Assembly (NCBI GenBank): GCA_045632925.1 | Contig: JAZQXP010000057.1 | Span: 67,447 to 131,446, forward strand | Source of the DNA: Eubacteriales bacterium | Lineage (GTDB): Bacteria > Bacillota > Clostridia > Oscillospirales > CAG-272 | Direction: 5' to 3' | DNA length: 64,000 bases | In this document: positions 1 to 64,000 of the stretch, piece after piece | How positions within the stretch are numbered: the first letter of the stretch is position 1 | How the letters are laid out: every line of letters begins with the position of its first letter | Translations under genes and position numbers: made by a program | Notes under the pieces: generated by a model | The model's input: the letters and a program-made list of their open reading frames with translations, nothing else | The model's database searches: none | What the model was told of the DNA's origin: nothing

Positions 1-1207
1 TGAGAAGCAGAATGCATCCGTTTGTCTTTGCAAAATTTCGTGCGTGATCTATCGGTGCGGAGAGGATCTCGTCGATCGTAAGACCCGAAAGGCGCGAAAA
101 TTCCATATTGTGAGGCGTGAGAATGAGACGGCATTTGGCATTTTTGATCGAATCCGTGCCGAGGCGCGAGAGCGCGGTCAAGCCGTCGGCATCGACCGTC
201 ATCGTTCCGTTGTAATTATCGAGAAGATAGGAAAGCGACTTTTCTACTTCCTCCGAAAGACCGATGCCCATACCGAAGGTGATCGATTTCACACGCGCCG
301 AGAGGGCGGAAAGCTCGGATTCGTTGAAGAGGATGCCGCCTTCCTTGTCCGAGAGTGGATAAACCGTTGCTTCGAGGATCTCGGGGATGATATAGGGTGA
401 GATCGAGTCGGGAACGGCAAGCATTGCAACACCCGCGCCCGCACGCATTGCGGCGTTTGCCATCGCGGCAAGTCGGATGGCTCCGCTGTATTTCTTTGAG
501 CCTCCGATCAGCGCGACGTAGCCGTAGGTAGATTTATTTGAAAAGTTCTTCCGCTCGGGGAAGACGGAGGCATCGGGCTCGTAGAGATAATAGGGCTTGT
601 CGATCGGATCGATGCCGATATCGAGGTTGATCTTTTCTTTTATTACATCCTTAGCCTTGTTGAGAAAATGTCCGGGCTTGAATGAGCCTATCGAGCAGGT
701 GATATCGGAGAGTGCGATCGTCTCGCCCATACCCGTGTCGCCATTCATACCGCTGTTGATATCGACCGAGACCTTGAAGGCGTCCGCGGAATTGTATTTA
801 TCGATGATGACCTTCGCAAGACCGCGTACCTCGCCCGAAAATCCCGTGCCAAAGATGCAGTCGACGAGGGTGGAGAAGGACGAAAGATCGGTGTCGTCAT
901 TGCAGATTTCGTAGGGAATGTTTTCTGCGACGCACTTGTCAAAATAGAATTTTCCGTCGGCGGAAAAACGATCGCCGAGGAGGATCAGAGAACAATCAAT
1001 TCCGCGCTTTTGCAGCTCTAGCGCGATCACGTAGCCGTCGCCCGCGTTGTTGCCGTATCCGCAGACAATGCCGACGGGCGCGCGCCATTCCACAGTATCG
1101 GCAACTGCCTTGCCCGCGCGGTACATCAGCTCAAGACTTGGGGTCTTCGTAGCAATGGTGTGCGCGTCGCTTTGACGCATATTTTCAACAGAGAGGATTT
1201 CTTTCAT
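1..1207 (-). CDS. nnr: Bifunctional NAD(P)H-hydrate repair enzyme (YjeF N-terminal epimerase plus C-terminal ADP-dependent dehydratase). The 3' end is truncated by the window edge.
   Basis: Not in the ORF track because it is open to the edge. My reverse-strand translation from the ATG at 1207 gives MKEILSVENMRQSDAHTIA..GIVCGYGNNAGDGYVIALEL..GTGFSG..YGYVALIGGSKKYSGAIRLAAMA..LTPHNMEFSRL, which is typical of YjeF/Nnr. An AAGGAAG RBS lies upstream. Confidence 0.85.
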   Translation of the reverse strand, partial: MKEILSVENMRQSDAHTIATKTPSLELMYRAGKAVADTVEWRAPVGIVCGYGNNAGDGYVIALELQKRGIDCSLILLGDRFSADGKFYFDKCVAENIPYEICNDDTDLSSFSTLVDCIFGTGFSGEVRGLAKVIIDKYNSADAFKVSVDINSGMNGDTGMGETIALSDITCSIGSFKPGHFLNKAKDVIKEKINLDIGIDPIDKPYYLYEPDASVFPERKNFSNKSTYGYVALIGGSKKYSGAIRLAAMANAAMRAGAGVAMLAVPDSISPYIIPEILEATVYPLSDKEGGILFNESELSALSARVKSITFGMGIGLSEEVEKSLSYLLDNYNGTMTVDADGLTALSRLGTDSIKNAKCRLILTPHNMEFSRLSGLTIDEILSAPIDHARNFAKTNGCILLL

Positions 1208-1267
1208 GATGATTTCTTCCTTTTCTTGATGATTGAATTATAGCATAACGGGAAGGAATAGTCAAGA

Positions 1268-1302
1268 GAAAAATGAAAAACGGCTGACCAAGATCAGCCG
1301 TT
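1268..1302 (-). terminator. Rho-independent terminator downstream of the feo operon
   Basis: The stem AACGGCTGA/TCAGCCGTT lies 5 nt past the stop at 1307. On the minus strand it is followed by a T-run (an A-run at 1271-1280 on plus). Confidence 0.75.
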
Positions 1303-1306
1303 AAGT

Positions 1307-1654
1307 TTATTTGATTGAAGCCTCATATCCCGCTCTTTTGAGTCTTGATATGATGACTTCGTCGGCGACGTCCTCGGCGTAGGAGACGGTCAGCTCGTTC
1401 TTTCTGAGGTTGACGCTTCCCGCGATGCCCTTGACGTCGTTGATCACCTCTTCGACACGTCCGCGGCAATGCTCGCAATGCATACCCGCGACGGTGAAGG
1501 TCTTGGTGTATTTTACGTTCTTAAGCTTCTTCTTTTTCAGCTTCAAAGAGCCTCCGCCGCAGCATCCGCCCTCGCCCTTGAAGTGCTTGACGGTGTAGTA
1601 AACGCCGACAGCGACGATTACGGCGATTATGCCGATTATGATGTAGTTTTCCAT
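1307..1654 (-). CDS. Membrane-anchored heavy-metal-associated (HMA) domain protein with a FeoB-associated Cys-rich-like N-terminus
   Basis: MENYIIIGIIAVIVAVGVYY (TM) followed by GGCCGGG, then an HMA fold with GMHCEHC. The start at 1654 was chosen over 1687 because of the GGAGA RBS and the parallel with the neighbouring paralog's N-terminus. Confidence 0.7.
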   Translation of the reverse strand: MENYIIIGIIAVIVAVGVYYTVKHFKGEGGCCGGGSLKLKKKKLKNVKYTKTFTVAGMHCEHCRGRVEEVINDVKGIAGSVNLRKNELTVSYAEDVADEVIISRLKRAGYEASIK

Positions 1655-1699
1655 AAAATCTCCGAAATCGGGGATGCGTTGCCGCATCCCCGTAAAATT

Positions 1700-1888
1700 T
1701 TATTGCTGTTCCGCGTCATCCGAATCCGCATTGCCGCATCCGCCGCTGCACCTGCCCGAGCATTGACTTGCGTAGGGACAGCCGATGCACTTGACGCCCT
1801 TTTTCTTCTGCCTGTAGAGGTAGAAGCATATTGCGCCGATGACTGCGGCAACGATCAGAATGACGATAATGTTTGTTACGGTTTCCAT
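1700..1888 (-). CDS. FeoB-associated Cys-rich small membrane protein
   Basis: 62 aa with one TM (NIIVILIVAAVIGAICFYLY) followed by CIGCPYASQCSGRCSGGCG. It lies immediately downstream of feoB. Confidence 0.7.
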   Translation of the reverse strand: METVTNIIVILIVAAVIGAICFYLYRQKKKGVKCIGCPYASQCSGRCSGGCGNADSDDAEQQ

Positions 1889-1900
1889 GACTTTTTGTAA

Positions 1901-3943
1901 TTATTTGAGTGCGTATTCAGCCTTGAGCTTCTTGTTTGTGTTTGTGATGAGGACTACAACGATAGCTACCATAGCCGCTACTGCGATCGCGCCGCCGATT
2001 GTGCCGCCGATATGGAGGGAAGCGGGAGCGGTGATGAGAGTGCCGACAGTGTTAACAAGGTAACCGATGGTGAAGCCGACGCCAAGCTGAAGCGCGATAC
2101 CGCTCCAGAGCCACTTTGCGCTCTTCATTTCGGAGTTCATCGATCCGATCGCCGCGAAGCAAGGAGGAGAGAAGAGGTTGAACATCAGGTACGCGAGCGC
2201 TGCCGCCTTGGTAAGAGCGATAATGCCCGCAACCTCTGCGCCCGATCCCTCGATCATCGCGAGCTCCTCGGTGTCGATGAGGTTCTCGAGACCTACGAAG
2301 CAAACCGCAAGGGTACCAACGACGTTTTCCTTGGCGATGAAGCCGGTAACAGCCGCTGCCGCAAGCTGCCAGGAGAGAACGCCTACAACGGGAACAAGAA
2401 GGTATGCAAAGGGAGACGCGATGGTAGCGAGGATGGAGGCATCTGCACTTTCAGCCTCGGTAAAGGACCATGTGAATGTCTGCATGATCTGAACTGCGGT
2501 GTTGCAGAGGAGTATGATGGTTGCCGCCTTGACTATGTATGCCCAACCGCGGCTGCACATAGAGGTAAATGCACGCCAGAGGGAGGGAAGCTTGTATTCG
2601 GGAAGCTCCATAATGAAGTAGGACTTCTTCTTCCTGTTGCCGGTGATGGCGTTGATCAGAAGTGCCGCAAGGAAAATGACGACGATTCCGGTGAGGTACA
2701 TAAGCCAGCTTACCCAACCGGCGTTGTCAAAGAATGCACCTGCAAAGAGAGAGATTACGGGGATCTTCGCGCCGCAGGGCATAAAGGGAGCAAGCATTGC
2801 AGTGGCTCTGCGCTCGCGCTCGTTACGGATGGTACGGCAAGCCATAACGCCGGGAACGGCACATCCGATACCGATTACAAAGGGGATAACCGACTTACCC
2901 GAAAGGCCGACCTTCTTGAAGATGGGGTCGAGAACGACAGAAACGCGCGCCATGTATCCGCAGTCCTCAAGGAGAGCGATGAGGAAGTACATTACCATTA
3001 CGAGGGGAAGGAAGCCAACGACCGCGCCAACGCCGCCGATGATACCATCAACGACGAGAGCTACGAGGATGGGAGATGCGCCTTCCATAAGACCGCCGAC
3101 CCATTCGCCGAACATCTCGATAAGGGTTACGAGACCGGGGATAGCGAGCTCGTTTTCAGCGCCCTCATTGAATACGATTCCCTCTGCGATCCAGGGACCT
3201 ACCCAAGCCTGCGAGATCTGGAATACGAGGAACATTACGACAGCGAAGATCGGGATACCGAGCCACTTGTTCGTAAGGACCGCGTCGATCTTGTCGCCGA
3301 CGTTCTTATCCTTTGTGAGAACTTTGCGTTTTTCAACGTCCTTTACGATGCCGTTGACGAATGCGAAACGCTTGCGGTCAGCTTCTTCAACTACCTTCTT
3401 GTCGGTAAGGTCGATGTCGCCCTGAGTATAGGGGGCTGACTGAGTCTTGCCTACGTTTGCGGCTACAGCCTCGATAACAGCCTTAAGACCGTCAGCGGAG
3501 GTAGCGGTGGTGTTTACAACGGGGCATCCGAGCTTTTCGGAGAGCTTGTCTGTATCGATATTGGTCTTCTTCTTTTTGTTGATGTCGCTCTTGTTGAGGG
3601 CAACTACAACGGGGATACCGAGCTCGAGGAGCTGGGTGGTGAAGAAGAGGCTGCGGCTGAGGTTAGTTGCGTCCACGATGTTGATGATAGCATCGGGATT
3701 TTCGTTCTTAACGTATGCGCTGGTGATGCTTTCCTCGCTTGTGAAGGGGGACATCGAGTACGCGCCGGGAAGGTCAACGGCGATGAGCTGTTCCTCGCCC
3801 GAGTAGAACGATTTCTTGATTGCGTGTTCCTTTTTCTCAACGGTAACACCCGCCCAGTTTCCGACCTTTTCGTTTGAGCCGGTAAGGGCATTGTACATTG
3901 TGGTCTTACCCGAGTTAGGGTTGCCGGTCAAAGCAATTCTCAT
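1901..3943 (-). CDS. feoB: Ferrous iron transporter FeoB
   Basis: 680 aa. The N-terminal G-domain reads GNPNSGKTTMYNALTG..DLPG..NKSD, followed by a polytopic membrane domain. A strong AAGGAGG RBS is present. Confidence 0.97.
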   Translation of the reverse strand: MRIALTGNPNSGKTTMYNALTGSNEKVGNWAGVTVEKKEHAIKKSFYSGEEQLIAVDLPGAYSMSPFTSEESITSAYVKNENPDAIINIVDATNLSRSLFFTTQLLELGIPVVVALNKSDINKKKKTNIDTDKLSEKLGCPVVNTTATSADGLKAVIEAVAANVGKTQSAPYTQGDIDLTDKKVVEEADRKRFAFVNGIVKDVEKRKVLTKDKNVGDKIDAVLTNKWLGIPIFAVVMFLVFQISQAWVGPWIAEGIVFNEGAENELAIPGLVTLIEMFGEWVGGLMEGASPILVALVVDGIIGGVGAVVGFLPLVMVMYFLIALLEDCGYMARVSVVLDPIFKKVGLSGKSVIPFVIGIGCAVPGVMACRTIRNERERRATAMLAPFMPCGAKIPVISLFAGAFFDNAGWVSWLMYLTGIVVIFLAALLINAITGNRKKKSYFIMELPEYKLPSLWRAFTSMCSRGWAYIVKAATIILLCNTAVQIMQTFTWSFTEAESADASILATIASPFAYLLVPVVGVLSWQLAAAAVTGFIAKENVVGTLAVCFVGLENLIDTEELAMIEGSGAEVAGIIALTKAAALAYLMFNLFSPPCFAAIGSMNSEMKSAKWLWSGIALQLGVGFTIGYLVNTVGTLITAPASLHIGGTIGGAIAVAAMVAIVVVLITNTNKKLKAEYALK

Positions 3944-3986
3944 TAAAGAATTACCTCCTTATGTAAAATAAAATTTTTTCGATTGA

Positions 3987-4006
3987 GTTAGCGGATGCTA
4001 ACCGAA
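3987..4006. promoter_or_regulatory. DtxR/IdeR-like palindromic operator candidate between feoA and feoB
   Basis: TTAGCGGATGCTAACCGAA matches about 13-14 of 19 positions of the TTAGGTTAG(G/C)CTAACCTAA iron-box consensus. The core is the inverted repeat GTTAGC-N4-GCTAAC. Confidence 0.45.
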
Positions 4007-4042
4007 AGCCATAAAGAAGAGGCAGAAAGCCTTTCTTCTTTT

Positions 4043-4255
4043 TTAAATCAGGATAGCTTCTGCCAACTGATTGTCGATGTTATATCTTCCGTCCTTGATG
4101 GAGACGGTACAACCGCTTCTTCTGCGGGTGACGACCGTGATCGTTTCGCCGCTGTAGCAGCCGAGAGAGAAGAGGAAGGCGTTGAGCTCTTCATCGTCTG
4201 TTTTGATCTCTTTGATGATATATTCTTGTCCTTCGATTGCGTCCCTGAGTGTCAT
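4043..4255 (-). CDS. feoA: FeoA family iron transport protein
   Basis: 70 aa SH3-like FeoA sequence (KEIKTDDEELNAFLFSLGCYSGETITVV) directly upstream of feoB. Confidence 0.9.
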   Translation of the reverse strand: MTLRDAIEGQEYIIKEIKTDDEELNAFLFSLGCYSGETITVVTRRRSGCTVSIKDGRYNIDNQLAEAILI

Positions 4256-4292
4256 ATTTTCACCGTTTGTATTCGCTGATATTTGTGAATGA

Positions 4293-4321
4293 GTTAGCCG
4301 AATTAGCGTAGGCTAACTGCA
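4293..4321. promoter_or_regulatory. DtxR/IdeR-like operator candidate in the feoA leader
   Basis: The inverted repeat GTTAGCC-N11-GGCTAAC contains TTAGCGTAGGCTAACTGCA, about 13-14 of 19 matches to the iron-box consensus. It lies downstream of the feoA promoter. Confidence 0.45.
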
Positions 4322-4354
4322 CGGTATTTTAAACCATTTCAATTCACGGCCATA

Positions 4355-4383
4355 ATTATACACCTTTTGAGTATATTTGTCAA
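4355..4383 (-). promoter_or_regulatory. Sigma-A type promoter of the feoA-feoB operon
   Basis: The minus strand reads TTGACA, a 17-nt spacer, then TATAAT. Confidence 0.7.
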
Positions 4384-4413
4384 TAGTTTTTGCACATTTT
4401 TTCCGAAATAATC

Positions 4414-4443
4414 AAAAAAGCTGCTCCGAGGAACAGCTTTTTT
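4414..4443 (-). terminator. Bidirectional-looking rho-independent terminator after the CBS gene
   Basis: AAAAAAGCTGCTCC-GAG-GAACAGCTTTTTT lies 6 nt past the stop at 4449. Confidence 0.8.
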
Positions 4444-4448
4444 GTATA

Positions 4449-4853
4449 TTATTCGTACTGTTTATTCCTGTAGTAACCGAGGACGCGCTGACGGGTGACG
4501 ATGCCCATAAAGGCGCCTCTGTCGTCTGTTACGGGGACAAAATTCTGCGAGAGAAGACGCTCGAGGATCTCCTCCGTCCTCGCCGTGATCCTTACGGGAG
4601 GGTTGCGGTCGGGCTTGAGGATGTTTGCAATATGCAAATCTTCGCATTCGTACATGCTTGCGCCGCCGATGTCGACAAGGCTCCAGAGCAGGTCGCCCTC
4701 GCTGAGCGTGCCCGCGTATCCGCCGTTCTCGTCGAGTACGGGTATCGCGGTGTATCCGTGATGGCGCATCTTCTCGAGCCCCTGGCGGAAGGTGTCGTCC
4801 TTCTCAAGGTAAGCAACTTGACTCTTGGGTGTCAGAAAGAATGCTACGTTCAT
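4449..4853 (-). CDS. CBS domain pair protein
   Basis: Tandem CBS motifs (HHGYTAIPVLDENGGYAGTLSEGDLL; NFVPVTDDRGAFMGIVTRQRVL). Start taken at MNVAFFLTP, one nt from the upstream stop. Confidence 0.8.
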   Translation of the reverse strand: MNVAFFLTPKSQVAYLEKDDTFRQGLEKMRHHGYTAIPVLDENGGYAGTLSEGDLLWSLVDIGGASMYECEDLHIANILKPDRNPPVRITARTEEILERLLSQNFVPVTDDRGAFMGIVTRQRVLGYYRNKQYE

Positions 4854-4854
4854 T

Positions 4855-6297
4855 TTAAGCCGCCTTTGCAATCTCGGTGACGAGTCCGATAAGTGCCTCC
4901 GCATCCTCAAGAGTGATGAGCTGATCGTTTCTGTGACCGAACTTTACGCGGCAATAGCTCTGACTGTAGCGAGTGATCTCGATTTCGAGCTCGGAGCTTT
5001 CACCCTTGTTAAATGCAATCTTGACAGCGAGCATAAGCTCCTTTTGAGCCAACTCTTCTTCGTCCTTCAGGTATGCGACGTTCGAGGTCGCCTTGAGCGC
5101 ATCGAGCTTTGCTATAAGTGCTTCGATCGCCTCGATGTCATCGGATGCGGTTGAGGAATATGAGATCTTGCCGTCGGTGTTATTTACGTTGACGGTGAGC
5201 GTATTTCCCGCCGCCTTGAAGGTCAGCGAATCTACGCGCTCGTAGTTGGGGAGCCAGATCTCGTCGGGGAGGAGCTTGGGTTTTTCGGGGGAGATGAAGC
5301 CGAGCCATTCGTCGGACGAGGAAAGGATATAAACGAGCTTCGAGTCCTCAGTGTGTGCGTAAATACCGCCGTCCTCTCTCTGCGAGCCGATATAGATGAC
5401 GTATTTCTTCTCGGTCAGAACGCCGTTTTCCGTCTCGTCGACGTTATAGCGGACGACGATCTTTTTGCTTTCCGAAAAGCCGTACTTTTCGTCCGAGTCG
5501 TCGAGTCCGACACATTCCTCGAAGGAAAGAGAGGTGAGTAGTCCCGTGAGAGTATCAGCCATAGTGCTGTCAAGAGGAAGCTCGGGCGGGAGGATTGACA
5601 TCTGGGTGAGTCCCGTTCTGCAGTACCAGTTGTATTGGTCCGTGTAATCGCTGTCCTTGCCCGAGGGATAATAGGTGAAATCCGCGTAATTGGAGGCATT
5701 TACGGTGCTGACACCGAGGATCTTGCCCTCTGTGATCGCGGGAGGAGTTTCCTCGAGAATGAAATCGTAGATATCAAGCTCGAGCGAAGCCTTTACCGAT
5801 GAGCTGACCATATAGACCGTCTCGGTCGCGGAGGCTTCTGTGAAGTAATAAAGCGAATTGAAGGAATTGAGATTGCCGAAGATGAACTCGCGCGTGCTTC
5901 CGTCCAGGAAGATGAATTTTGCGCGCAGAGAGGGCTCGGAAAGCCCGTATTCGGCAAGCTGATCGGCTGTCACGCCCTCGAGCTGGTAGCTTGATGATGC
6001 CTCGTTGAGCGCGGTGACAGCGTTGGCGAAGACCATATTGTCGAGGGGGACCTCGGCGTTTTCGCTCCAGTTCCAAGCAGTGCCGCCTTCGTTGAGGGAA
6101 AAGCTCAGCTTCTCCTCGCCGTGCTTGAGCTCGAGACCGACGATCGTATTGTGATCGATGACGGCAACCGTGTAGCTCGGCGTCGGCTCGGTCGTTTCAT
6201 CGCCGCTCTCACGCCACATAGGGCTTGCGACGAGGTAAACGACCAGAAGCAGGACGAGGACTATCAGCATAATAAGAATATTTTTGATCTTTTTCAT
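4855..6297 (-). CDS. DUF4340-like membrane-anchored protein, last member of the GldG-type ABC operon
   Basis: N-terminal TM, then a large extracytoplasmic region. It occupies the conserved position after a GldG-like gene. Confidence 0.65.
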   Translation of the reverse strand: MKKIKNILIMLIVLVLLLVVYLVASPMWRESGDETTEPTPSYTVAVIDHNTIVGLELKHGEEKLSFSLNEGGTAWNWSENAEVPLDNMVFANAVTALNEASSSYQLEGVTADQLAEYGLSEPSLRAKFIFLDGSTREFIFGNLNSFNSLYYFTEASATETVYMVSSSVKASLELDIYDFILEETPPAITEGKILGVSTVNASNYADFTYYPSGKDSDYTDQYNWYCRTGLTQMSILPPELPLDSTMADTLTGLLTSLSFEECVGLDDSDEKYGFSESKKIVVRYNVDETENGVLTEKKYVIYIGSQREDGGIYAHTEDSKLVYILSSSDEWLGFISPEKPKLLPDEIWLPNYERVDSLTFKAAGNTLTVNVNNTDGKISYSSTASDDIEAIEALIAKLDALKATSNVAYLKDEEELAQKELMLAVKIAFNKGESSELEIEITRYSQSYCRVKFGHRNDQLITLEDAEALIGLVTEIAKAA

Positions 6298-6309
6298 TGT
6301 AATTCGTGA

Positions 6310-7797
6310 TTATCTGCGGCGGCGGTAGAAGGTGTATCCGAGACCTGCCGCGAGAAGTGCGCCGGGGATGATGAAGATGAGGATCGTTCCCCAAATATTC
6401 GCGTCGATGGCTGTTGTCGTGATGGTCGACTCGGTGATCGCGATGCTCTCAATGTCCGGAAGGACCGAGATATAGTCGCCCGTGAGAACGTTAGCCATGT
6501 TGAAGAGGAGCACAAGGTTTCCGCTTGATGTGCTGGAGATCAGACCCTCGTTGGTGAGAGCCGCAGATGCGACCCAAAGGAGCTTGCCCTTGCCGTCGCT
6601 ACCCTCCGAGATAGCCGAGAGTACCTTCTTGCCCGCCTCGCCGTTCTCGCCCGAATAAGCCTTATCCGAGGTCGTGAGCAGCTCTGTGACGGTATATCCC
6701 TGAGCCTCGCCGACCTTGATAGCCTGTGCGTTCGAGAGGAGGATGAGGTTTCTGTAGGAGGTGAAGGGGGCGGTGATCTCGTGAGTCGAGTTGACGGTGG
6801 GGTAGATGTGACCGGGGAAGTCGGTTACGTGCTTCGAGGAATCGCCTTCGCTTACGGTGCCCGCTTCAAGGGTCATACCGAAGGAGGATGTCAGAGCCAT
6901 AAGATTCTTCATACCGTCCGAATTCTTGTCGGTCATAAGGAAGAGGCTTCCGCCGTTTTCGATATAGGATGCGAGCTTTGCCGCTTCGTCCTTTGTGATA
7001 TCGCTTGTGGGCTTGTTGACGATGATGCAAGCGCAATCCTCGGGGATGCTGTCACCCTCGAGAGCAAGATTTAGCTCGGAATATTCGATTCCGTAATCGG
7101 TGAGAGTCGATGCTACGGTGTCGCCGAAGGTCTCCTCGCCGTGTCCGCTGAGGAGGTAGATCGAGGGGATCGTCTCGGCGCATACGTACTCGATTGCACC
7201 CGTGATGGTGCCGTCGAAGCAATAACCGTCCGCGACGGGATAGATTCCGTATAACTTATACTGATCGTAGATCTCGCTTGCCTCCTCGAGTGAGAGACCG
7301 CTTGCGCCAAGCTCGGTGAAGGCGTAGGTGTAGAGCTCACCCGTGTGGATAACGCGATAGCGATTCGCGCTTTCAACGAGAAGGTAGGTCGACATATAGT
7401 CCGAGGTAGCCTCCTCTGCGAGATCCTCAAATTCGGGATATTTGTCGAGGAATGCGGGATCCTCGAGCGGATCGACGTATTTCAGATTAAGCTTCTGGGA
7501 CATCGATACGTATCTCTCGAGGAAGGATGTGAGCGTGCTGTCCTCGTAGCCGTCGGGAACGACGTAGTAGATCGTGACGTTTTCATCAATGCCCGAGATG
7601 AAGCTCTCGGTCGTGCCGGAGATCTCGTACTGACCCGACGCGGTCGTGTCGAGCATAGTGTGCTTTGCGGGAAGCGAGCCGACGATCATATTGACGACCA
7701 CGAGAACAGCGAGAAGGATCAGAGAAAGAACTACGGAGTAGATTCCGCTCTTGCCGCGTCTGTCAAAGAGGGGCTTTTTATTCATATTGTTATTCAT
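6310..7797 (-). CDS. GldG-family ABC-transporter auxiliary protein
   Basis: 495 aa with N- and C-terminal TM anchors flanking a large external domain. It follows an ABC-2 permease. A GAGGAGG RBS is present. Confidence 0.75.
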   Translation of the reverse strand: MNNNMNKKPLFDRRGKSGIYSVVLSLILLAVLVVVNMIVGSLPAKHTMLDTTASGQYEISGTTESFISGIDENVTIYYVVPDGYEDSTLTSFLERYVSMSQKLNLKYVDPLEDPAFLDKYPEFEDLAEEATSDYMSTYLLVESANRYRVIHTGELYTYAFTELGASGLSLEEASEIYDQYKLYGIYPVADGYCFDGTITGAIEYVCAETIPSIYLLSGHGEETFGDTVASTLTDYGIEYSELNLALEGDSIPEDCACIIVNKPTSDITKDEAAKLASYIENGGSLFLMTDKNSDGMKNLMALTSSFGMTLEAGTVSEGDSSKHVTDFPGHIYPTVNSTHEITAPFTSYRNLILLSNAQAIKVGEAQGYTVTELLTTSDKAYSGENGEAGKKVLSAISEGSDGKGKLLWVASAALTNEGLISSTSSGNLVLLFNMANVLTGDYISVLPDIESIAITESTITTTAIDANIWGTILIFIIPGALLAAGLGYTFYRRRR

Positions 7798-7812
7798 AGC
7801 GCACCTCCTCTA

Positions 7813-8676
7813 TCAGCTCCAACGGCGCTTGTCGAAGGACTGCACCGTCAGGAAAATGAAAAATACGGCAAAGGAAATATAATAAACGATCGCGTCGACG
7901 TCGAAGATTCCGCCGAGGAAGCTGTAGAATCTGTCGAATACGGCAAGGTATTCGATTACCTTCGGGAAGGCGGACTCGAAGATCGCGGAGTTGATGAAAT
8001 AAACGACAACTAGCGGGATGACCGTGATTCCGCCGACAATGGCGGTGATGATGTAGTTATGGGTAAGGTAATAGACGATCGCGGTGAGTGCGAGTGCTAC
8101 AACGACGAAGCAAACGAGCGATGCGATCGCGGATGCGGGAAGCATACCGACAAGCGAGCCGAGGAGATAGAGTCCGAGCGAGGACGCGACGCCTCCGATA
8201 GCGGCGATGAGCTGATTCTCGGTAAGCGAGGAGACGAAGGTGCAGACTGCGATGAGAGCCGCGCCGAGAAGGAAAAATCCGAGGATCGCGCCGTATGCGG
8301 ATGCAAAATTAACCGTACCGAACATACCGATGATGATGGGTGTAGCGCCCATACCGAGGCAGGCGATGCCCCAGACAGCTATCATTGCAAGATACTTGCC
8401 GAGTACGATCTGGGTTGTGCTTACGGGCAGGGAGTAGAGGAGCATATCGGTCTTCGCGCGCTTGTCCTCCGCAATCGAGCGCATAGTCAGTATCGGAACG
8501 ATCAGCATAAGCACCGTTGTCAGATCACTCAGAATGTATTCATAGGCGGAAAACTGACGGATGAAGTTGAGCGCGGTCGAGAATATTCCCGAGAATAGCC
8601 AGAGCACGCCGATGAAGACGTAGCCCGACATATTGATAAAGTAGGATTTAAATTCCCTTTTGAATATTGCGATCAT
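7813..8676 (-). CDS. ABC-2 family transporter permease
   Basis: 287 aa polytopic membrane protein. Its start overlaps the ATPase stop by 1 nt. Confidence 0.8.
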   Translation of the reverse strand: MIAIFKREFKSYFINMSGYVFIGVLWLFSGIFSTALNFIRQFSAYEYILSDLTTVLMLIVPILTMRSIAEDKRAKTDMLLYSLPVSTTQIVLGKYLAMIAVWGIACLGMGATPIIIGMFGTVNFASAYGAILGFFLLGAALIAVCTFVSSLTENQLIAAIGGVASSLGLYLLGSLVGMLPASAIASLVCFVVVALALTAIVYYLTHNYIITAIVGGITVIPLVVVYFINSAIFESAFPKVIEYLAVFDRFYSFLGGIFDVDAIVYYISFAVFFIFLTVQSFDKRRWS

Positions 8677-9758
8677 TATTCGTCGTCCTCCTCGTCGTCG
8701 GAAGAAGAGAAGAGGGGCTTGTAATCGTCCTCCTCGGACTTCTTTTCTTCCTTCTTTGTGGGCTTTTCGGGTGCTTCTTCTTCGTCCTCCTCGGGTGTGG
8801 GAGCGACTTCGATATTTGCAAGACGCTCGTCTGAGCCGTATGCAAGATCGAGGAAGATGTCCTCAAGCGTTGTTTCGTTGGAATGCATATCGAGGATGGG
8901 CATCTTTGCCGAAGCGAAGGTGTTGAAGATCTCCTCGCGGACGTCGACACCGCTCTCCGCCTTGACGGTTGCGGTGACGATTCCGTTTTCCTCAACATAC
9001 TCTGCGGACTGAACGCCCTTGATATTCGAGATGAATTTCTCTGCCTTCTCGCGCTCGCCGCGGATCTTGACGACGAGGGCATTGTCGCGGCTTGCTTCAG
9101 CCTCGAGATGCTCGAGAGTGTCGTTTGCTACGATATTGCCGTGCGAGATGATGATAACGTGATCGCAGACCGCGCTGATCTCGGCGAGGATATGGCTCGA
9201 GATGATTACGGTTTTGAGTCTGCCGAGCTTGCGGATGAGATTTCTGATCTCGATGATCTGCGCGGGGTCGAGACCGACGGTCGGCTCGTCGAGGATAATG
9301 ACGTCGGGCTCGCCGATCATAGCCTGCGCGATTCCTACACGCTGACGGTAGCCCTTCGAGAGATTCTTGATGAGACGGTTTCGCACATCGTAGATCTGCG
9401 TCAGCTGCATGACCTCCTTAACGTGGCGGAGACTTTTTTCAAAGGGAACGCCCTTTGCTTCTGCTACGAACATAAGGTACTCGCGGGGAGTCATTTCGCC
9501 GTAAACGGGAGGCTGCTCGGGGAGATATCCGATATGCTTCTTTGCCTCGGTGGGCTCCTCGAAGATGTCCTTGCCCGCGATCTTTACCTCACCGGAGGTA
9601 GCGGCGAGACAGCCGGTAAGAATATTCATAGTAGTCGATTTGCCCGCGCCGTTCGGACCGAGCAGACCGTATATCTTCCCGGGTTCGATGTTGAAAGATA
9701 TGTTATTGACGGCAAGGTGATTGCCGTATTTCTTAGTTAGATTTCTGACCTTGATCAA
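8676..9758 (-). CDS. ABC transporter ATP-binding protein with a long acidic/lysine-rich C-terminal tail
   Basis: Walker A GPNGAGKST, signature LSKGYRQR and Walker B VIILDEP are present. The start is TTG, 9 nt after AAGGAGG. The tail reads EEDEEEAPEKPTKKEEKKSEEDDYKPLFSSSDDEEDDE. Confidence 0.95.
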   Translation of the reverse strand: MIKVRNLTKKYGNHLAVNNISFNIEPGKIYGLLGPNGAGKSTTMNILTGCLAATSGEVKIAGKDIFEEPTEAKKHIGYLPEQPPVYGEMTPREYLMFVAEAKGVPFEKSLRHVKEVMQLTQIYDVRNRLIKNLSKGYRQRVGIAQAMIGEPDVIILDEPTVGLDPAQIIEIRNLIRKLGRLKTVIISSHILAEISAVCDHVIIISHGNIVANDTLEHLEAEASRDNALVVKIRGEREKAEKFISNIKGVQSAEYVEENGIVTATVKAESGVDVREEIFNTFASAKMPILDMHSNETTLEDIFLDLAYGSDERLANIEVAPTPEEDEEEAPEKPTKKEEKKSEEDDYKPLFSSSDDEEDDE

Positions 9759-9861
9759 AACTCGTAACCTCCTTGTAAATTATACCATATTATAGAATAC
9801 CATTAAACTGTGTCATCCCGATGATGTAATTTTGAAAATTTTATGATTAGTTAAATAAAGT

Positions 9862-9890
9862 GAAAACAAAAGGGAGGTAAAATACCTCCC
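9862..9890 (-). terminator. Rho-independent terminator after the HTH gene
   Basis: The stem GGGAGGT/ACCTCCC is followed on the minus strand by TTTTGTTTT. Confidence 0.8.
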
Positions 9891-9898
9891 CGTTGTTG

Positions 9899-11119
9899 TC
9901 ACTCTTCTCCTCTTGCGAGAACCTTGAGCGTAGTATTCTTCCCGAGAGTCTCGTATGACGCGCGCTTGATCCTTCCGATGGTGATATCTCCGCCGCCCGA
10001 GACGTTGATATAAGCCTCGCCGACCGTGAGCTTGCCGCCGTCGAGTCCGCCCGAGCCGTTGATCTTGAGCCTGAGAGTATCGACCTCGCCGCCGCAATCA
10101 AAATCGCCCGAGCCCGAAACAGTCAGCTTCATCTCGTCGCCCTTTACCTCGCGCACCTTGACGCTGCCGCTTCCCGCGATCTTTACCGAGGGCGCGCAGA
10201 GTGAATCGGCTTCAACGTCGCCAGAGCCGCTGATCGAGATATTAGTGCTGAAGGCAACGTCGCCGAGGGTGATGCATCCGCTTCCCGCGATCTTACACTC
10301 GGCAATATTGCAGTTGGCGGCAATGACGTCGCCGCTACCCGCGATAGATACCTCGAGAATTCCGCAATCGGGCTCTATTTTGCAATCCGAACAGCCCGAG
10401 ATCGAGATCTTGAATACGCTTCCGCGGTCGGAGGGGAGATAGACCGTGATCACGTTCCCCGAACGGTTTTCCGAATCGGAATTCTTGAAGGAGATCTCAA
10501 GAGTATCACCGTTCAGCTCGGCGATAAGCCTTGATATGAAACGCGCCGAACCGACCGCCTCGATCCTTCCGCGTCCGCCGTCGGATCTTTTTATACGGAA
10601 ATCACAGGGGACGGAAAGCTTCGCCGTGACCGATGCAAAATCTCCAAACTCGCGGCAGAGCTCGGTCTTTCCGCTGTCATAGATCTCGTCGGGCTCCTCG
10701 GCGTCGAAGAAGCGGATCTCGCCCTCGCCGAGATTGACCGCGCTTCTGTGCTCGCAGTCAGCCTGGCTTCCGTCGGTGAAATATGCGATATGCTTCTCGG
10801 TGTCGATCCTCTCGAGAGTCTTCGAGGAATAGCAGGCGCGCTTTTCAAATGAGAAAATATAATCGAGACCTTCCTTTTTCGGCGGGAAGGGCACGATCCT
10901 GCTCTGATCCGTCTCAATGCCGAAAAGACGCTCGATCGGTATCTCGAGCACCTCGGCTATCTCGGGGAAGAGAGTTACGTCGGGGTATCCGAGACCGTTT
11001 TCCCACTTTGATACCGCCTGCGGAGTGATCCCGAGTCTGCCCGCGAAAGCCTCCTGCGTCATTCCCGCGCGGCGTCTCGCCTCAAGAACGATTATTCCGA
11101 AATTCTCAATACCTGCCAT
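9899..11119 (-). CDS. XRE-family HTH protein fused to a beta-helix-like repeat domain (DUF2807/DUF4097-like)
   Basis: The N-terminus MTQEAFAGRLGITPQAVSKWENG is a Cro/C1-type HTH. The C-terminal half carries repeated (I/V)(A/S)GSG(D/S) strands. Confidence 0.75.
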   Translation of the reverse strand: MAGIENFGIIVLEARRRAGMTQEAFAGRLGITPQAVSKWENGLGYPDVTLFPEIAEVLEIPIERLFGIETDQSRIVPFPPKKEGLDYIFSFEKRACYSSKTLERIDTEKHIAYFTDGSQADCEHRSAVNLGEGEIRFFDAEEPDEIYDSGKTELCREFGDFASVTAKLSVPCDFRIKRSDGGRGRIEAVGSARFISRLIAELNGDTLEISFKNSDSENRSGNVITVYLPSDRGSVFKISISGCSDCKIEPDCGILEVSIAGSGDVIAANCNIAECKIAGSGCITLGDVAFSTNISISGSGDVEADSLCAPSVKIAGSGSVKVREVKGDEMKLTVSGSGDFDCGGEVDTLRLKINGSGGLDGGKLTVGEAYINVSGGGDITIGRIKRASYETLGKNTTLKVLARGEE

Positions 11120-11285
11120 TTTTGACCTCCGAGCATGTTTTGTTAACTATAATTATATAACATTACGAAGAAAAAGTCAATCACCGCGCAGTTTAGAAAA
11201 AAGAGGATTTTGCGTACATTTTTATTATTTTTTTACAGTCGGGCACAACCGTCGGTTAAGTCCCGGCAACTTTACAATATTTATG

Positions 11286-11314
11286 TTGATTTTTATTTTA
11301 TTTTATGATATAAT
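11286..11314 (+). promoter_or_regulatory. Promoter of deoC-mscL
   Basis: TTGATT, a 17-nt spacer, then TATAAT with an upstream TG. Confidence 0.6.
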
Positions 11315-11349
11315 AGATGCACAAAGATCAAAATCCGGAGGTCATAAAA

Positions 11350-12015
11350 ATGACAAAGCAGGAACTTCTCAAATACGCAGACCACACTCTCCTCGCTCCC
11401 ACGGCAACAGAGGCAGAGATCAAGGTCATCTGCGACGACGCAATAAAGTACGAGACCGCATCTGTCTGTATCCCCGCGACCTATATCGCTTTCGCCCGCG
11501 ATTACACTGAGGGCAAGCTCAATCTCTGCACCGTAATCGGCTTTCCTCTCGGCTACAGCACGACCGCTGTCAAGTGCGCGGAGGCTCGCGATGCGATCGC
11601 AAACGGCGCGAATGAGATCGATATGGTTGCAAATATCTGCAATATCAAGAACGGCAGATTCGATCTTGTTGAGGAGGATATCCGCGAGGTCAAGAAAGCC
11701 TGCGGCGATAAGATCCTCAAGGTCATCATCGAGACCTGCCTCCTTACCGACGAGGAAAAGGTAAAGATGTGCAAGATCGTCGGCGCTGCGGGTGCCGATT
11801 ATATCAAGACCTCCACGGGCTTTTCCACCGGCGGAGCTACCCGCGAGGACATCGCTCTCTTTGCCGCAAACGTACCCGAGGGACTTAAGATCAAGGCGGC
11901 GGGCGGTATCCGCTCCTTTGAGGATGCCGAGGCATTTGTAAAGCTCGGCGCATCGAGACTCGGTACCAGCGCGCTTGTCAAGCTGATGAAGGCTGAGGAA
12001 GTAAAGGGCTACTAA
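11350..12015 (+). CDS. deoC: Deoxyribose-phosphate aldolase
   Basis: [35 protein letters not shown] is a class I DERA. The start at 11350 follows a GGAGG RBS. Confidence 0.92.
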
Positions 12016-12641
12016 TGAATAAGTACGTAGGCGAATTCAAGAAATTCATCAACCGCGGCAACGTGGTCGATATGTCCGTCGGTGTTATCGTCGGTAGTGC
12101 TTTTACCGCGATCGTCACCGCGATGAGCAATAATATTCTCAAGCCGATCGTAAATTTCTTTCTTGCGACTCTCTTTGATGCCGATTCGCTCCACGAGATA
12201 TATACATACCTCAAGACGGTTTATGCCGACGTCCTTGACGAGGAGGGAAACGTCATAGGTCAGGAGATCGATCTTGCGCAGTCGATCTATATCGACTGGG
12301 GAGCATTCATAAACGCGGTCATCAATTTTTTTTTGATCGCATTCGTCCTTTTCACGATCGTGAAATTTATCAATAAGGTTCGTACCGAGCAGAAGGAATT
12401 TGCCGAGAAGATCGCGGAGCATACCCTTGATCGCCACGAGCGCAAGGAGTTGCGCCAGCACGGTGTCAATCCGCGCGATAAGGAGGCTGTTGAGGCTTAT
12501 TTTGCCGAGAAAAAGCGTCTCGAGGAGGAAGCCGCCGCAAAGGCTAAGCTTGAGGCTGAGGAAAAGGCGCGCATCGACCGTGAACAGAATCCAACAACAG
12601 AGGATCTGCTTAAGAAAATTCTTGAGGTAATAAGCAAATAA
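12015..12641 (+). CDS. mscL: Large-conductance mechanosensitive channel, unusually long form
   Basis: FKKFINRGNVVDMSVGVIVGSAFTAIV is the MscL N-terminal signature. It has an extended loop and a charged coiled-coil-like C-terminus. The start overlaps the deoC stop (TAATG). Confidence 0.85.
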   Translation: MNKYVGEFKKFINRGNVVDMSVGVIVGSAFTAIVTAMSNNILKPIVNFFLATLFDADSLHEIYTYLKTVYADVLDEEGNVIGQEIDLAQSIYIDWGAFINAVINFFLIAFVLFTIVKFINKVRTEQKEFAEKIAEHTLDRHERKELRQHGVNPRDKEAVEAYFAEKKRLEEEAAAKAKLEAEEKARIDREQNPTTEDLLKKILEVISK

Positions 12642-12653
12642 CGTGCAGAGACC

Positions 12654-12684
12654 GAGCCGTCGGATTTGACGGCTCTGCTTTTTT
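12654..12684 (+). terminator. Rho-independent terminator after mscL
   Basis: The stem GAGCCGTC/GACGGCTC is followed by TGCTTTTTT. Confidence 0.85.
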
Positions 12685-12747
12685 AATTATTCTCTCTGTT
12701 TTTGGGAATAAAAATTGCCAATTATCAATATAATAGATTCAAGAGGC

Positions 12748-12777
12748 TTGACTTTTCGGGGCAAAATAGTGTATAAT
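12748..12777 (+). promoter_or_regulatory. Promoter of the glycogen operon
   Basis: TTGACT, an 18-nt spacer, then TGTATAAT (extended -10). Confidence 0.6.
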
Positions 12778-12827
12778 ATTATTATATATAGTTAATTACA
12801 TATTTCGGTAAAGGGAGGGACGTGAAG

Positions 12828-14804
12828 ATGCCCGAGAATCTTGCGGCGTATTATTTCCATCAGGGAACGAATTATAAGGCGTACGAGTATTTCGGCGCGC
12901 ACATTTCGGACGGAAAGATGACTTTCCGCGTCTGGGCTCCCAATGCCGAGGCTGTATTCCTCTGCGGCGATTTCTGCTCGTGGGAATACGGTATGCCAAT
13001 GCAGAGAGTCACCGACGGCGGCATCTGGGAGATCTCAATGGACATCCTTCCCGAGGGGACAAGGTATAAATACCGCATCCGTGCCCGCGACGGTCGGGAG
13101 CTTATGAAGGCTGACCCGTATGCCTTCTGTGCCGAGCTTCCGCCCGATACCGCATCGGTCGTGAACCACAGGGCGTTCTCATATGAATGGAAGGACGGCG
13201 GATGGATGAAGATGCGTCCGCACGCGCGGAAGTATGACCGACCGATCAACGTCTACGAAGTCCATCTCGGCTCCTGGAAGCGTCACGAGGATAATTCCTA
13301 CTATTCCTATACCGAGCTTCGGGACGAGCTTCTCCCTTACGTCAAGCAGATGGGATACACGCATATTGAGCTGATGCCGATAGCCGAGCATCCCTTTGAC
13401 GGCTCATGGGGATATCAAGTCACGGGATATTATGCGCCGACCTCGAGATACGGAACTCCCGACGAGTTCTGCTCCTTTGTCGATGCGGCACACCGCGCAG
13501 GAATCGGCGTGATTCTCGATTGGGTCCCCGCACATTTCCCGAAGGATGCGCACGGTCTTTACGAGTTCGACGGACAGCCCCTTTATGAGTATCAGGGCGC
13601 CGACCGCATCGAGCACGCGGGATGGGGAACGAGACGCTTTGACGTCGGACGCCCCGAGGTCCAGAGCTTTCTGATCTCGAACGCAACCTATTGGGCGGAG
13701 GTCTTCCACCTTGACGGACTCCGCGTCGATGCAGTTGCCTCGATGCTCTATCTTGACTACGACAGACGCCCCGACGAGTGGGTCCCGAACGTATACGGCG
13801 ACAACCGTTGCCTTGAGGCGATCGCGTTCTTCAAGAAGCTGAACGCACATCTTGCGGGCGCATATCCCTCGCTTATGATGATAGCGGAGGAGTCGGCGGC
13901 GCAGATCGATATCACGGGAGAGGGCGAGGATGCTCTCGGATTCACCTACAAATGGAACATGGGTTGGATGAACGATAATCTTTCCTATGCCGAGACCGAT
14001 CCGATCTTCCGCAAGTATCATCACGACAAGCTGACCTTCTCTCTGCTTTACTCATTCGGCGAGAAATTTATGCTCCCAATCTCGCACGACGAGGTCGTTC
14101 ACGGCAAAAAGTCTTATCTCGACCGCCACCCCGGAGACTATTGGAACAAATTCGCAGGTGCACGCGGAGGACTTTGCTGGATGATGATGCATCCGGGCAA
14201 AAAGCTGCTCTTTATGGGCACGGAATATGCTCCCTTCCGCGAATGGGCATATGAGGAGAGCCTTGAATGGTTTATGCTCGACTACGAGATGCACGCCAAA
14301 TTCCAGCATTTCACAGCCGATCTCAATCATCTCTACCTTTCATCGCCAGAACTGTGGACGAGAGATCTCGGATGGGACGGCTTTGAATGGATCGATGCCG
14401 ACAACAGAGAGGGAAGCGTCATAGTCGTATCCCGCTCGGACGGAAAGAGCAGGCTTATAGCAGTAATTAATTTCAGCCCCGTCTATTACCCCGAATATCG
14501 CGTCGGAGTTCCCGTATGCGGTGAATGGTGCGAGGTATTCTCGTCCGACAGACTTGAATACGGCGGAGGCGGAGTCGTGCACGAGGGTATCCTCAGAAGC
14601 GAGAATAAACCCATGCACGGCAGAGAAGAGTCCTTGAAGATCAGGGTCGCACCCCACGCGGCTCATATCTTCAGATTAGAAAAAGAAATACCCCACCAAG
14701 TACCCAATACGGCGAACGAAGCCGTTGAAATATACGCAATTACAGAAAATACGAATCCCAAAGGGAGGAACAAAAAGCAATGTTCAAGAAAAAAGAATGT
14801 GTAG
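12828..14804 (+). CDS. glgB: 1,4-alpha-glucan branching enzyme
   Basis: GH13 branching-enzyme motifs are present: [43 protein letters not shown]. The ATG at 12828 is preferred over the GTG at 12822 on RBS spacing. Confidence 0.95.
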
Positions 14805-15958
14805 CCATGCTCCTTGCGGGCGGACAGGGCAGCCGTCTTTACGCGCTTACCACACGCCTCGCAAAACCCGCGGTATCCTTCGGTGGAAAGTACCGCATCA
14901 TCGATTTTACTCTTTCCAACTGCGTAAACTCGGGTATTGATACCGTCGGTGTGCTTACGCAGTATCAACCTCTTCTCCTAAACGACTACATTGGCAACGG
15001 TCTGCCCTGGGACCTTGACCGCACATACGGAGGAGTAAAGATCCTCCCGCCTTATCAGGGTAAGGAAAAAGCCGACTGGTATAAGGGAACTGCAAACGCG
15101 ATATATCAGAATCTCCAGTTCATCGATCAGTACGATCCCGATTACGTTCTCATCCTCTCGGGAGACCATATCTACAAGATGGACTACGCCGCAATGCTCG
15201 CGTTCCATAAGAGACGCGGCGCGGACTGCACCATCGCCTGCATCGACGTTCCTCTTGAGGAGGCAAGCCGATTCGGCATTATGAGCGCATACGAGGACGG
15301 TAAGATCTGGAAGTTCTCCGAAAAGCCCAAGAATCCCGATTCAACGCGTGCTTCGATGGGTATCTATATCTTCAACAAGAAGAAGCTCGCCGACTATCTT
15401 ATCGCCGACGAGGCAGATCCCGCGTCGAACAATGACTTCGGTAAGAATATCATCCCCGCAATGCTTGCCGCAGGCGAGAAGCTCTACGCATATTCCTTTG
15501 AGGGCTACTGGAAGGACGTCGGAACCATCTCCTCTCTCTGGGAGGCGAATATGGATATGATCGGCAACGATCCCGCTCTCAATCTCAATGATGAAAAATG
15601 GCGCATCTACGCCCGCCATACCGCGCGTGCACCTCAGTACGTGGGCAAGAGCGGCGTGACCGAAAACTCCACCATCACCGAGGGATGCAAGATCCACGGA
15701 ACCGTCCGCGGATCGGTGCTCGGTCCGGGCGTAACCGTCGGCGAGGGTGCCTCCGTCATCGACTCGGTCATCATGGAGGACGTAACTATCGGCGAGGGCG
15801 CAACCGTTGAATATTCGATCATTGATGCCCGCGTAAATATCGGTAAGAATGCCAAGGTCGGCGGACCCCGCGGCGGCGAGATCGCCGTTATCGGTGCCGA
15901 CGTTACAGTTGAAGAGAATGCCGAGATCGCACCCGGTGCGATGATCAATCCCCAATAA
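14780..15958 (+). CDS. glgC: Glucose-1-phosphate adenylyltransferase catalytic subunit
   Basis: [34 protein letters not shown] is the classic GlgC signature. Confidence 0.95.
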
Positions 15959-15978
15959 TTGAACAGGAGGAATTTAAC

Positions 15979-17112
15979 ATGACAGCAGCCGGACTTATTT
16001 TTTCGAACATACACGACGAATGCCTGCCCGAGCTTACCCGTTTACGTACTATGGCGAGCGTGCCCTTCGGCGGCAGATACAGACTGATCGATTTCCCTCT
16101 TTCCAATATGGTCAATTCGGGGATATCCAAGATCGGTATCATCACTCACTACAATTATCAGTCCCTCCTCGACCATATCGGCACGGGCAAGGACTGGGAT
16201 CTTGCGCGCCGTTCGGGCGGCATCAAGATCCTTCCCCCCTTCATCACCGCATATGACGCGAAGGCGTCGAATTCCCTCTATTCCACCCGCCTTGAGGCAC
16301 TTCTCGGCGTGACCAACTTCATCTCGAGATGTACCGAGGACGTTCTCGTTCTCTCGGATTGCGACATCATCTGCAATATCGATCTCTCGAAGGTTCTCGC
16401 ACAGCACGAGGAGACGGGCGCGGACATCACCGTTGTTACCAAGCGTGTTGATGGCGGCAATTTCAGCGCAGACCGCCATTCTGTTATGGTTCTCGGCGAC
16501 GACGGCAGGATCCTTGACTGCTCGGAATACTCTCCGAATATCGAGGGCAGCTTCGACGTCAGCACCAACATTATGGTCATCACACGCCGCTACCTCATCA
16601 CGGTTCTCAACGATGCTGCGGCTCACGGCTATACCAGCTTCTTCAGAGATATCATCGCGAGAAACGTAGGCAAAGCTGATTTCCGTGCATACCGCTACGA
16701 CGGCTACTATTCGCTGATAGGTAATCTCCCCGGATATTTCGAGACATCGATGAGTCTGCTCGACCCCGAGGTTCGCGGAGAGCTCTTCGAGATCGCGGAA
16801 AGACCCGTCTTCACCAAGGTCCGCAACTCTGCTCCCACATCCTATGCAGAGGGCGCGAAGGTATCGAACTCGATCGTTGCCGACGGCTGTGTGATCGAGG
16901 GCGAGGTTGAAAACTGCGTAGTATTCAGAGGCGTTAAGGTGGGTAAGGGTACCGTTGTACGCAATTCCATCCTGCTTCAGGATACTTACGTAGGCGAGAA
17001 CGTAAATCTTAACTGTGTGATCACCGATAAGAACGCCGTCATCCGCGACGGACGTAATCTTTCGGGTCACGAGACCATGCCCTTCTATATCGGTAAGGGC
17101 ATAATGGTATGA
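15979..17112 (+). CDS. glgD: Glucose-1-phosphate adenylyltransferase regulatory subunit GlgD
   Basis: GlgC paralog that lacks the GGxGxRL loop (VPFGGRYRLIDFPLSNMVNSG), in the Firmicute glgCD position. Confidence 0.9.
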   Translation: MTAAGLIFSNIHDECLPELTRLRTMASVPFGGRYRLIDFPLSNMVNSGISKIGIITHYNYQSLLDHIGTGKDWDLARRSGGIKILPPFITAYDAKASNSLYSTRLEALLGVTNFISRCTEDVLVLSDCDIICNIDLSKVLAQHEETGADITVVTKRVDGGNFSADRHSVMVLGDDGRILDCSEYSPNIEGSFDVSTNIMVITRRYLITVLNDAAAHGYTSFFRDIIARNVGKADFRAYRYDGYYSLIGNLPGYFETSMSLLDPEVRGELFEIAERPVFTKVRNSAPTSYAEGAKVSNSIVADGCVIEGEVENCVVFRGVKVGKGTVVRNSILLQDTYVGENVNLNCVITDKNAVIRDGRNLSGHETMPFYIGKGIMV

Positions 17113-17205
17113 TGCGAATATAAAACATAAAAAGTTTATTCGTGTCTCGGATCGGCTAAAGCAAGCGCCGTCGATCCTCAATTTTGAAAGTTAATGGAGA
17201 ATAAA

Positions 17206-18645
17206 ATGAAAAAAAGTATTCTTTTCGTAGGTGCGGAGGTTATGCCCTTTGCGGCTACCGGAGGTCTCGGCGACGTTCTCGGATCGCTTCCCACAGCACT
17301 TGCGTCTAAGGGAGTCGACGTCAGAGTCGTTATGCCTCTCTATTCGGCTATCAATGTGAAATATCGCGCCGAGATGAAGAAGGAGGCTGAATTTACCGCT
17401 AATCTTGCCTGGAGACAGCAGTATTGCGGCGTTTACAGCCTCGAAAAGGATAAGGTGACCTATTACTTTATCGACAACGAGTATTATTTCGCCCGCGAGG
17501 GACTTTACGGTCAGTACGACGACGGCGAAAGATACGCGTATTTCTGCACGGCAGTGCTCGAGATGCTTCCGCATATCGGATTTTTCCCCGATATTCTTCA
17601 TGCCCATGACTGGCAGGCGGCGCTCTCTGTTATCTATCTCCGTCAGAAGTATTCAGAGGATGAGAGATACGCGGGCATCCGCCGTGTCTTTACCATCCAC
17701 AATATCGAGTATCAGGGCAAGTATGATTTCTATATCCTTGGCGACGTTTTTGCGCTTTCCGAGGCGGACCGCGACGTAGTCGAGTACGACGGTTGCATCA
17801 ACCTTATGAAGGGTGCGATCGAGTGCGCCGAGGCTGTTACCACCGTAAGCCAAAGATACGCCGACGAGATCATGTCCCCCGAGTATTCGCACGGGCTCTA
17901 TCACATTCTCCGCAGATACGCGTATAAGGTCTCGGGTATCCTCAACGGAATTGATTATGCTTATTATAATCCCTGGACCGACCCCGTACTTGTGAAGCAT
18001 TACAGCCCGAAGAGACGCGGCGGAAAGGAAGCTTGCCGCTCCGCTCTCCGCGCTGATCTGGGACTTGAGGACGATAAGAACATTCCCGTCATCGCGCTGA
18101 TCACCCGCCTTGCTTCACACAAGGGTCTTGATATCGTTGCGGAGGCTATCCGCGGTGTTCTTGACGAGACAGGCGCACAGCTTGTTGTTCTCGGCAAGGG
18201 AGAGGCGAAGTACGAGGAGTTCTTCAAGGCTCTTGAAGCCGAGCGCCCCGATAAGGTTCGCGCTCTTATCACCTATGACCGCGATCTCTCGCGCCGCATC
18301 TATGCCGCGACAGACATCTTTATGATGCCGTCCAAGAGCGAGCCTTGCGGACTTTCGCAGATGATCGCATCGCGCTACGGCGCAATTCCCGTTGTCCGTG
18401 AAACGGGAGGTCTCGCCGACTCGATCCTGCCCTATTGGGAGGATGAGGAAGGCGTTATGCACGGAAACGGCTTTACCTTTGCGGGATACACCGCAGGTGA
18501 GCTGTACGAGCGTACGGTTGCCGCCGCCGCGCTCTGGAAGGATACAGAAAAACGCAAAGCATTTGTCGAAAAGATTATGACAGTCGATTTCTCCTGGGCG
18601 GCATCCGCAGATAAATATATCGCGCTCTACGCAGATCTGCTTTGA
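17206..18645 (+). CDS. glgA: Glycogen synthase (ADP-glucose type)
   Basis: ILFVGAEVMPFAATGGLGDV is the KTGGL-type motif, and the rest is a GT5 fold. The start at 17206 follows GGAGA. Confidence 0.95.
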   Translation: MKKSILFVGAEVMPFAATGGLGDVLGSLPTALASKGVDVRVVMPLYSAINVKYRAEMKKEAEFTANLAWRQQYCGVYSLEKDKVTYYFIDNEYYFAREGLYGQYDDGERYAYFCTAVLEMLPHIGFFPDILHAHDWQAALSVIYLRQKYSEDERYAGIRRVFTIHNIEYQGKYDFYILGDVFALSEADRDVVEYDGCINLMKGAIECAEAVTTVSQRYADEIMSPEYSHGLYHILRRYAYKVSGILNGIDYAYYNPWTDPVLVKHYSPKRRGGKEACRSALRADLGLEDDKNIPVIALITRLASHKGLDIVAEAIRGVLDETGAQLVVLGKGEAKYEEFFKALEAERPDKVRALITYDRDLSRRIYAATDIFMMPSKSEPCGLSQMIASRYGAIPVVRETGGLADSILPYWEDEEGVMHGNGFTFAGYTAGELYERTVAAAALWKDTEKRKAFVEKIMTVDFSWAASADKYIALYADLL

Positions 18646-18677
18646 TATACAGGAGAATATTTTCGGAGGAAGTTAAA

Positions 18678-21107
18678 GTGAATTTTAGTCCCAACGCACA
18701 GGAAGTTAAAGCAAATATCGAACAAAAATTATCCCGACTCTTCGGCACGACTGCAGCCGATGCGTCGCGCGAACAGATGTATAAGGCAGTCGTACAGACG
18801 GTAAAGGACATTCTTGCCGAAAAGCGTTCCGAGTTCAAGGCAACAACGAACAAGCAGGGCGGAAAGCGCGTGTATTATATGTGCATGGAGTTCCTGCTCG
18901 GCAGATCGCTGAAGACCAATCTCTGCAATCTCGGTCTTTCCGGGGAATATAAGAAGGCGCTCACCGGTCTCGGCTTTGAGCTTGACGATCTTTTTGAGTG
19001 CGAGCCCGACGCGGGTCTCGGCAACGGCGGTCTCGGAAGACTTGCCGCATGCTTCATGGACTCGCTGACCTCGCTTGATTATCCCGCAAGCGGATTTTCG
19101 ATCTGCTATGAGTACGGTCTTTTCAAGCAGAAGATCATCGACGGTCTTCAGATCGAACTCCCCGACGATTGGCTCCCCGGAGGAGAGGTATGGCTCGTTC
19201 CGAGAACCGACCGCGTATTCACCGTCCGTCTCGGCGGTAAGATCCGCGAGGAATGGAAGGAAGGCAGACTTGAGATCGCTTATGAGGACACCGAGGACGT
19301 CGAGGCAGTTCCTTACGATATGATGATCTCGGGCGGCGACAGCGAGGCGGTCAACCGCCTGCGCCTCTGGAAGGCGCGTGACGTTCGCACCTTCAATATG
19401 GGTCTCTTTACACAGGGTCAGTATACCCGCGCGGTAGAAGAGTCGAGCTCTGCGGAGATCATCTCGAAGGTCCTCTATCCCTCGGATAACCATACAGAGG
19501 GTAAGCTTCTCCGTCTGACACAGCAGTATTTCCTCGTATCGGCATCGGTACAGAGCATCATCCGCGACCATATGGCGGTCTACGGCAGACTCGATAACCT
19601 GCCCGACAAGGTGGCTATCCATATCAACGATACCCATCCCGCGCTCTGCATCCCCGAGCTTATGAGAATACTCATCGACGATTATTGCTTCTCCTGGGAT
19701 GAGGCTTGGAACATCACGACACGCACGATGTCCTACACAAACCACACGGTAATGCCCGAGGCACTTGAGACCTGGAACGAGAGTCTCTTCTCCTTCCGTC
19801 TGCCCCGAATCCATATGATCGTCAAGGAGATAAACGAGCGTTTCTGCCGCGAGGCTTGGAATAAGTTCCCCGGCAACTGGAACCGCATCACGAATATGAG
19901 CATCCTCTGCAACGGCTCGGTCAGAATGGCTAACCTCGCGGTTGTCGGATCGCATCATATCAACGGCGTTTCGAAGCTCCATTCGCAGATCCTCGTTGAC
20001 ACTGTATTCAAGGATTTCTATTATATGTACCCCGATCGCTTTACCAACGTGACCAACGGTATCGCGCATCGCCGCTGGATGTGTTATTCTTCACCCGGAC
20101 TCGCTTCTCTGCTTGATGAGACCATCGGCACGGGCTACAGAAAGAACCCGATCGAGCTTGAGAATCTTATGAAGTACGAGAATGACTCCGCCGTGCTCGA
20201 CCGTCTCCGCGGCATCAAGCACGATAATAAGGTTGCGTTCGCAAAGTTCGTTGAGAACCGCACGGGCATCGCTCTCGATACCCATTCGGTATTCGACGTA
20301 CAGATCAAGCGTCTGCACGAGTATAAGCGTCAGCTTCTCAACGTGCTCAACATCATCGGCAACTATATCGATATCTGCGATAATCCGGGTGCCGATTTCT
20401 ATCCGAGAACCTATATCTTCGGCGCGAAGGCAGCTCCCGGATATCAGATGGCAAAGAGAATCATTCAGCTCATCTGCATGCTCTCGAAGGAGATCGAGAA
20501 GGATCCCAGAGTAAACGGCAAGCTCCGCGTGCTCTTCCTCGAGGACTACAACGTCAGCGCGGCTGAGTGCCTGATCCCCGCAGCCGAGATCAGCCAGCAG
20601 ATCTCTCTCGCAGGCAAGGAGGCGAGCGGTACGGGTTGCATGAAGCTCATGCTCAACGGCGCGCTCACCATCGGTACCCTCGACGGAGCAAACGTCGAGA
20701 TGGCTGCCGCTGTGGGACAGGAAAATATCTATATCTTCGGTCTGACCGCAAGCGAGGTTGACGAGCTCTGGCTTTCGGGCTACAATTCGGCTCTCTTCTA
20801 CGCGAGAAACGATAAGCTCCGCCGCATCGTTGACAGACTCAACGCAGGATTTGCGGGCGAGTCCTTCTCGGATATCGCGTCCTACCTCCTCGCAGGTCAC
20901 GGCGTAGCTGACCCCTATATGTGCCTTGCGGACTATGATTCCTACCGTCTTGCGCACGAGCAGATGTACCGCGATTACCTAAATCGCGAGGATTGGACCC
21001 GCCGTTCGCTCATTAATATTGCAAAGGGCGGATTTTTCGCCGCAGATCGCGCTGTAAAGGAATACGCCGATAATATTTGGAATATCAAACCCGTTACCAA
21101 GAATTAA
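18678..21107 (+). CDS. glgP: Glycogen/maltodextrin phosphorylase
   Basis: GT35 motifs are present: GLGNGGLGRLAACF, NDTHPAL, EASGTGCMKLMLNGA (PLP lysine region). A GTG at 18678 after GGAGGAAG is preferred over the upstream ATG. Confidence 0.93.
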   Translation: MNFSPNAQEVKANIEQKLSRLFGTTAADASREQMYKAVVQTVKDILAEKRSEFKATTNKQGGKRVYYMCMEFLLGRSLKTNLCNLGLSGEYKKALTGLGFELDDLFECEPDAGLGNGGLGRLAACFMDSLTSLDYPASGFSICYEYGLFKQKIIDGLQIELPDDWLPGGEVWLVPRTDRVFTVRLGGKIREEWKEGRLEIAYEDTEDVEAVPYDMMISGGDSEAVNRLRLWKARDVRTFNMGLFTQGQYTRAVEESSSAEIISKVLYPSDNHTEGKLLRLTQQYFLVSASVQSIIRDHMAVYGRLDNLPDKVAIHINDTHPALCIPELMRILIDDYCFSWDEAWNITTRTMSYTNHTVMPEALETWNESLFSFRLPRIHMIVKEINERFCREAWNKFPGNWNRITNMSILCNGSVRMANLAVVGSHHINGVSKLHSQILVDTVFKDFYYMYPDRFTNVTNGIAHRRWMCYSSPGLASLLDETIGTGYRKNPIELENLMKYENDSAVLDRLRGIKHDNKVAFAKFVENRTGIALDTHSVFDVQIKRLHEYKRQLLNVLNIIGNYIDICDNPGADFYPRTYIFGAKAAPGYQMAKRIIQLICMLSKEIEKDPRVNGKLRVLFLEDYNVSAAECLIPAAEISQQISLAGKEASGTGCMKLMLNGALTIGTLDGANVEMAAAVGQENIYIFGLTASEVDELWLSGYNSALFYARNDKLRRIVDRLNAGFAGESFSDIASYLLAGHGVADPYMCLADYDSYRLAHEQMYRDYLNREDWTRRSLINIAKGGFFAADRAVKEYADNIWNIKPVTKN

Positions 21108-21108
21108 T

Positions 21109-23085
21109 ATGCTTGCAAGATTTATGCAAAACGAATACTCCCCCGTCCCCCGCATCGAAAAAAGGTGCGGGGCGGAGGACGTTTCATATCTCGGCGCATT
21201 TCCGTGTGGCGAGGTAATTGAAATTACCGCCCGGGTTCCGCGAGTGCTCGGCGTTACGTCGGTCTGTCTCTGCATCCGCAGAGATACACTTGCGCCGGCG
21301 GACGAAATGCTCGAAGGAGCGGCACATACGATCGATTTCGAGTATGTCTCGACCGATTACGTTAACGATGAATATAAGTTGAGCCTCGACACAGCCGCGC
21401 TTTGCGGAGAGTCGAATTCGGGGCTTTTTTACTATACATATGTTTTCCGCCAAGGCAAGGATGAACTCCTTGCAAGTGCTTGCGACAACGTGAATTTTAC
21501 GCTCGTGCGCGAAAATTGGAAGGAATTCCGCATGACCCTCTACTGCCCCGATTACCGCGTGCCCGCGTGGCTCGGCGGTGGTATTATGTACCATATCTTC
21601 CTCGACCGCTTTGCAAAGGGTGAAGGAAGGGTCAGCTATCGCGATGATGCCATCATCGACACTGATTGGGAGAACGGCGTGCCGCAGTATGCTGAATACC
21701 GCGGCGCAGAGGTCAAAAACAACCACTTTTTCGGCGGAAATCTATGGGGAATTATCGAAAAGCTCGACTATCTCGAGTCACTCGGTGTGAGCATTCTTTA
21801 TCTTTCGCCGATATTCGATGCTGTCAGCAACCATAAATACGACACCTCGGATTATATGAAGATCGCCGAGGAATTCGGAGGCGAGGAGGCGTTTGGAGCC
21901 CTCATCGAAGCCGCGCACGCGAGAGGGATGAAGATCATCCTCGACGGCGTTTTCAATCATACGGGAAGTGACAGCCGATATTTCGACGAATTCGGCAGAT
22001 ACGGTTTTTCCGCACGCGATGAGCAGTCGCTCTATCACTCTTGGTATGATTTCCACGCTCCCGAAAAGGAGGGCGCGCCCGATTATACAGCCTGGTGGGG
22101 CATCAGAATTCTGCCGAGGCTGAATACACATAAAGACGAATGCCGCGAGTTTTTCACGGGCGCGGGCGGCGTTGCCGAGCATTATATGCAAGCGGGCATC
22201 GACGGCTGGCGTCTTGACGTTGCCGACGAGCTTCCCGACAGATTTCTTGAGGAACTGCGAGAGAGGATACACTCGGTCAATTCTGAAAGTATTCTTATCG
22301 GCGAGGTCTGGGAAAATGCGGCTGACAAGATCGCGTACGGCAAGCGCCGCTCCTATTTCAGGGGCAAACAGCTCGACAGCGTTATGAATTATCCCACGCG
22401 CAAAGCGCTTCTTGACTTTGCCGAAAACGGCAACGGAAAGGCACTTGCGGCGGCTCTTACGGATCTTTATTCCTCTTATCCAAAGTCGGTTTCGGACAGC
22501 CTGATGAACCTTATAGGCACGCACGATACCGAGCGCGTGCTGACGTTGCTCGGAAATCCCGCGAAGGTGCGCGAGAATGCGTATGCATATAATGCGGTGC
22601 AGGAAAAACTGCGCCTGACCGACGAGGAGCACGCAAGAGGCGTGAAACTGCTCAAAATGATCTCGACTCTTCAGTTCACTCTCTTTGGTTTTCCGTGCAT
22701 TTATTACGGCGACGAGGCGGGTATGGAGGGTATGAGCGATCCCTTCTGCCGTTATCCATTTCCGTGGCATAATATAAATAAGGAAATAAACGATCATTAT
22801 AAAAAGCTCGGTGCGATTCGCCGAGGTGAGAAAATATTCGCGGGCGGTGAGTTTAGGATCACCAAGGCAAGCGGCGGATATTTTGAGTTTATAAGATATA
22901 AAAGGGACGAAAAGGAATATATCCTTATTGCCGTCAATGTGGCGGACAAGCCCATAAAAGTGCAGGCATCGAGCGGCATAAACCTCTATACGGGCAAGAG
23001 AGTGGTGGGAAATCCCTCGCTGAAGCAAGGTGAGTTCCTGATCGTCAAAAAGAAAGGAGACGTAAAAAATGGGATTCTGGAGTAA
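21109..23085 (+). CDS. GH13 alpha-amylase family enzyme (neopullulanase/amylopullulanase-like)
   Basis: GH13 conserved regions are present: DGVFNHT, GIDGWRLDVADEL, LIGEVWE, LIGTHDTER. The exact start is uncertain. Confidence 0.85.
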   Translation: MLARFMQNEYSPVPRIEKRCGAEDVSYLGAFPCGEVIEITARVPRVLGVTSVCLCIRRDTLAPADEMLEGAAHTIDFEYVSTDYVNDEYKLSLDTAALCGESNSGLFYYTYVFRQGKDELLASACDNVNFTLVRENWKEFRMTLYCPDYRVPAWLGGGIMYHIFLDRFAKGEGRVSYRDDAIIDTDWENGVPQYAEYRGAEVKNNHFFGGNLWGIIEKLDYLESLGVSILYLSPIFDAVSNHKYDTSDYMKIAEEFGGEEAFGALIEAAHARGMKIILDGVFNHTGSDSRYFDEFGRYGFSARDEQSLYHSWYDFHAPEKEGAPDYTAWWGIRILPRLNTHKDECREFFTGAGGVAEHYMQAGIDGWRLDVADELPDRFLEELRERIHSVNSESILIGEVWENAADKIAYGKRRSYFRGKQLDSVMNYPTRKALLDFAENGNGKALAAALTDLYSSYPKSVSDSLMNLIGTHDTERVLTLLGNPAKVRENAYAYNAVQEKLRLTDEEHARGVKLLKMISTLQFTLFGFPCIYYGDEAGMEGMSDPFCRYPFPWHNINKEINDHYKKLGAIRRGEKIFAGGEFRITKASGGYFEFIRYKRDEKEYILIAVNVADKPIKVQASSGINLYTGKRVVGNPSLKQGEFLIVKKKGDVKNGILE

Positions 23086-23416
23086 GGTCGTAGGGCATTG
23101 GACGAAGCCGAAGGACCCGAACAGCGTTCGCTTCCGCCGCGAAATGGCGGAGAAGATCGCGGGTCAGTATATCAAATACGTAACCGAGCGCATCAACAAC
23201 GTCGACGAGGTCATCGGACGCAAGGGCAGCCTTGCCATCCGCGAGGACGAATTCCTTGTTTTCGCCTCCGCCGATATCCTCTTCCGCTGCAAGATCGACG
23301 AACTCCGCGCAAGCGAGCTCCTTTCAAAGGACGGAGTAGTTTTAATTGGTCCTGACCTCGAACACGGCGGAGAAGAGAGAACGATTATTGCGTATTATGT
23401 ATATTATAGGAAGTGA
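23069..23416 (+). CDS. Small hypothetical protein overlapping the end of the GH13 gene
   Basis: 115 aa ORF with an AAAGGAGA RBS and a 17-nt overlap with the upstream gene, on the same strand as the operon. I recognise no family. Confidence 0.55.
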   Translation: MGFWSKVVGHWTKPKDPNSVRFRREMAEKIAGQYIKYVTERINNVDEVIGRKGSLAIREDEFLVFASADILFRCKIDELRASELLSKDGVVLIGPDLEHGGEERTIIAYYVYYRK

Positions 23417-23531
23417 TTCTGTCGGCTTCGCCGAATGATAGTCCGCCATTGGCGGAATGATGATCACGCTTCGCGTGAATGATGATCCGCTGAAGCGGAA
23501 TGAAGGAAGATTTTCGCCGAGGCGAAAATCT
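23417..23531 (+). repeat. Tandem mini-hairpin array: five hairpins separated by ATGATGA-type 7-nt linkers
   Basis: TCGGC-TTC-GCCGA, TCCGCC-ATT-GGCGGA, TCACGC-TTC-GCGTGA, TCCGC-TGAA-GCGGA and AGATTTTCGCC-GAG-GGCGAAAATCT are spaced 20-22 nt apart. The array starts 1 nt after the TGA stop. Confidence 0.85.
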
Positions 23532-23547
23532 CAATTATTGTAAAAAA

Positions 23548-23575
23548 GTCTCGTCTGAAAAGATGAGGCTTTTTA
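23548..23575 (+). terminator. Rho-independent terminator ending the glycogen operon transcript
   Basis: GTCTCGTC-TGAAAA-GATGAGGC pairs fully as plus-strand RNA if G-U wobbles are allowed. TTTTTA follows. Confidence 0.7.
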
Positions 23576-23639
23576 TAGTTATTATTGCCAAAATGGGGTA
23601 TATTGTTTTGTATAATTCGCTGAATTGTGTTCACAACTA

Positions 23640-23668
23640 TTGACAACGAGAGGATGATATGATATAAT
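23640..23668 (+). promoter_or_regulatory. Consensus sigma-A promoter for the 23702 gene
   Basis: TTGACA, a 17-nt spacer, then TATAAT, with TG at -15/-14. Confidence 0.8.
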
Positions 23669-23701
23669 ACAATCAAATGAACGCAAGAAAGGAATGCTGT
23701 T

Positions 23702-24232
23702 ATGACTAAACAAGAAAGAAGCCCCTATGTTAAATTGCTTATCGACCTGTTAAAGACCGTGATTTCCACTTTTCTGTTCTTTCTCCTTTCGAATAATCTT
23801 ATCCGCGCGATATTTGAGGATGAGCAGGACAGGAGTGTTATCAATCTTGCTCTGGTCATTTCAATCTACTTTTTCTATTTTGCCGCGTTTTATATAATGC
23901 ACGCAAGGAGAAGTATGGATGATTATTCGCTTAATATGGGCGACAGACAATATTGTCTCAAGGAAGATTTCAAGGAGATCGTTACGGGCGACGGAAAGAG
24001 GCTTGCGATAATTTACGCCGTTCTTGCCGTTATGATGGAACTGATCGCGCGTATCAAGGTCTTAAGAGCTCTCTCAGTCGCTTTTTTACCGGTGTTTCCG
24101 ATCTTTGCGATATCGGATTTTCCCGTGCTGATCGCGCTTATCGGATGGACGATCCTCACTGCCGGTTCAATTATAACCATCGTCTACAGCCACCACCGCG
24201 TACACGTACTTAAAGCAAAAGGAAAGCTGTAA
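23702..24232 (+). CDS. Hypothetical integral membrane protein
   Basis: 176 aa with about four hydrophobic segments. It has its own consensus promoter and terminator. Confidence 0.6.
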   Translation: MTKQERSPYVKLLIDLLKTVISTFLFFLLSNNLIRAIFEDEQDRSVINLALVISIYFFYFAAFYIMHARRSMDDYSLNMGDRQYCLKEDFKEIVTGDGKRLAIIYAVLAVMMELIARIKVLRALSVAFLPVFPIFAISDFPVLIALIGWTILTAGSIITIVYSHHRVHVLKAKGKL

Positions 24233-24237
24233 AATTG

Positions 24238-24273
24238 AAACGCCTCGTCCTTTCGGACGAGGCGTTTTTATTT
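24238..24273 (+). terminator. Rho-independent terminator, probably shared with the convergent minus-strand gene
   Basis: The 10-bp stem CGCCTCGTCC/GGACGAGGCG has a TTTC loop and is followed by TTTTTATTT. Confidence 0.88.
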
Positions 24274-24279
24274 AATGAT

Positions 24280-24338
24280 GATTTTCGCCTCAGCGAAAAT
24301 CTACCTTCATTTTGCATTTTGCATTTTTAATTTTGCAT
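24280..24338 (-). repeat. Heptamer tract (ATGCAAA-type on the minus strand) plus an A/T-clamped cap hairpin, directly after the FAD-oxidoreductase stop
   Basis: The minus strand reads TAA-ATAAATGCAAAATTAAAAATGCAAAATGCAAAATGAAGGTA-GATTTTCGC-TGAG-GCGAAAATC. The cap and its ATGAAGG lead-in closely match 23500-23531. Confidence 0.8.
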
Positions 24339-26216
24339 TTATTTAACGTCTGCCGAGAACAGATGAACCTTACTGCTTCCTCTTGTTTCATCAAATACGA
24401 TGGTGAGCTTCTGTGCCTTAACGCCGAGGGCGATCTTGCGCAGAGAATTACGGTTGTTGGTGTCGGCGAAGATCTCCTTGCCGTCTGCAAGAACGCGGAA
24501 GGATTTGACGAGAGTCTTTGCAACCTTTACGGGAACGAAATCCTTGCCCGTCATAAGCTTCTGCGCGAAGACGCGCATCTTCTTGTTGGGAGTGATCGAC
24601 TTGCGCGAGAAGTCGGGGTCGAAGACGAGACGAAGCTCGGAAAGCTCCTTTTCTTCACCAAAGTCAAACTCGAGCGCATCGCCGATCTCGAGCGTTGCGT
24701 AGTTGACGTTCATTTCCTCGTCGGGACGCTCGATGCCGTTCTGAAGAAGTGCAAGCTCGGATTCGGGGAGATTGATCTTCGCGCTCTTGGTGAGCTCGGG
24801 AATCTCGCGGACGGTGCCGGGGATATAGCAGCCCGCGTCGCGAAGCTTGTCCTGAAGGACCTTGATCTTCTGCTCGTAAACGCCGTGGGGAGTTACGCCG
24901 TCATTAATACAGATCGAAGCAGCGGTACCCATAGCCTGACCGATGAGGGCACAGGTTGCCATAACACGGGTCGAGCTCATTGCGGCGTGGGTCGCGCTGA
25001 TATTTCTACCCGCGAAGAAGAGGTTGTCAACCTCGTGACCGTAGAGCACGCGGTAGGGAATGCCGTAGGGCGAAGGAGCGGGATATAGCTTGGATGCGGG
25101 TGCGCCGCTGAGATAGGAACGGAAGCCCGCGGGGTTGTGGTCGTCCATCGGCCAACCGCCGTAAGCGACTATATCGTCAAACTTTCCGCCCGACTCGATG
25201 TCATTTTCGGTGAGAACGTGCGCGCCGATGTAGCGGCGGCTCTCTCTCTTACCGGGGATACAACCGACCCACTCGAGGGTCCAGTTGGTTGCGTTGTGGT
25301 CGCCGTAGTTCTTGACGTGATCCCAGATGCCGTACGCGATCTTGAGAAGCTCGTCGCGCATTTCCTCGGCATCGTGGATGCTGTCATACTCGCCGCCGAG
25401 CTCGAGCCACCAGAAGTTGGTCTCGCTTGTGCCGAGCTTGTGGGGACGTGCAAGGTACTTGACGTCCTGAACTTTAACGCCGGAAACGCCCGTGCTTGCA
25501 TCGATGATGTTGCCGCTTGCATCCTTGATAAGGTTGAAGTCGTCGTCGGTCTCGAATTTATATGCCCAATCGGGAGCGGTGAAGGGAACGGGCTCGTCGG
25601 TCTCGCGTGCCTGAATGAGGCAGGACATGCCCATGGTCTTTTTGTCTGCAACCTCCTTACCCATAGCCTCGCCGTACTCGGAAGCCGCCTCACGGCCGAC
25701 ACGCCACTTCGCGCCCGAGATGGGAGCGAGGATCGAGTCGCCCGAGCAGTCAGCAAAATAAGTAGCCTTTACGGTGTGCCAGGTGTAGGTCGTCATCTGC
25801 CAAGCGGTGACGGATGTGAGGTGCGACACGCCATCCTTCTCGGTGCGATCGGCGTCACAGCAGGTGGTGTTGAGAAGAAGGGTGATATTCTTCTCAGCCT
25901 TGACCTTCGCCCAGAGCACGTTGTCGAAGGTGGAGGGGATGAGGGTGGGGTTGAGGTAGATATTTTCCTCTTCGATCTCGGAGATGATACCCGTCTCGCG
26001 GTTCTCAAGACCGTGCGCGCCTCTGACCCACATTCTGATCTCGCTCGATGCGTTACCGCCGAGCACGGGTCTGTCCTGGATGAGGACGACCTTTGTGCCT
26101 TCTCTTGCAGCTGCGATAGCGGCACAGAGACCGGTAAGACCGCCGCCGATGATGCAGAGGTCGGTGTTATGTTCAATATGGCGCATGCCGTTTGTTTTAA
26201 TAGTAAGTTCGCTCAT
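24339..26216 (-). CDS. FAD-dependent oxidoreductase (FAD_oxidored family)
   Basis: The N-terminus DLCIIGGGLTGLCAAIAAAREG..LGGNASSE is a Rossmann FAD motif. 625 aa. An AAGGAG RBS is present. Confidence 0.85.
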   Translation of the reverse strand: MSELTIKTNGMRHIEHNTDLCIIGGGLTGLCAAIAAAREGTKVVLIQDRPVLGGNASSEIRMWVRGAHGLENRETGIISEIEEENIYLNPTLIPSTFDNVLWAKVKAEKNITLLLNTTCCDADRTEKDGVSHLTSVTAWQMTTYTWHTVKATYFADCSGDSILAPISGAKWRVGREAASEYGEAMGKEVADKKTMGMSCLIQARETDEPVPFTAPDWAYKFETDDDFNLIKDASGNIIDASTGVSGVKVQDVKYLARPHKLGTSETNFWWLELGGEYDSIHDAEEMRDELLKIAYGIWDHVKNYGDHNATNWTLEWVGCIPGKRESRRYIGAHVLTENDIESGGKFDDIVAYGGWPMDDHNPAGFRSYLSGAPASKLYPAPSPYGIPYRVLYGHEVDNLFFAGRNISATHAAMSSTRVMATCALIGQAMGTAASICINDGVTPHGVYEQKIKVLQDKLRDAGCYIPGTVREIPELTKSAKINLPESELALLQNGIERPDEEMNVNYATLEIGDALEFDFGEEKELSELRLVFDPDFSRKSITPNKKMRVFAQKLMTGKDFVPVKVAKTLVKSFRVLADGKEIFADTNNRNSLRKIALGVKAQKLTIVFDETRGSSKVHLFSADVK

Positions 26217-26229
26217 TTTGAAGCTCCTT

Positions 26230-27240
26230 TTAGTCCATGATAATGGTTACTTTGGTGTAGAATTCTTTTCTGTCGCGCATCATTTCGAGTGCTTCAACGC
26301 AACGCTCAAGGGGATAACGATGTGTGATAAGAGCCTCGTAGTCAATAAGATCGCCGTCAGCCATAGCCTTTGCGGTTTCCTCCCAGTCGTTGATCTGGCT
26401 GTTGTAGGAGGAATTCCAGGTTCCGCGGAGAGTGATCTCACGGCGAAGGATCTGTGAATATACGCTCTGTGTGATCGTCATATCGCGCGCGGGATTGCCC
26501 ATAAGGATGACTCTGCCGTGGGGCTTCATCGACTTGATAAGATTGCAGAGAGCCTGAGGAGCACCCGTACCCTCTATAGCGCAGTCGCAGAGACCGTCGC
26601 GCTCCTTGTCATATGCATCGAATCCGAACTTCTTCGCGAATGCGAGCTTTTCCTCGCTGATGTCGACAACGCGTACGACACCCGCGCCTGCCTTCTTTGC
26701 CCAAGCGGCGGCGATGAGTCCGATCGGTCCCGCACCCCAGATAACAACCGTGTCGCCGAGCTTTACCTCAAGGCGGCGTACAGCGGCACGAGCGACCGCA
26801 CCCGGCTCAACCAGCGATGCGCAAGCGTAGGAAAGATCGTCGGGAAGAAGAATAAGGTTTCGGATATCTACAGCAAGATATTCAGCAAACGCACCGTCGC
26901 GGCGCGATCCGTAGTAGTCGTAGTTTTCGCAGTTTGCAAACTCACCAAGCTCGCAGGGAGTGCATTTGCGGCAGGGAAGAAGGGGGAATACAGCCGCACG
27001 GCGTCCGATCAGGGACTTGTCGTCGGCTTCAACGATCTCGCCTGCAAATTCGTGTCCGGGGATAGTGGGGAAGTGATACGTGCCTTTCTCAAATACGCGG
27101 GGAATATCCGAGCCGCAAACGCCTGCCGCACGGATCTTGAGAAGCACCTCGCCCTCGCCTCTTTTCGGCATTGGAACGTCCTCGTAACGGAAGTCACCGA
27201 CAGCGTGGAGCACGCAGGCCTTCATGGTTTCATTGCTCAT
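26230..27240 (-). CDS. Zinc-dependent alcohol/polyol(-phosphate) dehydrogenase (galactitol-1-phosphate / sorbitol dehydrogenase-like)
   Basis: GVCGSDIP..GHEFAG is the catalytic zinc motif, and GAGPIGL is the NAD-binding motif. Confidence 0.9.
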   Translation of the reverse strand: MSNETMKACVLHAVGDFRYEDVPMPKRGEGEVLLKIRAAGVCGSDIPRVFEKGTYHFPTIPGHEFAGEIVEADDKSLIGRRAAVFPLLPCRKCTPCELGEFANCENYDYYGSRRDGAFAEYLAVDIRNLILLPDDLSYACASLVEPGAVARAAVRRLEVKLGDTVVIWGAGPIGLIAAAWAKKAGAGVVRVVDISEEKLAFAKKFGFDAYDKERDGLCDCAIEGTGAPQALCNLIKSMKPHGRVILMGNPARDMTITQSVYSQILRREITLRGTWNSSYNSQINDWEETAKAMADGDLIDYEALITHRYPLERCVEALEMMRDRKEFYTKVTIIMD

Positions 27241-27294
27241 TTTATGTTCTCCTTATCGGAATAAATTTCATCAAAATACAATATAATAAAATCC

Positions 27295-27437
27295 GTTTTT
27301 TCGGCGGCTTTGCCGCCAAAAAAACACCTTTTAGACGAGCCAAGCGAGTCCGCGCGCCGAGGGGAGCTGCCAAAATCTCTGATTTTGACAAGCGGCGATA
27401 AGCGCGCGTCTTCACTTGTAAAACGCAGTTTTACAAG
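27295..27437 (-). repeat. Cluster of A/T-clamped hairpins in the aldolase 3' region
   Basis: Three hairpins are present: CTTGTAAAAC-GCA-GTTTTACAAG (27415-27437), TGCCAAAATC-TCT-GATTTTGACA (27368-27390, complete only as minus-strand RNA via G-U) and TTTTTCGGCGGC-TTT-GCCGCCAAAAA (27295-27324). Confidence 0.65.
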
Positions 27438-27443
27438 TTGCGT

Positions 27444-28307
27444 TTACGCTTTGCCGTTGCATCCGCAAACGAGGATACGCTGCTTGACTGCGTCAACTAC
27501 TGCCGCGCGAGCCGCTGTGCCGTACTTCTTGGGGTCGTAGATCTTTGCGTCGGATGCAAGATTTTCGCGGACTGCCGCGGTGTAAGCCACGCGGAGCTCG
27601 GTTGCAAAATTAACCTTGCAGATGCCCTCCGCGATACAGCTCTTTACAGCCTCGGGGGAGAGACCCGACGCGCCGTGAAGAACGAGCGGGATCGAGCAGT
27701 TGTTCTCCTCAAGCTTCTTGCGGATAGCAATGAGGCGGGGGACATCGAGAACGGGAGTGCCTACGTAGAAGCCGTGTGCGGTGCCGATAGCAACTGCGAG
27801 GGAGGAGATGCCCGTGCGCTTTACAAATTCAGCGGCTGCCTCGGGATCGGTTCCGTTGTCAGCGTCAGCCTCGTGATCGTCCTCCTTGCCGCCGACCTTG
27901 CCAAGCTCAGCCTCGGTGGGAATGCCGAATTTATTTGCAATCACGACAGCCTTTGCGGTAAGCTCAACGTTCTTCTCGAAGGATTCGCCCGAGCCGTCGA
28001 ACATAACGGAGGTGTAGCCTGCCGATGCTGCGGCGTCACAAAGCTCGAGGGAAGAGCCGTGGTCGAGGTGAACGGCAACGGGAACGGTAGCCTTCTCTGC
28101 GAGTGCCTTTGCGATAGCGGCAAAAACCTCGGGAGACGCGTACTTAACTGTCGAGGGTGTTGTTTGAAGAATTACGGGAGCGCGGAGCTCTTCTGCTGCT
28201 TCGATGATGGCGAGAGCCATTTCCATGTTCTCGAAGTTGAATGCGCCGACGGCGTATCCGCCCTTCTGTGCGTTCAGAAGCATTTCTTTTGTGGTTACGT
28301 AGGACAT
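27444..28307 (-). CDS. Class II ketose-bisphosphate aldolase (fructose/tagatose-1,6-bisphosphate aldolase family)
   Basis: YAVGAFNFENMEM..PVILQ..VHLDHG..SVMFDGS..LVLHGASG is the family signature. Confidence 0.9.
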   Translation of the reverse strand: MSYVTTKEMLLNAQKGGYAVGAFNFENMEMALAIIEAAEELRAPVILQTTPSTVKYASPEVFAAIAKALAEKATVPVAVHLDHGSSLELCDAAASAGYTSVMFDGSGESFEKNVELTAKAVVIANKFGIPTEAELGKVGGKEDDHEADADNGTDPEAAAEFVKRTGISSLAVAIGTAHGFYVGTPVLDVPRLIAIRKKLEENNCSIPLVLHGASGLSPEAVKSCIAEGICKVNFATELRVAYTAAVRENLASDAKIYDPKKYGTAARAAVVDAVKQRILVCGCNGKA

Positions 28308-28319
28308 TTTTCTACCTCT

Positions 28320-29477
28320 TTATCTTTTGATTTTTACAAGTCTTTGTATTCCCGAGGAAAGGAGGGACGCGAATTCGTCGATCTCCTCACGGGTGTTATC
28401 TTTGCAGAGGCTCACGCGGATCGTGCAATCGGCTTCCGAATCGGAGAGACCGAAGGCGACGAGAGCCGAGCTTACGTGACGGTTTTTGGCGTTTGACGAG
28501 CAAGCCGAGCCGCTCGAAACGCAAACTCCGCCCGCCGAGAGCAGATTGAGCATAGTCTGGCTCTTGATCCGGGGGAGGGTGATGCTTAAAATATGGGGAG
28601 CGCGGACGGGAGGGATATTGACTTTTGCCCCCGCCTCTTCGATCTTGCCGATCGCGTAGGTCGAAAGATCGTGCAGATGCTCGTAATTCCGTTCCATTTG
28701 GGGCTTCATGATTTCTGCGGCTTTGGCGAAGCCTACCGCACCCGCGAGATTTTCGGTTCCCGAGCGCAGACCATCCTCTTGACCGCCGCCGAAGATGACG
28801 GGGCAGAGGGCGCGCTTTTTGATCAGATCGCGGCGCAGAAGCAGAGCTCCGACACCCGCAGGACCGTGGATCTTATGCGCGCTGACGCTGATGAGATCGA
28901 TCTTTGCTGTATTCGGAAGCGGAATACGCATAAATCCCTGAACCGTATCGCAATGGATAATCGCCGAGGGACAAGCCTTTTTGATAATCTCGGCGGCACT
29001 CGCGATATCGTAGATCGCGCCCGTTTCGTTGTTGACGAGCATAAAGGACGCGACGCAAATGCCTTTTTTAGCCTCGCGTTCGATAGCATCGAGGTCAAGA
29101 GATCCTCCCTTGGTCGGGATGTTTACAAGCTCAAAGCCGCGTGAGACGAGAGCTTCGGCGGTGTTTGAGACCGAAGCGTGCTCGGAATCCGTGATAAGTA
29201 TGCGTTTCGAGTCGAGATGACGCCGCTCGTGCGCCGTTCCGAGAAGCGCGAGATTGTTCGCCTCGCTTCCCGAGCCGCAAAAGACCGCCTGCCATTCGGT
29301 GGATTTGAGTCCCGCCGAGGAGATCAGAGAGCTTCTTGCGCCCTCGAGACGCTTTTTTGCCGCAAGACCCGCGGAGTGGAGAGACGACGGATTTCCGACG
29401 TTATCCCAGACCTCGAGCATTGCCTCGCGTACCTCGGGAGCGAGACGGGTCGTCGCGCTGTTGTCAAGATATATCAT
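28320..29477 (-). CDS. Cysteine desulfurase (NifS/IscS class V aminotransferase)
   Basis: IYLDNSATT..FCGSGSEANN..SAHKIHGPAGVGAL (PLP lysine)..SSGSACSS (active-site Cys loop). Confidence 0.9.
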   Translation of the reverse strand: MIYLDNSATTRLAPEVREAMLEVWDNVGNPSSLHSAGLAAKKRLEGARSSLISSAGLKSTEWQAVFCGSGSEANNLALLGTAHERRHLDSKRILITDSEHASVSNTAEALVSRGFELVNIPTKGGSLDLDAIEREAKKGICVASFMLVNNETGAIYDIASAAEIIKKACPSAIIHCDTVQGFMRIPLPNTAKIDLISVSAHKIHGPAGVGALLLRRDLIKKRALCPVIFGGGQEDGLRSGTENLAGAVGFAKAAEIMKPQMERNYEHLHDLSTYAIGKIEEAGAKVNIPPVRAPHILSITLPRIKSQTMLNLLSAGGVCVSSGSACSSNAKNRHVSSALVAFGLSDSEADCTIRVSLCKDNTREEIDEFASLLSSGIQRLVKIKR

Positions 29478-29479
29478 AA

Positions 29480-30037
29480 TTATTTAAATTTTACGTAGGA
29501 GATGATCTGATCAACGTCCGCGAGATGCTTATCGTAATTTTCCGCGAGCGAGGTGTATGTGAAGATATAGAAGAAATCATCCTTCATCGTTACAGCCTGC
29601 TTGTACTTGTAGTTATCCTCGCCGAGGGCGCACTCATATTCGAAAATGAGAGTTTCTCTGCCGTCGATCGTGGGAGGAGCGATCTCCATACCGTTTTCAT
29701 CGAGCTTCGGCTCGGAGGTGAATTCCTTGAACGCGGGAAGAACAGAAGCGAATTCCTTGAGCGCGGCTTCCTTGTAGGTCTCGAGAGTGTCGGTTACGCC
29801 GGGCTCGATGACCATGCAGGTGAAGGAGACGTTCGAGTAGTCGTCGGAGGAATAATAAGCCGATGCCGTGCCGCTCGGTGTGTTGTCTACCCAGGTCGTG
29901 GGAACGTAGAAGCAGAAGGATTCGTTGTCGGTTGCCACGTTCTTGTATCCGTCGGGCGCGCCTTCATTCGAGCATCCCGTAAGGACGAGAATGAGGGAGA
30001 AGAGGAGTGCTATGAGGGAAATCAGCGATTTTTTCAT
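29480..30037 (-). CDS. Lipoprotein of unknown function
   Basis: The signal peptide carries the lipobox LTGC. 185 aa. The start overlaps the upstream stop. Confidence 0.7.
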   Translation of the reverse strand: MKKSLISLIALLFSLILVLTGCSNEGAPDGYKNVATDNESFCFYVPTTWVDNTPSGTASAYYSSDDYSNVSFTCMVIEPGVTDTLETYKEAALKEFASVLPAFKEFTSEPKLDENGMEIAPPTIDGRETLIFEYECALGEDNYKYKQAVTMKDDFFYIFTYTSLAENYDKHLADVDQIISYVKFK

Positions 30038-31293
30038 TTTTCTTTATCCTTTATAAAGTTTGCAACTGCGTCTGCCGCAGTGAGAATTCCGATCTTGCCG
30101 CTTTCGTAGGTGAGACCGCCCTGGAAATAGACGGTGTAGGGAGGACGGATGGGACCGTCCGCGGAAAGCTCAACGGACGAGCCCTGAATGAATGCGCCCG
30201 CAGCCATAATTACGGGATCCGAGTAACCGGGCATATCCCAGGGCTCGGGAGTTACGAAGGAATCAACGGGCGAGCCCGCCTGAATACCTCTGCAGAACGC
30301 GCAGAGGATGTCGGGATCGTGCGTTATGACGGTCTGGATGATGTCGTAACGCGTTTCATTCCAGGAGGGATAGGTGTCGTAGCCCATCTTCTCGAATATG
30401 TAAGCCGCGAGGTGTGCGGTTTTTATAGCCGCGGCTGTGGTATGGGGAGCGTAGAAGAGGCCCTGGAACATCGTTCTGTTCTGACCGAGGGTCGCGCCGA
30501 CCTCGCCGCCCGTGCCGACTGTGGTGAGACGGTAGGATGCAAGCTCAACTGCGCGCTCGCTTCCCGCGATGTAACCGCCCGTCAGAGCCATTCCGCCTCC
30601 GGGGTTCTTGATGAGCGAGCCGACGAGCATATCGGCGCGGGGCTCGTATTCGGCGGTGAATTCGCCGTAGCAGTTGTCAACGACAACGTAAACGCCGCCT
30701 CGGATCGCGTGGACCGCATCGGTGACCGCGCTTATCTCGTCGGGCGAGAGAGTGCGGCGGTTGAGGTAACCCTTGGAACGCTGAATGAAGACGACCTTTA
30801 CGCTTTCGTCGTTCTGCACACGCTCTACAATGGCGGGAATATCGAGTCCGCCCTCGGCGGTCATTTCGATCTGCGCGTAGTTTACGCCGAAATCGGCGAG
30901 AGAACCGTCGCCCGTCTTGCCCGAGATTCCGATAACGCCGTCAAGGGTGTCGTAGGGTTTTCCCGCAACCGAAAGAAGAGTATCATTCGGACGGAGAAGT
31001 CCGAAGAGAGCGGTCGAGAGGGCGTGAGTTCCGTTTACAAAATTGTGGCGAACGAGTGCCGCCTCTGTGCCGAAAACACGGCTCCATACGCGGTCAAGGA
31101 CCTCGCGTCCGCGGTCATCGTAGCCGTAGCCAGTGGTCGAGCCGAAGCACGCGTCGCTGACTCGCTCCTCACGGAAGGCGTCAAGCACGCGGCAGGTGCC
31201 GATATAGGAAACGCGGTCGATCTCGGCAAAGATCGGAGCCAGCGCCGCCTCCGCCTCACGGGCGAGGGCAAGTGTTTTATCCGAAAAAGTCAT
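30034..31293 (-). CDS. YnbB-like PLP-dependent enzyme (methionine gamma-lyase family / 'aluminium resistance' protein)
   Basis: RVSDACFGSTTGYGYDDRGREVLDRVW..VNGTHAL..SLIKNPGGG is typical of the YnbB family. Confidence 0.8.
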   Translation of the reverse strand: MTFSDKTLALAREAEAALAPIFAEIDRVSYIGTCRVLDAFREERVSDACFGSTTGYGYDDRGREVLDRVWSRVFGTEAALVRHNFVNGTHALSTALFGLLRPNDTLLSVAGKPYDTLDGVIGISGKTGDGSLADFGVNYAQIEMTAEGGLDIPAIVERVQNDESVKVVFIQRSKGYLNRRTLSPDEISAVTDAVHAIRGGVYVVVDNCYGEFTAEYEPRADMLVGSLIKNPGGGMALTGGYIAGSERAVELASYRLTTVGTGGEVGATLGQNRTMFQGLFYAPHTTAAAIKTAHLAAYIFEKMGYDTYPSWNETRYDIIQTVITHDPDILCAFCRGIQAGSPVDSFVTPEPWDMPGYSDPVIMAAGAFIQGSSVELSADGPIRPPYTVYFQGGLTYESGKIGILTAADAVANFIKDKEK

Positions 31294-31305
31294 TTTGTAC
31301 CTTTA

Positions 31306-32067
31306 TTATTTGCTGATTTTTTGGTAGAAGCGTTCGAGATGATCGCTTCCGTCGCTCGAAATGAATTCGACCGTGCCGATCTTACGAGCCAAAGAATTAA
31401 GGGAAAGCTCCTCGAGCAGGTGCTTTGTGTGGCGGGCGGTGCCGTCCGAGCCATCGAAGACGCTGACGTGCTCACCCGCGGCGCGCTTGATCTCGTCAAG
31501 CACGAGAGGATAGTGTGTACAGCCGAGGACAATGCCGTCAAAGCCCTCCTCGCGGTAGGGCGCGAAAACGGAGCGGAGATATTCCTCGATATCCTCGGAG
31601 GATCTGCCGCTTTCGACCATGAAGGCGAGCTCATGGCATGGAACGCCGATAAATTCGCAGTTGTCCTTTGAATTTGCGCGCAAAAGCGCGGCAAAGCGGC
31701 TTTCGCTGACGGTAACGGGTGTCGCGAGGACGAGCACTCGTCGGCATCCCGAGACCCTTGCGGGCTTTACAGCGGGCTCGATGCCGATTATTGGCAGACC
31801 CTCGTAAGCCGCGCGCAGAGGCTCGATGGCTACCGCCGTTGCCGTATTGCAGGCGACTACTATTGCCTTTGCACCGCGCGAGAGAAGTACGTTTACGATC
31901 CCCTTTGAGATATCAAGGATCTCTTCGTGCGTCTTTGCACCGTAGGGAGCGTTTGCGCGGTCGCCGTAATATATGAAGTCCTCGTTCGGGAGAAGTCGGC
32001 GTAGCTCGCGAAGGAGCGAAAGTCCGCCGACTCCCGAATCGAAAACCCCGATTGGGGATGCGTTCAT
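31306..32067 (-). CDS. murI: Glutamate racemase
   Basis: IGVFDSGVGGLS..VVACNTA..GCTHYPL. The start at 32067 forms an ATGA overlap with the upstream stop. Confidence 0.92.
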   Translation of the reverse strand: MNASPIGVFDSGVGGLSLLRELRRLLPNEDFIYYGDRANAPYGAKTHEEILDISKGIVNVLLSRGAKAIVVACNTATAVAIEPLRAAYEGLPIIGIEPAVKPARVSGCRRVLVLATPVTVSESRFAALLRANSKDNCEFIGVPCHELAFMVESGRSSEDIEEYLRSVFAPYREEGFDGIVLGCTHYPLVLDEIKRAAGEHVSVFDGSDGTARHTKHLLEELSLNSLARKIGTVEFISSDGSDHLERFYQKISK

Positions 32068-33074
32068 CAGAGTGTGGGATCGAGTGCGAATGCGGTTGCA
32101 AGCTCTGTGCAAGCCTTGACGTCGCGGAGGTCGATCATTTCAACGCCCGAATGGATATAGCGGCTGGGGATCGAGATGCATCCCGCGTATGCGCCGACGC
32201 CCGCGCCCTGGAGCACGCTTGTGTCGGTTCCGCCGTAGAGAAGAATCTCGTTCTGCGCGGTAATCTTCTTTTCCTTTGAGAGCTTCTGAAGCTTGGAAAC
32301 TACCTCTCCGGAGCAGATGACCGAGCCGTCCTTGATCTTGATAGCCGCGCCGCCGCCGAGCTTTACTGCCATAGGCTTCGAGCCCTGAGCGTCGCCGGTA
32401 CCGGTAACGTCAAATGCGATCGCGATGTCGGGAGCGATCGAGAAGCCTGCGGGACGTGCGCCGCGGCATCCGACCTCTTCCTGAACCGAGAAGACGTAGT
32501 ACATATCGTGAGGGCAGTTTCCTGCGAGAGCCTTTGCGGTCTCGATCATGATAGCACAGCCGATGCGGTCGTCGATGGGACGACCTACAGCGCGGTTCGC
32601 GCCGAGCTTCGAGAGATTGTGAGCGAGGGAGAAGCAATCGCCGATCTTTACTTTGCGGGATGCTTCCTTCGCAGAGGTTGCGCCGATATCAACAACGCAC
32701 TTGTCAGCCGTGATGGCATCACCCTTGGTACCTGCCTCGGGAACGAGGATGCCCTTTTCGCCGTTTGCGAAAACAACGTGGCTGAATGCGGCGGCGACGA
32801 AATTGATGCCTCCGATGGGAGCAAAGCGGATGAAGCCGTTCTCTTCAATGAAGGTCACGATAAATCCGATCTCGTCCATATGAGCGCAGTAAAGGAGCTT
32901 CTTGCGCTCGCCGTCGGGAAGGCTACCATACTTGATTGCGATAAGGTTGCCGAGAGCGTCGGTATAGGTCTCGTCTACGTAGGGAGCAACCTCCTTCTCA
33001 AGAAGAGCCGCGATCTGCTTTTCATTGCCCGAAACGCCGGGGCAGCAAACAACTTTTTTAATAAGAGAATACAT
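32067..33074 (-). CDS. M42 family metallo-aminopeptidase (paralog 3)
   Basis: PGVSGNE..AHMDEIGF..DDRIGC..VQEEVG..IPSRYIHS are the M42/FrvX motifs. Confidence 0.9.
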   Translation of the reverse strand: MYSLIKKVVCCPGVSGNEKQIAALLEKEVAPYVDETYTDALGNLIAIKYGSLPDGERKKLLYCAHMDEIGFIVTFIEENGFIRFAPIGGINFVAAAFSHVVFANGEKGILVPEAGTKGDAITADKCVVDIGATSAKEASRKVKIGDCFSLAHNLSKLGANRAVGRPIDDRIGCAIMIETAKALAGNCPHDMYYVFSVQEEVGCRGARPAGFSIAPDIAIAFDVTGTGDAQGSKPMAVKLGGGAAIKIKDGSVICSGEVVSKLQKLSKEKKITAQNEILLYGGTDTSVLQGAGVGAYAGCISIPSRYIHSGVEMIDLRDVKACTELATAFALDPTL

Positions 33075-33091
33075 TTATTTTTCCTCCGAGA

Positions 33092-34162
33092 TCAACTAAA
33101 TTTATAAGATGTGAGAATTGCGTAAACGTGGGACTTGATAGATTCAAAGTCACGGAGCGCGATTACGCAGGAAGCAGAGTGGAGATAGCGTGTGGGAGCG
33201 GAAATTGCAAGACAGCGTGTGCCGTCCGCGGTCTTATGGATATGGCCCGCATCGTTGCCGCCCGAGACGTAACGCTTGATCTGCGCGGGGATTCCGTTTT
33301 CCTCGGCGATCTTCATCGCGCCGTCAACAAAATCGCGGTTGTAGATGGTGGAGCGGTCCATAAGGGAAACGACTCCGCCGTTACCGACCTCGCTGACTCT
33401 CGAGTTCTTGGGAACGTCGGGAAGGTCCGCGATCGCGGTGGTCTCAAGTACGATCGCGTAATCGGGACGGAAGCGGTGAGCCGCCGCAGTCGCACCCGAG
33501 ATACCGATCTCCTCGCGTACCGTGAATGCGCAAACGAGGTCGAAGGGAAGCTCGATGCCTTCCTTCTTGATGCGGCGCAGGGTCTCGATCATAACGACGC
33601 ATCCGAGACGGTCGTCAAGAGCCTTGCACTTTGCGTAAGCATCGTTCTCGCCGAAGATGACGAACTCGCTGTCAAAGGTTCCGCTGTCGCCGCGGGAAAG
33701 AACGCTTTCGGCATCCTCACGTGAGGTCGCGCCGATATCAACGTACATATCGTTTGCCTTTGTCGCGTTCTTGCGCTCCTCGGCGGACTGATGGTGGATC
33801 GCCTTCGATGCGATAACGCCGCTGACGTCGCCGTCCTTGCCGCGGAAGGTGACCTTTCTGCCGCAGAGGACTCTGGAATCGATACCGCCGAGGCATCCGA
33901 AGCGGATGTAGCCCTCGCCGTCGATGTCCTTGATGATAAATCCGACCTCATCCATATGCGCCGAGAGCATGACCGTCTTTTCGGGGCGGTTCTTGCCGTG
34001 GAGAACGGCAAATACGTTGCTCATTCTGTCGCGGATGATCTGCGCGTCGGTGTTCTCAAGCTGTTTTACGATCTCGTCCGCAACTGCCTCCTCCGAGCCC
34101 GTAGGGCCGAAGACAAGGGAAAGATGCTTTAATAATTCAATACCATAAAGGAGCTCACTCAT
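33092..34162 (-). CDS. M42 family metallo-aminopeptidase (paralog 2)
   Basis: GPTGSEE..AHMDEVGF..DDRLGC..VREEIG..APTRYLHS. Confidence 0.9.
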   Translation of the reverse strand: MSELLYGIELLKHLSLVFGPTGSEEAVADEIVKQLENTDAQIIRDRMSNVFAVLHGKNRPEKTVMLSAHMDEVGFIIKDIDGEGYIRFGCLGGIDSRVLCGRKVTFRGKDGDVSGVIASKAIHHQSAEERKNATKANDMYVDIGATSREDAESVLSRGDSGTFDSEFVIFGENDAYAKCKALDDRLGCVVMIETLRRIKKEGIELPFDLVCAFTVREEIGISGATAAAHRFRPDYAIVLETTAIADLPDVPKNSRVSEVGNGGVVSLMDRSTIYNRDFVDGAMKIAEENGIPAQIKRYVSGGNDAGHIHKTADGTRCLAISAPTRYLHSASCVIALRDFESIKSHVYAILTSYKFS

Positions 34163-35225
34163 TGGGGCATACCTCCTTTTCGATCTCAGGGCTTGTTACG
34201 AAGAGAGTGATAAGATCGCGCATTGCTGCCGCGTCGTTCATTGAAATAACCTCGTTTGAGGTGTGCATACTGCGCAGGGGAAGTCCGATGTCAACGGTGG
34301 GAATACCGTTTCGGACGAGGTTGACGACCATTGTGTTGGTGCCTGTTCCGCCCGCGGTGACCGACATCTGATGCTTGATCTCCTTTTCGTCCGCGAGCTT
34401 GCGAAGGAGTGCGGTCAGTCTCTTATCGGTGATGGGACCTGTGGAGATAGAGGGTCCGCCGTCAAGCGGTACGGTCTCGCTTTTCTTTGTATCGGGAGTG
34501 CTTCCGAGGTCAACGTCGGCAACGATCGCACAGATGGGATTTATCTCGTATGCGCCGGTTGCAGCACCGGTCATAAATCCGCCCGCTTCCTCGAAATTCG
34601 AGAGCTGAACGTAAACGTCACCCCAAAGCTCGTCCGCGGGGATCTCGGCTACAGCCGCGATGGCGCAAGCCGCGCAAGCCTTGTCGTCAAAGCCCTTGCC
34701 CGCGATCTTGTTGTTGCGGAGCTTGGTATAAACCGGACGGAAGCCGATGGGCGTACCGATCGATACGTACTTTTCGAGCTCTTCCTTAGAGTAGCCCGTG
34801 TCGATGAGAAGCTCGGTAATCTCGCGGAGCTTGCCCGACTCGCCCGGCTTCTGGAGGTGGGGAGGAGTGGAGCCTACGACGCCGTAGATCTCGCGTCCCT
34901 CACCGTATATGATGACCTCGCTTGCCTGAAGAATTCGGGTGTCCATACCGCCGATCGAGGTGACGGTAAGGAAGCCGCCCTCCTTGATCTCGGTTACGAT
35001 CATTCCGATCTCGTCAAAGTGAGCATCAACGAGGATCCTTTGTGCATTTTCCTTTCCGCAGCGGCGGATGAGGTGATAACAGCCGAGGCGCGTTTCGCGT
35101 ATCTCGTCAAAATAGGGTGATACGATCTCGTAAAGCTTATTCTTCGAGTATCTCGTATGGCCCGTGACCGACATCAGGGATGCCAGCGACAGAGTAAGCT
35201 CTGTCAGGTCAATCTTGTGTTCCAT
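34155..35225 (-). CDS. M42 family metallo-aminopeptidase (paralog 1, divergent)
   Basis: AHFDEIGM..FDDKACAA..NFEEAG..PLRSMHT is a degenerate version of the same motifs. Confidence 0.85.
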   Translation of the reverse strand: MEHKIDLTELTLSLASLMSVTGHTRYSKNKLYEIVSPYFDEIRETRLGCYHLIRRCGKENAQRILVDAHFDEIGMIVTEIKEGGFLTVTSIGGMDTRILQASEVIIYGEGREIYGVVGSTPPHLQKPGESGKLREITELLIDTGYSKEELEKYVSIGTPIGFRPVYTKLRNNKIAGKGFDDKACAACAIAAVAEIPADELWGDVYVQLSNFEEAGGFMTGAATGAYEINPICAIVADVDLGSTPDTKKSETVPLDGGPSISTGPITDKRLTALLRKLADEKEIKHQMSVTAGGTGTNTMVVNLVRNGIPTVDIGLPLRSMHTSNEVISMNDAAAMRDLITLFVTSPEIEKEVCPNE

Positions 35226-35248
35226 ATTTTTTCTTCCTTTCGGATTGA

Positions 35249-36673
35249 TTACAGATTTTTTACGATAGTTTTGAAGACCTCGCCGCGTTCGGCAAAGTTC
35301 TTGAATTTATCGAATGAGGTTGCCGCGGGGGAGAGCAGGACTGCGCTTCCCGAGGGTGTGATGCTTTCGGCAAGCTTTACGCAGGCTTCAAAATCCTCCT
35401 CACGGAAAATTCGGAGCTTGGAATCGGGATGATCTGATTTTGCAGTCTCGAGAGCCTCACTTACCTCGTCCGCGGTCTCGCCCGTGACGATAACGGCACC
35501 TGCCCGGATGTAAAGCTCGTGCGCAAGCTCGATGTAGGGCGTCTTCTTTCCGCGACCGCCGACGATGAGGGTCGGCTTGTTCGAGAAGGTCGAGAGAGCC
35601 GCGATGGTGCGAGTGGGACTCGAGTCGATCGAGCTGTTGTAATACTTGACACCGTCCTTCTCACGGACGAGCTCAAGACGGTGTGCGACGCCTCCGAAGG
35701 TCTTTGCGACTCGAACTACGGCGTTCTTTTCGGCAATTCCGTAGGTCAGGGCGGTCGCGGTCATATAGTTTTCAATATTGTGAACGCCGGGGATCTTGAT
35801 GTCGGATGCGAGGAGAAGGACTTCTTCGTTTACACCGTCCGAGAGGATGATCTCGCCGTCGCGGAGGAAAATTCCCTTTGCTCCGCAGGCATCGAGAGCG
35901 GCGTATGAGTCTCTGTATGCCGAGAAGAGGATCTTCGGCGTATCGGTATTCGATGCGAGAGTACGGCAATATCCGTCGGTCGCGTTGAGAACGAGGCGAG
36001 CGGTGTTTTTACCGCAGACCTTGTGTTTTGCCTCGGCATATTCATTCATATCGATATGCCAGTTGAGGTGGTTGGGAGTGATATTCGTGATCGCGGCGTT
36101 TGTCGCACGCGAATCCATCGTCATAAGCTGGAAGCTCGAAAGCTCAAGCACGCAGACGTCGTTCTCGCCGATCTCGTCAAGGAGAGGGAAGAGGGGAGTT
36201 CCGATATTGCCGCCGAGGTATACCTTTCCGCCCTTGTAGCCCTCTTTAAGAATGAGGCTAGTGAGCGTTGAGGTGGTCGTCTTGCCGTCGCTTCCCGTGA
36301 TCGCGATTATGCGCGCGGGAGTGTGCTCGCAGAAGAATTCTACCTCGGAGGTCAGTATCGCGCCCGATTCGACGGCGGGAGTCAGATCGCCCGCGTCGGG
36401 TCTGATACCCGGGGAGCGGAAGATTACGGCACGGCTCGTGTCGCAGGTAAAATTCTTTGTCGGTTCGATTCCGCATTCGAATCTTACACCCGCATCGGCA
36501 AGCTCGCGTGCGGCGTCGCCGAGATCGTCGAAGGACTTCATATCGCGCACGGTGACAGACTTGCCGAGCCCCGCGCGTACAAATTCGCGTGCAACGGGTA
36601 TGTTCGATACGCCGAATCCGAGCAGAATTATATTTTTATCCGAAAACTTTGCGCAAAGCAGATCGTGTAACAT
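35249..36673 (-). CDS. murD: UDP-N-acetylmuramoyl-L-alanine--D-glutamate ligase
   Basis: ITGSDGKTTT (P-loop), and HRLE..YYNSSIDSSPTRT in the C-terminal domain. The start at 36673 follows AAGGGTGA. Confidence 0.92.
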   Translation of the reverse strand: MLHDLLCAKFSDKNIILLGFGVSNIPVAREFVRAGLGKSVTVRDMKSFDDLGDAARELADAGVRFECGIEPTKNFTCDTSRAVIFRSPGIRPDAGDLTPAVESGAILTSEVEFFCEHTPARIIAITGSDGKTTTSTLTSLILKEGYKGGKVYLGGNIGTPLFPLLDEIGENDVCVLELSSFQLMTMDSRATNAAITNITPNHLNWHIDMNEYAEAKHKVCGKNTARLVLNATDGYCRTLASNTDTPKILFSAYRDSYAALDACGAKGIFLRDGEIILSDGVNEEVLLLASDIKIPGVHNIENYMTATALTYGIAEKNAVVRVAKTFGGVAHRLELVREKDGVKYYNSSIDSSPTRTIAALSTFSNKPTLIVGGRGKKTPYIELAHELYIRAGAVIVTGETADEVSEALETAKSDHPDSKLRIFREEDFEACVKLAESITPSGSAVLLSPAATSFDKFKNFAERGEVFKTIVKNL

Positions 36674-36804
36674 ATACTTCACCCTTATATAAATAAAATC
36701 ATTCAATCTATATTATATAATATAATTGCGAAATGTGCAACACTTTTGAGCAAAAAAGATGAAAATTTAACAAAATAATTACAGCTTCAATTTGCGATTT
36801 TCTC

Positions 36805-36833
36805 TTGACACGGAACAAATGTTCTGATATAAT
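36805..36833 (+). promoter_or_regulatory. dinB promoter
   Basis: TTGACA, a 17-nt spacer, then TATAAT with TG at -15/-14. Confidence 0.8.
36813..36824. promoter_or_regulatory. LexA (Cheo/SOS) box 1
   Basis: GAACAAATGTTC has a perfect GAAC-N4-GTTC core and sits inside the promoter spacer. Confidence 0.85.
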
Positions 36834-36839
36834 ATAAAA

Positions 36840-36851
36840 GAACAAATGTTC
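36840..36851. promoter_or_regulatory. LexA (Cheo/SOS) box 2
   Basis: An identical GAACAAATGTTC lies just downstream of the -10 element. Confidence 0.85.
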
Positions 36852-36875
36852 TTGCGTAAGAGAAAGGCGGATAAA

Positions 36876-38120
36876 ATGAAGGACAGATGTATTCTCCATA
36901 TTGATATGAACAATTTCTTTGCGACCGTCGAATGTCGGGGGAGGAAGGATCTTATCGGCAAGCCGGTCGCCGTCGGAGGGGATGCTGAGGCACGGCACGG
37001 AATAATTCTTGCCAAAAACTATGAGGCGAAAGCCTACGGTATCCGTACGGGCGAGAGCATTCTTGAGGCACGGAGAAAATGCCCGAAGCTCGTCATCCTT
37101 CCGCCGCATTACGACGAATACGTCAAGGTTTCGCGCGCGGCGAGAGAGATATACTCGCGCTATACCGATCTGATCGAATCCTTCGGCATCGACGAATGTT
37201 GGATAGACGTCACCGACAGCGAATACCTCTTCGGAGGCGGTGTCAGTATTGCTGACGAGATACGCGAGCGGATCAAGCGCGAGCTCGGCGTGACGGTCTC
37301 TGTCGGTGTCTCCTTCAACAAGATATTTGCCAAGCTCGGAAGCGATCTCAAAAAGCCCGACGCGACCACTTTGATATCCCGCGAAAATTACCGCGAGGTG
37401 GTCTGGATGCTCCCCACGGAGGAACTGCTTTTTGTCGGCAGATCGACCAAAAGACGGCTCAATATGCTTGGAATTTTCACCATCGGAGAGCTTGCAAACG
37501 CCGATCCCGAGCTGCTTTTACGCTGTCTCGGAAAGAACGGATTGATGCTCAAAAATTTTGCGCTCGGCAGGGATAGCGCGCCCGTATTGCGTAATGAGAT
37601 GTCATATCCCGTAAAAAGTGTGGGAAACAGCACCACTACGCCGAGAGATATCAAAACTCTCCGCGAGGCTGAGATCGTCTTTGCCGTGCTTTGCGAGAGC
37701 GTTGCGGTGAGGCTTCGAGCCGAGGGAAAGAAGTGCACGACGGTTCGTATTTCGGTGCGCGGCAGCGATCTTTCCTGGTATTCAAAGCAATGCCGCGTTG
37801 AGCCGACATTCTCGGAACGCGAGATATACAATGCCGCGCTGACTCTATATATAAAGGAACGCGACGGGAGAGCCGTGCGCAGTCTCGGGGTCTGCGGTGC
37901 CGATCTTTGCCCCGAGAGCGATGAGCAGATCTCGATCTTTGACGGCGAGACCATCGGACGTGCAAGGCTCGAGGTGCTCGAGAAAACGACCGATGCCATC
38001 CGTCAAAGATTCGGTAAATTCGCCATCCGCCGCGGACTTATGCTCGAGGACAGGACTCTTTCGGGCTTTTGCCCCTACGATGAGCACACGGTCCACCCGA
38101 TCGCGCTGAGAACATTGTAA
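36876..38120 (+). CDS. dinB: DNA polymerase IV (Y-family)
   Basis: ILHIDMNNFFATVE..SIDECWIDVT..SVGVSFNKIFAKLGSD are the Y-family polymerase motifs. Confidence 0.93.
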   Translation: MKDRCILHIDMNNFFATVECRGRKDLIGKPVAVGGDAEARHGIILAKNYEAKAYGIRTGESILEARRKCPKLVILPPHYDEYVKVSRAAREIYSRYTDLIESFGIDECWIDVTDSEYLFGGGVSIADEIRERIKRELGVTVSVGVSFNKIFAKLGSDLKKPDATTLISRENYREVVWMLPTEELLFVGRSTKRRLNMLGIFTIGELANADPELLLRCLGKNGLMLKNFALGRDSAPVLRNEMSYPVKSVGNSTTTPRDIKTLREAEIVFAVLCESVAVRLRAEGKKCTTVRISVRGSDLSWYSKQCRVEPTFSEREIYNAALTLYIKERDGRAVRSLGVCGADLCPESDEQISIFDGETIGRARLEVLEKTTDAIRQRFGKFAIRRGLMLEDRTLSGFCPYDEHTVHPIALRTL

Positions 38121-38128
38121 ATAATCTA

Positions 38129-38157
38129 TTGACAAATTTACCGCGGAGTGCTATAAT
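38129..38157 (+). promoter_or_regulatory. Promoter of the 38203 gene
   Basis: TTGACA, a 17-nt spacer, then TATAAT. Confidence 0.75.
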
Positions 38158-38202
38158 ATAATTGTCGCATTATAATTTAACTTAATGAAAAGGAGAAAAA
38201 TT

Positions 38203-39825
38203 ATGTTAAAGAACAAAAATTTACTTGTTATTGCCGCGGCAGCAGTAATTATCGTTGTTGCTATCGTGGCAGGCGTCGGCATCTACATGAACCGTCCCAA
38301 GACAGTTATGCAGACGTCGGTTCAGGGACTTCTTACAGAGGTCTTCGAGCGCGAGGAGTTTGAGGTCGTATCAAATCTTCTCGAAAGCGGCTCCGCAGAG
38401 ATCGTTATGTCGCTTTCGGGCGGCGAGAACGAGGTATCCGTTGAATATAAGGAATACTTCGGTCTGAAGAACAAGGAGACATACGTCGAGAAGATCAAGC
38501 TCTCGGCAAACGATTTCTCGATCGACGGAAGCATGTACGTCGGTGAAGATTACATGTACGTATCGGTTCCCGGTATCTACGGCGATCCCGTAGGTATCTC
38601 GAGAGGCAAGTCCGAGAAGGGCTTTGAATCCTCCATCTTCGCATTCGAGTCGGACAGCGACTATGAGCTCCCCGAGGAGACCGCAGACGCCATCAAGGTA
38701 TTCTGCCGCATCTATGACGACGCTCAGGATAAGAAGGTCGTTGAGGATATCGAGACCCTGCTTAAGGACTACGTCAAGCTGATCATGGATTCGATCAGCG
38801 AGCACGCGGATATCGAGAAGGAAAACGATACCGTTAAGATCAACGGCGAGCAGGTCAGCGCAAGAGTTATTACCGTTGAGATCGATGCGGAGTGCATCTA
38901 CAACGTAATGGCAGACCTCCACGAGAAGCTTGAGAAGGATAAGGATATCCCCAAGCTTATTAAGAAGTACGCAAAGCTTATCGACAAGTACGTTGAAGGC
39001 ACCTCTCTTGAGGGCGTGATTCAGACCGAGCTCGGAGAGGATGAGGACGACGAGCTTGTTGACGCTATCCTTGAGGCTTACGACACCGCTATCGAGGAGC
39101 TTGGTGATACTCTCGACGAGATGGAAGATTCCCTCGACGAGGCAGGCAGCTCCAAGATCGTTGTCGAGCTTGCAACAAAGAAGTCTTCTTCCGAGCTTAT
39201 GGCGTTCAGCGTAACCGCCAAGGAAGACGGCGAGAAGATGGAGCTCCTCGACGTTCAGATCGGTAAGGCAGGCATCAAGAAGACCGATAAGATCAAGGTC
39301 ACCGTTGCCGATGAGATGACCTTCCAGCTTGCTGTAAAGCAGAATGACAAGAAGGCATACAAGGTTGAGTTCACCGCTGAAGAGGGTGACACCGAGATGG
39401 CAAGAATCTACGCCGAGATCGACAAGGAAGGCGAAGAATTCGAGTTCGGATTCGAGGCAGATGGCGAATGCTATGCTATCGAAGGCGACTACACCAAGAA
39501 GGGCAAGACCCACACTCTTGATTTCAAGGACGTTGTTTACACTGATGAATCGGGCGAGAAGGTATCTATGATCAACGAGCTTCTCGGCGAGGCTGAGGAT
39601 ATCGAGCTCGACTTCGAGCTTAAGCTCATCATCTGCGAGAACGACAAGCCCAAGCCCCTCGCAAAGGGCAAGGTAAAGTCGGTATTCGAGATCGACGAGG
39701 ATGATATCGATGATATCAAGATCGCAGTCGAGGAGATCGGTGCAGAGCTTCAGGGCGCATTTGAGCTTGGAGCAACAGAGATTCCTGCTGTTGATTACGA
39801 CGAATCATCCGGCTTCGGCTGGTAA
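38203..39825 (+). CDS. Membrane-anchored, highly acidic hypothetical protein
   Basis: One N-terminal TM (LLVIAAAAVIIVVAIVAGVGIYM), then about 500 aa rich in E/D/K. The start at 38203 follows AAAGGAGA. Confidence 0.65.
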   Translation: MLKNKNLLVIAAAAVIIVVAIVAGVGIYMNRPKTVMQTSVQGLLTEVFEREEFEVVSNLLESGSAEIVMSLSGGENEVSVEYKEYFGLKNKETYVEKIKLSANDFSIDGSMYVGEDYMYVSVPGIYGDPVGISRGKSEKGFESSIFAFESDSDYELPEETADAIKVFCRIYDDAQDKKVVEDIETLLKDYVKLIMDSISEHADIEKENDTVKINGEQVSARVITVEIDAECIYNVMADLHEKLEKDKDIPKLIKKYAKLIDKYVEGTSLEGVIQTELGEDEDDELVDAILEAYDTAIEELGDTLDEMEDSLDEAGSSKIVVELATKKSSSELMAFSVTAKEDGEKMELLDVQIGKAGIKKTDKIKVTVADEMTFQLAVKQNDKKAYKVEFTAEEGDTEMARIYAEIDKEGEEFEFGFEADGECYAIEGDYTKKGKTHTLDFKDVVYTDESGEKVSMINELLGEAEDIELDFELKLIICENDKPKPLAKGKVKSVFEIDEDDIDDIKIAVEEIGAELQGAFELGATEIPAVDYDESSGFGW

Positions 39826-39832
39826 ATAAAAA

Positions 39833-39870
39833 AGGGCTGATTCATTAACTAATTAATGGATCAGCCCTTT
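39833..39870 (+). terminator. Terminator hairpin for the 38203 gene
   Basis: The 16-bp stem is complete only as plus-strand RNA (one G-U pair). The T-run is short. Confidence 0.6.
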
Positions 39871-39945
39871 AACTATGTAAAAATCACGAATAAAGAAAGA
39901 ATTATATGATAAAACAAAAAGATGTACTGTAATTAGCATTTTTCG

Positions 39946-39988
39946 GACATCCTCATCCACCGCGCTTGGCGCGGTGGATGAGGATGTC
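39946..39988. repeat. Isolated perfect long palindrome
   Basis: GACATCCTCATCCACCGCGC-TTG-GCGCGGTGGATGAGGATGTC is a roughly 19-20 bp perfect stem with no flanking T-run. It lies between the two convergent terminators. Confidence 0.9.
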
Positions 39989-40002
39989 AAATGCATCAGA
40001 AA

Positions 40003-40040
40003 AGGGACTGAATCACTCAAATTAGTGACTCAATCCCTTT
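40003..40040 (-). terminator. Terminator for the PPIase lipoprotein gene
   Basis: The 13-bp stem is complete only as minus-strand RNA (two G-U pairs). A T-run follows. Confidence 0.7.
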
Positions 40041-40071
40041 TTTGTAATATGTGAAAGTGAATAGAGCGAAG

Positions 40072-41292
40072 TTATCCTTCAACAATATTAGCCGATTCAA
40101 ATACGATGGAGATCACTCTCTCGAGGTTGAACTGATAGCGGAGATATCCGGGGTAGTAGTTCATCTCAAAAGCCTTTTCGATGGTGGCGCGGTCGTAGTT
40201 GTAGCCCATGCTGTTGTAGTAGTTTACGTAATAGTCGAGAGCCTCGTTGTACTCATCGTCGGTGTAGGTCTTGCCCTCGGATTCGAGAACGTAATAGATC
40301 ATCATATCCTCGCGGACGGATTCCTCAGCTTTTTCGCGGAGAGCGGTGTCGTTCTCGCCCGTGGCTGCCATATAATCCTCATAGGACATACCGAGCTTTT
40401 CAGCCTGGAGGGTCATGTAGTTTACGTTGGAATTGTAGTAGTAGAGGAGCTGATCGTTCGGATAAGAATAAACCGTGACCTTTTCTGCAAGCACCTCGAG
40501 GATCTGCGAGCTTACCTCATTGAGGAGATTGGACTCATAAAGATCTGCGAGATAATCGTTGTAATAAGCTTTGAAATCAGCGAGAGTTTTGTGTTCTCCG
40601 CCTGTAAGTGTGTTGATCGTCTCGTCAGTAATATCGTAGACACGCTTGCCGTAGACGGTGATCTCGAACACAGCATCCTTGCCCGCAAGCTGTGTTGCTT
40701 GATAGTTCTCGGGGAAGGTTACGGGGACGCTTACCGTCTCGCCGTACTTCGCGCCGATGATTCCCGCCGCAAAACCGGGGATGTATCCGCTGTCGTGCTC
40801 GTTAACGATCATACCGACGTTTGCTTTGGAAGAGCCGCCCTCGAATACCTCACCGTCGATCTTGCCGACAAAGCTGATTTCAACGAAATCCCATTCTTCG
40901 ACAACACCGTTTTCTACGGGAACGAGAGAGTGTGTGCAATCAAATCCATATTGATTAACGTAATATTCTATCAATCCCGAAATGTTTGCATCGATCGATT
41001 TGTCCGTGATCTCGGGAGGAAGCATATCGACCGTGAGGGTCAGATTCTTGTAATCGACCTTGATATAGTCGGAAAGCTTGAGACCCGAATAGCTCGGCTT
41101 TGAGCCGAATACGGGTTCGTCGGATGGAGCCTCGGTATCTTCGGGCTCGGTCGTGTTGTCCGCGCCGGGCTTTTTCGTTGCCTCGGGCGGCATCGTGATG
41201 CCTGCGTCTCCGAACATATCGGTGATGCAGGAGGTGAGCATTATGCTCGATAAAATAAGTAATGCCGTAAGGCCAATAAGTTTCTTTTTCAT
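40072..41292 (-). CDS. Lipoprotein with a trigger-factor-like FKBP-type PPIase domain
   Basis: The lipobox is LTSC. The PPIase-like segment reads GETVSVPVTFPENYQATQLAGKDAVFEITV. The start at 41292 follows GGAGA. Confidence 0.72.
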   Translation of the reverse strand: MKKKLIGLTALLILSSIMLTSCITDMFGDAGITMPPEATKKPGADNTTEPEDTEAPSDEPVFGSKPSYSGLKLSDYIKVDYKNLTLTVDMLPPEITDKSIDANISGLIEYYVNQYGFDCTHSLVPVENGVVEEWDFVEISFVGKIDGEVFEGGSSKANVGMIVNEHDSGYIPGFAAGIIGAKYGETVSVPVTFPENYQATQLAGKDAVFEITVYGKRVYDITDETINTLTGGEHKTLADFKAYYNDYLADLYESNLLNEVSSQILEVLAEKVTVYSYPNDQLLYYYNSNVNYMTLQAEKLGMSYEDYMAATGENDTALREKAEESVREDMMIYYVLESEGKTYTDDEYNEALDYYVNYYNSMGYNYDRATIEKAFEMNYYPGYLRYQFNLERVISIVFESANIVEG

Positions 41293-41370
41293 TTGTTTCT
41301 CCATTTTGTGTTGAATGAAAATACCGTACCTTCAGCCTTGCCGAAGATACGGTATTTTCTCGGGTAAGCC

Positions 41371-41553
41371 TTATGCTTCCTTCTTAGCGATTACTTCCTT
41401 GCCGTCATACATGCCGCATTCGGGGCAAACGTGATGGGGCTTGATAAGTGCATCACAGTTGGGGCACTTTACAAGACCGGGAGTGACGAGCTTCCAGTTA
41501 GCGCGTCTCTTGTCTCTGCGAGCTTTGGATGTTTTTCTCTTCGGTACTGCCAT
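41371..41553 (-). CDS. rpmF: 50S ribosomal protein L32
   Basis: MAVPKRKTSKARRDKRRA..CPNCDALIKPHHVCPECG. Confidence 0.95.
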   Translation of the reverse strand: MAVPKRKTSKARRDKRRANWKLVTPGLVKCPNCDALIKPHHVCPECGMYDGKEVIAKKEA

Positions 41554-41603
41554 AACCTACACCTCCTATATTTTTACATAAAAGATTTACGATGGTTTTG
41601 CGC

Positions 41604-42119
41604 TTATTCGTCGTCCTCAAGGAGCTCTTTGAGCTTGCTCCATCTGGGGTCGATCTCACGCGGAGCGCATCCGCATACGTCGCCGATCATTTTCTTTCCG
41701 CACTTCGGGCAAAGTCCGCGGCAATCGGGAGAGCAGAGAAGCCTTGACGGTAGCTCAAGGTAAATCGACTCAATGATCGCCTCGTCGGGCTCGAGAATTC
41801 CGCGTTTTACAACGAGGTATTCGTCCGCCTTTTCTTCAAGCACCTCGTCCGAGAGAGTTCCCTCGGTTACGATGGTACGGTCGAAATCGAATTCGAGAAC
41901 CGCTTCGACAGGGTCGAGGCAGCGCGCGCATTCTCCGCGATAGGGAACTGTCACGAGTGAGGTAAGTGTAACCAGACCCGCGCTTCCGCTTACGGTACCC
42001 GAGATTCGGGCGCCGGGGAGATATTCGATACCGTAGGGTGCGGTGTCGGGGAAGATCTCGCCGTCTATCTTCATCTCGCGGATCTCACCGCGCAGTATTG
42101 CAGACAGATCAATAAGCAT
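41604..42119 (-). CDS. yceD: YceD/DUF177 family protein (large-subunit rRNA accumulation)
   Basis: It occupies the conserved position upstream of rpmF and has a C-terminal CxxDCxGLCPxCG motif (CSPDCRGLCPKCG). Confidence 0.88.
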   Translation of the reverse strand: MLIDLSAILRGEIREMKIDGEIFPDTAPYGIEYLPGARISGTVSGSAGLVTLTSLVTVPYRGECARCLDPVEAVLEFDFDRTIVTEGTLSDEVLEEKADEYLVVKRGILEPDEAIIESIYLELPSRLLCSPDCRGLCPKCGKKMIGDVCGCAPREIDPRWSKLKELLEDDE

Positions 42120-42162
42120 TTAAAAATCCTCCCATGAAACGGCATAAAAAGCGACAATACAT

Positions 42163-42191
42163 ATTATAATACTTAATTCGCAAGATGTCAA
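42163..42191 (-). promoter_or_regulatory. Promoter of yceD-rpmF
   Basis: The minus strand reads TTGACA, a 17-nt spacer, then TATAAT. Confidence 0.75.
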
Positions 42192-42248
42192 GATGAAATT
42201 ATGAATTTCTCGTGATAATTTGTAAAATTCCCAAGTTTTTTTAAAAAA

Positions 42249-44741
42249 TTATCCGATAACGACGGTATATGCACCCTCGGAAAGCGGGAAGACGATGCGA
42301 TCGCCGATGCGTCTGCCGTTCATCTCCTCAAGCGTGAAATCGACGCCGTTGATCTTCATCGAGTCCTTTTCGGATATGAGAGATACCGTTGCGGCGGTCT
42401 CCTCGGGGATGATGAAGCTGTATTCGAAGCGGTCGCCGATCGATACCCACGCGCTCTCGATGCGACCCGCAACAGAGTCGAAGGATGCGCGAGCGTTGCG
42501 GATTTGGGTCTGACCCGCGGGAAGCTCGTCGTTGCGTCTCATATCGGGTGTGGGAGCGAGGAAGAAGTGTTCCCATCCGGGAACCTCGGGATCGGGCTTG
42601 ATTCCGCACATACCCGAATAGAGCCATTCCGCAACTGCGCCGTAGGCGTAGTGGTTGAAGGAGTTCATGCCGACGTTGCCGAAGCCGCTCTCGAGAGTGT
42701 AGGAATTCCATCTCTCCCAGACGGTTGTCGCGCCCTGACGGACCGAGTAGAGCCAGCTGGGATCGCGGGTCTGGAGCAGGAGCGAATAGCAAAGCGAATG
42801 CAGACCGAGCCGCTCAAGAGTCTGATTGAGAATACCCGTGCCGACGAATCCCGTCGAGAGGGTATAGTCGTTGTCGATGATCTTTTTCTCGAGCTTCTTG
42901 ATATAGGAATCGCGATCCTCCTCGGGAACGAGGTCGAAGGCGAGAGCGAGGAGATACGCGGTCTGAGTCTTGATCGTCAGATCGCCGTTTTCAATATATC
43001 TGCATCTCCAATGAGAAACGATGCGCTCGCGCAGCTCCGCGTAATGAGCGGCACGCTCGGGCTTGCCGAGGATCTCGCAGAATTTCTTCATAAGAGAAGC
43101 GTCGTATGCGTAGTAGGATACCGCGATGTAACGCTTGTCGGTGACGTCGTAGTTGAGCCAGTCGCCGTATGCGGTGTTGGGACCCTCAAGACCGAACTGC
43201 TCGAGGTACTGCATATAGTACTCCATCGAGTCGAAATGCTCCTCGAGGATCGCCTTGTCGTTGTACATTTCGTAGAGCTTGTTCGGAACGATCAGACAAG
43301 CATCACCCCAGGCGGCGTTGCCGTTGTTGCCGGTGAATACACGCGGGATAACGTCACAGTACGCGCCGTCAAAGCCCTGCTGAGAATCACGGGCGTCGCC
43401 GAGCCACTTGTGCATAAAGGGACGGATGTCCGCGAGATATGCAGCCGCGCCCGCAAAGATCTGCGTGTCGCCCGTCCAACCGAGACGCTCGTCGCGCTGA
43501 GGACAGTCTGTGGGGGCGGAGAAGTAGTTACCTCTCATACCCCATACGATATTGGAATAGAGGCGGTTGACCTCGGGATTGTCGCAGGAGAAATCTCCGG
43601 TCTCGGTAAATTCGGAGCAGATGACCTCGCCAGCAACCGAGAGAACGTCGACTTCGCGGTCAGCGCGGATCTCGAGGTAGCGGAAGCCGAAGAAGGAATG
43701 AGTCGGGAAATAGGTCTCGATGCCGTTGCCCGAAGCGACGTAAACGAGACGCGCCAGAGCCGAGCGGTAGTTCTTGATGTACATACTGCCCTTGGGACCG
43801 TCGTTTCCGCGGGCGGGATCGCCGCTGTCGTTGAGCATTTCGGCAAAGTAGATCTTGATCTTTGTTCCGCGCGGAGCCTTGAACATAAGGATCGGGCGTC
43901 CGACCATATTCTGACCCATATCGAGGATCAGAGCCTCACCGAATTCGAGTCTCGTCTGCTCGCACCAGTCGCCTACGTTCTTCGAGATGACGTTGATCTC
44001 GCCGTACTCGGAGCCGTCGTGGACCGTGCCGTTGTGGCAGACCGCCGAGATCGGGCGGAGAAGAAGCTCGTGGCGCGGTCTGATAGCGGGACCGACGAGG
44101 GGTACTATCTCGCAGGTGTAATCGGTGAAGAGCTCGGCGTTGACCCATTCGTGAGCCTCGGGAGCGATAGAGGGCTCGGGAACGGTTGCGTCGTAGTATT
44201 CGCCGTCCCAGATGTCGGCAAACATAACGGGACCGCAGATGGCAGCCTTCCAGTCCTCACCCGACGCGATGATCTCATTCTCACCGTCGGCGTACTCGAT
44301 CTCGATCTCGCCCGCGAATGCCATAGGCTTGAAGCCGTAGAATCCGAAGGAGATACGGCCCGTCCACCAGCCGGGAGAAACCTCGGCTACGATGCGGTTT
44401 CTGTCCTTGCAGAGAGGAGTGATATCGTATTCATACTCAAATACGCGGCTGCGGTAGTCGGTCCAGCCGGGCTTGTATTCGTCGGCGGTGGGGATGCCGT
44501 CGATCTCGTGACCTACGCGCGCACCGTTGACGAAAACGTCGAAGATACCGAGTGCGGTTGCGCGGAGGGTGACCTTTTCGACCGCACGTCCGGGCTCGGG
44601 AGCAAACTCGCAAAGCAGGTTAAGGAGACCCTTACCCGGCTCAAGCTCGCGCTCGTAGCTGTTGAATTTCATATTTTTCCAAGGATGCTCGACGGGGTTG
44701 CCCACGAGCGAAGGATGGGTTATAAATCTTGCCTTTTTCAT
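42249..44741 (-). CDS. Alpha-L-rhamnosidase (GH78), no signal peptide
   Basis: PTDCPQRDERLGWTGD and WERW..NSFNHYAYGAV are GH78 hallmarks. 830 aa. Confidence 0.92.
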   Translation of the reverse strand: MKKARFITHPSLVGNPVEHPWKNMKFNSYERELEPGKGLLNLLCEFAPEPGRAVEKVTLRATALGIFDVFVNGARVGHEIDGIPTADEYKPGWTDYRSRVFEYEYDITPLCKDRNRIVAEVSPGWWTGRISFGFYGFKPMAFAGEIEIEYADGENEIIASGEDWKAAICGPVMFADIWDGEYYDATVPEPSIAPEAHEWVNAELFTDYTCEIVPLVGPAIRPRHELLLRPISAVCHNGTVHDGSEYGEINVISKNVGDWCEQTRLEFGEALILDMGQNMVGRPILMFKAPRGTKIKIYFAEMLNDSGDPARGNDGPKGSMYIKNYRSALARLVYVASGNGIETYFPTHSFFGFRYLEIRADREVDVLSVAGEVICSEFTETGDFSCDNPEVNRLYSNIVWGMRGNYFSAPTDCPQRDERLGWTGDTQIFAGAAAYLADIRPFMHKWLGDARDSQQGFDGAYCDVIPRVFTGNNGNAAWGDACLIVPNKLYEMYNDKAILEEHFDSMEYYMQYLEQFGLEGPNTAYGDWLNYDVTDKRYIAVSYYAYDASLMKKFCEILGKPERAAHYAELRERIVSHWRCRYIENGDLTIKTQTAYLLALAFDLVPEEDRDSYIKKLEKKIIDNDYTLSTGFVGTGILNQTLERLGLHSLCYSLLLQTRDPSWLYSVRQGATTVWERWNSYTLESGFGNVGMNSFNHYAYGAVAEWLYSGMCGIKPDPEVPGWEHFFLAPTPDMRRNDELPAGQTQIRNARASFDSVAGRIESAWVSIGDRFEYSFIIPEETAATVSLISEKDSMKINGVDFTLEEMNGRRIGDRIVFPLSEGAYTVVIG

Positions 44742-44864
44742 GACTTTCTCCTTGCGGATTTATAGTTATAATTATTATACTATATTTTTAAGGAAAATGC
44801 AAGGGAAATGAAAATAAAAGTAAAGTAAGAACGGGCAAAATACAATAATACTTATCAAATTTCA

Positions 44865-45036
44865 TTGCGAGTCTGTAGGGGACGGCGCCCTCGACGTCCA
44901 ACTTTGCGAGAGTTATGATCGCGCAAAGCGCGAGTTAAGATCGGCTTGCGCCGAGTTAATATTGCCTTCGGCAAGTTAAGATTCGCCTGCGGCGAAGTTT
45001 AAGGTGAATTTCCTCGCTGAAGCTTCGGAAATTTTC
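44865..45036 (+). repeat. Tandem mini-hairpin array: GTTAAGA-type 7-nt linkers plus a cap hairpin
   Basis: The TTGCGAG direct repeat flanks GGACG..CGTCC. It is followed by TCGCGC-AAA-GCGCGA, TCGGC-TTGC-GCCGA, TTGCC-TTCG-GGCAA, TTCGCC-TGC-GGCGAA and AATTTCC-TCGCTGAAGCTTC-GGAAATT at 20-24 nt spacing. Confidence 0.85.
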
Positions 45037-45061
45037 AATTATTAATCAATACGCAGTCCTA

Positions 45062-45090
45062 TTGACAATACATAAAAAATATAGTAGAAT
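45062..45090 (+). promoter_or_regulatory. Promoter of the lipoprotein pair
   Basis: TTGACA, a 17-nt spacer, then TAGAAT. Confidence 0.7.
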
Positions 45091-45167
45091 ATAATTGTAA
45101 TTTTTTTAATTTACGTGAAACTTTTTCGCTCGGATTTCGTCTTATAGTATGAAAGGAGTAAAACGTT

Positions 45168-46055
45168 ATGAAAAAACTGTCTTTTATACTGAATTTTATA
45201 ATGCTTGTAGGCTTGCTTTCATCCTGCGGTGCACGTGAAGATAGATTTGAGCTTACGTATGAAAGCGACCGAACTCTTTACCTTGTCGGCGAGACGGTTA
45301 AGATAACGGCGAAGGTGACTAACGTATCGGGCAGAACGTATACCTACCGCGGCGGCTCGAGCGATTACAGACCCTACGTCCGCCTCTATCCCGTTCTCGA
45401 GGACGATAAGCTCGGCGAACCGCTTGAACACCTTCCGATCGCATCGACCACGGACATGCCGTCAAGGCATAAGATCGCGGACGGCAAGAGCGGGCAGGTG
45501 ACGTTTGAGTTCCCGCTTCCCGAAGATGCACATATTGGAAAATACACCGTCAGCCTTTCATATGAGGGTGCGAAGAAGGTCTTTGACGGAGCGATAAGCG
45601 TGGTACGCCCCGCGGAGCAGAATCATAAGGATGGCTTACCTTACAGCTCTGTGACTGTGAACTCGGGCGGTGAATCTATTTATCCGTTGAGAGGTCTTTC
45701 GACTATAAACGAGTACGTCAACGGTAAGCCCGGGCTTTGCGGAGACGGCAAGGGAGTTTACTGGTTTTTTGACGATCCGGAGCTTACCCCTGACGATTAT
45801 CCTTGTCTTGTCATCTCGGGCGAGGTTACCGTTACCGCACGCGAAAACCTGCGGATCGGCGGAGCGTATTTGTATGATTTTAATTTCGAAAGACTTGATT
45901 ATAACGGAGGATTTGAAGGGCTTTCCGAGCTCCCCGCGGGCGAGTATCTTGTGGTGTTTACCGAATATTACGACGGAAGTCTTGAAGACCCGACCGCACA
46001 GACTTACGACAAAATACTGTACGAAAACCTTTTCAAACTTATAATAAGGAGTTGA
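45168..46055 (+). CDS. Lipoprotein: an Ig-like N-terminal module plus one copy of an uncharacterised roughly 140-aa module
   Basis: The signal peptide carries the lipobox LSSC. A GAAAGGAG RBS is present. It is a paralog of the next gene. Confidence 0.7.
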   Translation: MKKLSFILNFIMLVGLLSSCGAREDRFELTYESDRTLYLVGETVKITAKVTNVSGRTYTYRGGSSDYRPYVRLYPVLEDDKLGEPLEHLPIASTTDMPSRHKIADGKSGQVTFEFPLPEDAHIGKYTVSLSYEGAKKVFDGAISVVRPAEQNHKDGLPYSSVTVNSGGESIYPLRGLSTINEYVNGKPGLCGDGKGVYWFFDDPELTPDDYPCLVISGEVTVTARENLRIGGAYLYDFNFERLDYNGGFEGLSELPAGEYLVVFTEYYDGSLEDPTAQTYDKILYENLFKLIIRS

Positions 46056-46059
46056 ACCG

Positions 46060-47703
46060 ATGAAAAAGCTGTCATTTTTGCTTGTATTGATCATGATCCT
46101 CGGTGCGTTTTCGTCCTGCACGGGTATCGGAGACGATACGGGGCGGATCGACACCCATTCGCCATCCTTTGATCTTACCTTTGATATCGCAAAGCGCGAG
46201 TATATGCGCGGCGAGACCGTCAGGATAACGGCTCGCGTCAAGAATATCTCGGGTCAGGATCTTACCTACAGCGCCGTTATCGACAGCTATTATCCCGCAA
46301 TAGAGCTATACTGTCAGACAGAGGGCGGCGACGTCGACGCACAGATCAAGCACGAGCCGATAGATACCGTCAGTGGCTTTCAAGACTTCACCGCAAAAGC
46401 CGATCAGGTCGGCGAGAAGGAGTACACTTTTGTCATTCCCAATGACGCAAAGCTCGGCGTATATGCGATCAATTTGAACTATCGCGGCGACGTTTGCACC
46501 TACAAAGACGTGCTTATGATCACCGACCAAACCTCGCAGAATGAAAATTCCGAATACGAATACAGCCCGATCACGGTGAGCTCATCTTCCTCGTCGGTAA
46601 AGCCGATAAGAGCTTACTCGAGCTCATATATTCATCGTGCCGACGGTACCGGCGAGATCGGCGACGGATTGGGTGCCTGGGCGTATTTTGATAAAGAGGG
46701 CACCGATATTTCAACATTCCCCCTGCTTGTTTACGGCGGCGAGGTCTCGATCGAAATTCCCCAATATCACGAGGTCCAAAACGTAGCGGTGTATGACCTC
46801 GAATTCAATCGGCTGAACGGTTTCGTTGCATCTTCCGTCAGAGAGCTCGACTACCTTTCTGCGGGCGATTACATCGTAGTCCTTTCGGTACGGTATATCA
46901 GGAGAGGCAACGGGGATGAGATCGAGCAGTATGAATACGAGGACTTTTTCCGACTTTCCGTACCATCAAAGGATGATCCGCTGAAATCGCAATATAACTA
47001 CAGCAACGTCGGCATCAGATCGGGCGAGGTTACGATTCAGCCGATCCAATGTATGCTCTGGACCGAGGAGCATAAGGGCGGCGAGGTCCTTACGGGCGAC
47101 GGCTTCGGCGTTTCGCAGATCATCGGGAATAAGGAAGACCACAGCTCTTTCCCGACGCTGTTCTATAAGGGAAGCGTGCAGTCCTATCTGCCCGTGAACG
47201 CGTACGTCGCAAGGGTGAAGGTTTACGATACCGACTATAACGAGCTCGATTATTCGTTTGACAGGATCGACGATATCTACACCCTGCTTCCGGGCGAGTA
47301 TCTTGTTGTATTTTACGAGGAGATCGACGGGCGCGGATGTGATCCCGATATCAAGAATTTCACGATCCGCGGAAACGAGTGTATCTTCAAATTTATTGTG
47401 CCCGAAAGCTCCATCGGAAGCTTTTCCTTTGCCAATGAAAGCAAGGTGTATAAAGAAGGCGAGCCCGGCGTGAAGACAACGGGGTTCAAGAACACTGCCG
47501 CAAAGCCTGTCGGTAACAGTAATGAAGCTGCAGATAGGGCGAAGAATGAATGCACCATCGGATATGATACAGTATCCGTGTTGTACGACGGATGGGATGA
47601 CGTATGGTCGGTCACCTTTTACACTCGAGGCACACTCGGCGGCTGTCAGACCGTATACCTCGATAAAAACGGAATCACGCTTCTCATAGTTTACGGAGAA
47701 TAA
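46060..47703 (+). CDS. Lipoprotein paralog with two copies of the roughly 140-aa module and a small C-terminal domain
   Basis: The signal/lipobox is FSSC. The repeated module is recognisable from Y(S)x(V/I)..GDG(L/F)G..FP.L(V/F)Y.G.V..(V)YD..(F/Y)N.L..L.(A/P)G(D/E)Y(I/L)VV. Confidence 0.7.
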   Translation: MKKLSFLLVLIMILGAFSSCTGIGDDTGRIDTHSPSFDLTFDIAKREYMRGETVRITARVKNISGQDLTYSAVIDSYYPAIELYCQTEGGDVDAQIKHEPIDTVSGFQDFTAKADQVGEKEYTFVIPNDAKLGVYAINLNYRGDVCTYKDVLMITDQTSQNENSEYEYSPITVSSSSSSVKPIRAYSSSYIHRADGTGEIGDGLGAWAYFDKEGTDISTFPLLVYGGEVSIEIPQYHEVQNVAVYDLEFNRLNGFVASSVRELDYLSAGDYIVVLSVRYIRRGNGDEIEQYEYEDFFRLSVPSKDDPLKSQYNYSNVGIRSGEVTIQPIQCMLWTEEHKGGEVLTGDGFGVSQIIGNKEDHSSFPTLFYKGSVQSYLPVNAYVARVKVYDTDYNELDYSFDRIDDIYTLLPGEYLVVFYEEIDGRGCDPDIKNFTIRGNECIFKFIVPESSIGSFSFANESKVYKEGEPGVKTTGFKNTAAKPVGNSNEAADRAKNECTIGYDTVSVLYDGWDDVWSVTFYTRGTLGGCQTVYLDKNGITLLIVYGE

Positions 47704-47709
47704 AATAAC

Positions 47710-47748
47710 GAAAACACCCGTGCCGCGGCACGGGTGTTCATATTTATT
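47710..47748. terminator. Bidirectional terminator between convergent surface-protein genes
   Basis: The 11-bp stem ACACCCGTGCC/GGCACGGGTGT has an A-run upstream and a T-rich tail downstream. Confidence 0.85.
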
Positions 47749-47757
47749 ATTTAAAAA

Positions 47758-48975
47758 TTATTTAGCACGAAGCTTCTTGCTTACGATAAGTGCTGCACCA
47801 AAGAGCGAAACAAATGCCGTAATTGCAACTGCCGCGGTATATGTGTCACCTGTTTCGGGGTTCTCCGGTACAACAGGCTCGGTATCTTCTGCAATAAGCT
47901 TGAAGCTTACCTTCGGGATAAAGTTGCCTAATGGATCGTCAGATCTTTGAGAAAGAGCGAGGCGTATGCACTCGTTGTCTTTTGTGGTTACGTATTTATA
48001 AACAACGTATCCGTTTTCCTGAGGAGTCTGGATCTCGTTTGCGACAGATCCGCCTACAGCCAGGTAATTTGCGCCGTTCTCATTGGGTACCCATACACCA
48101 TCGGAGTTCTGTGCCCAGCTTGACAGAGCAAATCCGCCTGCGGTAAGATAGTGGCTTGTTGTCGTATCGACCCATATGATCTCGGTTCCTGCTTTTTCAA
48201 CGCAGATGACCTGAGATGAGAAAATGCCCGCATAAGTCTGAACTACAGCGAATTTTTCGCTGCCGCTTTTATCACTCTCGGTGCCGGAAGAGAAGTATCC
48301 AAAGTTCCACTCAACGTCAAGCTCGATTCCTTCTCTGGTAGCGGAAACCTTCAAAGCGTCTCTTGTGTCATTCTTGAGAATATTCAAAGTATCGAGTGTG
48401 CCTCTTTTGCCTGTAAGCCTGAAGCTGACGATAGGAAGAGCGGCGCCTTTATCATTTTTATTTGAAACGCCGAGAATAAGGCACTCGTTGTCCTTGCTTG
48501 TAACGTATTTGTATGTAACCGTTCCGTCTGCATTCAAATATTCGATATTGTTTGTGTTTTCAGCGCCCTCGTTTCCTTTGAAGTTCGCTCCGCTTGCATC
48601 ACCCTGCCAATAACCGTTGGCATCCTTTACCCAAGAGGAGAGGGAGTAACCGCCCGAGGAGAGGAAATGATTCTTTCCCGTATCGGTCCAGCTTATCTCG
48701 GTTCCTGCCTTTTCAACGCAAATAACGTTTGAATGGAAGATGGTAGCATATTCGACCAACTTATAACGATTGGACGAGCCCGTTCCTATGTATCCGGGAG
48801 ACCACGTAAGCTCCACCGCGATACCTTCTTCGGTAGCTGTTATTTTCTGAGCCTCGCTGTTGTCAACAAAATCCACGGCAGCAGCGGATGCGGGCGAAAC
48901 AATTAGAGACATAGAAGCCATTGATGTCAGTATGAACGCCATGATCAGGCTGATGATCTTTGTTGTGATCTTCAT
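47758..48975 (-). CDS. Secreted cell-wall-anchored protein with two roughly 170-aa internal repeats and an NPXTG-type sorting signal
   Basis: It has an N-terminal signal peptide (..SPASAAA) and a C-terminal ENPETGD followed by a hydrophobic stretch and KKLRAK. The two repeats share VICVEKAGTEI.W.DT and YKYVT.KDNEC. Confidence 0.7.
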   Translation of the reverse strand: MKITTKIISLIMAFILTSMASMSLIVSPASAAAVDFVDNSEAQKITATEEGIAVELTWSPGYIGTGSSNRYKLVEYATIFHSNVICVEKAGTEISWTDTGKNHFLSSGGYSLSSWVKDANGYWQGDASGANFKGNEGAENTNNIEYLNADGTVTYKYVTSKDNECLILGVSNKNDKGAALPIVSFRLTGKRGTLDTLNILKNDTRDALKVSATREGIELDVEWNFGYFSSGTESDKSGSEKFAVVQTYAGIFSSQVICVEKAGTEIIWVDTTTSHYLTAGGFALSSWAQNSDGVWVPNENGANYLAVGGSVANEIQTPQENGYVVYKYVTTKDNECIRLALSQRSDDPLGNFIPKVSFKLIAEDTEPVVPENPETGDTYTAAVAITAFVSLFGAALIVSKKLRAK

Positions 48976-49137
48976 AATTCTTCTCCTTGTTTTTTAAATA
49001 TAATTTTTACATATGTAAAATATTAAGATTATTATAGCACATTTGATTTTCGATTACAATAATTTGAACAAAAAAATTGAACAAATTATTATTTTTAGTA
49101 GATATATACAACTTACACTTCGATTTTTCAGCATTAT

Positions 49138-49174
49138 GAACAATAAGACCTCCTCACCCGAGGGCGAGGAGGCT
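49138..49174 (-). terminator. Terminator of hpf
   Basis: As minus-strand RNA, GCCTCCTCGCC-CTCG-GGTGAGGAGGT forms a hairpin (one G-U pair). A T-rich tail follows. Confidence 0.75.
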
Positions 49175-49217
49175 TCTTCATTACATTAGTGCCCTGCAAT
49201 CTGTCGGTACTGATGAT

Positions 49218-49757
49218 TTATTCTTTATTCTGAGGCACGATAAGACCGTAGTCTCCGTCGCGTCTTGCGTAAACAACGCAGGTCTCGCCCGACTGGTCAT
49301 CCTGGAACACGAAGAATTCGTGTCCGATGAGGTTCATCTGGAGTATAGCCTCTTCAACGGACATGGGCTTGAGATCGAATTCCTTGCGGCGAACAACAAA
49401 GTCTTCCTTCTCGGAAAGCTCGTCAGCCATATCCGACATGCCTGCGGCGATCGCGGCACCTTGAGCGCGGAGTCTCTTTTCGAGCTTCGTCTTGTTCTTG
49501 CGGATCTGGCGGTCGATTGTGTCAACAGCGCGGTCGATCGCGTTGCGGAAGGTCTCATCATCGGTCTCACAGCGGAACAGAGTGTTTGCCGCGGCGATCG
49601 TGATCTCGATGTTCTCACGGTTGCGCTTGCGGCTGAAGGTGAGTGTCGCCTTTTCCTCGGTTGCGAAATACTTGTCAAGCTTCGCAAGCTTCTTTTCGGC
49701 GAGTACCTGCAGATCGCTCGGTACGCTCATGTGTCTGCCAACAACGGTGATTTTCAT
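49218..49757 (-). CDS. hpf: Ribosome hibernation promoting factor, long form
   Basis: MKITVVGRHMSVPSDL is the RaiA/HPF N-terminus, and the C-terminal dimerisation domain reads PMSVEEAILQMNLIGHEFFVF. The start at 49757 follows AGGAGGAAG. Confidence 0.92.
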   Translation of the reverse strand: MKITVVGRHMSVPSDLQVLAEKKLAKLDKYFATEEKATLTFSRKRNRENIEITIAAANTLFRCETDDETFRNAIDRAVDTIDRQIRKNKTKLEKRLRAQGAAIAAGMSDMADELSEKEDFVVRRKEFDLKPMSVEEAILQMNLIGHEFFVFQDDQSGETCVVYARRDGDYGLIVPQNKE

Positions 49758-49925
49758 GTTTTCTTCCTCCTGTACTGTAACTTTGTGCCGTGGTATCATC
49801 CTCCCTCGGTACACCTATATTATAGCATATATTTTGTGCAAAATAAATAGGTTTTTGAAAAAAAATCTGCGATTTTTGTGAATTTGTGCAATTTAACGAA
49901 AAGAAATGCGCAGGCGCATTTTTGA

Positions 49926-52005
<2,080 letters not shown>

Positions 52006-52032
52006 GAGTAAAAAGATAACGTAAATATAAAT

Positions 52033-52075
52033 TACGCCAATATGCCAATAAATGGTATATTGGCGTATATTTTTG
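52033..52075 (+). terminator. ligA terminator
   Basis: The 11-bp stem TACGCCAATAT/ATATTGGCGTA is followed by TATTTTT. Confidence 0.8.
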
Positions 52076-52266
52076 CTTTGTTCACAACAAATTATAAATC
52101 AATCTAATAAAACAGTACAACAAATTTGATACAAATGTCGACAATTAGATAACGGTCGAAATAACACACATTAAATAATCAAATTAAATTTGTCGAAAAA
52201 TTGCCTAAATTGCACAAAAAAGTCGCCGCAGTCCTTTCGCGGAAAAAGAGTCGGAACAAAAACCTC

Positions 52267-52295
52267 TTGACCTCTATGTCATAATATGATATAAT
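52267..52295 (+). promoter_or_regulatory. Strong orphan promoter firing antisense into the amidase gene
   Basis: TTGACC, a 17-nt spacer, then TATAAT with TG at -15/-14. No plus-strand ORF lies between it and rsmI at 52941. Confidence 0.55.
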
Positions 52296-52305
52296 AATGT
52301 AGTTA

Positions 52306-52869
52306 TCATACGCCCGTGTAATCGAGGATGCCCTCGTAGACGCCGCGAGCAAACAGCTCGGGGCGGTCACGCATCAGAGCCGCCTCCTCGGGGTTGCTGA
52401 TAAAGGCAAGCTCAACAAGCACGGCGGGCATCTCGGTCTTGCGCAAAACGTAAAGTCCGCTGCGGACGATGACGCCGCGGTTGCGCAGTCCCGTGTACTC
52501 CGTCACCTCGCGGACTATATCAGCCGCAAGCGAGGCCGATGCAGAAGGCTTGGAGAAAACAAGTGCCTCGGTTCCTTCGGGATCGGGTGAGACCGACGCA
52601 TTCGTATGGAGACTGATGAAGTAATCTGCGCCCCATGAATTGGCTTCCTCGACCCTTCTGCGAAGGCTGCTCGAGACCGAATCTCCAAGCTGTGTTTCGG
52701 GGGTCGGGCGCGAGAGTCTGACCTCAAAATTACCGTTTGCGCGAAGGAGCGCGGCGAGCTCCTGTCCTATGGTGTAAACGAGATTCTGCTCGCGCAGACC
52801 GTTTGCCTCTGCGCCCGCGTTCGGGTTGACCGGATTGTGCCCTTGATCTATGTAGATTTTGATAGCCAT
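52306..52869 (-). CDS. N-acetylmuramoyl-L-alanine amidase (Amidase_3), no signal peptide or wall-binding domain
   Basis: IYIDQGHNP..FISLHTNA..MPAVLVELAFISNPEE. Confidence 0.88.
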   Translation of the reverse strand: MAIKIYIDQGHNPVNPNAGAEANGLREQNLVYTIGQELAALLRANGNFEVRLSRPTPETQLGDSVSSSLRRRVEEANSWGADYFISLHTNASVSPDPEGTEALVFSKPSASASLAADIVREVTEYTGLRNRGVIVRSGLYVLRKTEMPAVLVELAFISNPEEAALMRDRPELFARGVYEGILDYTGV

Positions 52870-52940
52870 AAAGTACCTCACAAAAACGTATTCGGTACAG
52901 TATATTCTGCCGCGTTTTTTTTGTGACGAAAGGAAAAGAT

Positions 52941-53804
52941 ATGTCTTATACTGAAGAAAAAAACAAGGTGGAAAAATCGCTTCTTTACCTCGTTGCGACT
53001 CCGATAGGAAATCTCGCGGATATCACCGAGCGTGCGCTCAAGGTGCTCTCGGAGGTCGATTTCGTTGCCGCGGAGGATACGAGAAATTCGGGGCTCCTTC
53101 TCTCACGACTCGGACTCAAGAAGCCTATGGTCTCCTATCACGATCATAACCGCGCCGAGCGCGGACCCGAGATCGTTGAGCGTCTCAAGGGCGGCGAATC
53201 CTGCGCTCTTATCAGCGATGCGGGAATGCCCGCGATCTCTGATCCGGGAGAGGATCTTGTGGCTCTTTGCGCGAAGGAGGGGATCAGAGTTTCGATAATC
53301 CCCGGTGCTTGCGCGGCAGTTTCCGCGCTGGCTCTTTCCGGTCTTTCAACGAGACGCTTTGCCTTCGAGGGCTTCCTTCCCGCATCGGGTAAGGAGCGTA
53401 AAAAACGCCTTACCGATATATCAAAGGACGAACGCACTCTGATCATTTACGAAGCACCGCACAGACTAAAAAAGACGCTTGCCGAGTTCTGTGAGTATTT
53501 CGGCTCCGACAGAAGGGTCTCGCTCTGCCGCGAGCTTACGAAGCTCAACGAGGAGATACTCCGTATGACACTCTCGGCGGCTTGCGAATATTATGAAAGC
53601 GTCGAGCCCCGCGGAGAATACGTGCTTGTTATCGACGGCGCGCCCGAGGTGAGCGAGGAAGAGGAGAGCGTCAATATTGCCGACCGTGCCGCCGCTCTGA
53701 TGGCGGGAGGAATGTCGCAGAAGGACGCGATCAAAACGATCGTCCGTGAGACGGGACTTCCGAAGAACAAGGTTTATTCAGAGGTTCTTAAAATTAATGA
53801 ATAA
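52941..53804 (+). CDS. rsmI: 16S rRNA (cytidine1402-2'-O)-methyltransferase
   Basis: LYLVATPIGNLADIT.RAL..AAEDTR..SDAGMPAISDPG is the RsmI signature. Confidence 0.92.
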   Translation: MSYTEEKNKVEKSLLYLVATPIGNLADITERALKVLSEVDFVAAEDTRNSGLLLSRLGLKKPMVSYHDHNRAERGPEIVERLKGGESCALISDAGMPAISDPGEDLVALCAKEGIRVSIIPGACAAVSALALSGLSTRRFAFEGFLPASGKERKKRLTDISKDERTLIIYEAPHRLKKTLAEFCEYFGSDRRVSLCRELTKLNEEILRMTLSAACEYYESVEPRGEYVLVIDGAPEVSEEEESVNIADRAAALMAGGMSQKDAIKTIVRETGLPKNKVYSEVLKINE

Positions 53805-53890
53805 ATATTCATTTTTCTATTGATTTTTTGCCGCAAATGTGGTATCATTAATATTATTTTTTCGACACTGATCCATGGAGGATATATATT

Positions 53891-54982
53891 ATGAGTTTTG
53901 TTGTTACAGAAAAGAAAAAGTGTTGTGTTGTCGGCGCGACCGGAATGGTAGGTCAGCGTTTTCTGACCCTTCTTGCCGACCATCCTTATTTTGAAGTTAC
54001 CTGCCTTGCCGCTTCGTCGAGAAGCGCGGGCAAAACATATGCCGAGGCTGTCGGAAACCGTTGGAAGCTTACCGAGCCGATGCCCGAAAAGTTTGCGGAT
54101 ATGGTCGTTCTCGATTCCGCCGAGGTCGACAAGATCGCATCCCTTTGCGATTTCGTTTTCTGCGCCGTTGATATGCCCAAGGCAGAGGTCCGCGCAATGG
54201 AGGAGAATTTCGCACGCCACGAGCTTCCCGTAGTCTCGAACAATTCCGCTTGCCGCGGTGTTGAGGACGTCCCTATGCTTATGCCCGAGATAAACTCGGA
54301 TCACCTTGCCGTCATCGAGACACAGAAAAAGAGACTCGGCACCAAGCGCGGATTTATCGCCGTTAAGCCGAATTGCTCGATCCAGTCCTACGTTCCCATG
54401 CTCACACCCCTGCTTAAGTTTGGACTCAATAAGGTCGTTGCTACCACCTATCAGGCTATTTCCGGCGCGGGCAAGACCTTTGCGGAATGGCCCGAGATGA
54501 TCGACAACGTCATCCCCTTCATCGGCCGTGAAGAGCAGAAGAGCGAGCAGGAGCCCCTCAAGATCTGGGGAAAGGTCGAGAACGGCGTTGTAGTCAATGC
54601 AGATGCTCCGCTGATCACGACTCAGTGCATCCGCGTGCCCGTAACCAACGGTCACACCGCCGCTATCTTTATGAGCTTTGAGAATAAGCCCTCGAAGGAG
54701 GAGATCCTTGCGGCTTGGGCTGAATACAAGGGACTTCCCCAGGAGCTCGGACTTCCGAACGCTCCCGAACAGTTCATCACGTACTTTGAAGAAGATAACC
54801 GTCCTCAGTGCGCTATTGATCGCGAGATCTACGGCGGAATGGGCATCACAGCGGGCAGACTTCGCGAGGACACCATGTTTGACTACAAATTCGTCGGACT
54901 TTCGCACAATACTCTCCGCGGCGCCGCAGGAGGATCGGTACTTAATGCAGAGCTCCTCTACAGACTCGGATACCTTGATTAA
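53891..54982 (+). CDS. asd: Aspartate-semialdehyde dehydrogenase
   Basis: VVGATGMVGQRF (NAD binding), NCSIQ (active-site Cys) and SHNTLRGAAG. Confidence 0.93.
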   Translation: MSFVVTEKKKCCVVGATGMVGQRFLTLLADHPYFEVTCLAASSRSAGKTYAEAVGNRWKLTEPMPEKFADMVVLDSAEVDKIASLCDFVFCAVDMPKAEVRAMEENFARHELPVVSNNSACRGVEDVPMLMPEINSDHLAVIETQKKRLGTKRGFIAVKPNCSIQSYVPMLTPLLKFGLNKVVATTYQAISGAGKTFAEWPEMIDNVIPFIGREEQKSEQEPLKIWGKVENGVVVNADAPLITTQCIRVPVTNGHTAAIFMSFENKPSKEEILAAWAEYKGLPQELGLPNAPEQFITYFEEDNRPQCAIDREIYGGMGITAGRLREDTMFDYKFVGLSHNTLRGAAGGSVLNAELLYRLGYLD

Positions 54983-54984
54983 TA

Positions 54985-55785
54985 ATGAAGAACAGAAATA
55001 TACTTGTTGTAACCTTTTCTCCGGGCGGAGGATGCCTTGAGCTTGCCGATGCGGCAACCGTCATTCTTGACCGCGCGGGATACGAGGTCGAATGCCTCGA
55101 TATCACTTATGCGGAGGACAGGGAAGCGGCGTGCGGGCTTGAGATCCACGTTGATCTTATGCTTATGATCGCGCCCGTTTACCTGCGCCATCTGCCGCCT
55201 CCCGTTGAATTTTTCATCAAGCGCTCGCAACTCTTTGTCGAAAAGGCTGCGCTTGTGCTCGGCTACGGCTCCTGCGGAGTTGGATGCGCTCCCGAGGAGG
55301 CAAGAAAGCTCTTTGATTCCGCCGAGGTACCGCTCTGCAGGATTATGACTTGTCCGCTTTCGCATTCCTTTGCGGATTGCGTTGAGGAAAAGCAGGTCCT
55401 GCCCGACAGCCTTGGCGACGTTGGGGCCTTCATCCTTTCGGTTGCCGCTGACGAGGACAGAGAGGAGCTTCCGATCGCGCCCCACGGATTCGATATTATA
55501 GGAAAGCTTCCTTATGATCTGACGAAGAGGCTTGCCTTCGGATTTCCGAAGACCGTCAGCGCGAACTGCACCTTCTGCGGTACCTGCGCGAAGGTCTGTC
55601 CGACGGAGGCGATCACGCTCGACAAATTCAGAATCGATACCGAGCGTTGTATCGGATGCGGAGCCTGCGTGCGCTCTTGTCCGAAGGGCGCAAAGTCGAT
55701 CAACAGATACCCCTGGACCAAGGCGATCCTCAGAAAAGGCTTCGCCGAGGTCAAATATCCCGAGGAGATCACGGGACAGAAATGA
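54985..55785 (+). CDS. Flavodoxin-like / 2x[4Fe-4S] ferredoxin fusion (EFR1-like)
   Basis: The C-terminus carries CTFCGTCAKVCP and CIGCGACVRSCP. The N-terminus has a flavodoxin-like alpha/beta pattern. Confidence 0.72.
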   Translation: MKNRNILVVTFSPGGGCLELADAATVILDRAGYEVECLDITYAEDREAACGLEIHVDLMLMIAPVYLRHLPPPVEFFIKRSQLFVEKAALVLGYGSCGVGCAPEEARKLFDSAEVPLCRIMTCPLSHSFADCVEEKQVLPDSLGDVGAFILSVAADEDREELPIAPHGFDIIGKLPYDLTKRLAFGFPKTVSANCTFCGTCAKVCPTEAITLDKFRIDTERCIGCGACVRSCPKGAKSINRYPWTKAILRKGFAEVKYPEEITGQK

Positions 55786-55786
55786 C

Positions 55787-55818
55787 AAAAAGTGCCCATG
55801 AAAATTGGGCACTTTTTG
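55787..55818 (+). terminator. Terminator after the ferredoxin gene
   Basis: AAAAAGTGCCCA-loop-TGGGCACTTTTT. Confidence 0.85.
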
Positions 55819-55820
55819 TA

Positions 55821-55849
55821 TTTACATATGGCATATTTTGTGGTATAAT
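55821..55849 (+). promoter_or_regulatory. Promoter of the SGNH lipoprotein gene
   Basis: TTTACA, a 17-nt spacer, then TATAAT with a TGG extension. Confidence 0.7.
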
Positions 55850-55872
55850 GAAAGAAAAAACGGAGAATGGCA

Positions 55873-57480
55873 ATGAAAAAACATATCAGAATCCTGACAG
55901 CTTTAATATCCCTTTTGTTTATCCTTCCTCTGTTCGGCTGTACCGGCGGAGAAGGCGAAGTGACTTCAAGCACTCCCGATCCCGAAAATACACCACCTGC
56001 GGTCACCGATGCACCTGAGACCGATGCACCCGAGACCGTTGCACCCGAGACCGTTGCACCCGAGACAGACGCGCCCGAGACAGAGCCTGCAGAGGTTGTT
56101 GACGACGAGTGGACGGCTTTGAGAAAGAAGGCAGAGGGCGAGGGCATCAAGGTCCTCTTTATCGGCGACAGCCTGACTCATTATAACGATATGCCCGTGA
56201 TATTCGAGGCTCTGTGCCGCGCCGCAGGCAAGAAGGTCACCGCCGCCGCACAGACAAAGGGCGGCACGGGTATTGCGATGTACCGCGAGGATGCCGCGCT
56301 CTGGGAGACGTACAGCAAAAGGATCGCTTCGGATAATTGGGACATCATCATTTTTCAGCCCAACCGCAACAATACCGTTATGACCGAATTCTTCCCCTAC
56401 TATCCCTGGAAGGAATACTCCGCGGCAAAGGACGTCGTTGAGCTGATCAAGGCGGCGGGCGCGATTCCTCTTCAGTACTCGAGCTTCGGCGTGAACAAGG
56501 GATATGTTACCCGCGAAGGAAACACCAAGAGAATGTCCAGAATCGAGCATACGAATCTTGTAACCGCATATAATGCAGCAGTTTCCGAAATGCTCGGAAC
56601 CAAGGCTGTTTACGTCGGCGCAACCTTCAATAAGGTCATCGACGAGCATCCGGGCTACGGAATGTATCATACCGACAATTCGCATCCCTCGGCTACGGGA
56701 AGCTATCTTATCGCGTCGGATTTCTATACCGTGATCTTTGGCGAGGCACCCGTAGACGTTGATTTCACCAACGGACTTGACGCCGAAATTGCAAAGACGC
56801 TCCGTGAAGCCTCCGCAATGCTTCTTGATTACGCTCCCACCGAGAAGGCTGAGATCAAGTACGTCGAGGAGGAAAAGAAGGAGAAGGGCACTCTTACCTT
56901 CGGTTCACACGGCTTTACGGGCATTGCCGCAGAGGGAAAGAGCGGAATGTTTGACGTCACCGAGGACAACAAGACCATCAGCTATACCTACAAGAGCGGC
57001 GACGGCATCATATATTCCTTTGCAACTCTCGACGGAAAGCCCGTCTCGGGAAACAGCCTGATCTTTGAGGCTGACGTTACGATCGGAAAGTATTGCGGAA
57101 GCAAAAACCCGACCGCGGGACTTCAGCTTATCGACGAAAAGGGCAAGACCTACCGCCTCTACCTGCGTACTGCGGGCGGAAACATCACGGGTACGGACAG
57201 CTCGACCGCAACCTTCCATATCCGCACAGACCACGACAGCAGTAAGACGCGTACCGATCTCGGAAGCTTCTCGAATAAGGTCAAGCTTCGCCTCGAGGTC
57301 ACACCCGACTCTATGACCCTCTATACCGACGGTCAGATGTATATGAAGATCACTTATGAGGGCACCGAATTCTTTGACGGCACCAAGACCGACAAGATGA
57401 CCTACGACGGCTCCGACGTTCAGCTCGGACTCGTAACCTGCTATGCGGATACGAGATTCGATAACGTGGTGATTAATTAA
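55873..57480 (+). CDS. Lipoprotein with an SGNH/GDSL hydrolase domain and a C-terminal lectin-like domain
   Basis: The lipobox is LFGC. An (APETx)5 linker follows, then the GDSL block VLFIGDSLT. The C-terminal beta-sandwich-like region is unassigned. Confidence 0.75.
   Translation: MKKHIRILTALISLLFILPLFGCTGGEGEVTSSTPDPENTPPAVTDAPETDAPETVAPETVAPETDAPETEPAEVVDDEWTALRKKAEGEGIKVLFIGDSLTHYNDMPVIFEALCRAAGKKVTAAAQTKGGTGIAMYREDAALWETYSKRIASDNWDIIIFQPNRNNTVMTEFFPYYPWKEYSAAKDVVELIKAAGAIPLQYSSFGVNKGYVTREGNTKRMSRIEHTNLVTAYNAAVSEMLGTKAVYVGATFNKVIDEHPGYGMYHTDNSHPSATGSYLIASDFYTVIFGEAPVDVDFTNGLDAEIAKTLREASAMLLDYAPTEKAEIKYVEEEKKEKGTLTFGSHGFTGIAAEGKSGMFDVTEDNKTISYTYKSGDGIIYSFATLDGKPVSGNSLIFEADVTIGKYCGSKNPTAGLQLIDEKGKTYRLYLRTAGGNITGTDSSTATFHIRTDHDSSKTRTDLGSFSNKVKLRLEVTPDSMTLYTDGQMYMKITYEGTEFFDGTKTDKMTYDGSDVQLGLVTCYADTRFDNVVIN
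56011..56085 (+). repeat. Five tandem 15-bp coding repeats (APETD/V linker)
   Basis: GCACC(T/C)GAGACCG(A/T)T repeats five times with drift, in frame within the lipoprotein gene. Confidence 0.9.
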
Positions 57481-57788
57481 GTGCAGAGTGTAGAGTGTAG
57501 AATGCAGAGTTAATGTAATTTTTCTCGCGATGCTCGAAAAATATTTGTGGGATAATTTAATTTGGCACTGATAACACTTCGCTTAGCTATAACATTTAAT
57601 AGCTAAACAAATAACTCGGAAATCAATGAAGATTACTTCAAAGATTTCCGAGCATTTTTTATTTACCAAATTTATTGTTTATCGCAAAACAATAGTTTGC
57701 CAAAGCAAAACATAATTCTTTAACTTCTAATTTCCGAGCTCGCTCGGAAATTATCCTCAACTCTGCATTATGCACTCTGCACTCTGCA
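57481..57788 (+). repeat. Repeat element copy A: inverted heptamer ends plus cap hairpins around an A+T-rich core with a terminator
   Basis: The left end is GTGCAGA GTGTAGA GTGTAGA ATGCAGA GTT plus the hairpin TTTTTC-TCGCGATGCTC-GAAAAA. The right end is the hairpin AATTTCCGAG-CTCG-CTCGGAAATT plus inverted heptamers at 57761-57788. It starts at the first base after the TAA stop. Confidence 0.85.
57615..57660 (+). terminator. Terminator inside element A
   Basis: The stem CTCGGAAATC/GATTTCCGAG is followed by CATTTTTTATTT. Confidence 0.8.
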
Positions 57789-57914
57789 TTTAATTACTCT
57801 CTCCGTCAATTAATCGCAAAAAATCTCCATTTAAGAAAATCTTAATTCGTTTAGCTATTTCTTTTTCATAAAAAGTGTGGTATAATGTACTTAATAAACC
57901 ACAGGAGCGTTAAA

Positions 57915-58610
57915 ATGTACAATATTCTTATATGCGACGATGAGGTAGATATCGTATCCGCGCTGAAAATATATCTTGCGTCCCCCGATCTGAATTTCTT
58001 CACCGCGGGTACGGGCGTCGAGGCGCTTCGTATTCTCGATAAGGAGGAGATCCATCTGATCATCCTTGATATCATGATGCCCGTGATGGACGGTATGACC
58101 GTGGCGGTCAAGATCCGTGAGACAAGCAACGTGCCGATCATCTTCCTTTCCGCCAAGAGTGAGGACAGCGACAAGATCCTCGGTCTCAATATCGGAGCCG
58201 ACGATTACATAACCAAGCCCTTCAATCCGATCGAGGTCTCTGCGAGAGTCCGTTCTCAGTTGAGAAGATATTTCACTCTCGGCGGCTCAAACAAGACCGA
58301 TGACGTCATCAGGAACGGCGGTCTTGAGATCGACAACAGGGAAAAGAGATTTATGCTCGACGGCGAGGAAGTTGCTCTGACGCCGAAGGAGTATGACATC
58401 CTCAAGCTTCTGATGTCGAATCCCGGAAAGGTCTTCTCACCGAGCGAGATCTATACCCTCGTATGGAAGGAGAGCGCGCTGACGGGCGACAATACGGTCG
58501 CGGTGCATATCAGACATCTGCGCGAGAAGATCGAGATCAATCCCGCTGAGCCGAGATACCTCAAGGTCGTCTGGGGTCAGGGATATAAGATCGAGAAGGG
58601 AGTAAGATAA
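57915..58610 (+). CDS. OmpR-family response regulator
   Basis: ILICDDE..LDIMMP (receiver Asp) and a winged-helix C-terminus (LTPKEYDILKLL..RHLREKIE). Confidence 0.93.
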   Translation: MYNILICDDEVDIVSALKIYLASPDLNFFTAGTGVEALRILDKEEIHLIILDIMMPVMDGMTVAVKIRETSNVPIIFLSAKSEDSDKILGLNIGADDYITKPFNPIEVSARVRSQLRRYFTLGGSNKTDDVIRNGGLEIDNREKRFMLDGEEVALTPKEYDILKLLMSNPGKVFSPSEIYTLVWKESALTGDNTVAVHIRHLREKIEINPAEPRYLKVVWGQGYKIEKGVR

Positions 58611-60556
58611 TGAAGGAGAAAAAGGCTCGACGGGGCATCAGCCACAGCATAGCCGCCAAGATCACGGCATTCCTGCTCGCGGTCGTTATGCTATGCCTTA
58701 CTGCCGCTGCGGTCGTCGGCGCGGTCATAATGTTCAGGGCGGAGGTGTATTGGACGAGCCGTGAGGCAAATCTCGACGACGTCTTTTCAATGACCGCATA
58801 TAACGACGCCTATAATATTATGCATTTGCTGATAAGCTCGGAGCACGGCGAGAACAATGCCGACGAGTTTATAAAGTATACGAATATCGGATCGGTCCGG
58901 TCGGAGAGCGCAAATCCCAATTACCGCGAGTATAGCAGGGAGATCTCCGAGGTCGATCAGAGATTCGTTTACACCTATTATTGGCACGTTCAGTATGCCG
59001 AGGACGGTAGCGTTGATCTCTTCCGCTCGATCGGAAACGATTATGACCCCGAGAAATATCCGCCCGAATCGGTCTGCTCGGTTACTGTCGGTATTGCCGC
59101 AAACCGCGTTGAGCTTGACGATTATTTCTGGTACGGCTTGCTCATCGACGTGTTGTACACCTTCCGCTTCTGGATCTATCCTATCGGAGCGGCGGCATTT
59201 CTGTTCGCGCTGATCTCTATTGCCTTCCTTATGGTCTCAGCGGGCAGAAGAAGGGGGATCGACGGCGTTTCGCCAACAGTGCTTACGAATATTCCCTTCG
59301 AGATCCCGACGGCGATATATGCGGCTTTGATGCTTTTCGGAATAATGATCGTTGTCGATATCGGCGGTGACGTCGAGACCGCGATCGCACTTTCGATCTT
59401 CTACGTCGTTGGTATCGTAGCAAGCCTTGTGTGGTTTATGAGCTTTGCGATCCGCGTCAAGCTCGGAACTCTCATTAAAAACACGATAATCTTCCGCCTT
59501 ATGCGCCTTCTTTGGCGTGCGATCCGATTCGTCGGACGCTGTATCGCCACGTTTGTCCGTTCGATCCCGATGATATGGAAGACGCTGATACTTCTTGCAG
59601 CGGTTACCGTCGTTGAGTTTTTCGTGATAGCTCTGACGCATACCGAGATCGACAATATGATGCTCTGGTGGCTGATCGGCAAGCTTGTCGGCGGCGCGGC
59701 GGTCATATATTTCGCGATAATGCTTCGCCGTCTCAAAACGGGCGGACGCAAGATCGCGGACGGCGACCTTGAATATAAGGTCAAAACCGATTCGCTCATT
59801 CTCGACTTGAAGGATCACGGCGAGGATCTGAACCGAATCGGAGAGGGACTTAATCTCGCTGTCGAGGAAAGGATCCGAAGCGAGCGAATGAAGACCGAGC
59901 TTATAACAAACGTCTCGCACGATATCAAAACACCGCTGACCTCGATCATCAATTATTCCGATCTCATCTGCCGCGAAGAATGCGACAACGAAAATATCAA
60001 GGAATATGCATCGGTGCTTCATAATCAATCCGAACGAATGAAGCGGCTTATCGAGGACCTCGTCGAGGCTTCGAAGGCGTCAAGCGGTAATATCGAGATC
60101 GAGCTTGCCGAATGCAATGCCTGCGTTCTCGTATCGCAGGTCTCGGGCGAATACGCTCAGAGACTTTCGGATGCGGGACTCGAGCTCGTCTGCACAGCTC
60201 CCGAGGAGTCGATCAAGATCATGGCGGACGGCAGAAGAATCTGGCGCGTTTTTGATAACCTTATGGGTAATGCGCGCAAATACGCCCTTCCCGGAACGAG
60301 AGTTTACGTCAGCCTAGAGGAAGAGAATGGACAAGCGATATTCAGATTCAAAAATATCTCCCGCGAGGCTCTCTCTCTCGATGCCCGCGAGCTTACCGAG
60401 CGTTTTGTACGCGGTGATGCCTCGAGAAATACGGAGGGCAACGGTCTCGGTCTTTCGATTGCAAAGAGCCTGACCGAGCTCCAGGGCGGAAGCTTTGATA
60501 TTACTGTCGACGGCGACCTCTTTAAGGTCACGCTGACCTTCCCCGCGATCAAATAA
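58610..60556 (+). CDS. Sensor histidine kinase with a large multi-TM N-terminal region
   Basis: The H-box is SHDIKTPLTSI, the N-box is NLMGNARKY and the G-box is GNGLGLSIA. The start overlaps the response-regulator stop. Confidence 0.9.
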   Translation: MKEKKARRGISHSIAAKITAFLLAVVMLCLTAAAVVGAVIMFRAEVYWTSREANLDDVFSMTAYNDAYNIMHLLISSEHGENNADEFIKYTNIGSVRSESANPNYREYSREISEVDQRFVYTYYWHVQYAEDGSVDLFRSIGNDYDPEKYPPESVCSVTVGIAANRVELDDYFWYGLLIDVLYTFRFWIYPIGAAAFLFALISIAFLMVSAGRRRGIDGVSPTVLTNIPFEIPTAIYAALMLFGIMIVVDIGGDVETAIALSIFYVVGIVASLVWFMSFAIRVKLGTLIKNTIIFRLMRLLWRAIRFVGRCIATFVRSIPMIWKTLILLAAVTVVEFFVIALTHTEIDNMMLWWLIGKLVGGAAVIYFAIMLRRLKTGGRKIADGDLEYKVKTDSLILDLKDHGEDLNRIGEGLNLAVEERIRSERMKTELITNVSHDIKTPLTSIINYSDLICREECDNENIKEYASVLHNQSERMKRLIEDLVEASKASSGNIEIELAECNACVLVSQVSGEYAQRLSDAGLELVCTAPEESIKIMADGRRIWRVFDNLMGNARKYALPGTRVYVSLEEENGQAIFRFKNISREALSLDARELTERFVRGDASRNTEGNGLGLSIAKSLTELQGGSFDITVDGDLFKVTLTFPAIK

Positions 60557-60565
60557 GGTGGATAT

Positions 60566-61387
60566 ATGAATGTTCTTGACAAAATGATGAATGCAATAGC
60601 GGCGGAAATGACTCCGCCGCCGGCATACGGTACCTTTCATATAATTCTGATCATCGTCGGTATGACCCTCTGCATTTCGCTTGCTTGGCTCTGTCGAAAA
60701 TTCGACGACAGAAAGAATAAGATCCTGCTGCTTTCCTTCGCGGGCGTTCTGATCGTGAGCGAGATCTTCAAGCAGATCTTCCTCTTTTTCGTTGTCGAGG
60801 AGAACGCGATCTGCTGGGGCGAGTTCCCCTTTCAGATGTGCTCGATGCCGATGTATCTTTGCCCCGTCGCGGTATTGTCGAAGAATGAAAGGATCAGCCG
60901 CGCGGCTTACGGCTTTATGATGTGCTTCAATCTGCTCGGCGGATTTGCGGGCGTTTTTGAGCCCTCGGGAGTCTTTCTCACGCAGGTGCCGCTGACCGTC
61001 CACGCGATCGCTTGGCATTATTCGCTCGTCTTCCTCGCGTTTTACATAATCTTCTCGCACCGCGCGGGAAGCACGAAGCGGGATTATTTCGATATCGTCA
61101 AGCTCTTTGTTGCGCTCTGCTTCGTTGCATTCGTGATCAATACCCTGATCGGTATTACGGTCGGCGCAGAGGTCAATATGTTCTTCGTCGGACCGAATCC
61201 CGCGCCGATAATAGTTTTCAATACGATCGCGCAAAAATTCGGCTGGGCGGCGAGCACGGTGATCTATATACCGATAACCTCGCTTGCGGCGGGAGTGATA
61301 TTTTTGATAAATGCAAAATGCAGAATGCAGAGGGCAGAGGGAGTGCAGAGTGCAGAGTGCAGAGTGCAGAATGCAGAGTTAAGGTAA
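60566..61387 (+). CDS. Polytopic membrane protein (YwaF/TIGR02206-like) whose last roughly 25 codons are the heptamer repeat
   Basis: It has about 7 TM segments. The C-terminus reads KCRMQRAEGVQSAECRVQSAECRVQNAELR, which is translated from the TGCAGAG repeats. Confidence 0.65.
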   Translation: MNVLDKMMNAIAAEMTPPPAYGTFHIILIIVGMTLCISLAWLCRKFDDRKNKILLLSFAGVLIVSEIFKQIFLFFVVEENAICWGEFPFQMCSMPMYLCPVAVLSKNERISRAAYGFMMCFNLLGGFAGVFEPSGVFLTQVPLTVHAIAWHYSLVFLAFYIIFSHRAGSTKRDYFDIVKLFVALCFVAFVINTLIGITVGAEVNMFFVGPNPAPIIVFNTIAQKFGWAASTVIYIPITSLAAGVIFLINAKCRMQRAEGVQSAECRVQNAELR

Positions 61388-61652
61388 ATTTCCTCGCGAT
61401 GCTCGGAAATTGTTCCTTATGATAATTGTATTTCTGCATGATAACCTTTTGTACTGTTCTGAACCGTTGTTTAATAATAAGAAACTCGAGATATAATGAA
61501 GTTTTTTACGCTTCACTGTATCTCGAGTTTTCTATTTGGTTTTTATATGTTTTAGATTAACTAAGGATTATCAGCACAAAATATATTTATTTCGGTATGC
61601 TTTTCGAACAAAGTTCGAAAAGCTTCCATAACTCTGCATTCTGCACTCTGCA
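61309..61652 (+). repeat. Repeat element copy B, homologous to copy A
   Basis: About 10 heptamers (AATGCA.. drifting to TGCAGAG) are followed by AGTTAAGGTA and the hairpin AATTTCC-TCGCGATGCTC-GGAAATT. Next comes a core similar to copy A, then the hairpin CTTTTCGAAC-AAA-GTTCGAAAAG and inverted heptamers at 61632-61652. Confidence 0.85.
61482..61537. terminator. Bidirectional terminator inside element B, serving 60566-61387 and glcK
   Basis: The stem CTCGAGATA/TATCTCGAG has T-rich tails on both strands. Confidence 0.75.
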
Positions 61653-61664
61653 CTCCCTTCGCCT

Positions 61665-62621
61665 TTAACCCAAAAGCGCTGCTCCGATAATTCCCGCTTC
61701 GTTTCCGAGGGTCGCGATGCGGATCTCTGTCGGACGGACGATACCGTTGCCGTAGGTCTCCGCTCTTACCAGGGGAACGAGGGGAGTGAGGAGATTGTCC
61801 TTCTCGTTCGAGATGCCGCCGCCGATAGAAAGGACCTCGGGCTGGAAGATGTTGATAATATTGATAATGCCGCAAGCGAGGTGCTTTATGTAGGAATCAA
61901 CGACCTCTTTTGCCGCCGCGTCGCCTGCGCGCATAGCGTCAAAGGACGTGCGTCCCGATACCTTGCCGCGCTCTGCTGCCATATCCGACATAAGTGTGTT
62001 GATGCCCTTTTCCTTGCATTCGGCGATCTTTTCCTCGGTCATCTTGACAAGAGCCGTTGCAGAGCTGTAAGCCTCCCAGCATCCTTTTCTTCCGCAGGAG
62101 CAGGGTCTGCCGTCGCAAACGATAACGATATGTCCGAGCTCGGCGCCCGCATAGTTAAAGCCGGAATAGATCTTGTCATCTATAACGATGCCGCCTCCGA
62201 CACCCGTACCGAGCGTGATCATGATCGAGCTCTTCGAGCCCTTTGCCGCTCCGACCTTAGCCTCGCCCCAAGCTGCGGCATTGGCGTCGTTTTCAATGGT
62301 TACCTTCGGAACGGGGAATCCCTCCTTGAACTTATCAGCAAGGGGGAAGTTACGGAAGGGAAGGTTATTGGCGTATTCAACTACTCCCGTGTCGTGGTTT
62401 GCAACGCCGGGGCTGGCAATACCTACAGCCTCGATCTCGTCGATGGAGATCTCTGCGTTTTTGATCAGATCGTGGCAAAGCTTTGCCATATCCGCAACGA
62501 TCTCGTCTGCGGGTCTGTGCGCACCCGTGGGAATGCTCTGACGGGAAAGAATAGTTCCTTCATTATTTACAATACCTGCGGCAATATTTGTACCGCCAAG
62601 GTCAACACCGACTCTGTACAT
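61665..62621 (-). CDS. glcK: ROK-family glucokinase
   Basis: VGVDLGGTNIAAG..ENDANAAAWGE..CSCGRKGCWEAY are the ROK zinc-motif sequences. Confidence 0.9.
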   Translation of the reverse strand: MYRVGVDLGGTNIAAGIVNNEGTILSRQSIPTGAHRPADEIVADMAKLCHDLIKNAEISIDEIEAVGIASPGVANHDTGVVEYANNLPFRNFPLADKFKEGFPVPKVTIENDANAAAWGEAKVGAAKGSKSSIMITLGTGVGGGIVIDDKIYSGFNYAGAELGHIVIVCDGRPCSCGRKGCWEAYSSATALVKMTEEKIAECKEKGINTLMSDMAAERGKVSGRTSFDAMRAGDAAAKEVVDSYIKHLACGIINIINIFQPEVLSIGGGISNEKDNLLTPLVPLVRAETYGNGIVRPTEIRIATLGNEAGIIGAALLG

Positions 62622-62657
62622 TTTTTTATTCCTTTCGGATTTGAAGTTGTTGATTAT

Positions 62658-62686
62658 ATTATAAAGTATAAATGCAATTTTGTCAA
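62658..62686 (-). promoter_or_regulatory. glcK promoter
   Basis: The minus strand reads TTGACA, a 17-nt spacer, then TATAAT. Confidence 0.75.
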
Positions 62687-62710
62687 CCGAATTTCTATTT
62701 TTTTAATTGA

Positions 62711-62772
62711 TTTTCTCGCATCGCGATAAAAACTACCTTACTTCTTACCTCTTACCTTTTACCTCTTACCTC
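62711..62772 (-). repeat. Heptamer tract (GAGGTAA-type on the minus strand) plus cap hairpin, directly after the J-protein stop
   Basis: The minus strand reads TGA-TGC-GAGGTAA GAGGTAA AAGGTAA GAGGTAA GAAGTAA GGTAG-TTTTATCGC-GAT-GCGAGAAAA. Confidence 0.85.
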
Positions 62773-62775
62773 GCA

Positions 62776-63378
62776 TCAGCAACAGGGTCCTCCAATGCAA
62801 AGGTTTGCGCAGATGCAGATTCTCAGGCAGTCGCAGAAGCTGTCCGAGCAGTCCGTGTGCGTGGTGTATGTGCCGCCCTGATAGGACGATGTCCTTGCGC
62901 GGAGCTGTTCGCGTGCGGCGCGGTATTCCTCGTTTTCGGGATCGCGTTCGCAGGCAATATCGAAGCATCTGCCCGCGTCGATGATGTTTCCGCGCATCAT
63001 CAGAGTGATTCCGCGGAGATAGTACCATTCCGCGCCGCGCTCGTTCTGCGGAACGGTGGAAAGAACGGCTTCAGCTTCTCGTACACGGCGCGCGTTGATG
63101 TGAACGCGGACTGCAACGTATCTGTCGTCACCTGAGGACGAGGTCTCGTTATAATGCGCACCCCCGTAGTATGAATCCTGCGACTTGCCCGAGCGGATCT
63201 TCTGGATCTCCTCGTATGCGGCGTTGATCTCCTTCATTTTTTCCTCGGCGCGTGCACGCTCGGCGGGATCGGTGAATTTATCTGGGTGGTTTTCACGGGC
63301 GAGCTTTCGGTAAGCCTTTTTGATATCGTCGTCGCTCGTCTCACGGCTTACGCCGAGCACCGAAAAGGGATCTCTCAT
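62776..63378 (-). CDS. J-domain protein with a TPR-like middle region and a Cys-rich C-terminal tail
   Basis: The J domain ([23 protein letters not shown]) carries the HPD motif. The tail is [24 protein letters not shown]. Confidence 0.85.
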
Positions 63379-64000
63379 TCGAATGAGCCCTCCTTCATTG
63401 AATTTTTATTGATGTCCTCGCGCTTCGGCTTGCGGAATCTGCCGTCAAGGACCGCACTTGCAATTTGCGGCATACCGACGGTCAGGATGTTTTGGACGAT
63501 CCTGTAAGCGCGCGAGCCCTCGTCGATCTCGGCAAGACCGAGCATTGACATAGCCGAGTCGCTCTCGTCGCGCAAGAGACACGCGAGTGTTAGCTTTTCC
63601 GACTCGTCAAGGCTGTCGCCGTATGAGGCAATGAAGGGGTTGTATCTGCCCTTTTTTGCGTCGTCTGCAAGATCGTCGAGCGCGTCGATGCAGTAGATCC
63701 AACGACCGACGTGGCGGCCGACCGAGTATGCTATCGCGTAGTTTTCGTCCTCGATGCCTCTCAAGGCGAGCATACCGACGATCTCTCCGAAGCTTTCTGC
63801 ACCCGATTCGATGCCCGCATCCGAGAATTCGGCGGTTGCGTTTTCCTTCTCGGCGGCGTAGTAAAGATCGAGTCCCGCGCGCGTTTTCTCGACGATCCCC
63901 TCGTCCTGCTCGTCGGCGCATCTCATCCACTTTTTTGCGGGAGATCGCATAAGGATCGCGGCAAGCTTCTTGAGGCCCGATTCGTCCCTCACGTCATCCT
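63375..64000 (-). CDS. Hypothetical protein translationally coupled to the J-domain gene (possibly DUF5685-like), 5' end outside the window
   Basis: The frame is open to the window edge. Its stop forms an ATGA overlap with the J-protein start. The family assignment is from memory only. Confidence 0.55.

Follow-up and report, generated by a model that had tools for sequence, protein, structure and literature searches.

The hairpin array downstream of the glycogen operon is a member of a dispersed, modular family of intergenic repeats, which share an architecture, vary in unit number among relatives and keep their stems paired. The explanation that we prefer, one copy of a REP/BIME-like family with turnover on the DNA and with copies borne as hairpin clusters within 3' UTRs, has in our judgment about an even chance of being correct as a whole. 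Elements consist of n units, then a terminal linker containing AAGG, and then a conserved hairpin, T-rich in its 5' arm and A-rich in its 3' arm. A unit is either a heptamer alone or a heptamer that serves as linker together with a GC mini-hairpin of 13-16 nt. Elements usually begin at a stop codon and point to a terminator, and two inverted elements often flank one terminator, which yields a palindromic composite.

In the window (the whole stretch of 64 kb that was analyzed), the array lies directly 3' of the last ORF of the glgB-C-D-A-P operon and 5' of the operon terminator. The preliminary description had assigned this 115-aa ORF (23069-23416) to the operon; its overlap with an amylase-family gene, as expected of an operon member, agrees with that, but it has no recognisable protein family. 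All parts of the element are on the + strand, and it begins directly 3' of the stop codon TGA (23414-23416). Mini-hairpin unit 1 (TCGGC ttc GCCGA, 23422-23434), which is kept in all type-1 orthologues, is followed by the linker ATGATAG (23435-23441) and by unit 2 (TCCGCC att GGCGGA, 23442-23456), whose loop is ATT and not ATTG as first reported and which reads TCTGCC/GGCAGA in orthologues, with both sides changed. After a linker ATGATGA (23457-23463), unit 3 (TCACGC ttc GCGTGA, 23464-23478), with GCGAAGC on the opposite strand, is the top covariance-model match in the window (E = 5.5e-9). A second ATGATGA (23479-23485) leads to unit 4 (TCCGC tgaa GCGGA, 23486-23499), and the unit period is 20-22 nt. 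The terminal linker ATGAAGGAA (23500-23508) holds the family's conserved SD-like AAGG motif, and the core hairpin GATTTTCGC(C) (c)gag (G)GCGAAAATC (23509-23530; 9-10 bp) recurs as an end module at 24280-24310 on the - strand and at about 25 MAG loci. The array with 7-nt linkers between the TGA and the terminator is thereby confirmed as four perfect mini-hairpins and a longer fifth. Of the five hairpins first described as variable, units 1-4 are so, but the fifth is the end module that the family conserves. The post-core motif TCAATTATTG (23531-23540) is common to the second array of the window (45035-45043) and to the orthologues. The canonical intrinsic terminator of the operon (23543-23574, +) is part of the flank, outside the repeat, and is absent in the relative L001, where a type-2 core terminates. 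A separate consensus promoter (23640-23668) serves the gene that follows. Judged from the position of the array 5' of the real terminator, which supports the earlier proposal, the array should sit in the transcribed 3' UTR at this locus.

When the four-hairpin part was folded as single-stranded DNA, exactly these local hairpins were obtained on either strand (z = -4.4 and -3.7), and the array plus terminator folded as RNA gave z = -5.5 and -6.3. Nearest-neighbour folding as DNA and as RNA favoured neither strand. Runs of at least four evenly spaced perfect GC hairpins occur in the window only in this array (five) and at 44919-44996 (four); 100 Markov-simulated windows contained zero such runs, and runs of three appeared at 0.02 per window. 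Chance is not an explanation for the array.

The window holds at least eight family elements, about one per 8 kb, comprising two hairpin arrays and at least six heptamer-type members, in which plain heptamer tandem repeats take the place of the hairpin units and the same end module (xxxAAGGxA + T-rich/A-rich hairpin) follows. The second hairpin array (44912-45043, +) lies in a divergent intergenic region and has four units with GTTAAGA-type linkers; its 3' part reads GTTTAAGGTGAA, the core TTTCC-TC-GC..GC-TTC-GGAAA (45009-45031), and then TTTTCAATTATT. Directly 3' of the stop of the FAD-oxidoreductase gene, a heptamer-type member (24280-24338, -) runs ATGCAAA ATTAAAA ATGCAAA ATGCAAA, ATGAAGGTA, and GATTTTCGC tgag GCGAAAATC; in L001, this site carries a 4-hairpin ATGATGA array instead. 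Two further members form one palindromic composite, the left arm (57481-57541, +) with GTGCAGA/GTGTAGA x4 and a core hairpin, and the right arm (57725-57795, -) facing the promoter of a response-regulator gene. The element at 61311-61409 (+) has ATGCAGA/GTGCAGA x10 and a GTTAAGGTAAATTTCCTCGC..GCTCGGAAA core, and its heptamers read as the C-terminal tail of ORF 60566-61387. A member 3' of the stop of a ROK-family gene (61598-61660, -) is the right arm of a second composite, and another, with GAGGTAA-type x5 and a core hairpin (62709-62775, -), lies directly 3' of the stop of a DnaJ-domain ORF. The 7-nt units are arranged head to tail at 24311-24338, 57481-57508, 61311-61380, and 62742-62775, whereas hairpins separate the heptamers in the array under study. 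MITEs are marked by terminal inverted repeats, a target-site duplication, a size of 100-400 bp, and multiple paralogous copies. The two composites, of about 330-360 bp, show inverted symmetry and are paralogous to each other along their entire length in both orientations; neither a clear target-site duplication nor a transposase was found for them, and exact-sequence look-ups of the proteins beside them returned no record. Four elements are on the + strand and four on the - strand, with opposite orientations within 1 kb and a uniform GC skew across the window.

The array is thus not unique to this locus, and beyond the window family members occur at many sites. A unit covariance model gave 26 matches at E <= 0.01, all in family loci, and 0 matches on about 80 unrelated loci. 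Similarly, 15 hairpin chains were counted in 250 kb of family loci versus 3 irregular ones in 662 kb of controls. Full type-1 cores number 28 (two in the window, two in L001/L002, and 24 at genome and MAG loci), and the labels of the 24 loci are nearly all uncultured Clostridia, Eubacteriales, or Clostridiales. Copies in MAGs of uncultured ruminant-gut Clostridia number about 25. The host is an uncultured gut Clostridia lineage, probably of the Oscillospiraceae/Ruminococcaceae. Viral, plasmid, and phage collections contained zero copies, and a scan of JGI metagenomes found only 8 loci. An end module of about 30 nt, xTGAAGGxAGATTTTCGC..GCGAAAATC, is conserved over many loci and genomes. Same-sense gene ends lie upstream of 36 of the 47 cores, and cores in co-directional gaps are 14 sense versus 5 antisense. 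Copies are present in the atpG-atpD and gyrB-gyrA gaps; some lie in divergent promoter regions or within operons, and those of A2, L024, and L053 face gene starts in divergent regions.

The hairpin repertoire amounts to 101 units in 24 arrays, each 13-16 nt long, with 32 stem types, and the units of one array all have the same orientation (TNC loops, same-strand linkers). The earlier statement that every stem differs yet stays complementary holds for the perfect pairing, but the stems are drawn from a limited, recurring repertoire (TCGGC, TCTGCC, TCACGC, TTTGCC, and others). Likewise, the linkers are nearly invariant ATGATGA-type sequences in this array, but ATGATGA, GTTAAGA, GTGATAA, and ATGGTTA types exist and depend on the lineage. 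Linker types are concerted within arrays and lineages, while stems differ. Among the heptamer-type members, quite different units are repeated (ATGCGAA, GTGCAGA, GTTGCTA, GAGGTAA).

Unit number differs among relatives. In contigs with flanks 85-97% identical, the orthologous site carries 0, 2, 4, or 5 units or a GTTAAGA-type replacement. L134 encodes a 94%-identical protein and has a bare terminator; the array is absent there, and therefore any function is dispensable at this locus. The whole intergenic segment of L134 is replaced, and the case is therefore no clean excision or insertion. The site is also empty in all relatives whose 115-aa protein is 64-73% identical. At a neighbouring site, a hairpin array swaps with a heptamer array, and identical units side by side indicate recent duplication. 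In four orthologous arrays, 84 of 84 pair cells are paired, with 6 pairs doubly changed and 0 changed on one side, so that the substitutions preserve pairing over a synonymous divergence (4-fold sites) of about 0.30-0.40; 26 of 27 orthologous hairpins are perfect. Collectively, the stems are kept as structure. The preliminary description had taken this as selection on structure, and the maintained pairing supports it as far as the stems are kept as structure, but compensatory change is no proof of selection at the RNA level, because a single template-switching step leaves an identical pattern (PMC8794818).

According to the preferred explanation, the family would resemble REP/BIME or BOX elements in its behaviour. 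It would spread and turn over on the DNA by duplication and deletion of units, replacement of whole arrays, and slippage of 7-nt units, and hairpin-templated correction would keep the arms complementary. Since they are located between stop codon and terminator, or between cistrons, the arrays would be carried in mRNA as a stable hairpin cluster. By analogy with REPs and with the 3'-UTR stem-loops of Clostridium, this cluster might be a barrier to 3'-to-5' exonucleases and an aid to 3'-end formation. In Clostridium operons, 3'-UTR stem-loops are reported to determine how stable transcripts are (PMC8219983, PMC4423207), and hairpin clusters at most 80 nt from stop codons have been described (PMC8355165). 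However, the terminator hairpin already protects the 3' end, which makes an added benefit of further hairpins doubtful. A transposase or other trans-acting gene was not identified in the 64-kb window or in the 1-8-kb fragments of other genomes.

The same turnover could arise with neither a function nor a dedicated enzyme, which is a real, if lesser, possibility. Slippage would expand heptamers, intramolecular template switching would create and perfect quasi-palindromes, the most stable DNA mini-hairpin units would be preferentially duplicated, and intergenic DNA near terminators would tolerate the arrays. Among the long simple-sequence repeats of bacteria, heptamers are the most frequent, which has been ascribed to polymerase slippage (Mrazek 2007, as cited in PMC4679880). 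A single template switch can both produce a perfect stem and keep it perfect, with changes that look compensatory (PMC8794818), and the 84 orthologous cells include no one-sided intermediates. Moreover, the array is missing or differs in unit number among close relatives, heptamers extend into a coding tail (61311-61387), and the opposite-strand loops (GNA 78/101, GNNA 8/101) are all C-G closed. In contrast, random slippage would not yield an end module conserved over so many loci and genomes. Linker types are concerted although stems differ, orientation is biased toward upstream genes, and four units have been retained at one site over the synonymous divergence given above; all of these count against a mere mutational by-product.

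We consider it unlikely that the family is the cis part of a system not yet described, in which a dedicated trans-acting partner would take part much as in REP-RAYT or TIGR-Tas. This partner, either an enzyme or a protein that binds RNA, would recognize the 7-nt linkers together with the AAGG-core module and would add, remove, or process mini-hairpin units near stop codons.

The loops themselves bear on the strand question. On the sense strand, 77% are TNC, that is, GNA on the opposite strand, where the 101 loops include GAA 47, GCA 24, GTA 7, GTAA 4, GCAA 3, and GTTA 1. C-G-closed GNA (78/101) and GNNA (8/101) loops thus account for 86 of the 101 units on the strand opposite the mRNA, and several contain GCGAAGC. 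Such a loop on a short GC stem is the extraordinarily stable DNA mini-hairpin motif d(GCGNAGC)/d(GCGNNAGC) (PMC13037366, PMC3201870). The known natural examples of the motif, however, are single hairpins at priming sites and in the phage N4 promoter, and no description of arrays of GNA mini-hairpins with heptamer linkers was found in the literature on it. Furthermore, the recurrent unit TCTCGC.ttc.GCTCGA and the type-2 cores have 5'-GA-3'/3'-AG-5' tandem mismatches on the opposite strand only. A test for the RNA strand by G.U versus A.C intermediates on the sense strand gave 3 versus 3, with no G.U excess. From the sequences, the loop bias and the TC/TC internal loop would make the opposite strand the better folder and point, if anywhere, to a DNA-level or antisense role over a sense-RNA role.

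A reading in which the single strand of DNA complementary to the mRNA is the active one is nevertheless quite unlikely. Here, C-GNA-G strings and tandem G.A would be read by an HUH/Y1 enzyme (RAYT or IS200/IS605 type) or another ssDNA-binding enzyme, which would copy, move, or homogenise the arrays as in REP-RAYT. The GAA, GCA, and GTA loops and the GA mismatches confined to the opposite strand agree with this, lineage-specific linker types would be expected from co-evolution with a trans-acting reader, and the composites are MITE-like, palindromic, and have paralogous copies. In REPs, too, the termini often adjoin a stop codon or provide it (PMC3733652). Against it, the GTAG/CGTC tag of REPs (PMC3733652) is absent, units are half the REP size, and stem sequence is not conserved. 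A Y1 transposase was not seen in the genome fragments examined, orientation tracks the neighbouring gene and not the replication strand, and nearest-neighbour DNA folding favours neither strand.

A dedicated cis- or trans-acting RNA seems very unlikely. The single-stranded linkers (AUGAUGA, GUUAAGA, and others) and AAGG would then be binding or processing sites in a protein sponge or in a precursor from which small hairpin RNAs are cut, and the hairpins would only present the linkers. Within one array the linkers vary less than the stems, almost all linkers begin with AUG, GUG, or GUU, and AAGG is invariant upstream of the core. The layout resembles CsrB/RsmZ-type sponges and processed ToxI arrays, and it also recalls processed arrays such as TIGR (PMC12045711). 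However, linkers differ between arrays of one genome (ATGATGA versus GTTAAGA in the window), the repeated unit of heptamer-type members varies widely, and the hundreds of implied copies lie at unrelated genes, none with an adjoining partner gene. The array is dispensable (L134), and box C/D and CRISPR models remain far under threshold. Finally, a structured 3' UTR that belongs to the glycogen operon and to this locus only, as the preliminary description literally had it, fits the position directly after the last glgB-C-D-A-P ORF and before the terminator, but it is already refuted by the dispersed copies, with the same architecture at many unrelated genes and an empty site in L134 and in all relatives with a 64-73%-identical 115-aa protein.

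As in the preferred explanation, the family resembles REP/BIME repeats. BIME arrays have conserved short linkers, like the arrays here. Both are high-copy extragenic GC-rich palindromes (here, at least eight elements in 64 kb), clustered into arrays with strain-variable copy number, and the usual sites of both are the 3' ends of genes and the gaps between convergent genes, in many cases right at a stop codon (PMC2817692, PMC3733652). The roles proposed for REPs are mRNA 3' stabilisation, termination, and supercoiling (PMC2817692, PMC3733652). In contrast, units are 13-16 nt here and 20-40 nt in REPs, and instead of the GTAG/CGTC tag (PMC3733652) the flanks are ATGATGA, ATGATAG, GTGATAA, GTTAAGA, or ATGGTTA. 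There are 32 stem types among 101 units as opposed to one conserved REP palindrome, and each array has one orientation, whereas REPs alternate in BIMEs. The conserved end hairpin and the bare-heptamer form are particular to the present family, no RAYT gene is known for it, and a survey of REPs (PMC3733652) lists none for Firmicutes/Clostridia, the host lineage here.

Other repeats share single features. Variable tandem internal units with conserved end modules, dispersed between genes, also characterize BOX elements. BOX of Streptococcus pneumoniae (boxA-boxB(n)-boxC) is intergenic, has stable predicted folds, and is transcribed with neighbouring genes. However, BOX units are about 45 nt and sequence-conserved, without 7-nt periodicity or covarying mini-hairpins, and there is no sequence similarity. 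The heptamer-type members have in common with heptanucleotide long simple sequence repeats (cyanobacterial STRR and TAACTGA of Beggiatoaceae) that they are abundant head-to-tail 7-nt intergenic units, homogeneous per array (PMC4679880). TAACTGA is one fixed heptamer, mostly just 5' of start codons, whereas here the heptamer differs per array, and the arrays follow stop codons, finish with a hairpin module, and can hold a mini-hairpin between heptamers. The 3'-UTR stem-loops of operons with selective RNA processing and stabilisation and hairpin-cluster terminators (PMC4423207, PMC8219983, PMC8355165) also place stable hairpins at most about 80 nt downstream of stops, including between Clostridium cistrons; in contrast, they are unrelated and locus-specific and form no repeat family with common linkers and end module.

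Several identities were rejected. The four mini-hairpins are not intrinsic terminators, as no T run follows them, and only 23543-23574 is convincing; a terminator scan also listed the core hairpin (23508-23531), with the tail CAATTATTGT and no T run, while the type-2 core plus TTTTCTTTTT of L001 does act as the terminator. A known RNA family was rejected, since Rfam gave no match at gathering thresholds over the whole window, and at E <= 10 on 23300-24400 it gave only sub-threshold chance matches (FtrB, box C/D sRNAs, CRISPR-DR20, tmRNA). The linker ATGATGA fits box C (RUGAUGA), but CTGA occurs once only, there is no consistent D box, and other linkers are GTTAAGA/GTGATAA, which argues against box C/D or a K-turn; Rfam C/D models reach only 10-18 bits, where 38-54 are required, and the flanking ORFs have no Pfam/NCBIfam match to the Nop domain and provide no Nop or L7Ae context. 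In TIGR arrays, each unit of 36 nt has alternating edge and loop repeats and two 9-nt spacers that are not complementary (PMC12045711), whereas the units here are 20-22 nt with self-complementary variable parts and no adjoining Nop-domain (Tas) gene. CRISPR arrays have repeats of 24-48 nt and unique spacers that are not palindromic; here, the conserved part has 7-11 nt, a single hairpin supplies the variable parts as its two arms, the CRISPR-DR20 model reaches 17 bits (threshold, 42), and no cas genes flank the array. ToxI-like type III antitoxin arrays consist of 34-52-nt direct repeats, a terminator, and then a toxin endoribonuclease gene; here, units are 20-22 nt and dispersed at unrelated genes, and the gene after the array has no toxin family match. 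Integron attC sites are excluded by unit size, self-complementary variable parts, and lack of partner genes. The period of 20-22 nt, not a multiple of 3, and frames inconsistent among copies exclude a small ORF or repeat peptide. Stem sequences that differ and loop lengths that vary exclude a double-stranded operator for a dimeric protein. GATC lies only at some linker-stem junctions, which speaks against iterons, centromere sites, and GATC/SeqA spacing. A promoter in the core and the AATTAT motif would have no usable -35, and its transcript would begin inside the terminator. A GTAG-tagged REP near the second array (44875) is a single copy without enrichment.

Small dispersed repeats of the REP, BIME, BOX, and MITE kinds influence the stability of mRNAs, transcription termination, supercoiling, and the plasticity of genomes. 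To our knowledge, nearly all of them come from cultured Proteobacteria and from a few Firmicutes. The present family is apparently undescribed so far: in agreement with the earlier remark that no such element class was known, Rfam has no match and no published account of the layout was found. Covarying hairpins with conserved linkers can thus signal a repeat family instead of a dedicated riboregulator. As a natural experiment, the arrays bear on what maintains perfect stems, selection or template switching, and they provide a hypervariable marker for strain typing in metagenomes. The family is also a likely cause of contig breaks and of mis-called gene ends, the latter because heptamers can be read as protein tails. 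If a trans-acting partner does exist, the lineage-specific linkers would reflect co-evolution, and Oscillospirales would possess, in the hairpin arrays, a new class of array-forming element as opposed to passive repeats. Collectively, one major group of uncultured Clostridia from gut and rumen carries an abundant repeat system of its own. The grammar of this system is unusual, with 7-nt units, mini-hairpins that are optional and probably hyperstable, and a conserved hairpin at the end.

The sequence at 23417-23531(+), read directly, agrees with the preliminary description of mini-hairpins separated by 7-nt linkers. The TGA of the 115-aa ORF ends at 23416 and is followed by the lead-in TTCTG and four perfect mini-hairpins, TCGGC/ttc/GCCGA, TCCGCC/att/GGCGGA, TCACGC/ttc/GCGTGA, and TCCGC/tgaa/GCGGA, joined by ATGATAG, ATGATGA, and ATGATGA. 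The fifth hairpin counted in that description is a longer one, GATTTTCGC(C)...(G)GCGAAAATC, at 23509-23530(+) after the segment ATGAAGGAA, and a canonical terminator lies 3' of the array at 23543-23574(+). Whichever strand of the four-unit part is folded as ssDNA, the result is precisely these four local hairpins (z = -4.4 and -3.7), and the array with its terminator folded as RNA gives z = -5.5 and -6.3; this predicted folding supports the layout. Runs of at least four evenly spaced perfect GC hairpins occur twice in the window, at this array and at 44919-44996, and in none of 100 Markov-simulated windows. The first array is beyond chance expectation. Upstream are glgB, glgC, glgD, glgA, and genes for a phosphorylase and an amylase-family enzyme; the 115-aa ORF itself has no family match. 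Downstream, a 176-aa ORF at 23702-24232(+) is preceded by a promoter at 23640-23668 with a perfect TTGACA-17-TATAAT and a TG extension. This ORF has no Pfam family, and its NCBIfam similarity to the SbmA membrane domain is far below threshold.

The second array, at 44912-45043(+), where Tandem Repeats Finder picked out 44933-44999, repeats the layout of the first with another linker. Its units are GTTATGA TCGCGC/aaa/GCGCGA, GTTAAGA TCGGC/ttgc/GCCGA, GTTAATA TTGCC/ttc/GGCAA, and GTTAAGA TTCGCC/tgc/GGCGAA; the segment GTTTAAGGTGAA then leads to a T-rich/A-rich hairpin at 45009-45031(+) and the closing motif TTTTCAATTATT, which also follows the first array. It is flanked by a minus-strand rhamnosidase gene and by a plus-strand ORF that has a promoter of its own, which makes the site a divergent region and not a 3' UTR. 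Just 5' of it, the GTAG-tagged, hairpin-like sequence GTAGGGGACGGCGCCCTCGACGTCC at 44875-44899(+) has one copy in the window and no enrichment, and therefore gives no evidence for a classical REP family.

Heptamer-type members lie at 57481-57541(+), 57725-57795(-), 61311-61409(+), 61598-61660(-), and 62709-62775(-), and the window holds at least eight family elements in 64 kb. Two palindromic composites, 57478-57800 and 61305-61668 (~330-360 bp each), run from a heptamer array through the core hairpin (the conserved T-rich/A-rich end hairpin), a spacer with GATAAT..TGATAAC, and a central terminator hairpin into the mirror image. Because they can be aligned with each other in both orientations, they look like paralogues of a duplicated MITE-like palindromic unit; no clear target-site duplication was seen at the two composites. 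At 61311-61387(+), the heptamers ATGCAGA/GTGCAGA are in frame with the TMEM164-family ORF at 60566-61387, whose tail from the heptamers on comprises 27 residues, ..NAKCRMQRAEGVQSAECRVQNAELR*, and the stop falls inside GTTAAGGTAA of the element; this reflects either capture of the gene end by the repeat or a frameshift or assembly artefact. Separately, 5.1 tandem copies of a 15-nt unit, ACCGATGCACCCGAG (90% matches), at 56005-56081(+) would encode a 5-residue peptide repeat within ORF 55867-57480, which has a weak DUF4886 match. A core-like module without an array, TCTAAAAGGTG TTTTTTTGGCGG caaa GCCGCCGAAAAAAC and then GGATTTTATTATATTG, occurs at 27290-27345(-), ~70 nt 5' of where ORF 26230-27240 begins on the minus strand, and is preceded by a conserved ~80-nt stretch (..TGTCAAAATCagaGATTTTGGCA..GCTCCCCTCGGCGCGCGGACTCGC..). 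It is kept in four genomes (the window and the loci L001, L043, and L047), has no Rfam match, and may represent either an orphaned core of the family or a leader/attenuator.

A scan with ATGAAGGWAGATTTTCG, using one genome per species, gave 118 loci, mostly chance matches in unrelated taxa. The complete core including the 3' arm was present in 28 sequences, a count that includes the two window copies and the copies in L001/L002; the genome matches nearly all carry the label of uncultured Clostridia, Eubacteriales, or Clostridiales MAGs, mainly ruminant-gut, and one MAG holds four copies. The 5' side of the core carries hairpin arrays (linkers ATGATGA, ATGATAG, ATGGTTA, and GTGATAA) or heptamer repeats (ATGCGAA, ATGCAAA, AATGAAT, and others), an inverted second array is frequently present past the core or past a true terminator, and intra-operon copies occupy the atpG-atpD and gyrB-gyrA gaps. 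In the window, the two hairpin arrays were the only matches to a covariance model that combined a linker, a 6-bp/3-nt hairpin, and a second linker; the model gave 26 matches at E <= 0.01 in 100 genome loci, all in family loci, and none at this threshold in ~80 control loci. JGI metagenomes yielded eight family loci, and searches of viral contigs and of plasmid and phage collections for the family found nothing. The possible uniqueness of the array, raised in the preliminary description, is contradicted by the second array and the MAG loci; the first array is real, but its scope had been misjudged. Collectively, the results show a dispersed, modular, lineage-restricted repeat family with a conserved end module.

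The 115-aa protein has more than 1000 relatives, for which one source names Ruminococcaceae/Oscillospiraceae, and three further metagenome contigs encode an identical copy. In the interval from the stop codon to the terminator T-tract, L001 (flanks 95-97% identical to the window) and L002 have a GTTAAGA-type array instead, whose end hairpin is the terminator; L003 has an ATGATGA-type array with TCCGCC/GGCGGA changed to TCTGCC/GGCAGA. One gene further, after the stop of the convergent FAD-oxidoreductase gene, L001 carries a four-hairpin ATGATGA array and the window carries ATGCAAA ATTAAAA ATGCAAA ATGCAAA, with ATGAAGGTA GATTTTCG...CGAAAATC next in both. Because both precede the same end module at this site, hairpin units and bare heptamers are exchangeable modules. 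Hairpin number between strains, a comparison proposed earlier, does vary: among further orthologues obtained via relatives of the 115-aa protein, the site holds five units (L130/L131, L132/L133/L135), four (window, L047, L097), two (L144), or none (relatives with 64-73% identity, and L134, with a plain terminator after the stop). L134 (878-960) and L132 (638-800) encode the same 115-aa protein (P0002); the contrast from the stop to the next gene's promoter, a five-unit array, core, and terminator in L132 versus a different terminator alone in L134, points to mosaic recombination of intergenic segments within one species. In MAG RGIG9562 (L047, 5386-5690), the 115-aa-gene and FAD-oxidoreductase arrays are opposed across a single terminator. 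In the window (23417-24340), L001, and L130-L133, the 176-aa ORF, driven by a consensus promoter of its own, is located between the arrays or after the array; the gene was either gained by insertion into a composite or deleted from it. Turnover of the family is rapid, with gain, loss, unit-number change, and type swaps, and the hairpins are maintained.

Pairing was aligned over the orthologous type-1 arrays after the 115-aa gene in the window, L003, L047, and L097. Across 23 pairs, 84/84 cells are paired; both partners have changed in six pairs and a single partner in none, and slid controls reach 24-43%; stem substitutions in homologous loci, the test suggested in the preliminary description, thus kept pairing. 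Fourfold-site divergence from the window is ~0.30 for L047 and 0.37-0.40 for L097, and unconstrained 5-6-bp stems would not remain perfect over ~0.30-0.40. At the 115-aa-gene site, 26 of the 27 hairpins are perfect, and in the exception the loop-closing pair is C.A. The lack of one-sided intermediates is accounted for by the main rival, a purely mutational origin through heptamer slippage and template switching, a process that makes palindromes perfect in a single step (PMC8794818), and so is the dispensability of the array. We nevertheless regard this origin as rather unlikely, since it leaves unexplained the conserved end module, the concerted linkers, and the orientation bias. Linkers nearly always start with ATG, GTG, or GTT and are uniform within one array (GTGATAA in L097 and L128; ATGATGA or ATGATAG in L047, L057, and L118). 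By crude gene calls for 47 cores, 36 have a same-sense gene ending upstream (17 in convergent gaps, 14 co-directional, and 5 without a downstream call); in co-directional gaps another five cores are antisense, and three cores lie in divergent gaps; the array typically starts 0-5 nt 3' of the stop codon. Because GC skew is positive along the whole window, the window elements number four per strand, and a pair facing opposite ways is separated by 1 kb, element orientation goes with the adjacent gene or terminator and not with the replication strand.

Among 101 units parsed from 24 arrays, 83 are perfect. Stems follow T-Y-N-S-S-C ... G-S-S-N-R-A and are drawn from a recurring repertoire, including TCGGC (14 units), TCTGCC (10), TCCGCC and TTTGCC (9 each), and TCACGC (8). 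Loop sequences show a strong bias (TTC 47, TGC 24, TAC 7, plus TTAC, TTGC, and TAAC); on the opposite strand they read C-GAA-G, C-GCA-G, C-GTA-G, and C-GNNA-G, matching the 'extraordinarily stable mini-hairpin DNA' motif GCGNAGC/GCGNNAGC (PMC13037366, PMC3201870). The commonest imperfect unit, TCTCGC.ttc.GCTCGA (10 copies), shares with type-2 cores (TTTCC-TC-GC...GC-TC-GGAAA) a TC/TC internal loop, which is a tandem G.A mismatch on the opposite strand. Single mismatches on the sense strand number G.T 3 and A.C 3, and wobble therefore carries no strand signal. The GNA-loop and tandem-G.A asymmetry is compatible with a mechanism acting on ssDNA of the opposite strand through an HUH-type or different reader, a mechanism that we consider improbable.

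The closest known class is REP/BIME, which shares abundance, linker-joined clustering, 3'-end location, and stop-codon contact with the family; however, the family lacks features that define the class: neither a GTAG nor a CGTC tag is present, no one palindrome is conserved, and orientation does not alternate (PMC3733652, PMC2817692). The modular A-B(n)-C logic is shared with BOX elements, and the 7-nt unit with heptanucleotide repeats (LSSR, STRR, TAACTGA; PMC4679880). Tests against TIGR arrays, box C/D RNAs, CRISPR, and ToxI arrays ruled out each of them, and nothing describing this layout was found in Rfam models or the open-access literature.

We give about an even chance to the combined reading of a dispersed family whose hairpin clusters act REP-like in mRNA and turn over by slippage and duplication. 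Adjacent identical units in L103, L118, and L057 suggest that arrays change by slippage and unit duplication. Most copies are found after a stop codon and before a terminator or a following cistron, so that they would be carried in the mRNA as hairpin clusters. By analogy with REPs and with 3'-UTR stem-loops in Clostridium (PMC8219983, PMC4423207, PMC8355165), these clusters would be expected to serve as barriers to 3' exonucleases and as aids to 3'-end formation.

What the first reader, a model, noticed from the sequence alone, without database searches (positions are those of the whole stretch)
24280..24338. Same stop-codon-proximal module built from an unrelated heptamer (ATGCAAA)
Read on the minus strand, the TAA of the FAD oxidoreductase is followed at once by ATGCAAA-type heptamers. 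Next come ATGAAGGTA and the hairpin GATTTTCGC-TGAG-GCGAAAATC, and only then the shared terminator.

The lead-in and cap closely match the end of the 23417-23531 array (ATGAAGGAAG-ATTTTCGCC-GAG-GGCGAAAAT).

Across loci the repeated 7-mers differ: ATGCAGA/GTGTAGA, ATGCAAA, GAGGTAA, ATGATGA, GTTAAGA. They share a loose R-K-K-N-A-R-A shape. The hairpin arrays have a period of about 21 nt, which is 3 x 7. The conserved features are therefore the 7-nt register, the position after a stop codon, and the AAGG-plus-clamp-hairpin cap, not the repeat sequence itself.
Basis: seen in the sequence. Interest (0 to 1): 0.7.

Follow-up and report, generated by a model that had tools for sequence, protein, structure and literature searches.

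The report
Interspersed heptad-repeat plus hairpin element
The 59-base stretch is one copy of a short repeated DNA module (four 7-base repeats, a ribosome-binding-site-like word, a small perfect hairpin) that this cattle-gut bacterium and its relatives scatter just behind gene ends; the pattern is real and belongs to the long-noticed, still unexplained class of bacterial heptanucleotide repeats.

Summary
On the minus strand the sequence runs TAA (24341-24339), four heptads (24338-24311), ATGAAGG, a 9-bp hairpin (24301-24280), then a bidirectional terminator.

It is not a one-off. Eight such arms lie in the window. In 428 kb of related Clostridia MAG DNA there are 128 period-7 arrays.
- Array length peaks at 31 nt. 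54 of 81 RTGCAGA-type arrays have exactly four units, followed by a degenerate fifth unit RTTRWGG.
- Arrays abut stop codons: 26 of 55 against 6.5 expected.
- Neighbouring arrays face each other: 34 convergent against 2 divergent.
- Arrays are depleted between divergent genes.

The arms are the ends of discrete, multicopy elements. Copies at different loci are more alike (87%) than copies at the orthologous locus (70%). In close strains arms are swapped, with the breakpoint at or next to the stop codon. The same RTGCAGA arrays occur in at least ten phyla.

Best reading: a REP/BIME- or REPIN-like interspersed repeat built from heptads, tolerated in the stop-proximal 3' UTR, where it probably acts as a spacer plus protective hairpin. 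No mobilising enzyme or binding factor was found.

Position after a stop codon is a strong bias, not a defining feature, and the cap is lineage-specific. It is a new variant of a known, unexplained kind.

The parts
24339..24341 (-). TAA stop codon of the FAD-dependent oxidoreductase ORF (24339..26216); the first heptad follows with no gap
24311..24338 (-). Four tandem heptads: ATGCAAA ATTAAAA ATGCAAA ATGCAAA. Unpaired in the RNA fold.
   Evidence: (TRF period 7, 4.7 copies). The stretch 24302-24343 has depth 400-1600 against about 10 in the flanks in gut metagenome contigs.
24302..24310 (-). Degenerate fifth heptad ATGAAGG plus TA (Shine-Dalgarno-like lead-in); general form RTTRWGG
24280..24301 (-). 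Cap hairpin GATTTTCGC-TGAG-GCGAAAATC: 9 perfect pairs, no U-tract behind it
24237..24268 (.). Bidirectional intrinsic terminator shared by ORF 23702..24232(+) and ORF 24339..26216(-). It places the module inside the transcribed 3' UTR.
23417..23531 (+). Partner arm in inverted orientation. It begins right after the TGA of ORF 23069..23416: four small hairpins, ATGATRR-type heptads after the first three, ATGAAGG after the fourth, and a near-identical cap (23509-23530). A terminator follows at 23543-23574.
44915..45033 (+). Arm of the hairpin-array type (GTTAAGA heptads, four hairpins, GTTTAAGG, cap). It lies in a divergent intergenic region and follows no stop codon.
57481..57537 (+). Left arm of the composite element 57480-~57795: four heptads directly after the TAA of ORF 55867..57480, then GTTAATG and the cap
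57728..57788 (-). Right arm of the same composite: four heptads, GTTGAGG, 11-bp cap. No upstream gene on this strand.
61310..61412 (+). Left arm of the composite 61310-61655: about 10 heptads, GTTAAGG, cap. ORF 60566..61387 reads through the array and stops at the TAA inside AAGGTAA.
61597..61655 (-). Right arm of that composite: three heptads, GTTATGG, 12-bp cap. It starts 9 nt after the TAA of the ROK-family ORF 61665..62621.
62700..62772 (-). Solitary arm: five GAGGTAA-type heptads plus cap, 3 nt after the TGA of the DnaJ-domain ORF 62776..63378. A close strain replaces 62717-62775 with 24 other bases.

Best explanation
The segment 24280-24338 is one arm of a family of short interspersed intergenic repeats. 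Each arm has four (sometimes three, five or more) tandem heptads of loose form RTKNNRA on the purine-rich strand. A degenerate fifth heptad RTTRWGG follows, here ATGAAGG, which resembles a Shine-Dalgarno site. A short, usually perfect palindrome closes the arm.

Arms typically occur as convergent inverted pairs. These form discrete elements of 100-350 bp, foldback-, REPIN- or BIME-like, often with a true terminator in the middle.

Shown: the family is copied or exchanged between loci at the DNA level. Copies persist almost only where a gene's 3' end faces the spacer, so the arm ends up flush against the stop codon and upstream of the real terminator.

Inferred, not shown: because the arm is transcribed as the first part of the 3' UTR, its likely effect is REP-like. 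The stable cap would act as a barrier or processing point for 3'-to-5' decay. The unstructured heptad tract of about 31-40 nt would keep that hairpin clear of the terminating ribosome.

The enzyme or recombination route that spreads the arms is unknown. So is the reason for the 4 x 7 design.
For: Family and architecture:
- Eight arms in the window align to one consensus.
- There are 128 period-7 arrays in 428 kb of related MAG DNA, against about 4 in 221 kb of control loci.
- Length mode is 31 nt, and 54 of 81 RTGCAGA-type arrays have exactly 4 units. The fifth unit is RTTRWGG.
- AGG plus a hairpin of at least 7 bp follows 34 of 128 arrays, against 6 of 125 mirrored and 20 of 474 random controls.

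Bias toward 3' ends, as for REP:
- Purine-rich strand co-directional with the upstream gene: 62 against 29 overall, 30 against 9 for solitary arrays.
- Stop-to-array distance of 5 nt or less in 26 of 55, against 6.5 expected.
- Density is 2.06 per kb in convergent gaps, 1.96 in tandem gaps and 0.5 in divergent gaps.

Pairing: 34 convergent neighbours against 2 divergent; in other phyla 50 against 8.

DNA-level dispersal and turnover:
- The composite in L026 sits at the position orthologous to window 57480-57806. It is 87% identical to window 61349-61655 but only 70% to the orthologous copy.
- The whole composite 57480-~57795 is multicopy in metagenome X1. Contigs with unrelated flanks begin to match exactly at 57480.
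- Heptad bins reach depth 400-1600 against about 10 in the flanks.
- Close strains replace arms. At two stops the breakpoint is at the codon: 24339 is joined, 13 nt on, to an ATGATGA-hairpin array, and 62717-62775 is replaced by 24 nt starting at 62776. At 61665 the arm after the stop differs, but the junction sequence was not recovered.

Transcription and context:
- The arm lies between the stop codon and the terminator.
- Heptad arrays are abundant in metatranscriptome contigs.
- Genes bracketed by arrays are ordinary housekeeping genes.
Against: - No transposase, RAYT or other mobilising gene was found, and no target-site duplication is visible.
- Heptad sequence differs between arms, even within one element, while the architecture is kept. 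This is unusual for copies of a selfish element and looks more like selection on design.
- The sharp peak at four units and the zero-nucleotide distance to stop codons are not explained by tolerance alone.
- No read-level RNA data were available, so the 3'-UTR barrier or spacer role is inferred by analogy with REP.
- Wobble asymmetry in the caps (11 G.T against 6 A.C) does not distinguish RNA-level from DNA-level selection.
Confidence: 0.5

Rival explanations
1. A dedicated stop-codon-proximal RNA module. The four to five periodic triplets (A-R-U every 7 nt), the SD-like word and the hairpin would be the binding platform for an oligomeric RNA-binding factor, or for the 30S subunit or post-termination ribosome. 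HutP reads NAG triplets spaced by 4 nt, and cold-shock proteins bind about 7 nt each. The module would control termination, re-initiation or mRNA fate of the upstream gene.
For: - The architecture is conserved while the sequence varies.
- The number of units is fixed: 54 of 81 arrays have four.
- Many arrays start exactly at the stop codon, with a strand bias of 62 against 29.
- The lead-ins are good matches to the anti-SD complement, for example GGAGGAU and GAGGUGAU.
- RTG after the stop, ten codons, then TAA/TGA in the fifth unit gives a mini-ORF in 24 of 91 arrays.
- Arrays are present in RNA contigs.
Against: - A third of oriented arrays have no co-directional upstream gene. Two of the 8 window arms follow no stop, and one lies inside an ORF.
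- The mini-ORF is absent from most arrays, including the one in this finding (ATG CAA AAT TAA).
- The NAG periodicity fails for ATGCAAA, ATGATGA and GAGGTAA arms.
- Caps are perfect DNA palindromes shared by both strands.
- Close strains tolerate quite different arms behind the same stop codon.
- No candidate protein was identified.
Confidence: 0.2
2. Neutral microsatellites. Heptanucleotide tracts would arise in situ by replication slippage, following the Mrazek 2007 idea that about 7 nt fits the polymerase. They would accumulate in non-coding DNA next to hairpins, with no function and no mobility.
For: - Heptanucleotide repeats are the most abundant long simple-sequence-repeat (SSR) class in many prokaryotes (PMC4679880 and PMC4692102, citing Mrazek 2007).
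- Units within an array are homogeneous but differ between arrays, and the first base of the fifth unit follows the array type. Both fit local duplication or conversion.
- A few long arrays exist: 10-47 copies.
Against: - The length distribution peaks at 4 units rather than decaying from 3.
- The same composite, including non-repetitive inner sequence, is found at non-orthologous loci at 87-90% identity.
- Strain differences seen are replacements, not 7-nt steps.
- The strong convergent pairing and stop-codon adjacency are not predicted by slippage.
Confidence: 0.1
3. Double-stranded DNA binding sites. The four to five direct 7-bp heptads in inverted pairs would be operators or nucleoid sites for a DNA-binding protein that reads consecutive heptads. 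The omega repressor of pSM19035 binds WATCACW heptads in this way (from memory). This matches the 'global regulator binding site' reading given to similar elements in Geobacter.
For: - Paired sites on opposite strands with a variable distance between them were described in Geobacter metallireducens: 4 x 8 nt, 3 x 8-9 nt and 5 x 7 nt (MTYCTGA, the complement of ATTCAGA-type units) (PMC2700814).
- The arrangement is symmetric on both strands.
- 21 bp equals two helical turns.
Against: - At least five unrelated heptads occur in one 64-kb window, so no single sequence-specific protein fits.
- The sites sit at gene 3' ends and are depleted where promoters are, in divergent gaps.
- No regulator gene is linked to them.
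Confidence: 0.1
4. Part of the transcription terminator. The cap hairpin, or the long hairpin formed by inverted arrays, would itself terminate or attenuate transcription.
For: - In other phyla the inverted arrays form stems of 24-35 bp right after stop codons, with loops of 8-50 nt.
- The scan flags 23508-23531 as weakly terminator-like.
Against: - The cap at 24280-24301 has no U-tract (tail AUCAUUAAAU).
- A canonical terminator follows 11-35 nt later at both arms of this locus and in the middle of the composites.
- Many paired arms carry different heptads and cannot pair with each other.
Confidence: 0.05

Closest known systems
REP / BIME / REPIN elements of Proteobacteria (REPINs: PMC3116915)
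   Same: Short extragenic palindromes in very high copy number. They are concentrated at gene 3' ends and rare between divergent genes. They often occur as inverted doublets, are transcribed in 3' UTRs, vary between strains, and sit close to stop codons.
   Different: REPs are families with conserved sequence and a 5' GTAG, mobilised by RAYT transposases. Here the arms are built from 4 x 7-nt tandem repeats whose sequence varies between copies. No GTAG and no RAYT was seen. The hosts are Clostridia and many other phyla.
Heptanucleotide long simple sequence repeats (SSRs): STRR of Calothrix/Nostoc, GGGAATC of Xanthomonas (PMC4692102), TAACTGA of Beggiatoaceae (PMC4679880), Nostoc TTTTGAA (bioRxiv 10.1101/2022.06.06.494920)
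   Same: Tandem 7-nt units, intergenic, many loci per genome, patchy phylogenetic spread, occasional inverted pairs, function unresolved.
   Different: The published cases were mostly described upstream of start codons or as G-quadruplex formers, with variable copy number. Here the tract is fixed near four units, abuts stop codons, is purine-rich on the sense strand, and is coupled to a fifth unit RTTRWGG and a hairpin. The unit RTGCAGA was not found in the paper library.
Geobacter metallireducens multicopy elements: 'Gmet_H4' (four tandem GGACCGG) and 'global regulator binding sites' classes 1-3 (PMC2700814)
   Same: Families of exactly four or five tandem 7-8-nt repeats, mostly in pairs on opposite strands at a variable distance. 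Class 3, MTYCTGA, is the complement of ATTCAGA-type units. Function unknown.
   Different: They were interpreted as regulator or RNA sites. Some lie inside genes. No stop-codon adjacency, SD-like unit or cap hairpin was reported.
Small dispersed repeats (SDR) of Nostoc punctiforme (Elhai et al. 2008, Genome Res 18:1484; cited in PMC3116915; content recalled from memory because the paper is not held)
   Same: Hairpin mini-elements of 21-27 nt with compensatory changes, often embedded in tandem heptamers. This is the same look as the 21-22-nt hairpin arrays at 23417-23503 and 44915-45000.
   Different: Different phylum and sequences. The SDRs were proposed to be mobile in themselves. Here one hairpin follows each heptad, in sets of about four, ending in a larger cap.
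MITEs and eukaryotic foldback elements
   Same: Discrete non-coding elements of 100-350 bp with inverted ends, multicopy with sharp boundaries. Foldback elements likewise have arms made of short tandem repeats (from memory).
   Different: No target-site duplication, no related transposase, and the two arms may carry different heptads.
Periodic-triplet RNA operators (HutP: NAG-N4 x3, twice; TRAP: (G/U)AG x11) (from memory)
   Same: A 7-nt period with a conserved triplet and variable spacers. CAG/UAG recurs every 7 nt in RTGCAGA and GTGTAGA arms, upstream of a hairpin.
   Different: Those operators sit in 5' leaders of single operons. Here hundreds of 3'-end sites exist, many without NAG (ATGCAAA, ATGATGA). 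No HutP or TRAP gene was tested or seen.

Membership tests
Heptanucleotide tandem repeats (LSSR/STRR class) | Three or more head-to-tail 7-nt units, in excess over chance, at many intergenic loci of a genome | tested here: met
   TRF finds period 7 at 24308-24340 and at 5 more window loci. The window's intergenic DNA holds 5 arrays against 0.03 in shuffles. There are 128 arrays in 428 kb of related MAGs, 101 of them intergenic.
REP/REPIN | Short imperfect palindrome, extragenic, high copy, biased to 3' ends | tested here: met
   Cap hairpins of 8-14 bp. Depth is 400-1600 against about 10 in the flanks. Density by gap type is 2.06, 1.96 and 0.5 per kb.
REP/REPIN | Inverted doublets as the replicative unit | tested here: met
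   34 convergent pairs against 2 divergent. The composite 57480-~57795 is multicopy with sharp outer boundaries.
REP/REPIN | Conserved 5' GTAG and a cognate RAYT (Y1 transposase) gene | tested here: not met
   No GTAG sits next to the caps. Genes flanked by arrays are ordinary. Genome-wide presence of a RAYT could not be tested.
MITE | Terminal inverted repeats plus a target-site duplication plus a related autonomous IS | tested here: inconclusive
   Inverted arms are present. No direct duplication is seen at the borders of the composites W57, W61, L026 or L105. No transposase was found.
Intrinsic terminator | GC-rich hairpin followed at once by a U-tract | tested here: not met
   The cap 24280-24301 is followed by AUCAUUAAAU. 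The scan finds the true terminators at 24237-24268 and 23543-23574.
Phase-variation (contingency) SSR | The repeat lies in an ORF or promoter, so that copy-number change switches expression; copy number is highly variable | tested here: not met
   The tract lies after the stop codon. The unit number is fixed near 4. No 7-nt indels were seen in strain contigs.
Known RNA family (Rfam 15) | Match at or above the gathering score | tested here: not met
   There are 0 hits at gathering score on the whole window. Permissive scans give only chance-level hits.
Integron attC | Order R'' (RYYYAAC) ... R' (GTTRRRY) around an imperfect palindrome at cassette 3' ends, in cassette arrays | tested here: not met
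   Here GTTAAGG precedes the hairpin and CCTTAAC follows it, which is the opposite order. Position 7 does not fit. There is no cassette array.
HutP/TRAP-type operator | Periodic NAG or (G/U)AG triplets and a cognate protein gene | tested here: inconclusive
   NAG recurs every 7 nt in RTGCAGA and GTGTAGA arms, but not in the ATGCAAA arm of this finding. The protein was not searched for.

The most novel reading that the evidence does not exclude
The 'four heptads + RTTRWGG + palindrome' arms, and the inverted RTGCAGA tetrads found from Acidobacteriota to Clostridia, could be the recognition sites of one widespread, still unidentified machinery. This might be an oligomeric single-strand-binding factor or a non-canonical mobilising or templating enzyme. 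It would write or read a fixed number of 7-nt units at gene 3' ends, giving a general gene-end punctuation system. It would also give a mechanistic answer to why heptanucleotide repeats dominate bacterial SSRs.
Probability: 0.15. Interest if true: 0.85.

Novelty: new variant of a known kind. Interest (0 to 1): 0.55.

Why it matters
Heptanucleotide repeats have been the commonest long simple repeats in bacteria since the 2007 surveys, and nobody knows why. This window and its relatives add constraints that a slippage-only model does not predict:
- a fixed number of units, about four plus a degenerate fifth;
- a constant polarity;
- convergent pairing;
- flush placement against stop codons;
- whole-arm replacement between close strains;
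- the same RTGCAGA unit in at least ten phyla.

If a factor or enzyme lies behind this, it would be a general feature of bacterial gene ends, comparable to REP/RAYT.

In practice these arms break metagenome assemblies. They can also extend ORF calls, as in 60566..61387.

Tried and rejected
- **Rfam.** Nothing at gathering score; only chance-level hits at permissive thresholds.
- **Gene-specific element.** 28 orthologous FAD-oxidoreductase loci (67% identity or less) were inspected past the stop codon. None has the heptad arm; one (L119) has an unrelated ATATCGC-plus-hairpin array.
- **Autonomous transposon.** ORFs lying between inverted arms are an SBP, Ham1, RbfA, DUF3267, DUF3990, an Avd-like IVP protein, or have no hit. 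No transposase was found. ORF176, which lies between the two arms of this locus, has no Pfam hit.
- **Target-site duplication.** None at four composite borders.
- **Mini-ORF re-initiated at the stop** (RTG, 10 codons, TAA/TGA). True for only 24 of 91 arrays and not for this one.
- **Intramolecular pairing of the two arrays as the general function.** Many pairs carry non-complementary heptads.
- **RNA-level against DNA-level selection, by G.T against A.C mismatches in caps.** 11 against 6, not informative.
- **RNA 3' ends.** Only assembled metatranscriptome contigs were available. They break at the repeats and carry no strand information.
- **Assembly artefact.** Rejected. The arrays are 31 nt long, imperfect, and present in many independent assemblies and runs.
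- **Phage origin.** Only 7 matches in 2.9 million viral contigs; not followed up.
- **Literature.** No paper contains GTGCAGAGTGCAGA-type strings as a bacterial repeat. Elhai 2008 could not be read.
- **CodY box, attC, Chi, and restriction or BREX motifs.** Considered from memory as look-alikes of the cap or heptads. Dropped because spacing, order, or the multiplicity of heptads in one genome does not fit.

Full report
**1. The observation**

Read on the minus strand, ORF 24339..26216 ends in TAA at 24341-24339. It is 625 aa and matches Pfam FAD_oxidored at 1.3e-86. With no gap come ATGCAAA, ATTAAAA, ATGCAAA, ATGCAAA (24338-24311), then ATGAAGG-TA (24310-24302). The perfect hairpin GATTTTCGC-TGAG-GCGAAAATC follows (24301-24280). 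Eleven bases later comes the bidirectional terminator 24237-24268.

TRF reports a period-7 array of 4.7 copies. As RNA, the heptads stay unpaired while the cap and the terminator fold (z = -7.6). The 18-nt lead-in plus cap arm recurs exactly once more, at 23500-23517 on the other strand. It closes a 22-nt-period array of small hairpins that starts right after the TGA of ORF 23069..23416. The description is correct apart from one detail: the partner cap is an 8-bp stem with a CGAG loop.

**2. It is a family**

The window holds eight such arms: 23417+, 24338-, 44915+, 57481+, 57788-, 61310+, 61655- and 62772-. They align to one consensus: TAA, then (RTGCAGA) x4, GTTAAGG, TAG, ATTTTCGC..GCGAAAAT.

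The window's intergenic DNA has 5 period-7 arrays against 0.03 in dinucleotide shuffles.

Six of the eight arms begin 0-9 nt after a stop-codon triplet; for 61310+ that triplet is out of frame with the ORF. Two follow no gene: 44915+ lies between divergent genes, and 57788- lies upstream of a promoter. ORF 60566..61387 reads straight through the 61310 array and stops at the TAA inside AAGGTAA.

**3. Where else**

A scan of one genome per species for RTGCAGA-GTGYAGA-RTGYAGA returned more than 118 loci, where about 4 are expected by chance (my arithmetic). Fifty-one come from gut Clostridia MAGs (Acutalibacteraceae, Oscillospiraceae, 'Eubacteriales'). The rest come from Acidobacteriota, Planctomycetota, Chloroflexota, Gemmatimonadota, Verrucomicrobiota, Bacteroidota, Proteobacteria and others.

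The window's organism lives in bovine gut metagenomes. Orthologues of the FAD oxidoreductase at 67% identity or less do not carry the arm. The arm therefore belongs to the genome's repeat load, not to the gene.

**4. Rules extracted from 428 kb of Clostridia loci plus the window**

- **Abundance.** Period 7 dominates all tandem repeats, with 143 TRF rows against 18 for period 6 and 10 for period 8. There are 128 arrays of at least 2.8 copies, 101 of them intergenic. Loci not selected for heptads show about 4 such arrays in 221 kb.
- **Fixed size.** Length is sharply peaked at 29-33 nt. Of 81 RTGCAGA-type arrays, 54 have exactly four units, 12 have three and 8 have five. Other phyla also peak at 4-5 units, with a long tail.
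- **Fifth unit.** After the last unit comes a degenerate heptad RTTRWGG. Its first base follows the array type.
- **What follows.** In the window's lineage the fifth unit reads as a Shine-Dalgarno-like AAGG/GGAGG word and is followed by a perfect hairpin of 8-14 bp with T-rich and A-rich ends. AGG plus such a hairpin follows 34 of 128 arrays, against 6 of 125 mirrored and 20 of 474 random controls. Other MAGs use other palindromes after the same fifth unit.
- **Polarity and position.** Taking the purine-rich strand as sense, the upstream gene is co-directional in 62 cases against 29 (solitary arrays: 30 against 9). 26 of 55 arrays start within 5 nt of its stop codon, against 6.5 expected (P < 5e-6).
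- **Gap type.** Density is about 2 per kb in convergent and tandem gaps but 0.5 per kb in divergent gaps.
- **Pairing.** Neighbouring arrays face each other 34 times and turn away twice. In other phyla the counts are 50 and 8, with gaps of about 8-50 nt, so that long hairpins form right after stop codons.
- **Hairpin arrays.** The 21-22-nt arrays are the same arms with a 5-6-bp hairpin after each heptad, again about four per arm.

**5. The arms are ends of dispersed, fast-changing DNA elements**

- L026 is syntenic with window 54785-59255 at 74-82% identity. Its composite at the orthologous site is 87% identical to window 61349-61655, but only 70% identical to the orthologous 57480-57806.
- In metagenome X1 the whole stretch 57480-~57795 is multicopy, not just the heptads. 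Contigs with unrelated flanks begin to match exactly at 57480, the first base after the stop codon.
- The heptad bins at 24302-24343, 61320-61383 and 62728-62791 reach depths of 400-1600 against about 10 in the flanks.
- At three stop codons, closely related strains carry a different arm:
  - 24339 is joined, 13 nt on, to an ATGATGA-hairpin array.
  - At 61665 the arm differs and the match runs into an RTGCAGA array like the left arm's. The junction sequence was not recovered.
  - 62717-62775 is replaced by 24 other bases, starting at 62776.
- The differences seen were replacements; no 7-nt step changes appeared, although contigs rarely spanned the arrays.
- Genes enclosed by arrays are ordinary. 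No transposase and no target-site duplication were found.

**6. What it most likely is and does**

Shown: this is a REP/BIME- or REPIN-like interspersed repeat whose arms are built from heptads. It is copied or exchanged between loci and retained almost only where a gene's 3' end faces the spacer. It lies between the stop codon and the true terminator, and so is transcribed. Heptad arrays are abundant in metatranscriptome contigs.

Inferred by analogy with REP: the cap would be a barrier or processing point for 3' decay. The unstructured tract of about 31-40 nt would keep it beyond the terminating ribosome.

Unexplained: why four units, why 7 nt, why the arm sits flush with the stop codon, and what spreads the arms.

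Rivals:
- **A dedicated protein- or ribosome-binding 3' module.** It is supported by the conserved design and weakened by arms without genes and by free swapping between strains.
- **Neutral slippage.** It is contradicted by the peak at four units, the dispersal and the replacements.
- **Double-stranded DNA operator sites.** Too many different heptads occur in one genome, and the sites are in the wrong location.
- **A terminator role.** There is no U-tract, and a real terminator follows.

**7. Comparison with what is known**

- Heptanucleotide repeats are the most abundant long SSR class in many prokaryotes, and a polymerase-slippage idea has been proposed (PMC4679880 and PMC4692102, citing Mrazek 2007).
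- Specific families have been described: STRR, GGGAATC in Xanthomonas (with inverted pairs noted), TAACTGA in Beggiatoaceae, and TTTTGAA in Nostoc.
- The Geobacter metallireducens genome paper lists families of exactly four or five tandem heptanucleotides, mostly paired on opposite strands, of unknown function. This is the closest published description.
- Nostoc 'small dispersed repeats' embedded in heptamer arrays (Elhai 2008) resemble the hairpin arrays. This is recalled from memory, because the paper could not be read.
- No paper in the library contains the RTGCAGA array, and Rfam has no such family.

**8. Verdict**

This is a new variant of a known but unexplained kind. Interest is moderate: the single locus is ordinary for this genome, but the rules it exposes make the old heptamer question testable.

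Noticed in passing
window 60566-61387 (+): The TMEM164-family ORF (Pfam match to residues 21-227) reads through the whole heptad array from 61310. This gives a tail ...DKCKMQNAEGRGSAECRVQSAECRVKV and a stop at the TAA inside the lead-in AAGGTAA. TGA-TAA sits in another frame just before the array. In metagenome X1 the orthologous contig stops matching at 61303. The array probably extended or replaced the native 3' end.
   Followed up: partly
window 23702-24232 (+): A 176-aa multi-pass membrane ORF with no Pfam hit has its own consensus promoter (23640-23668, 12 of 12 matches with an extended -10) and its own terminator. It sits exactly between the two inverted arms that share the near-identical cap. 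It could be cargo of a 922-bp arm-bounded unit, or simply a gene between two convergent 3' ends.
   Followed up: partly
window 56005-56081 (+): A 15-nt tandem repeat, 5.1 copies at 90% identity (ACCGATGCACCCGAG), lies inside ORF 55867..57480. It is an in-frame 5-aa repeat in a weak DUF4886-like protein.
   Followed up: no
window 57610-57665 and 61483-61537: Both composites have in their middle a long hairpin with an A-tract before it and a T-tract after it (a bidirectional terminator). Its loop region contains AATGAAG. Short hydrophobic ORFs start there (for example MKFFTLHCISSFLFGFYMF), but they are not conserved in L105 or L076.
   Followed up: partly
L119 4876-5060: After the stop of the closest FAD-oxidoreductase orthologue (67% identity) comes a terminator-like hairpin. 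It is followed by an array of 7-bp-stem hairpins separated by the heptad ATATCGC (period about 24). This is the same building principle with unrelated sequence.
   Followed up: no
L066 5928-6494: A 115-aa protein of the 23S-rRNA-IVP family (PF05635, 2.4e-27) is bracketed by two inverted RTGCAGA arms. From memory, this is the family that includes the Avd proteins of diversity-generating retroelements.
   Followed up: no
L014, L018, L029, L061, L071 (Acutalibacteraceae/Oscillospiraceae) and L049, L056, L060, L107, L110: The same four ATGCAGA units are followed by other conserved neighbours. One is ATTTCGG-AAGTCC-TTCG-GGACTT-GATTATAATTAT. Another is ATTGTGGTCGCGGG.... The heptad tetrad is therefore the shared part, and the cap is a lineage-specific module.
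   Followed up: partly
window 41330-41590 (-): The crude gene list leaves a gap here. It appears to hold a small ribosomal-protein-like ORF on the minus strand (translation beginning MAVPKRKTSKARRDKRR..., L32-like, read by eye).
   Followed up: no
L156-L162 (IMG/VR contigs): Seven viral contigs carry a full RTGCAGA x4 + RTT arm.
   Followed up: no

Follow-up and report, generated by a model that had tools for sequence, protein, structure and literature searches.

Heptamer and mini-hairpin arrays in an uncultured ruminant-gut Clostridia: a mosaic block between two divergent promoters

Pneumococcal BOX elements are modular, MITE-like repeats of the form boxA-(boxB)n-boxC, with modules of 45-60 bp and conserved sequence, and the STRR heptamers of cyanobacteria are direct repeats of 7-nt words in intergenic DNA. 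The TAACTGA heptamer arrays of Beggiatoaceae, Cyanobacteria and Bacteroidetes use a single word genome-wide, which is placed just upstream of start codons (PMC4679880). REP elements, REPINs and BIMEs, together with the RAYT transposases, offer a further system for comparison (PMC2817692, PMC3733652, PMC8266576), and Firmicutes are not mentioned in the survey of the GTAG/CGTC tag (PMC3733652). At the level of single hairpins, d(GCGAAGC) and other d(GNA) DNA mini-hairpins are extraordinarily stable and have been described at ssDNA origins (G4, ssiA) and in the hairpin promoters of phage N4 (PMC13037366; PMC3201870).

The locus described here lies in the window, that is, the whole stretch of 64,000 nucleotides analysed from a contig of an Eubacteriales bacterium, and consists of 7-nt words alternating with GC mini-hairpins. 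It is probably a relocated orphan of a polar, REP/BIME-like family of 3′-UTR repeats, tolerated as a passenger at a promoter. The family itself, abundant heptamer plus mini-hairpin arrays of uncultured ruminant-gut Clostridia (Eubacteriales MAGs), is apparently undescribed, since arrays of this build were found neither in Rfam nor in the literature searched.

Architecture and setting of the block

A preliminary description of this DNA had proposed a mini-hairpin array built like another one at 23417-23531. Direct reading, a hairpin scan and shuffled sequences bear out the four perfect GC hairpins and the cap, which take their place among the following features:

44774-44802, minus strand: putative rhamnosidase promoter TTGCAT-17-TATAAT, outside the element, ~50 bp from its left junction
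44847-44851, no strand: left direct repeat AATAC (sequence reading and alignment with relatives)
44852-45052, plus strand: whole indel block, a mosaic repeat element of 198-201 bp with an ambiguous right edge (45049 to 45052)
44875-44899, plus strand: REP-like head, GTAG tag (44875-44878) and palindrome GGACG-N10-CGTCC (GTAGGGGACGGCGCCCTCGACGTCC)
44912-44996, plus strand: array proper, GTTATGA and four perfect GC mini-hairpins with stems of 5-6 bp and loops of 3-4 nt
44912-44918, plus strand: opening linker word GTTATGA (direct reading)
44919-44933, plus strand: hairpin 1, TCGCGC-aaa-GCGCGA, then linker GTTAAGA (direct reading and hairpin scan, as for hairpins 2 to 4)
44941-44954, plus strand: hairpin 2, TCGGC-ttgc-GCCGA, then linker GTTAATA
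44962-44974, plus strand: hairpin 3, TTGCC-ttc-GGCAA, then linker GTTAAGA
44982-44996, plus strand: hairpin 4, TTCGCC-tgc-GGCGAA
44997-45004, plus strand: pre-cap motif GTTTAAGG (family consensus ~GTTAAGG-W-A)
45006-45034, plus strand: cap hairpin GAATTTCC-TCGCTGAAGCTTC-GGAAATTT, with an A/T-rich foot, one G.T pair and a 13-nt loop
45035-45043, plus strand: A/T-rich tail TCAATTATT, with which the element probably ends
45048-45052, no strand: right direct repeat AATAC (sequence reading and alignment with relatives)
45062-45090, plus strand: lipoprotein-operon promoter TTGACA-17-TAGAAT, outside the element, 10 bp from its right junction

The linkers of the array follow one another at 22, 21, 20 and 22 nt. 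Reading of both arrays confirms that the companion at 23417-23531 (array 1) is built in the same way around ATGATGA words, and that the same TCAATTATT follows its cap. This tail occurs four times in the window (0.65 expected), the other two copies lying within coding sequence, and the same or a near-identical end is found as CAATTATAG in L017 and L019 and as TCAATTAAAA at ~62718. Among the arrays compared, the pre-cap precedes the cap in every array family, and the cap type of 45006-45034 recurs in two heptamer arrays of the window, at 61389-61413 (AATTTCC-TCGCGATGCTC-GGAAATT) and at 57520-57544. Chains of at least three such hairpins appear in none of 100 dinucleotide-preserving shuffles of the window, where the longest chain is of two, as compared to the chains of 4 and 5 that the same scan detects in the window itself. 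The RNA fold of the whole region is weakly better than that of shuffles (z = -1.7 on either strand), because GC-rich shuffles fold too, and the evidence for the array is the regular chain of local hairpins and not the total folding energy.

The array is an orphan copy between the -35 boxes of two divergent promoters, located as first described: the rhamnosidase starts at 44741 on the minus strand, and the lipoprotein promoter, kept in all relatives compared, occupies 45062-45090. The rhamnosidase promoter, read directly and conserved in relatives, matches at 3/6 positions of the -35 box and is given as putative because it falls below the threshold of the promoter scan. The gene downstream of the array encodes an MG2-domain lipoprotein (Pfam), and exact-protein look-ups of this lipoprotein and of the rhamnosidase returned no record. 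Upstream of the hairpins, the reported TTGCGAG...GGACG-N10-CGTCC...TTGCGAG unit is real (44865-44910), with the head flanked by TTGCGAG at 44865-44871 and 44904-44910. The purine-rich tract that precedes it had been given a 7-nt beat and counted with the module; at lag 7 the autocorrelation of 44790-44860 (0.375) does not exceed the mean of shuffles (0.379, p = 0.58), and most of the tract (to 44851) is also present in a relative without the array, which places it outside the element, as ancestral promoter spacer.

Presence, absence and relocation among relatives

The array is the core of a non-coding block of 198-201 bp (44852-45049/45052), exactly which is missing from the nearest relative, L004, between flanks of 96.6% and 94.8% nucleotide identity. 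The L004 lipoprotein is 96% identical in amino acids to that of the window, and the blastn alignment ends at 44851 and restarts at 45056. Clean comparison of a filled with an empty site here involves this one pair; five more distant relatives (L005, L006, L001, L011 and L013) also show no block, which in one multiple alignment is absent from L004, L005, L006 and L001. On both sides the block has the neighbours expected from synteny, and its 3′ junction (cap, tail and lipoprotein promoter) is found at 97% identity in the independent metagenome contig L002. L002, L004 and L166 come from metagenomes of yak, sheep and cattle. L166 carries at this site an inverted copy of the GTAG element instead. 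The preliminary description had suggested a mobile or templated origin. A presence/absence polymorphism of ~200 bp, with L004 empty despite flanks 95-97% identical, and the occurrence of same-type arrays at other loci and in other genomes support mobility, and nothing in the analysis points to templating.

As for the target-site duplication expected of such an insertion, AATAC does stand on both sides of the block, or alternatively an 8/9 match of AATAATAC and AATCAATAC. With its short A/T-rich sequence and a single site, the repeat would be weak evidence for a duplication and could be either this or a recombination microhomology. The locus of array 1 does not help in this respect, as the empty site in L021 carries a different terminator and its strongly diverged junctions are unusable.

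The composition of the block is that of a mosaic, in which a GTAG-tagged, REP-like palindrome is joined to an array and to a cap common to other window arrays. The 25-mer of the head, GTAGGGGACGGCGCCCTCGACGTCC, is multi-copy in relatives (five copies in L009 and five in L012), often in inverted pairs; it is also present in L008 and L166, and it heads CGATAT-type arrays in L008 and L012. The central 42 nt of the block (44941-44982), made of TCGGC-ttgc-GCCGA, GTTAATA, TTGCC-ttc-GGCAA and GTTAAGA, are identical to a stretch of the hpf-3′ array of L166 and 97.6% identical to that of L004. Both strains have this GTTAAKA array 3′ of the hpf terminator, 2.7 kb away, where the window has no array and a 405-aa gene takes its place; considered as a recombinase, this gene turned out to encode an NPXTG-anchored surface protein. 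The match with the hpf-3′ array of close strains indicates that the block is a relocated copy rather than an ancient part of the promoter.

The most likely pathway would start from the hpf-3′ array of close strains, from which the central units of the block would derive by copying or transfer of DNA, either through short-homology recombination or through some transposition activity; they would have landed in the spacer between the two divergent -35 boxes, where nothing would have been broken. The copy at the promoter would most likely be a tolerated passenger, its effect being an inter-promoter spacer ~200 bp longer.

The repeat family and the described systems

Eight polar arrays are present in the window and ~20 in ~260 kb of related contigs. 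A real, co-oriented gene precedes six of the eight, which begin at its stop codon, as also happens in relatives (L012 at 15213, L005 and L084), and most family members are 3′ of stop codons and upstream of terminators, the real terminators standing outside the arrays. The usual site of the family is directly 3′ of a stop codon, co-oriented with the gene and before its terminator. The independence from a 3′-UTR context that had been claimed holds for the copy at 44912-45043, but this copy is the exception. Orientation in the window (four arrays on each strand) tracks the upstream genes and not replication, because all 8-kb bins have a positive GC skew. The element at 44852-45052 has three parts, the GTAG REP-like head, direct units of a word plus a GC mini-hairpin, and a GTTAAGG-type pre-cap followed by the cap and the A/T-rich tail.

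The heptamer words are the core of the arrays and the hairpins are optional, as indicated by the hairpin-free arrays of the window (AGTGCAG x10 at 61310, AGGTAAG x5 at 62772 and CAAAATG x4.7 at 24340). Each of the words GTTAAKA, ATGATRR, GTGATAT and CGATAT recurs across several loci and genomes, contrary to the first impression of a linker heptamer specific to its array. Even orthologous arrays at the hpf locus differ in their words, GTTAAKA in L004 and L014 and ATGATAR in L007, L011 and L015. Other candidate meanings of the words do not hold: AUGAUGA as a C/D-box is at odds with the unrelated words of other arrays, complementarity to anticodon loops was ruled out by inspection, AGTGCAG, CAAAATG and CGATATA contain no stop codon that would allow words to act as stops in all frames, and quasi-palindromes lengthening the stems would pair weakly and inconsistently (GCTAAAT, ATGATGA).

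Turnover of the units is seen at the locus of array 1, upstream of a gene for a membrane protein, where strains have either four or five units, stems change with compensation (TCCGCC/GGCGGA to TCTGCC/GGCAGA) and one strain with an identical upstream protein has no array at all; the array is 73% identical between strains, as compared to 89-91% for the adjacent spacer. A metagenome scan for AGTTAAKAT-N-AGTTAAKAT-N-AGTT gave, among the matches listed, true arrays in L058 and L084 only, the others being mostly chance A/T-rich sequence. In viral contigs this pattern had 17 matches, all by chance and none of them an array, and plasmid and phage sequences searched by blastn with the block gave no match.

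BOX elements presumably share with these arrays a head, variable internal modules and a tail, together with an intergenic location, foldability, a copy number that varies between strains and the lack of coding capacity. The internal module of the window family, a 7-nt word that a variable mini-hairpin may or may not accompany, would be the difference, and to our knowledge there is no sequence similarity between the two. The TAACTGA and STRR repeats are, like these arrays, runs of 7-nt words repeated in tandem at many intergenic loci; however, the arrays use several words, start at stop codons, interleave hairpins and end in a cap hairpin.

The arrays also resemble REP, REPIN and BIME elements, as short GC-rich extragenic palindromes of high copy number, whose clusters are mosaics of palindromes and conserved linker motifs, often directly 3′ of stop codons and polymorphic in presence between strains. 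The head of the block carries GTAG plus a palindrome and is found as inverted pairs in relatives, and a multi-copy extragenic palindrome of 20-40 bp is exactly what GTAGGGGACGGCGCCCTCGACGTCC is in these genomes, the whole arrays being multi-copy as well. On the other hand, the GTAG tag is confined to the head, and the four mini-hairpins are preceded by GTTAAKA words instead. Stems are not conserved in alternating orientation; they vary from unit to unit, and all units are direct, as the polarity of the TTC/TGC loops shows. Unlike REPs, the units are perfect mini-hairpins of 13-15 nt whose constant part is a 7-nt word from one of several word families, and, unlike REPs and BIMEs, the arrays have a polar end module of pre-cap and cap. 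No RAYT or other transposase is found in the Pfam lists of the window neighbourhood or of the fetched loci, and in L009 and L012 the ORFs enclosed by inverted GTAG copies have no Pfam match.

Other mobile elements offer partial parallels. Terminal inverted repeats of a MITE are not seen, as the 5′ end TTATCAAATTTCATTG has no more than an A/T-rich AAATTTC core in common with the reverse-complemented 3′ end AATAATTGAAAATTTCC. Hairpin-rich ends, the lack of terminal inverted repeats and an end a few nt 3′ of a hairpin foot recall the IS200/IS605-derived PATEs; unlike these, the arrays show no replication-orientation bias (4+/4- in the window), no TnpA or TnpB is nearby, and the same pentanucleotide on both sides of the block is more like a duplication or a microhomology. 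ToxI and CRISPR loci are similar as regular arrays of short units that can precede a hairpin. However, the 23-50-nt conserved repeats and unique, non-palindromic spacers of CRISPRs contrast with a constant 7 nt and variable, perfectly palindromic fillers of 13-15 nt, and ToxI has near-identical ~36-nt repeats before an endoribonuclease toxin gene, against units of 20-22 nt with different stems. No toxin or cas domain was found by Pfam in the genes flanking the arrays at 44912-45043 and 23417-23531. Rfam gave no match at gathering thresholds in the whole window, and at a permissive threshold (E up to 10) 44700-45200 gave only noise (E above 3, 14 bits). The units are not intrinsic terminators either: a weak terminator call was made for hairpin 2 only and none for the cap, and cap stems have their T-run in the 5′ arm and their A-run in the 3′ arm, the opposite of a terminator.

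The function of the family is most likely that of a REP/BIME-like 3′-UTR element. Arrays at the usual site would act as transcribed 3′-UTR structures that shield mRNA 3′ ends or are coupled to translation termination, although an exonuclease barrier is not the whole story, because the heptamer-only arrays have no hairpins. Intrastrand templated correction, selection or both may keep the arms of the hairpins perfectly complementary.

Alternative readings and consequences

A specific recognition, which falls outside the preferred reading, is suggested by the strong preference for TTC/TGC loops with a C-G closing pair and by the conservation of pre-cap and cap. The arrays could also be a new class of polar 3′-end elements, a multivalent docking track either for a multimeric nucleic-acid-binding factor, with a 7-nt register like that of HutP sites, or for a new ssDNA-hairpin mobilisation machinery, a proposal to which only a modest chance is given. 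Identical words would then start from the stop codon, optionally insulated by non-cross-pairing d/r(C-TTC-G) mini-hairpins and closed by the conserved GTTAAGG and the cap; the word families would be separate specificity groups, and the promoter copy a transplanted and possibly still active module.

It is unlikely that the family is one of ssDNA elements, with GNA-type hairpins extruded in ssDNA or under negative supercoiling, either recognised by HUH/Y1 enzymes or serving as supercoil sinks, and that the block was moved by ssDNA transposition. The enzymes would be a RAYT or an IS200/IS605-like transposase acting on d(C-GAA-G) and d(C-GCA-G) hairpins of the strand complementary to the array. 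The loops of 69 distinct triloop units (TTC 37, TGC 12, TTT 7; C-G closing pair in 65) agree with this, as 71% are GNA loops on that strand, many of them literally GCGAAGC or CCGAAGG, motifs of known extraordinary stability as DNA mini-hairpins (PMC13037366; PMC3201870). Most units thus read there as C-GAA-G or C-GCA-G with a C-G closing pair, although the hairpins described before are single functional ones and heptamer-spaced arrays of them have not been described. Stems that are almost purely Watson-Crick palindromes, the GTAG head and a block end ~9-18 nt 3′ of a hairpin foot, like the right ends of IS200/IS605, point in the same direction. However, a RAYT or TnpA gene was found in none of the fetched loci, the arrays follow genes in both orientations under uniform GC skew, unlike IS200/IS605, the mini-hairpins have no GTAG tag and no conserved stem, and the heptamer-only arrays have nothing to extrude.

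A dedicated structured RNA, either an sRNA or a scaffold for docking proteins or RNAs, whose transcription would begin within the block or shortly before it, is quite unlikely. Its words would be single-stranded, set apart by insulating hairpins, and would hold several copies of one partner, in the manner of HutP or TRAP sites or of a CsrB-type sponge. The polar and regular design, with words identical within an array and stems that differ and do not cross-pair, the pre-cap and cap conserved across families and the position of most members in transcribed 3′ UTRs before terminators are consistent with such an RNA. A weak promoter-like TCGACG-17-TATGAT (44891-44919) would start transcripts at the first hairpin, but it scores 9/12, a level reached 1.3 times per shuffled region. 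Neither a terminator after the cap nor a matching Rfam family is found, and the closest strain manages without the block. Moreover, the stems have almost no G.U pairs (5/276 cells, outer pairs only) and carry triloops instead of the tetraloops typical of stable RNAs; the few non-Watson-Crick pairs lie on both strands, so that G.U versus A.C pairs assign no strand, and transcription of the converging operon at hpf would yield the complement of the array.

An ancestral block, deleted in L004 and the other relatives through the AATAC/AATAATAC microhomologies and never gained in the window lineage, seems very unlikely. Flanking microhomology is what a deletion would use, and the distant L008, L009 and L012 carry arrays at this site, as if occupancy were old. 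However, these have GTGATAT/CGATAT words, other hairpins and a layout of convergent pairs, so they are separate insertions. Independent losses would also be needed in L004, L005, L006, L001, L011 and L013, and the units of the window match the hpf-3′ array of close strains.

Highly improbable, too, is a dsDNA operator or iteron array, whose words, two helical turns apart, would hold a regulator or nucleoid protein on one face and coordinate the divergent promoters. A period of 20-22 bp, identical words within an array, the position between two -35 boxes and the resemblance of contiguous heptad arrays elsewhere to heptad operators agree with it; the words differ between arrays, even between the orthologous ones at hpf, in the closest relatives these promoters function with no block between them, the majority of arrays are found at the 3′ ends of genes and not at promoters, and palindromic GC spacers with compensated changes would be purposeless there. 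A chance pattern or a MAG assembly artefact, to which the breaks of metagenome contigs L002, L003, L022 and L166 inside arrays might lend some colour, hardly deserves credit in view of the 0/100 shuffles, the 97% identical 3′ junction in L002 and the syntenic flanks.

If the family is as it appears, about one small repeat element would be present per 8-15 kb in these uncultured ruminant-gut Clostridia. Fast unit turnover, perfectly compensated stems and word swaps between orthologous arrays make it a compact system for concerted evolution and hairpin-templated correction, and the abutment to stop codons together with the conserved cap suggests an unstudied link between translation termination and mRNA 3′ ends. 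The copy at 44852-45052 has the advantage of being a clean natural transplant whose empty site is known from a close relative. At a practical level, the arrays break short-read assemblies, as several metagenome contigs end within them, and they can lengthen or shorten predicted ORFs, as in the case of 60566-61387.

Architecture of the array and nature of its hairpins

A non-coding block of 198-201 bp (44852-45049/45052), with a hairpin array as its core, separates a four-domain alpha-L-rhamnosidase gene, which starts at 44741 on the minus strand, from the operon of an MG2-domain lipoprotein, which starts at 45168. It is probably a mosaic repeat element of the REP/BIME type that moved, as DNA, to a harmless spot between divergent promoters. 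The array structure that the preliminary description claimed for 44865-45036 reads as stated, with linker-to-linker distances of 22, 21, 20 and 22 nt.

Features of the intergenic region
44802-44774 (-): TTGCAT-17-TATAAT, likely rhamnosidase promoter, judged from conservation
Ahead of hairpin 1 (+): first linker GTTATGA, by direct reading
44919-44933: hairpin 1, TCGCGC-aaa-GCGCGA, then linker GTTAAGA
44941-44954: hairpin 2, TCGGC-ttgc-GCCGA, then linker GTTAATA
44962-44974: hairpin 3, TTGCC-ttc-GGCAA, then linker GTTAAGA
44982-44996: hairpin 4, TTCGCC-tgc-GGCGAA, then pre-cap GTTTAAGG
45006-45034: cap hairpin, GAATTTCC-(13 nt)-GGAAATTT
45035-45043: tail TCAATTATT, directly after the cap
45062-45090 (+): lipoprotein promoter TTGACA-17-TAGAAT

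The companion array at 23417-23531 (array 1), as previously noted, shares the build and tail of this array; its heptamer linker, or word, is ATGATGA. In a scan for perfect GC-rich hairpins 5-10 nt apart, only these two sites of the window gave chains, and chains of at least three hairpins were absent from 100 dinucleotide-preserving shuffles. The whole region folds as RNA only marginally better than its shuffles do (z about -1.7 for either strand), so the signal lies in the regular local structure and not in the total folding energy. For 44790-44860, the proposed 'faint 7-nt beat' shows no excess over chance.

Among 46 distinct units (word plus mini-hairpin), 96% of the stem cells are paired, and the stem positions vary among CG, GC, UA and AU; the inner four pairs are perfect through the selection of units. 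The G.U pairs (5 of 276 cells) all fall within the outer two pairs, and in other arrays the few non-Watson-Crick pairs occur on either strand. Triloops of 69 distinct units, in array orientation, include TTC (37), TGC (12) and TTT (7), with a C-G closing pair in 65 of the 69, and the complementary strand reads C-GAA-G or C-GCA-G, often literally GCGAAGC or CCGAAGG. These are GNA triloop motifs, DNA mini-hairpins whose extraordinary stability is documented (PMC13037366, PMC3201870). They give a lead towards DNA-level hairpins and not a proof, since common descent of the units would also keep loops alike. An element of single-stranded DNA mini-hairpins moved by an HUH enzyme, the alternative on which these loops bear, is unlikely, and no transposase or REP-associated transposase (RAYT) was found in any fetched locus. 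Less likely still is a dedicated scaffold RNA, in favour of which a weak internal promoter-like match (44891-44919) can be cited; no Rfam family matches the array. In unit structure the array resembles neither CRISPR nor ToxI arrays, and the hairpins were rejected as terminators, for which the arm polarity of the cap is also wrong. Neither plasmids nor phages matched the block, and viral contigs held no array.

Presence, absence and mosaic make-up of the block

In the nearest relative retrieved (L004, JAZSEA010000006.1; lipoprotein 96% identical in amino acids), the sequence left of the block, ending at 44851, is 96.6% identical to that of the window, the sequence right of it, starting at 45056, is 94.8% identical, and the intervening block is missing. 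Since L004 has the purine-rich tract (up to 44851) without the block, this tract is ancestral spacer and does not belong to the element. The short intergenic region is also found in the relatives L005 (84%), L006 (80%), L001 (74%), L011 and L013, so that the synteny check suggested for a block of about 170 bp finds the site filled in the window and empty in all of them and in L004. Read the other way, the empty sites would be repeated losses of an ancestral block, which is very improbable. Both edges carry AATAC (AATAATAC vs AATCAATAC), a repeat that hints at a target duplication but is too short and A/T-rich to prove one. One -35 box is about 50 bp away from the block and the other 10 bp, so that neither promoter is interrupted; a duplex operator array at this place is a slimmer prospect still. 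The 3' junction recurs at 97% identity in L002, an independent metagenome contig whose start falls within the array, and an artefact is hardly credible.

Returning to the relocated repeat element, the block is a mosaic, its core being probably a relocated copy. The TTGCGAG...GGACG-N10-CGTCC...TTGCGAG unit reported before the array was confirmed, and contains a GTAG-tagged palindrome (GTAGGGGACGGCGCCCTCGACGTCC, 44875-44899). Relatives carry several copies of this palindrome, often in inverted pairs, and it heads other arrays too. In strain L166, an inverted copy occupies exactly the block's insertion site. REPIN-like inverted pairs of GTAGGGGACGGCGCCCTCGACGTCC and a variant, GTAGGGGAGGGCGTCCTCGACCTCC, were observed in contigs L009 (5293-5602, 8015, 11379-11998) and L012 (12003-12312). 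Because a survey of GTAG/CGTC repeats leaves Firmicutes unmentioned (PMC3733652), a GTAG REP family in Clostridia may be new in itself.

As for the core, L004 and L166 carry a GTTAAKA array 2.7 kb away, on the opposite strand and 3' of the terminator of hpf (a ribosome-hibernation gene). The array's units, TCGGC-tt(g)c-GCCGA GTTAATA TTGCC-ttc-GGCAA GTTAAGA, match window 44941-44982 at 97.6% identity in L004 and 100% in L166. At this hpf-3' place the window lacks the array and has instead a segment of 1.5 kb that contains the gene of an NPXTG-anchored surface protein. The block closes with a pre-cap and cap (GTTTAAGG-TG-AATTTCC...GGAAATT) like those of the heptamer arrays at 61310-61413 and 57480-57544. 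Of the two origins put forward earlier, the mobile one is supported, and the templated one found no support.

The 1.5-kb segment (47705-49215, between the lipoprotein operon and hpf) encodes a 405-aa NPXTG-anchored repeat protein and is likewise present in L001; a hairpin array takes its place in L004 (7537-7701), L166, L003 and others, and the two are alternative occupants of one intergenic site. In more distant relatives, the rhamnosidase/lipoprotein spacer holds two convergent arrays with GTGATAT and CGATAT words and caps facing each other (L008 9575-9860; L012 9700-9860; L009 4960-5245). This spacer is a recurrent landing place.

A family of heptamer arrays

An array of this family consists of n units, a GTTAAGG-like pre-cap, an A/T-footed cap and an A/T-rich tail, and may open with a GC-rich head hairpin. 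Neither Rfam nor the literature that could be searched seems to describe the family. Eight polar arrays lie in the 64-kb window and about 20 more in some 260 kb of related contigs. Homologues come from uncultured Eubacteriales/Clostridia MAGs of yak, sheep, goat and cattle gut, which places the source of the window among these bacteria.

Word groups and the contigs or strains carrying them
GTTAAKA: window, L003, L004, L014, L166; metagenome contigs L058 and L084, among the matches listed
ATGATRR: array 1 and its strain orthologues L017-L022; L007, L010, L011, L015
GTGATAT: L005, L008, L009, L012
CGATAT: L008, L009, L012; four times
GCTAAAT: a fifth word, single occurrence, L010

Orthologous hpf-3' arrays keep the first hairpin (TCGGC-ttc-GCCGA), the last (TTCGCCC-tgc-GGGCGAA) and the cap. 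Their internal words vary by genome between GTTAAKA and ATGATAR, which points to exchange among family members. Among strains with 94-96% identity in the upstream gene product, the array-1 locus shows five units in place of four and compensated stem changes (TCCGCC/GGCGGA to TCTGCC/GGCAGA). One further strain has no array there, and its upstream protein does not differ from the one in array-bearing L019, L020 and L022. Between strains, the array is 73% identical, compared with 89-91% for the adjacent non-coding spacer.

Hairpins are optional, as contiguous-heptamer arrays in the window close with the same pre-cap and cap:

61310-61413 (+): AATGCAG/AGTGCAG x10, then GTTAAGGTA and cap AATTTCC-TCGCGATGCTC-GGAAATT
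61599-61655 (-): inverted partner, GTGCAGA x3, then GTTATGGAA and cap GCTTTTCGAAC-ttt-GTTCGAAAAGC
57480-57544 (+): AGTGCAG x4
57738-57788 (-): its partner
24281-24340 (-): CAAAATG x4.7, then AATGAAGGT and cap AGATTTTCGC-tgag-GCGAAAATC
62700-62772 (-): AGGTAAG x5, degenerate cap with the same TCGCGATGC loop, TCAATTAAAA tail

Six of the eight window arrays start at, or within a few nt of, the stop codon of a gene that has the same orientation and is supported by Pfam or by homologues (23069-23416; 24339-26216; 55867-57480; 60566-61387, whose ORF enters the array; 61665-62621; 62776-63378), upstream of the host gene's terminator, and the same context was found at L012 15213, in L005 and in L084. 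By analogy and from this context, the usual role of the family would be that of a transcribed 3'-UTR structure. The exceptions are the block's array and the 57788 array; the suggestion that the module can exist outside a 3'-UTR context holds for the former, and not as a rule. Four arrays are on the plus and four on the minus strand despite a GC skew that is positive throughout the window, so orientation tracks genes and not replication.

The convergent 61310/61655 pair is set between two convergent genes, and the TMEM164-like ORF 60566-61387 takes its last 26 or so codons and its stop codon from the plus-strand array. The second convergent capped pair (57480/57788) begins at the stop codon of gene 55867-57480. 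It encloses about 200 bp that contain a hairpin resembling a terminator (about 57615-57670) and perhaps a hydrophobic ORF of 29 codons, which lacks a clear ribosome-binding site. The CAAAATG array begins at the stop codon of an FAD-oxidoreductase gene (24339-26216) and faces array 1 across a 176-aa membrane-protein gene, which is thus bracketed by two inward-pointing arrays. In the AGGTAAG array, the stop codon of the DnaJ-domain gene 62776-63378 lies inside the first word, and the next gene's promoter is directly downstream. The 115-aa ORF ahead of array 1 (23069-23416) is a real, widely conserved gene without a Pfam domain, and its homologues in Oscillospiraceae/Ruminococcaceae-type genomes number more than 1000; in L023 the gene ends a glycogen-metabolism cluster (glgB, glgC/D, glgA, glgP, alpha-amylase).

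In L010 (1-385), the capped GCTAAAT array lies within a perfect inverted repeat of about 52 nt (GTGTCCCCTCATCACCCGCTGCGGCGGGAGCTTCTCCCAGGAGAAGCCTGGG and its complement), a different repeat kind nested around it. Another repeat, of about 150 bp (window about 27250-27440, minus strand; L009 about 1300-1450; L010 about 8140-8330), ends in ...CTCGGCGCGCG-N-ACTCGC...GTCT-AAAGGTG-TTTTTTCGG...CCGAAAAAAC-GGATTTTATT and has the end module 'AAGG + A/T-footed hairpin + ATTTTATT' in common with the arrays. Several short-read metagenome contigs break inside arrays or GTAG elements (L002 and L166 at their start, L003 and L022 at their end), so these repeats fragment the assemblies of this clade.
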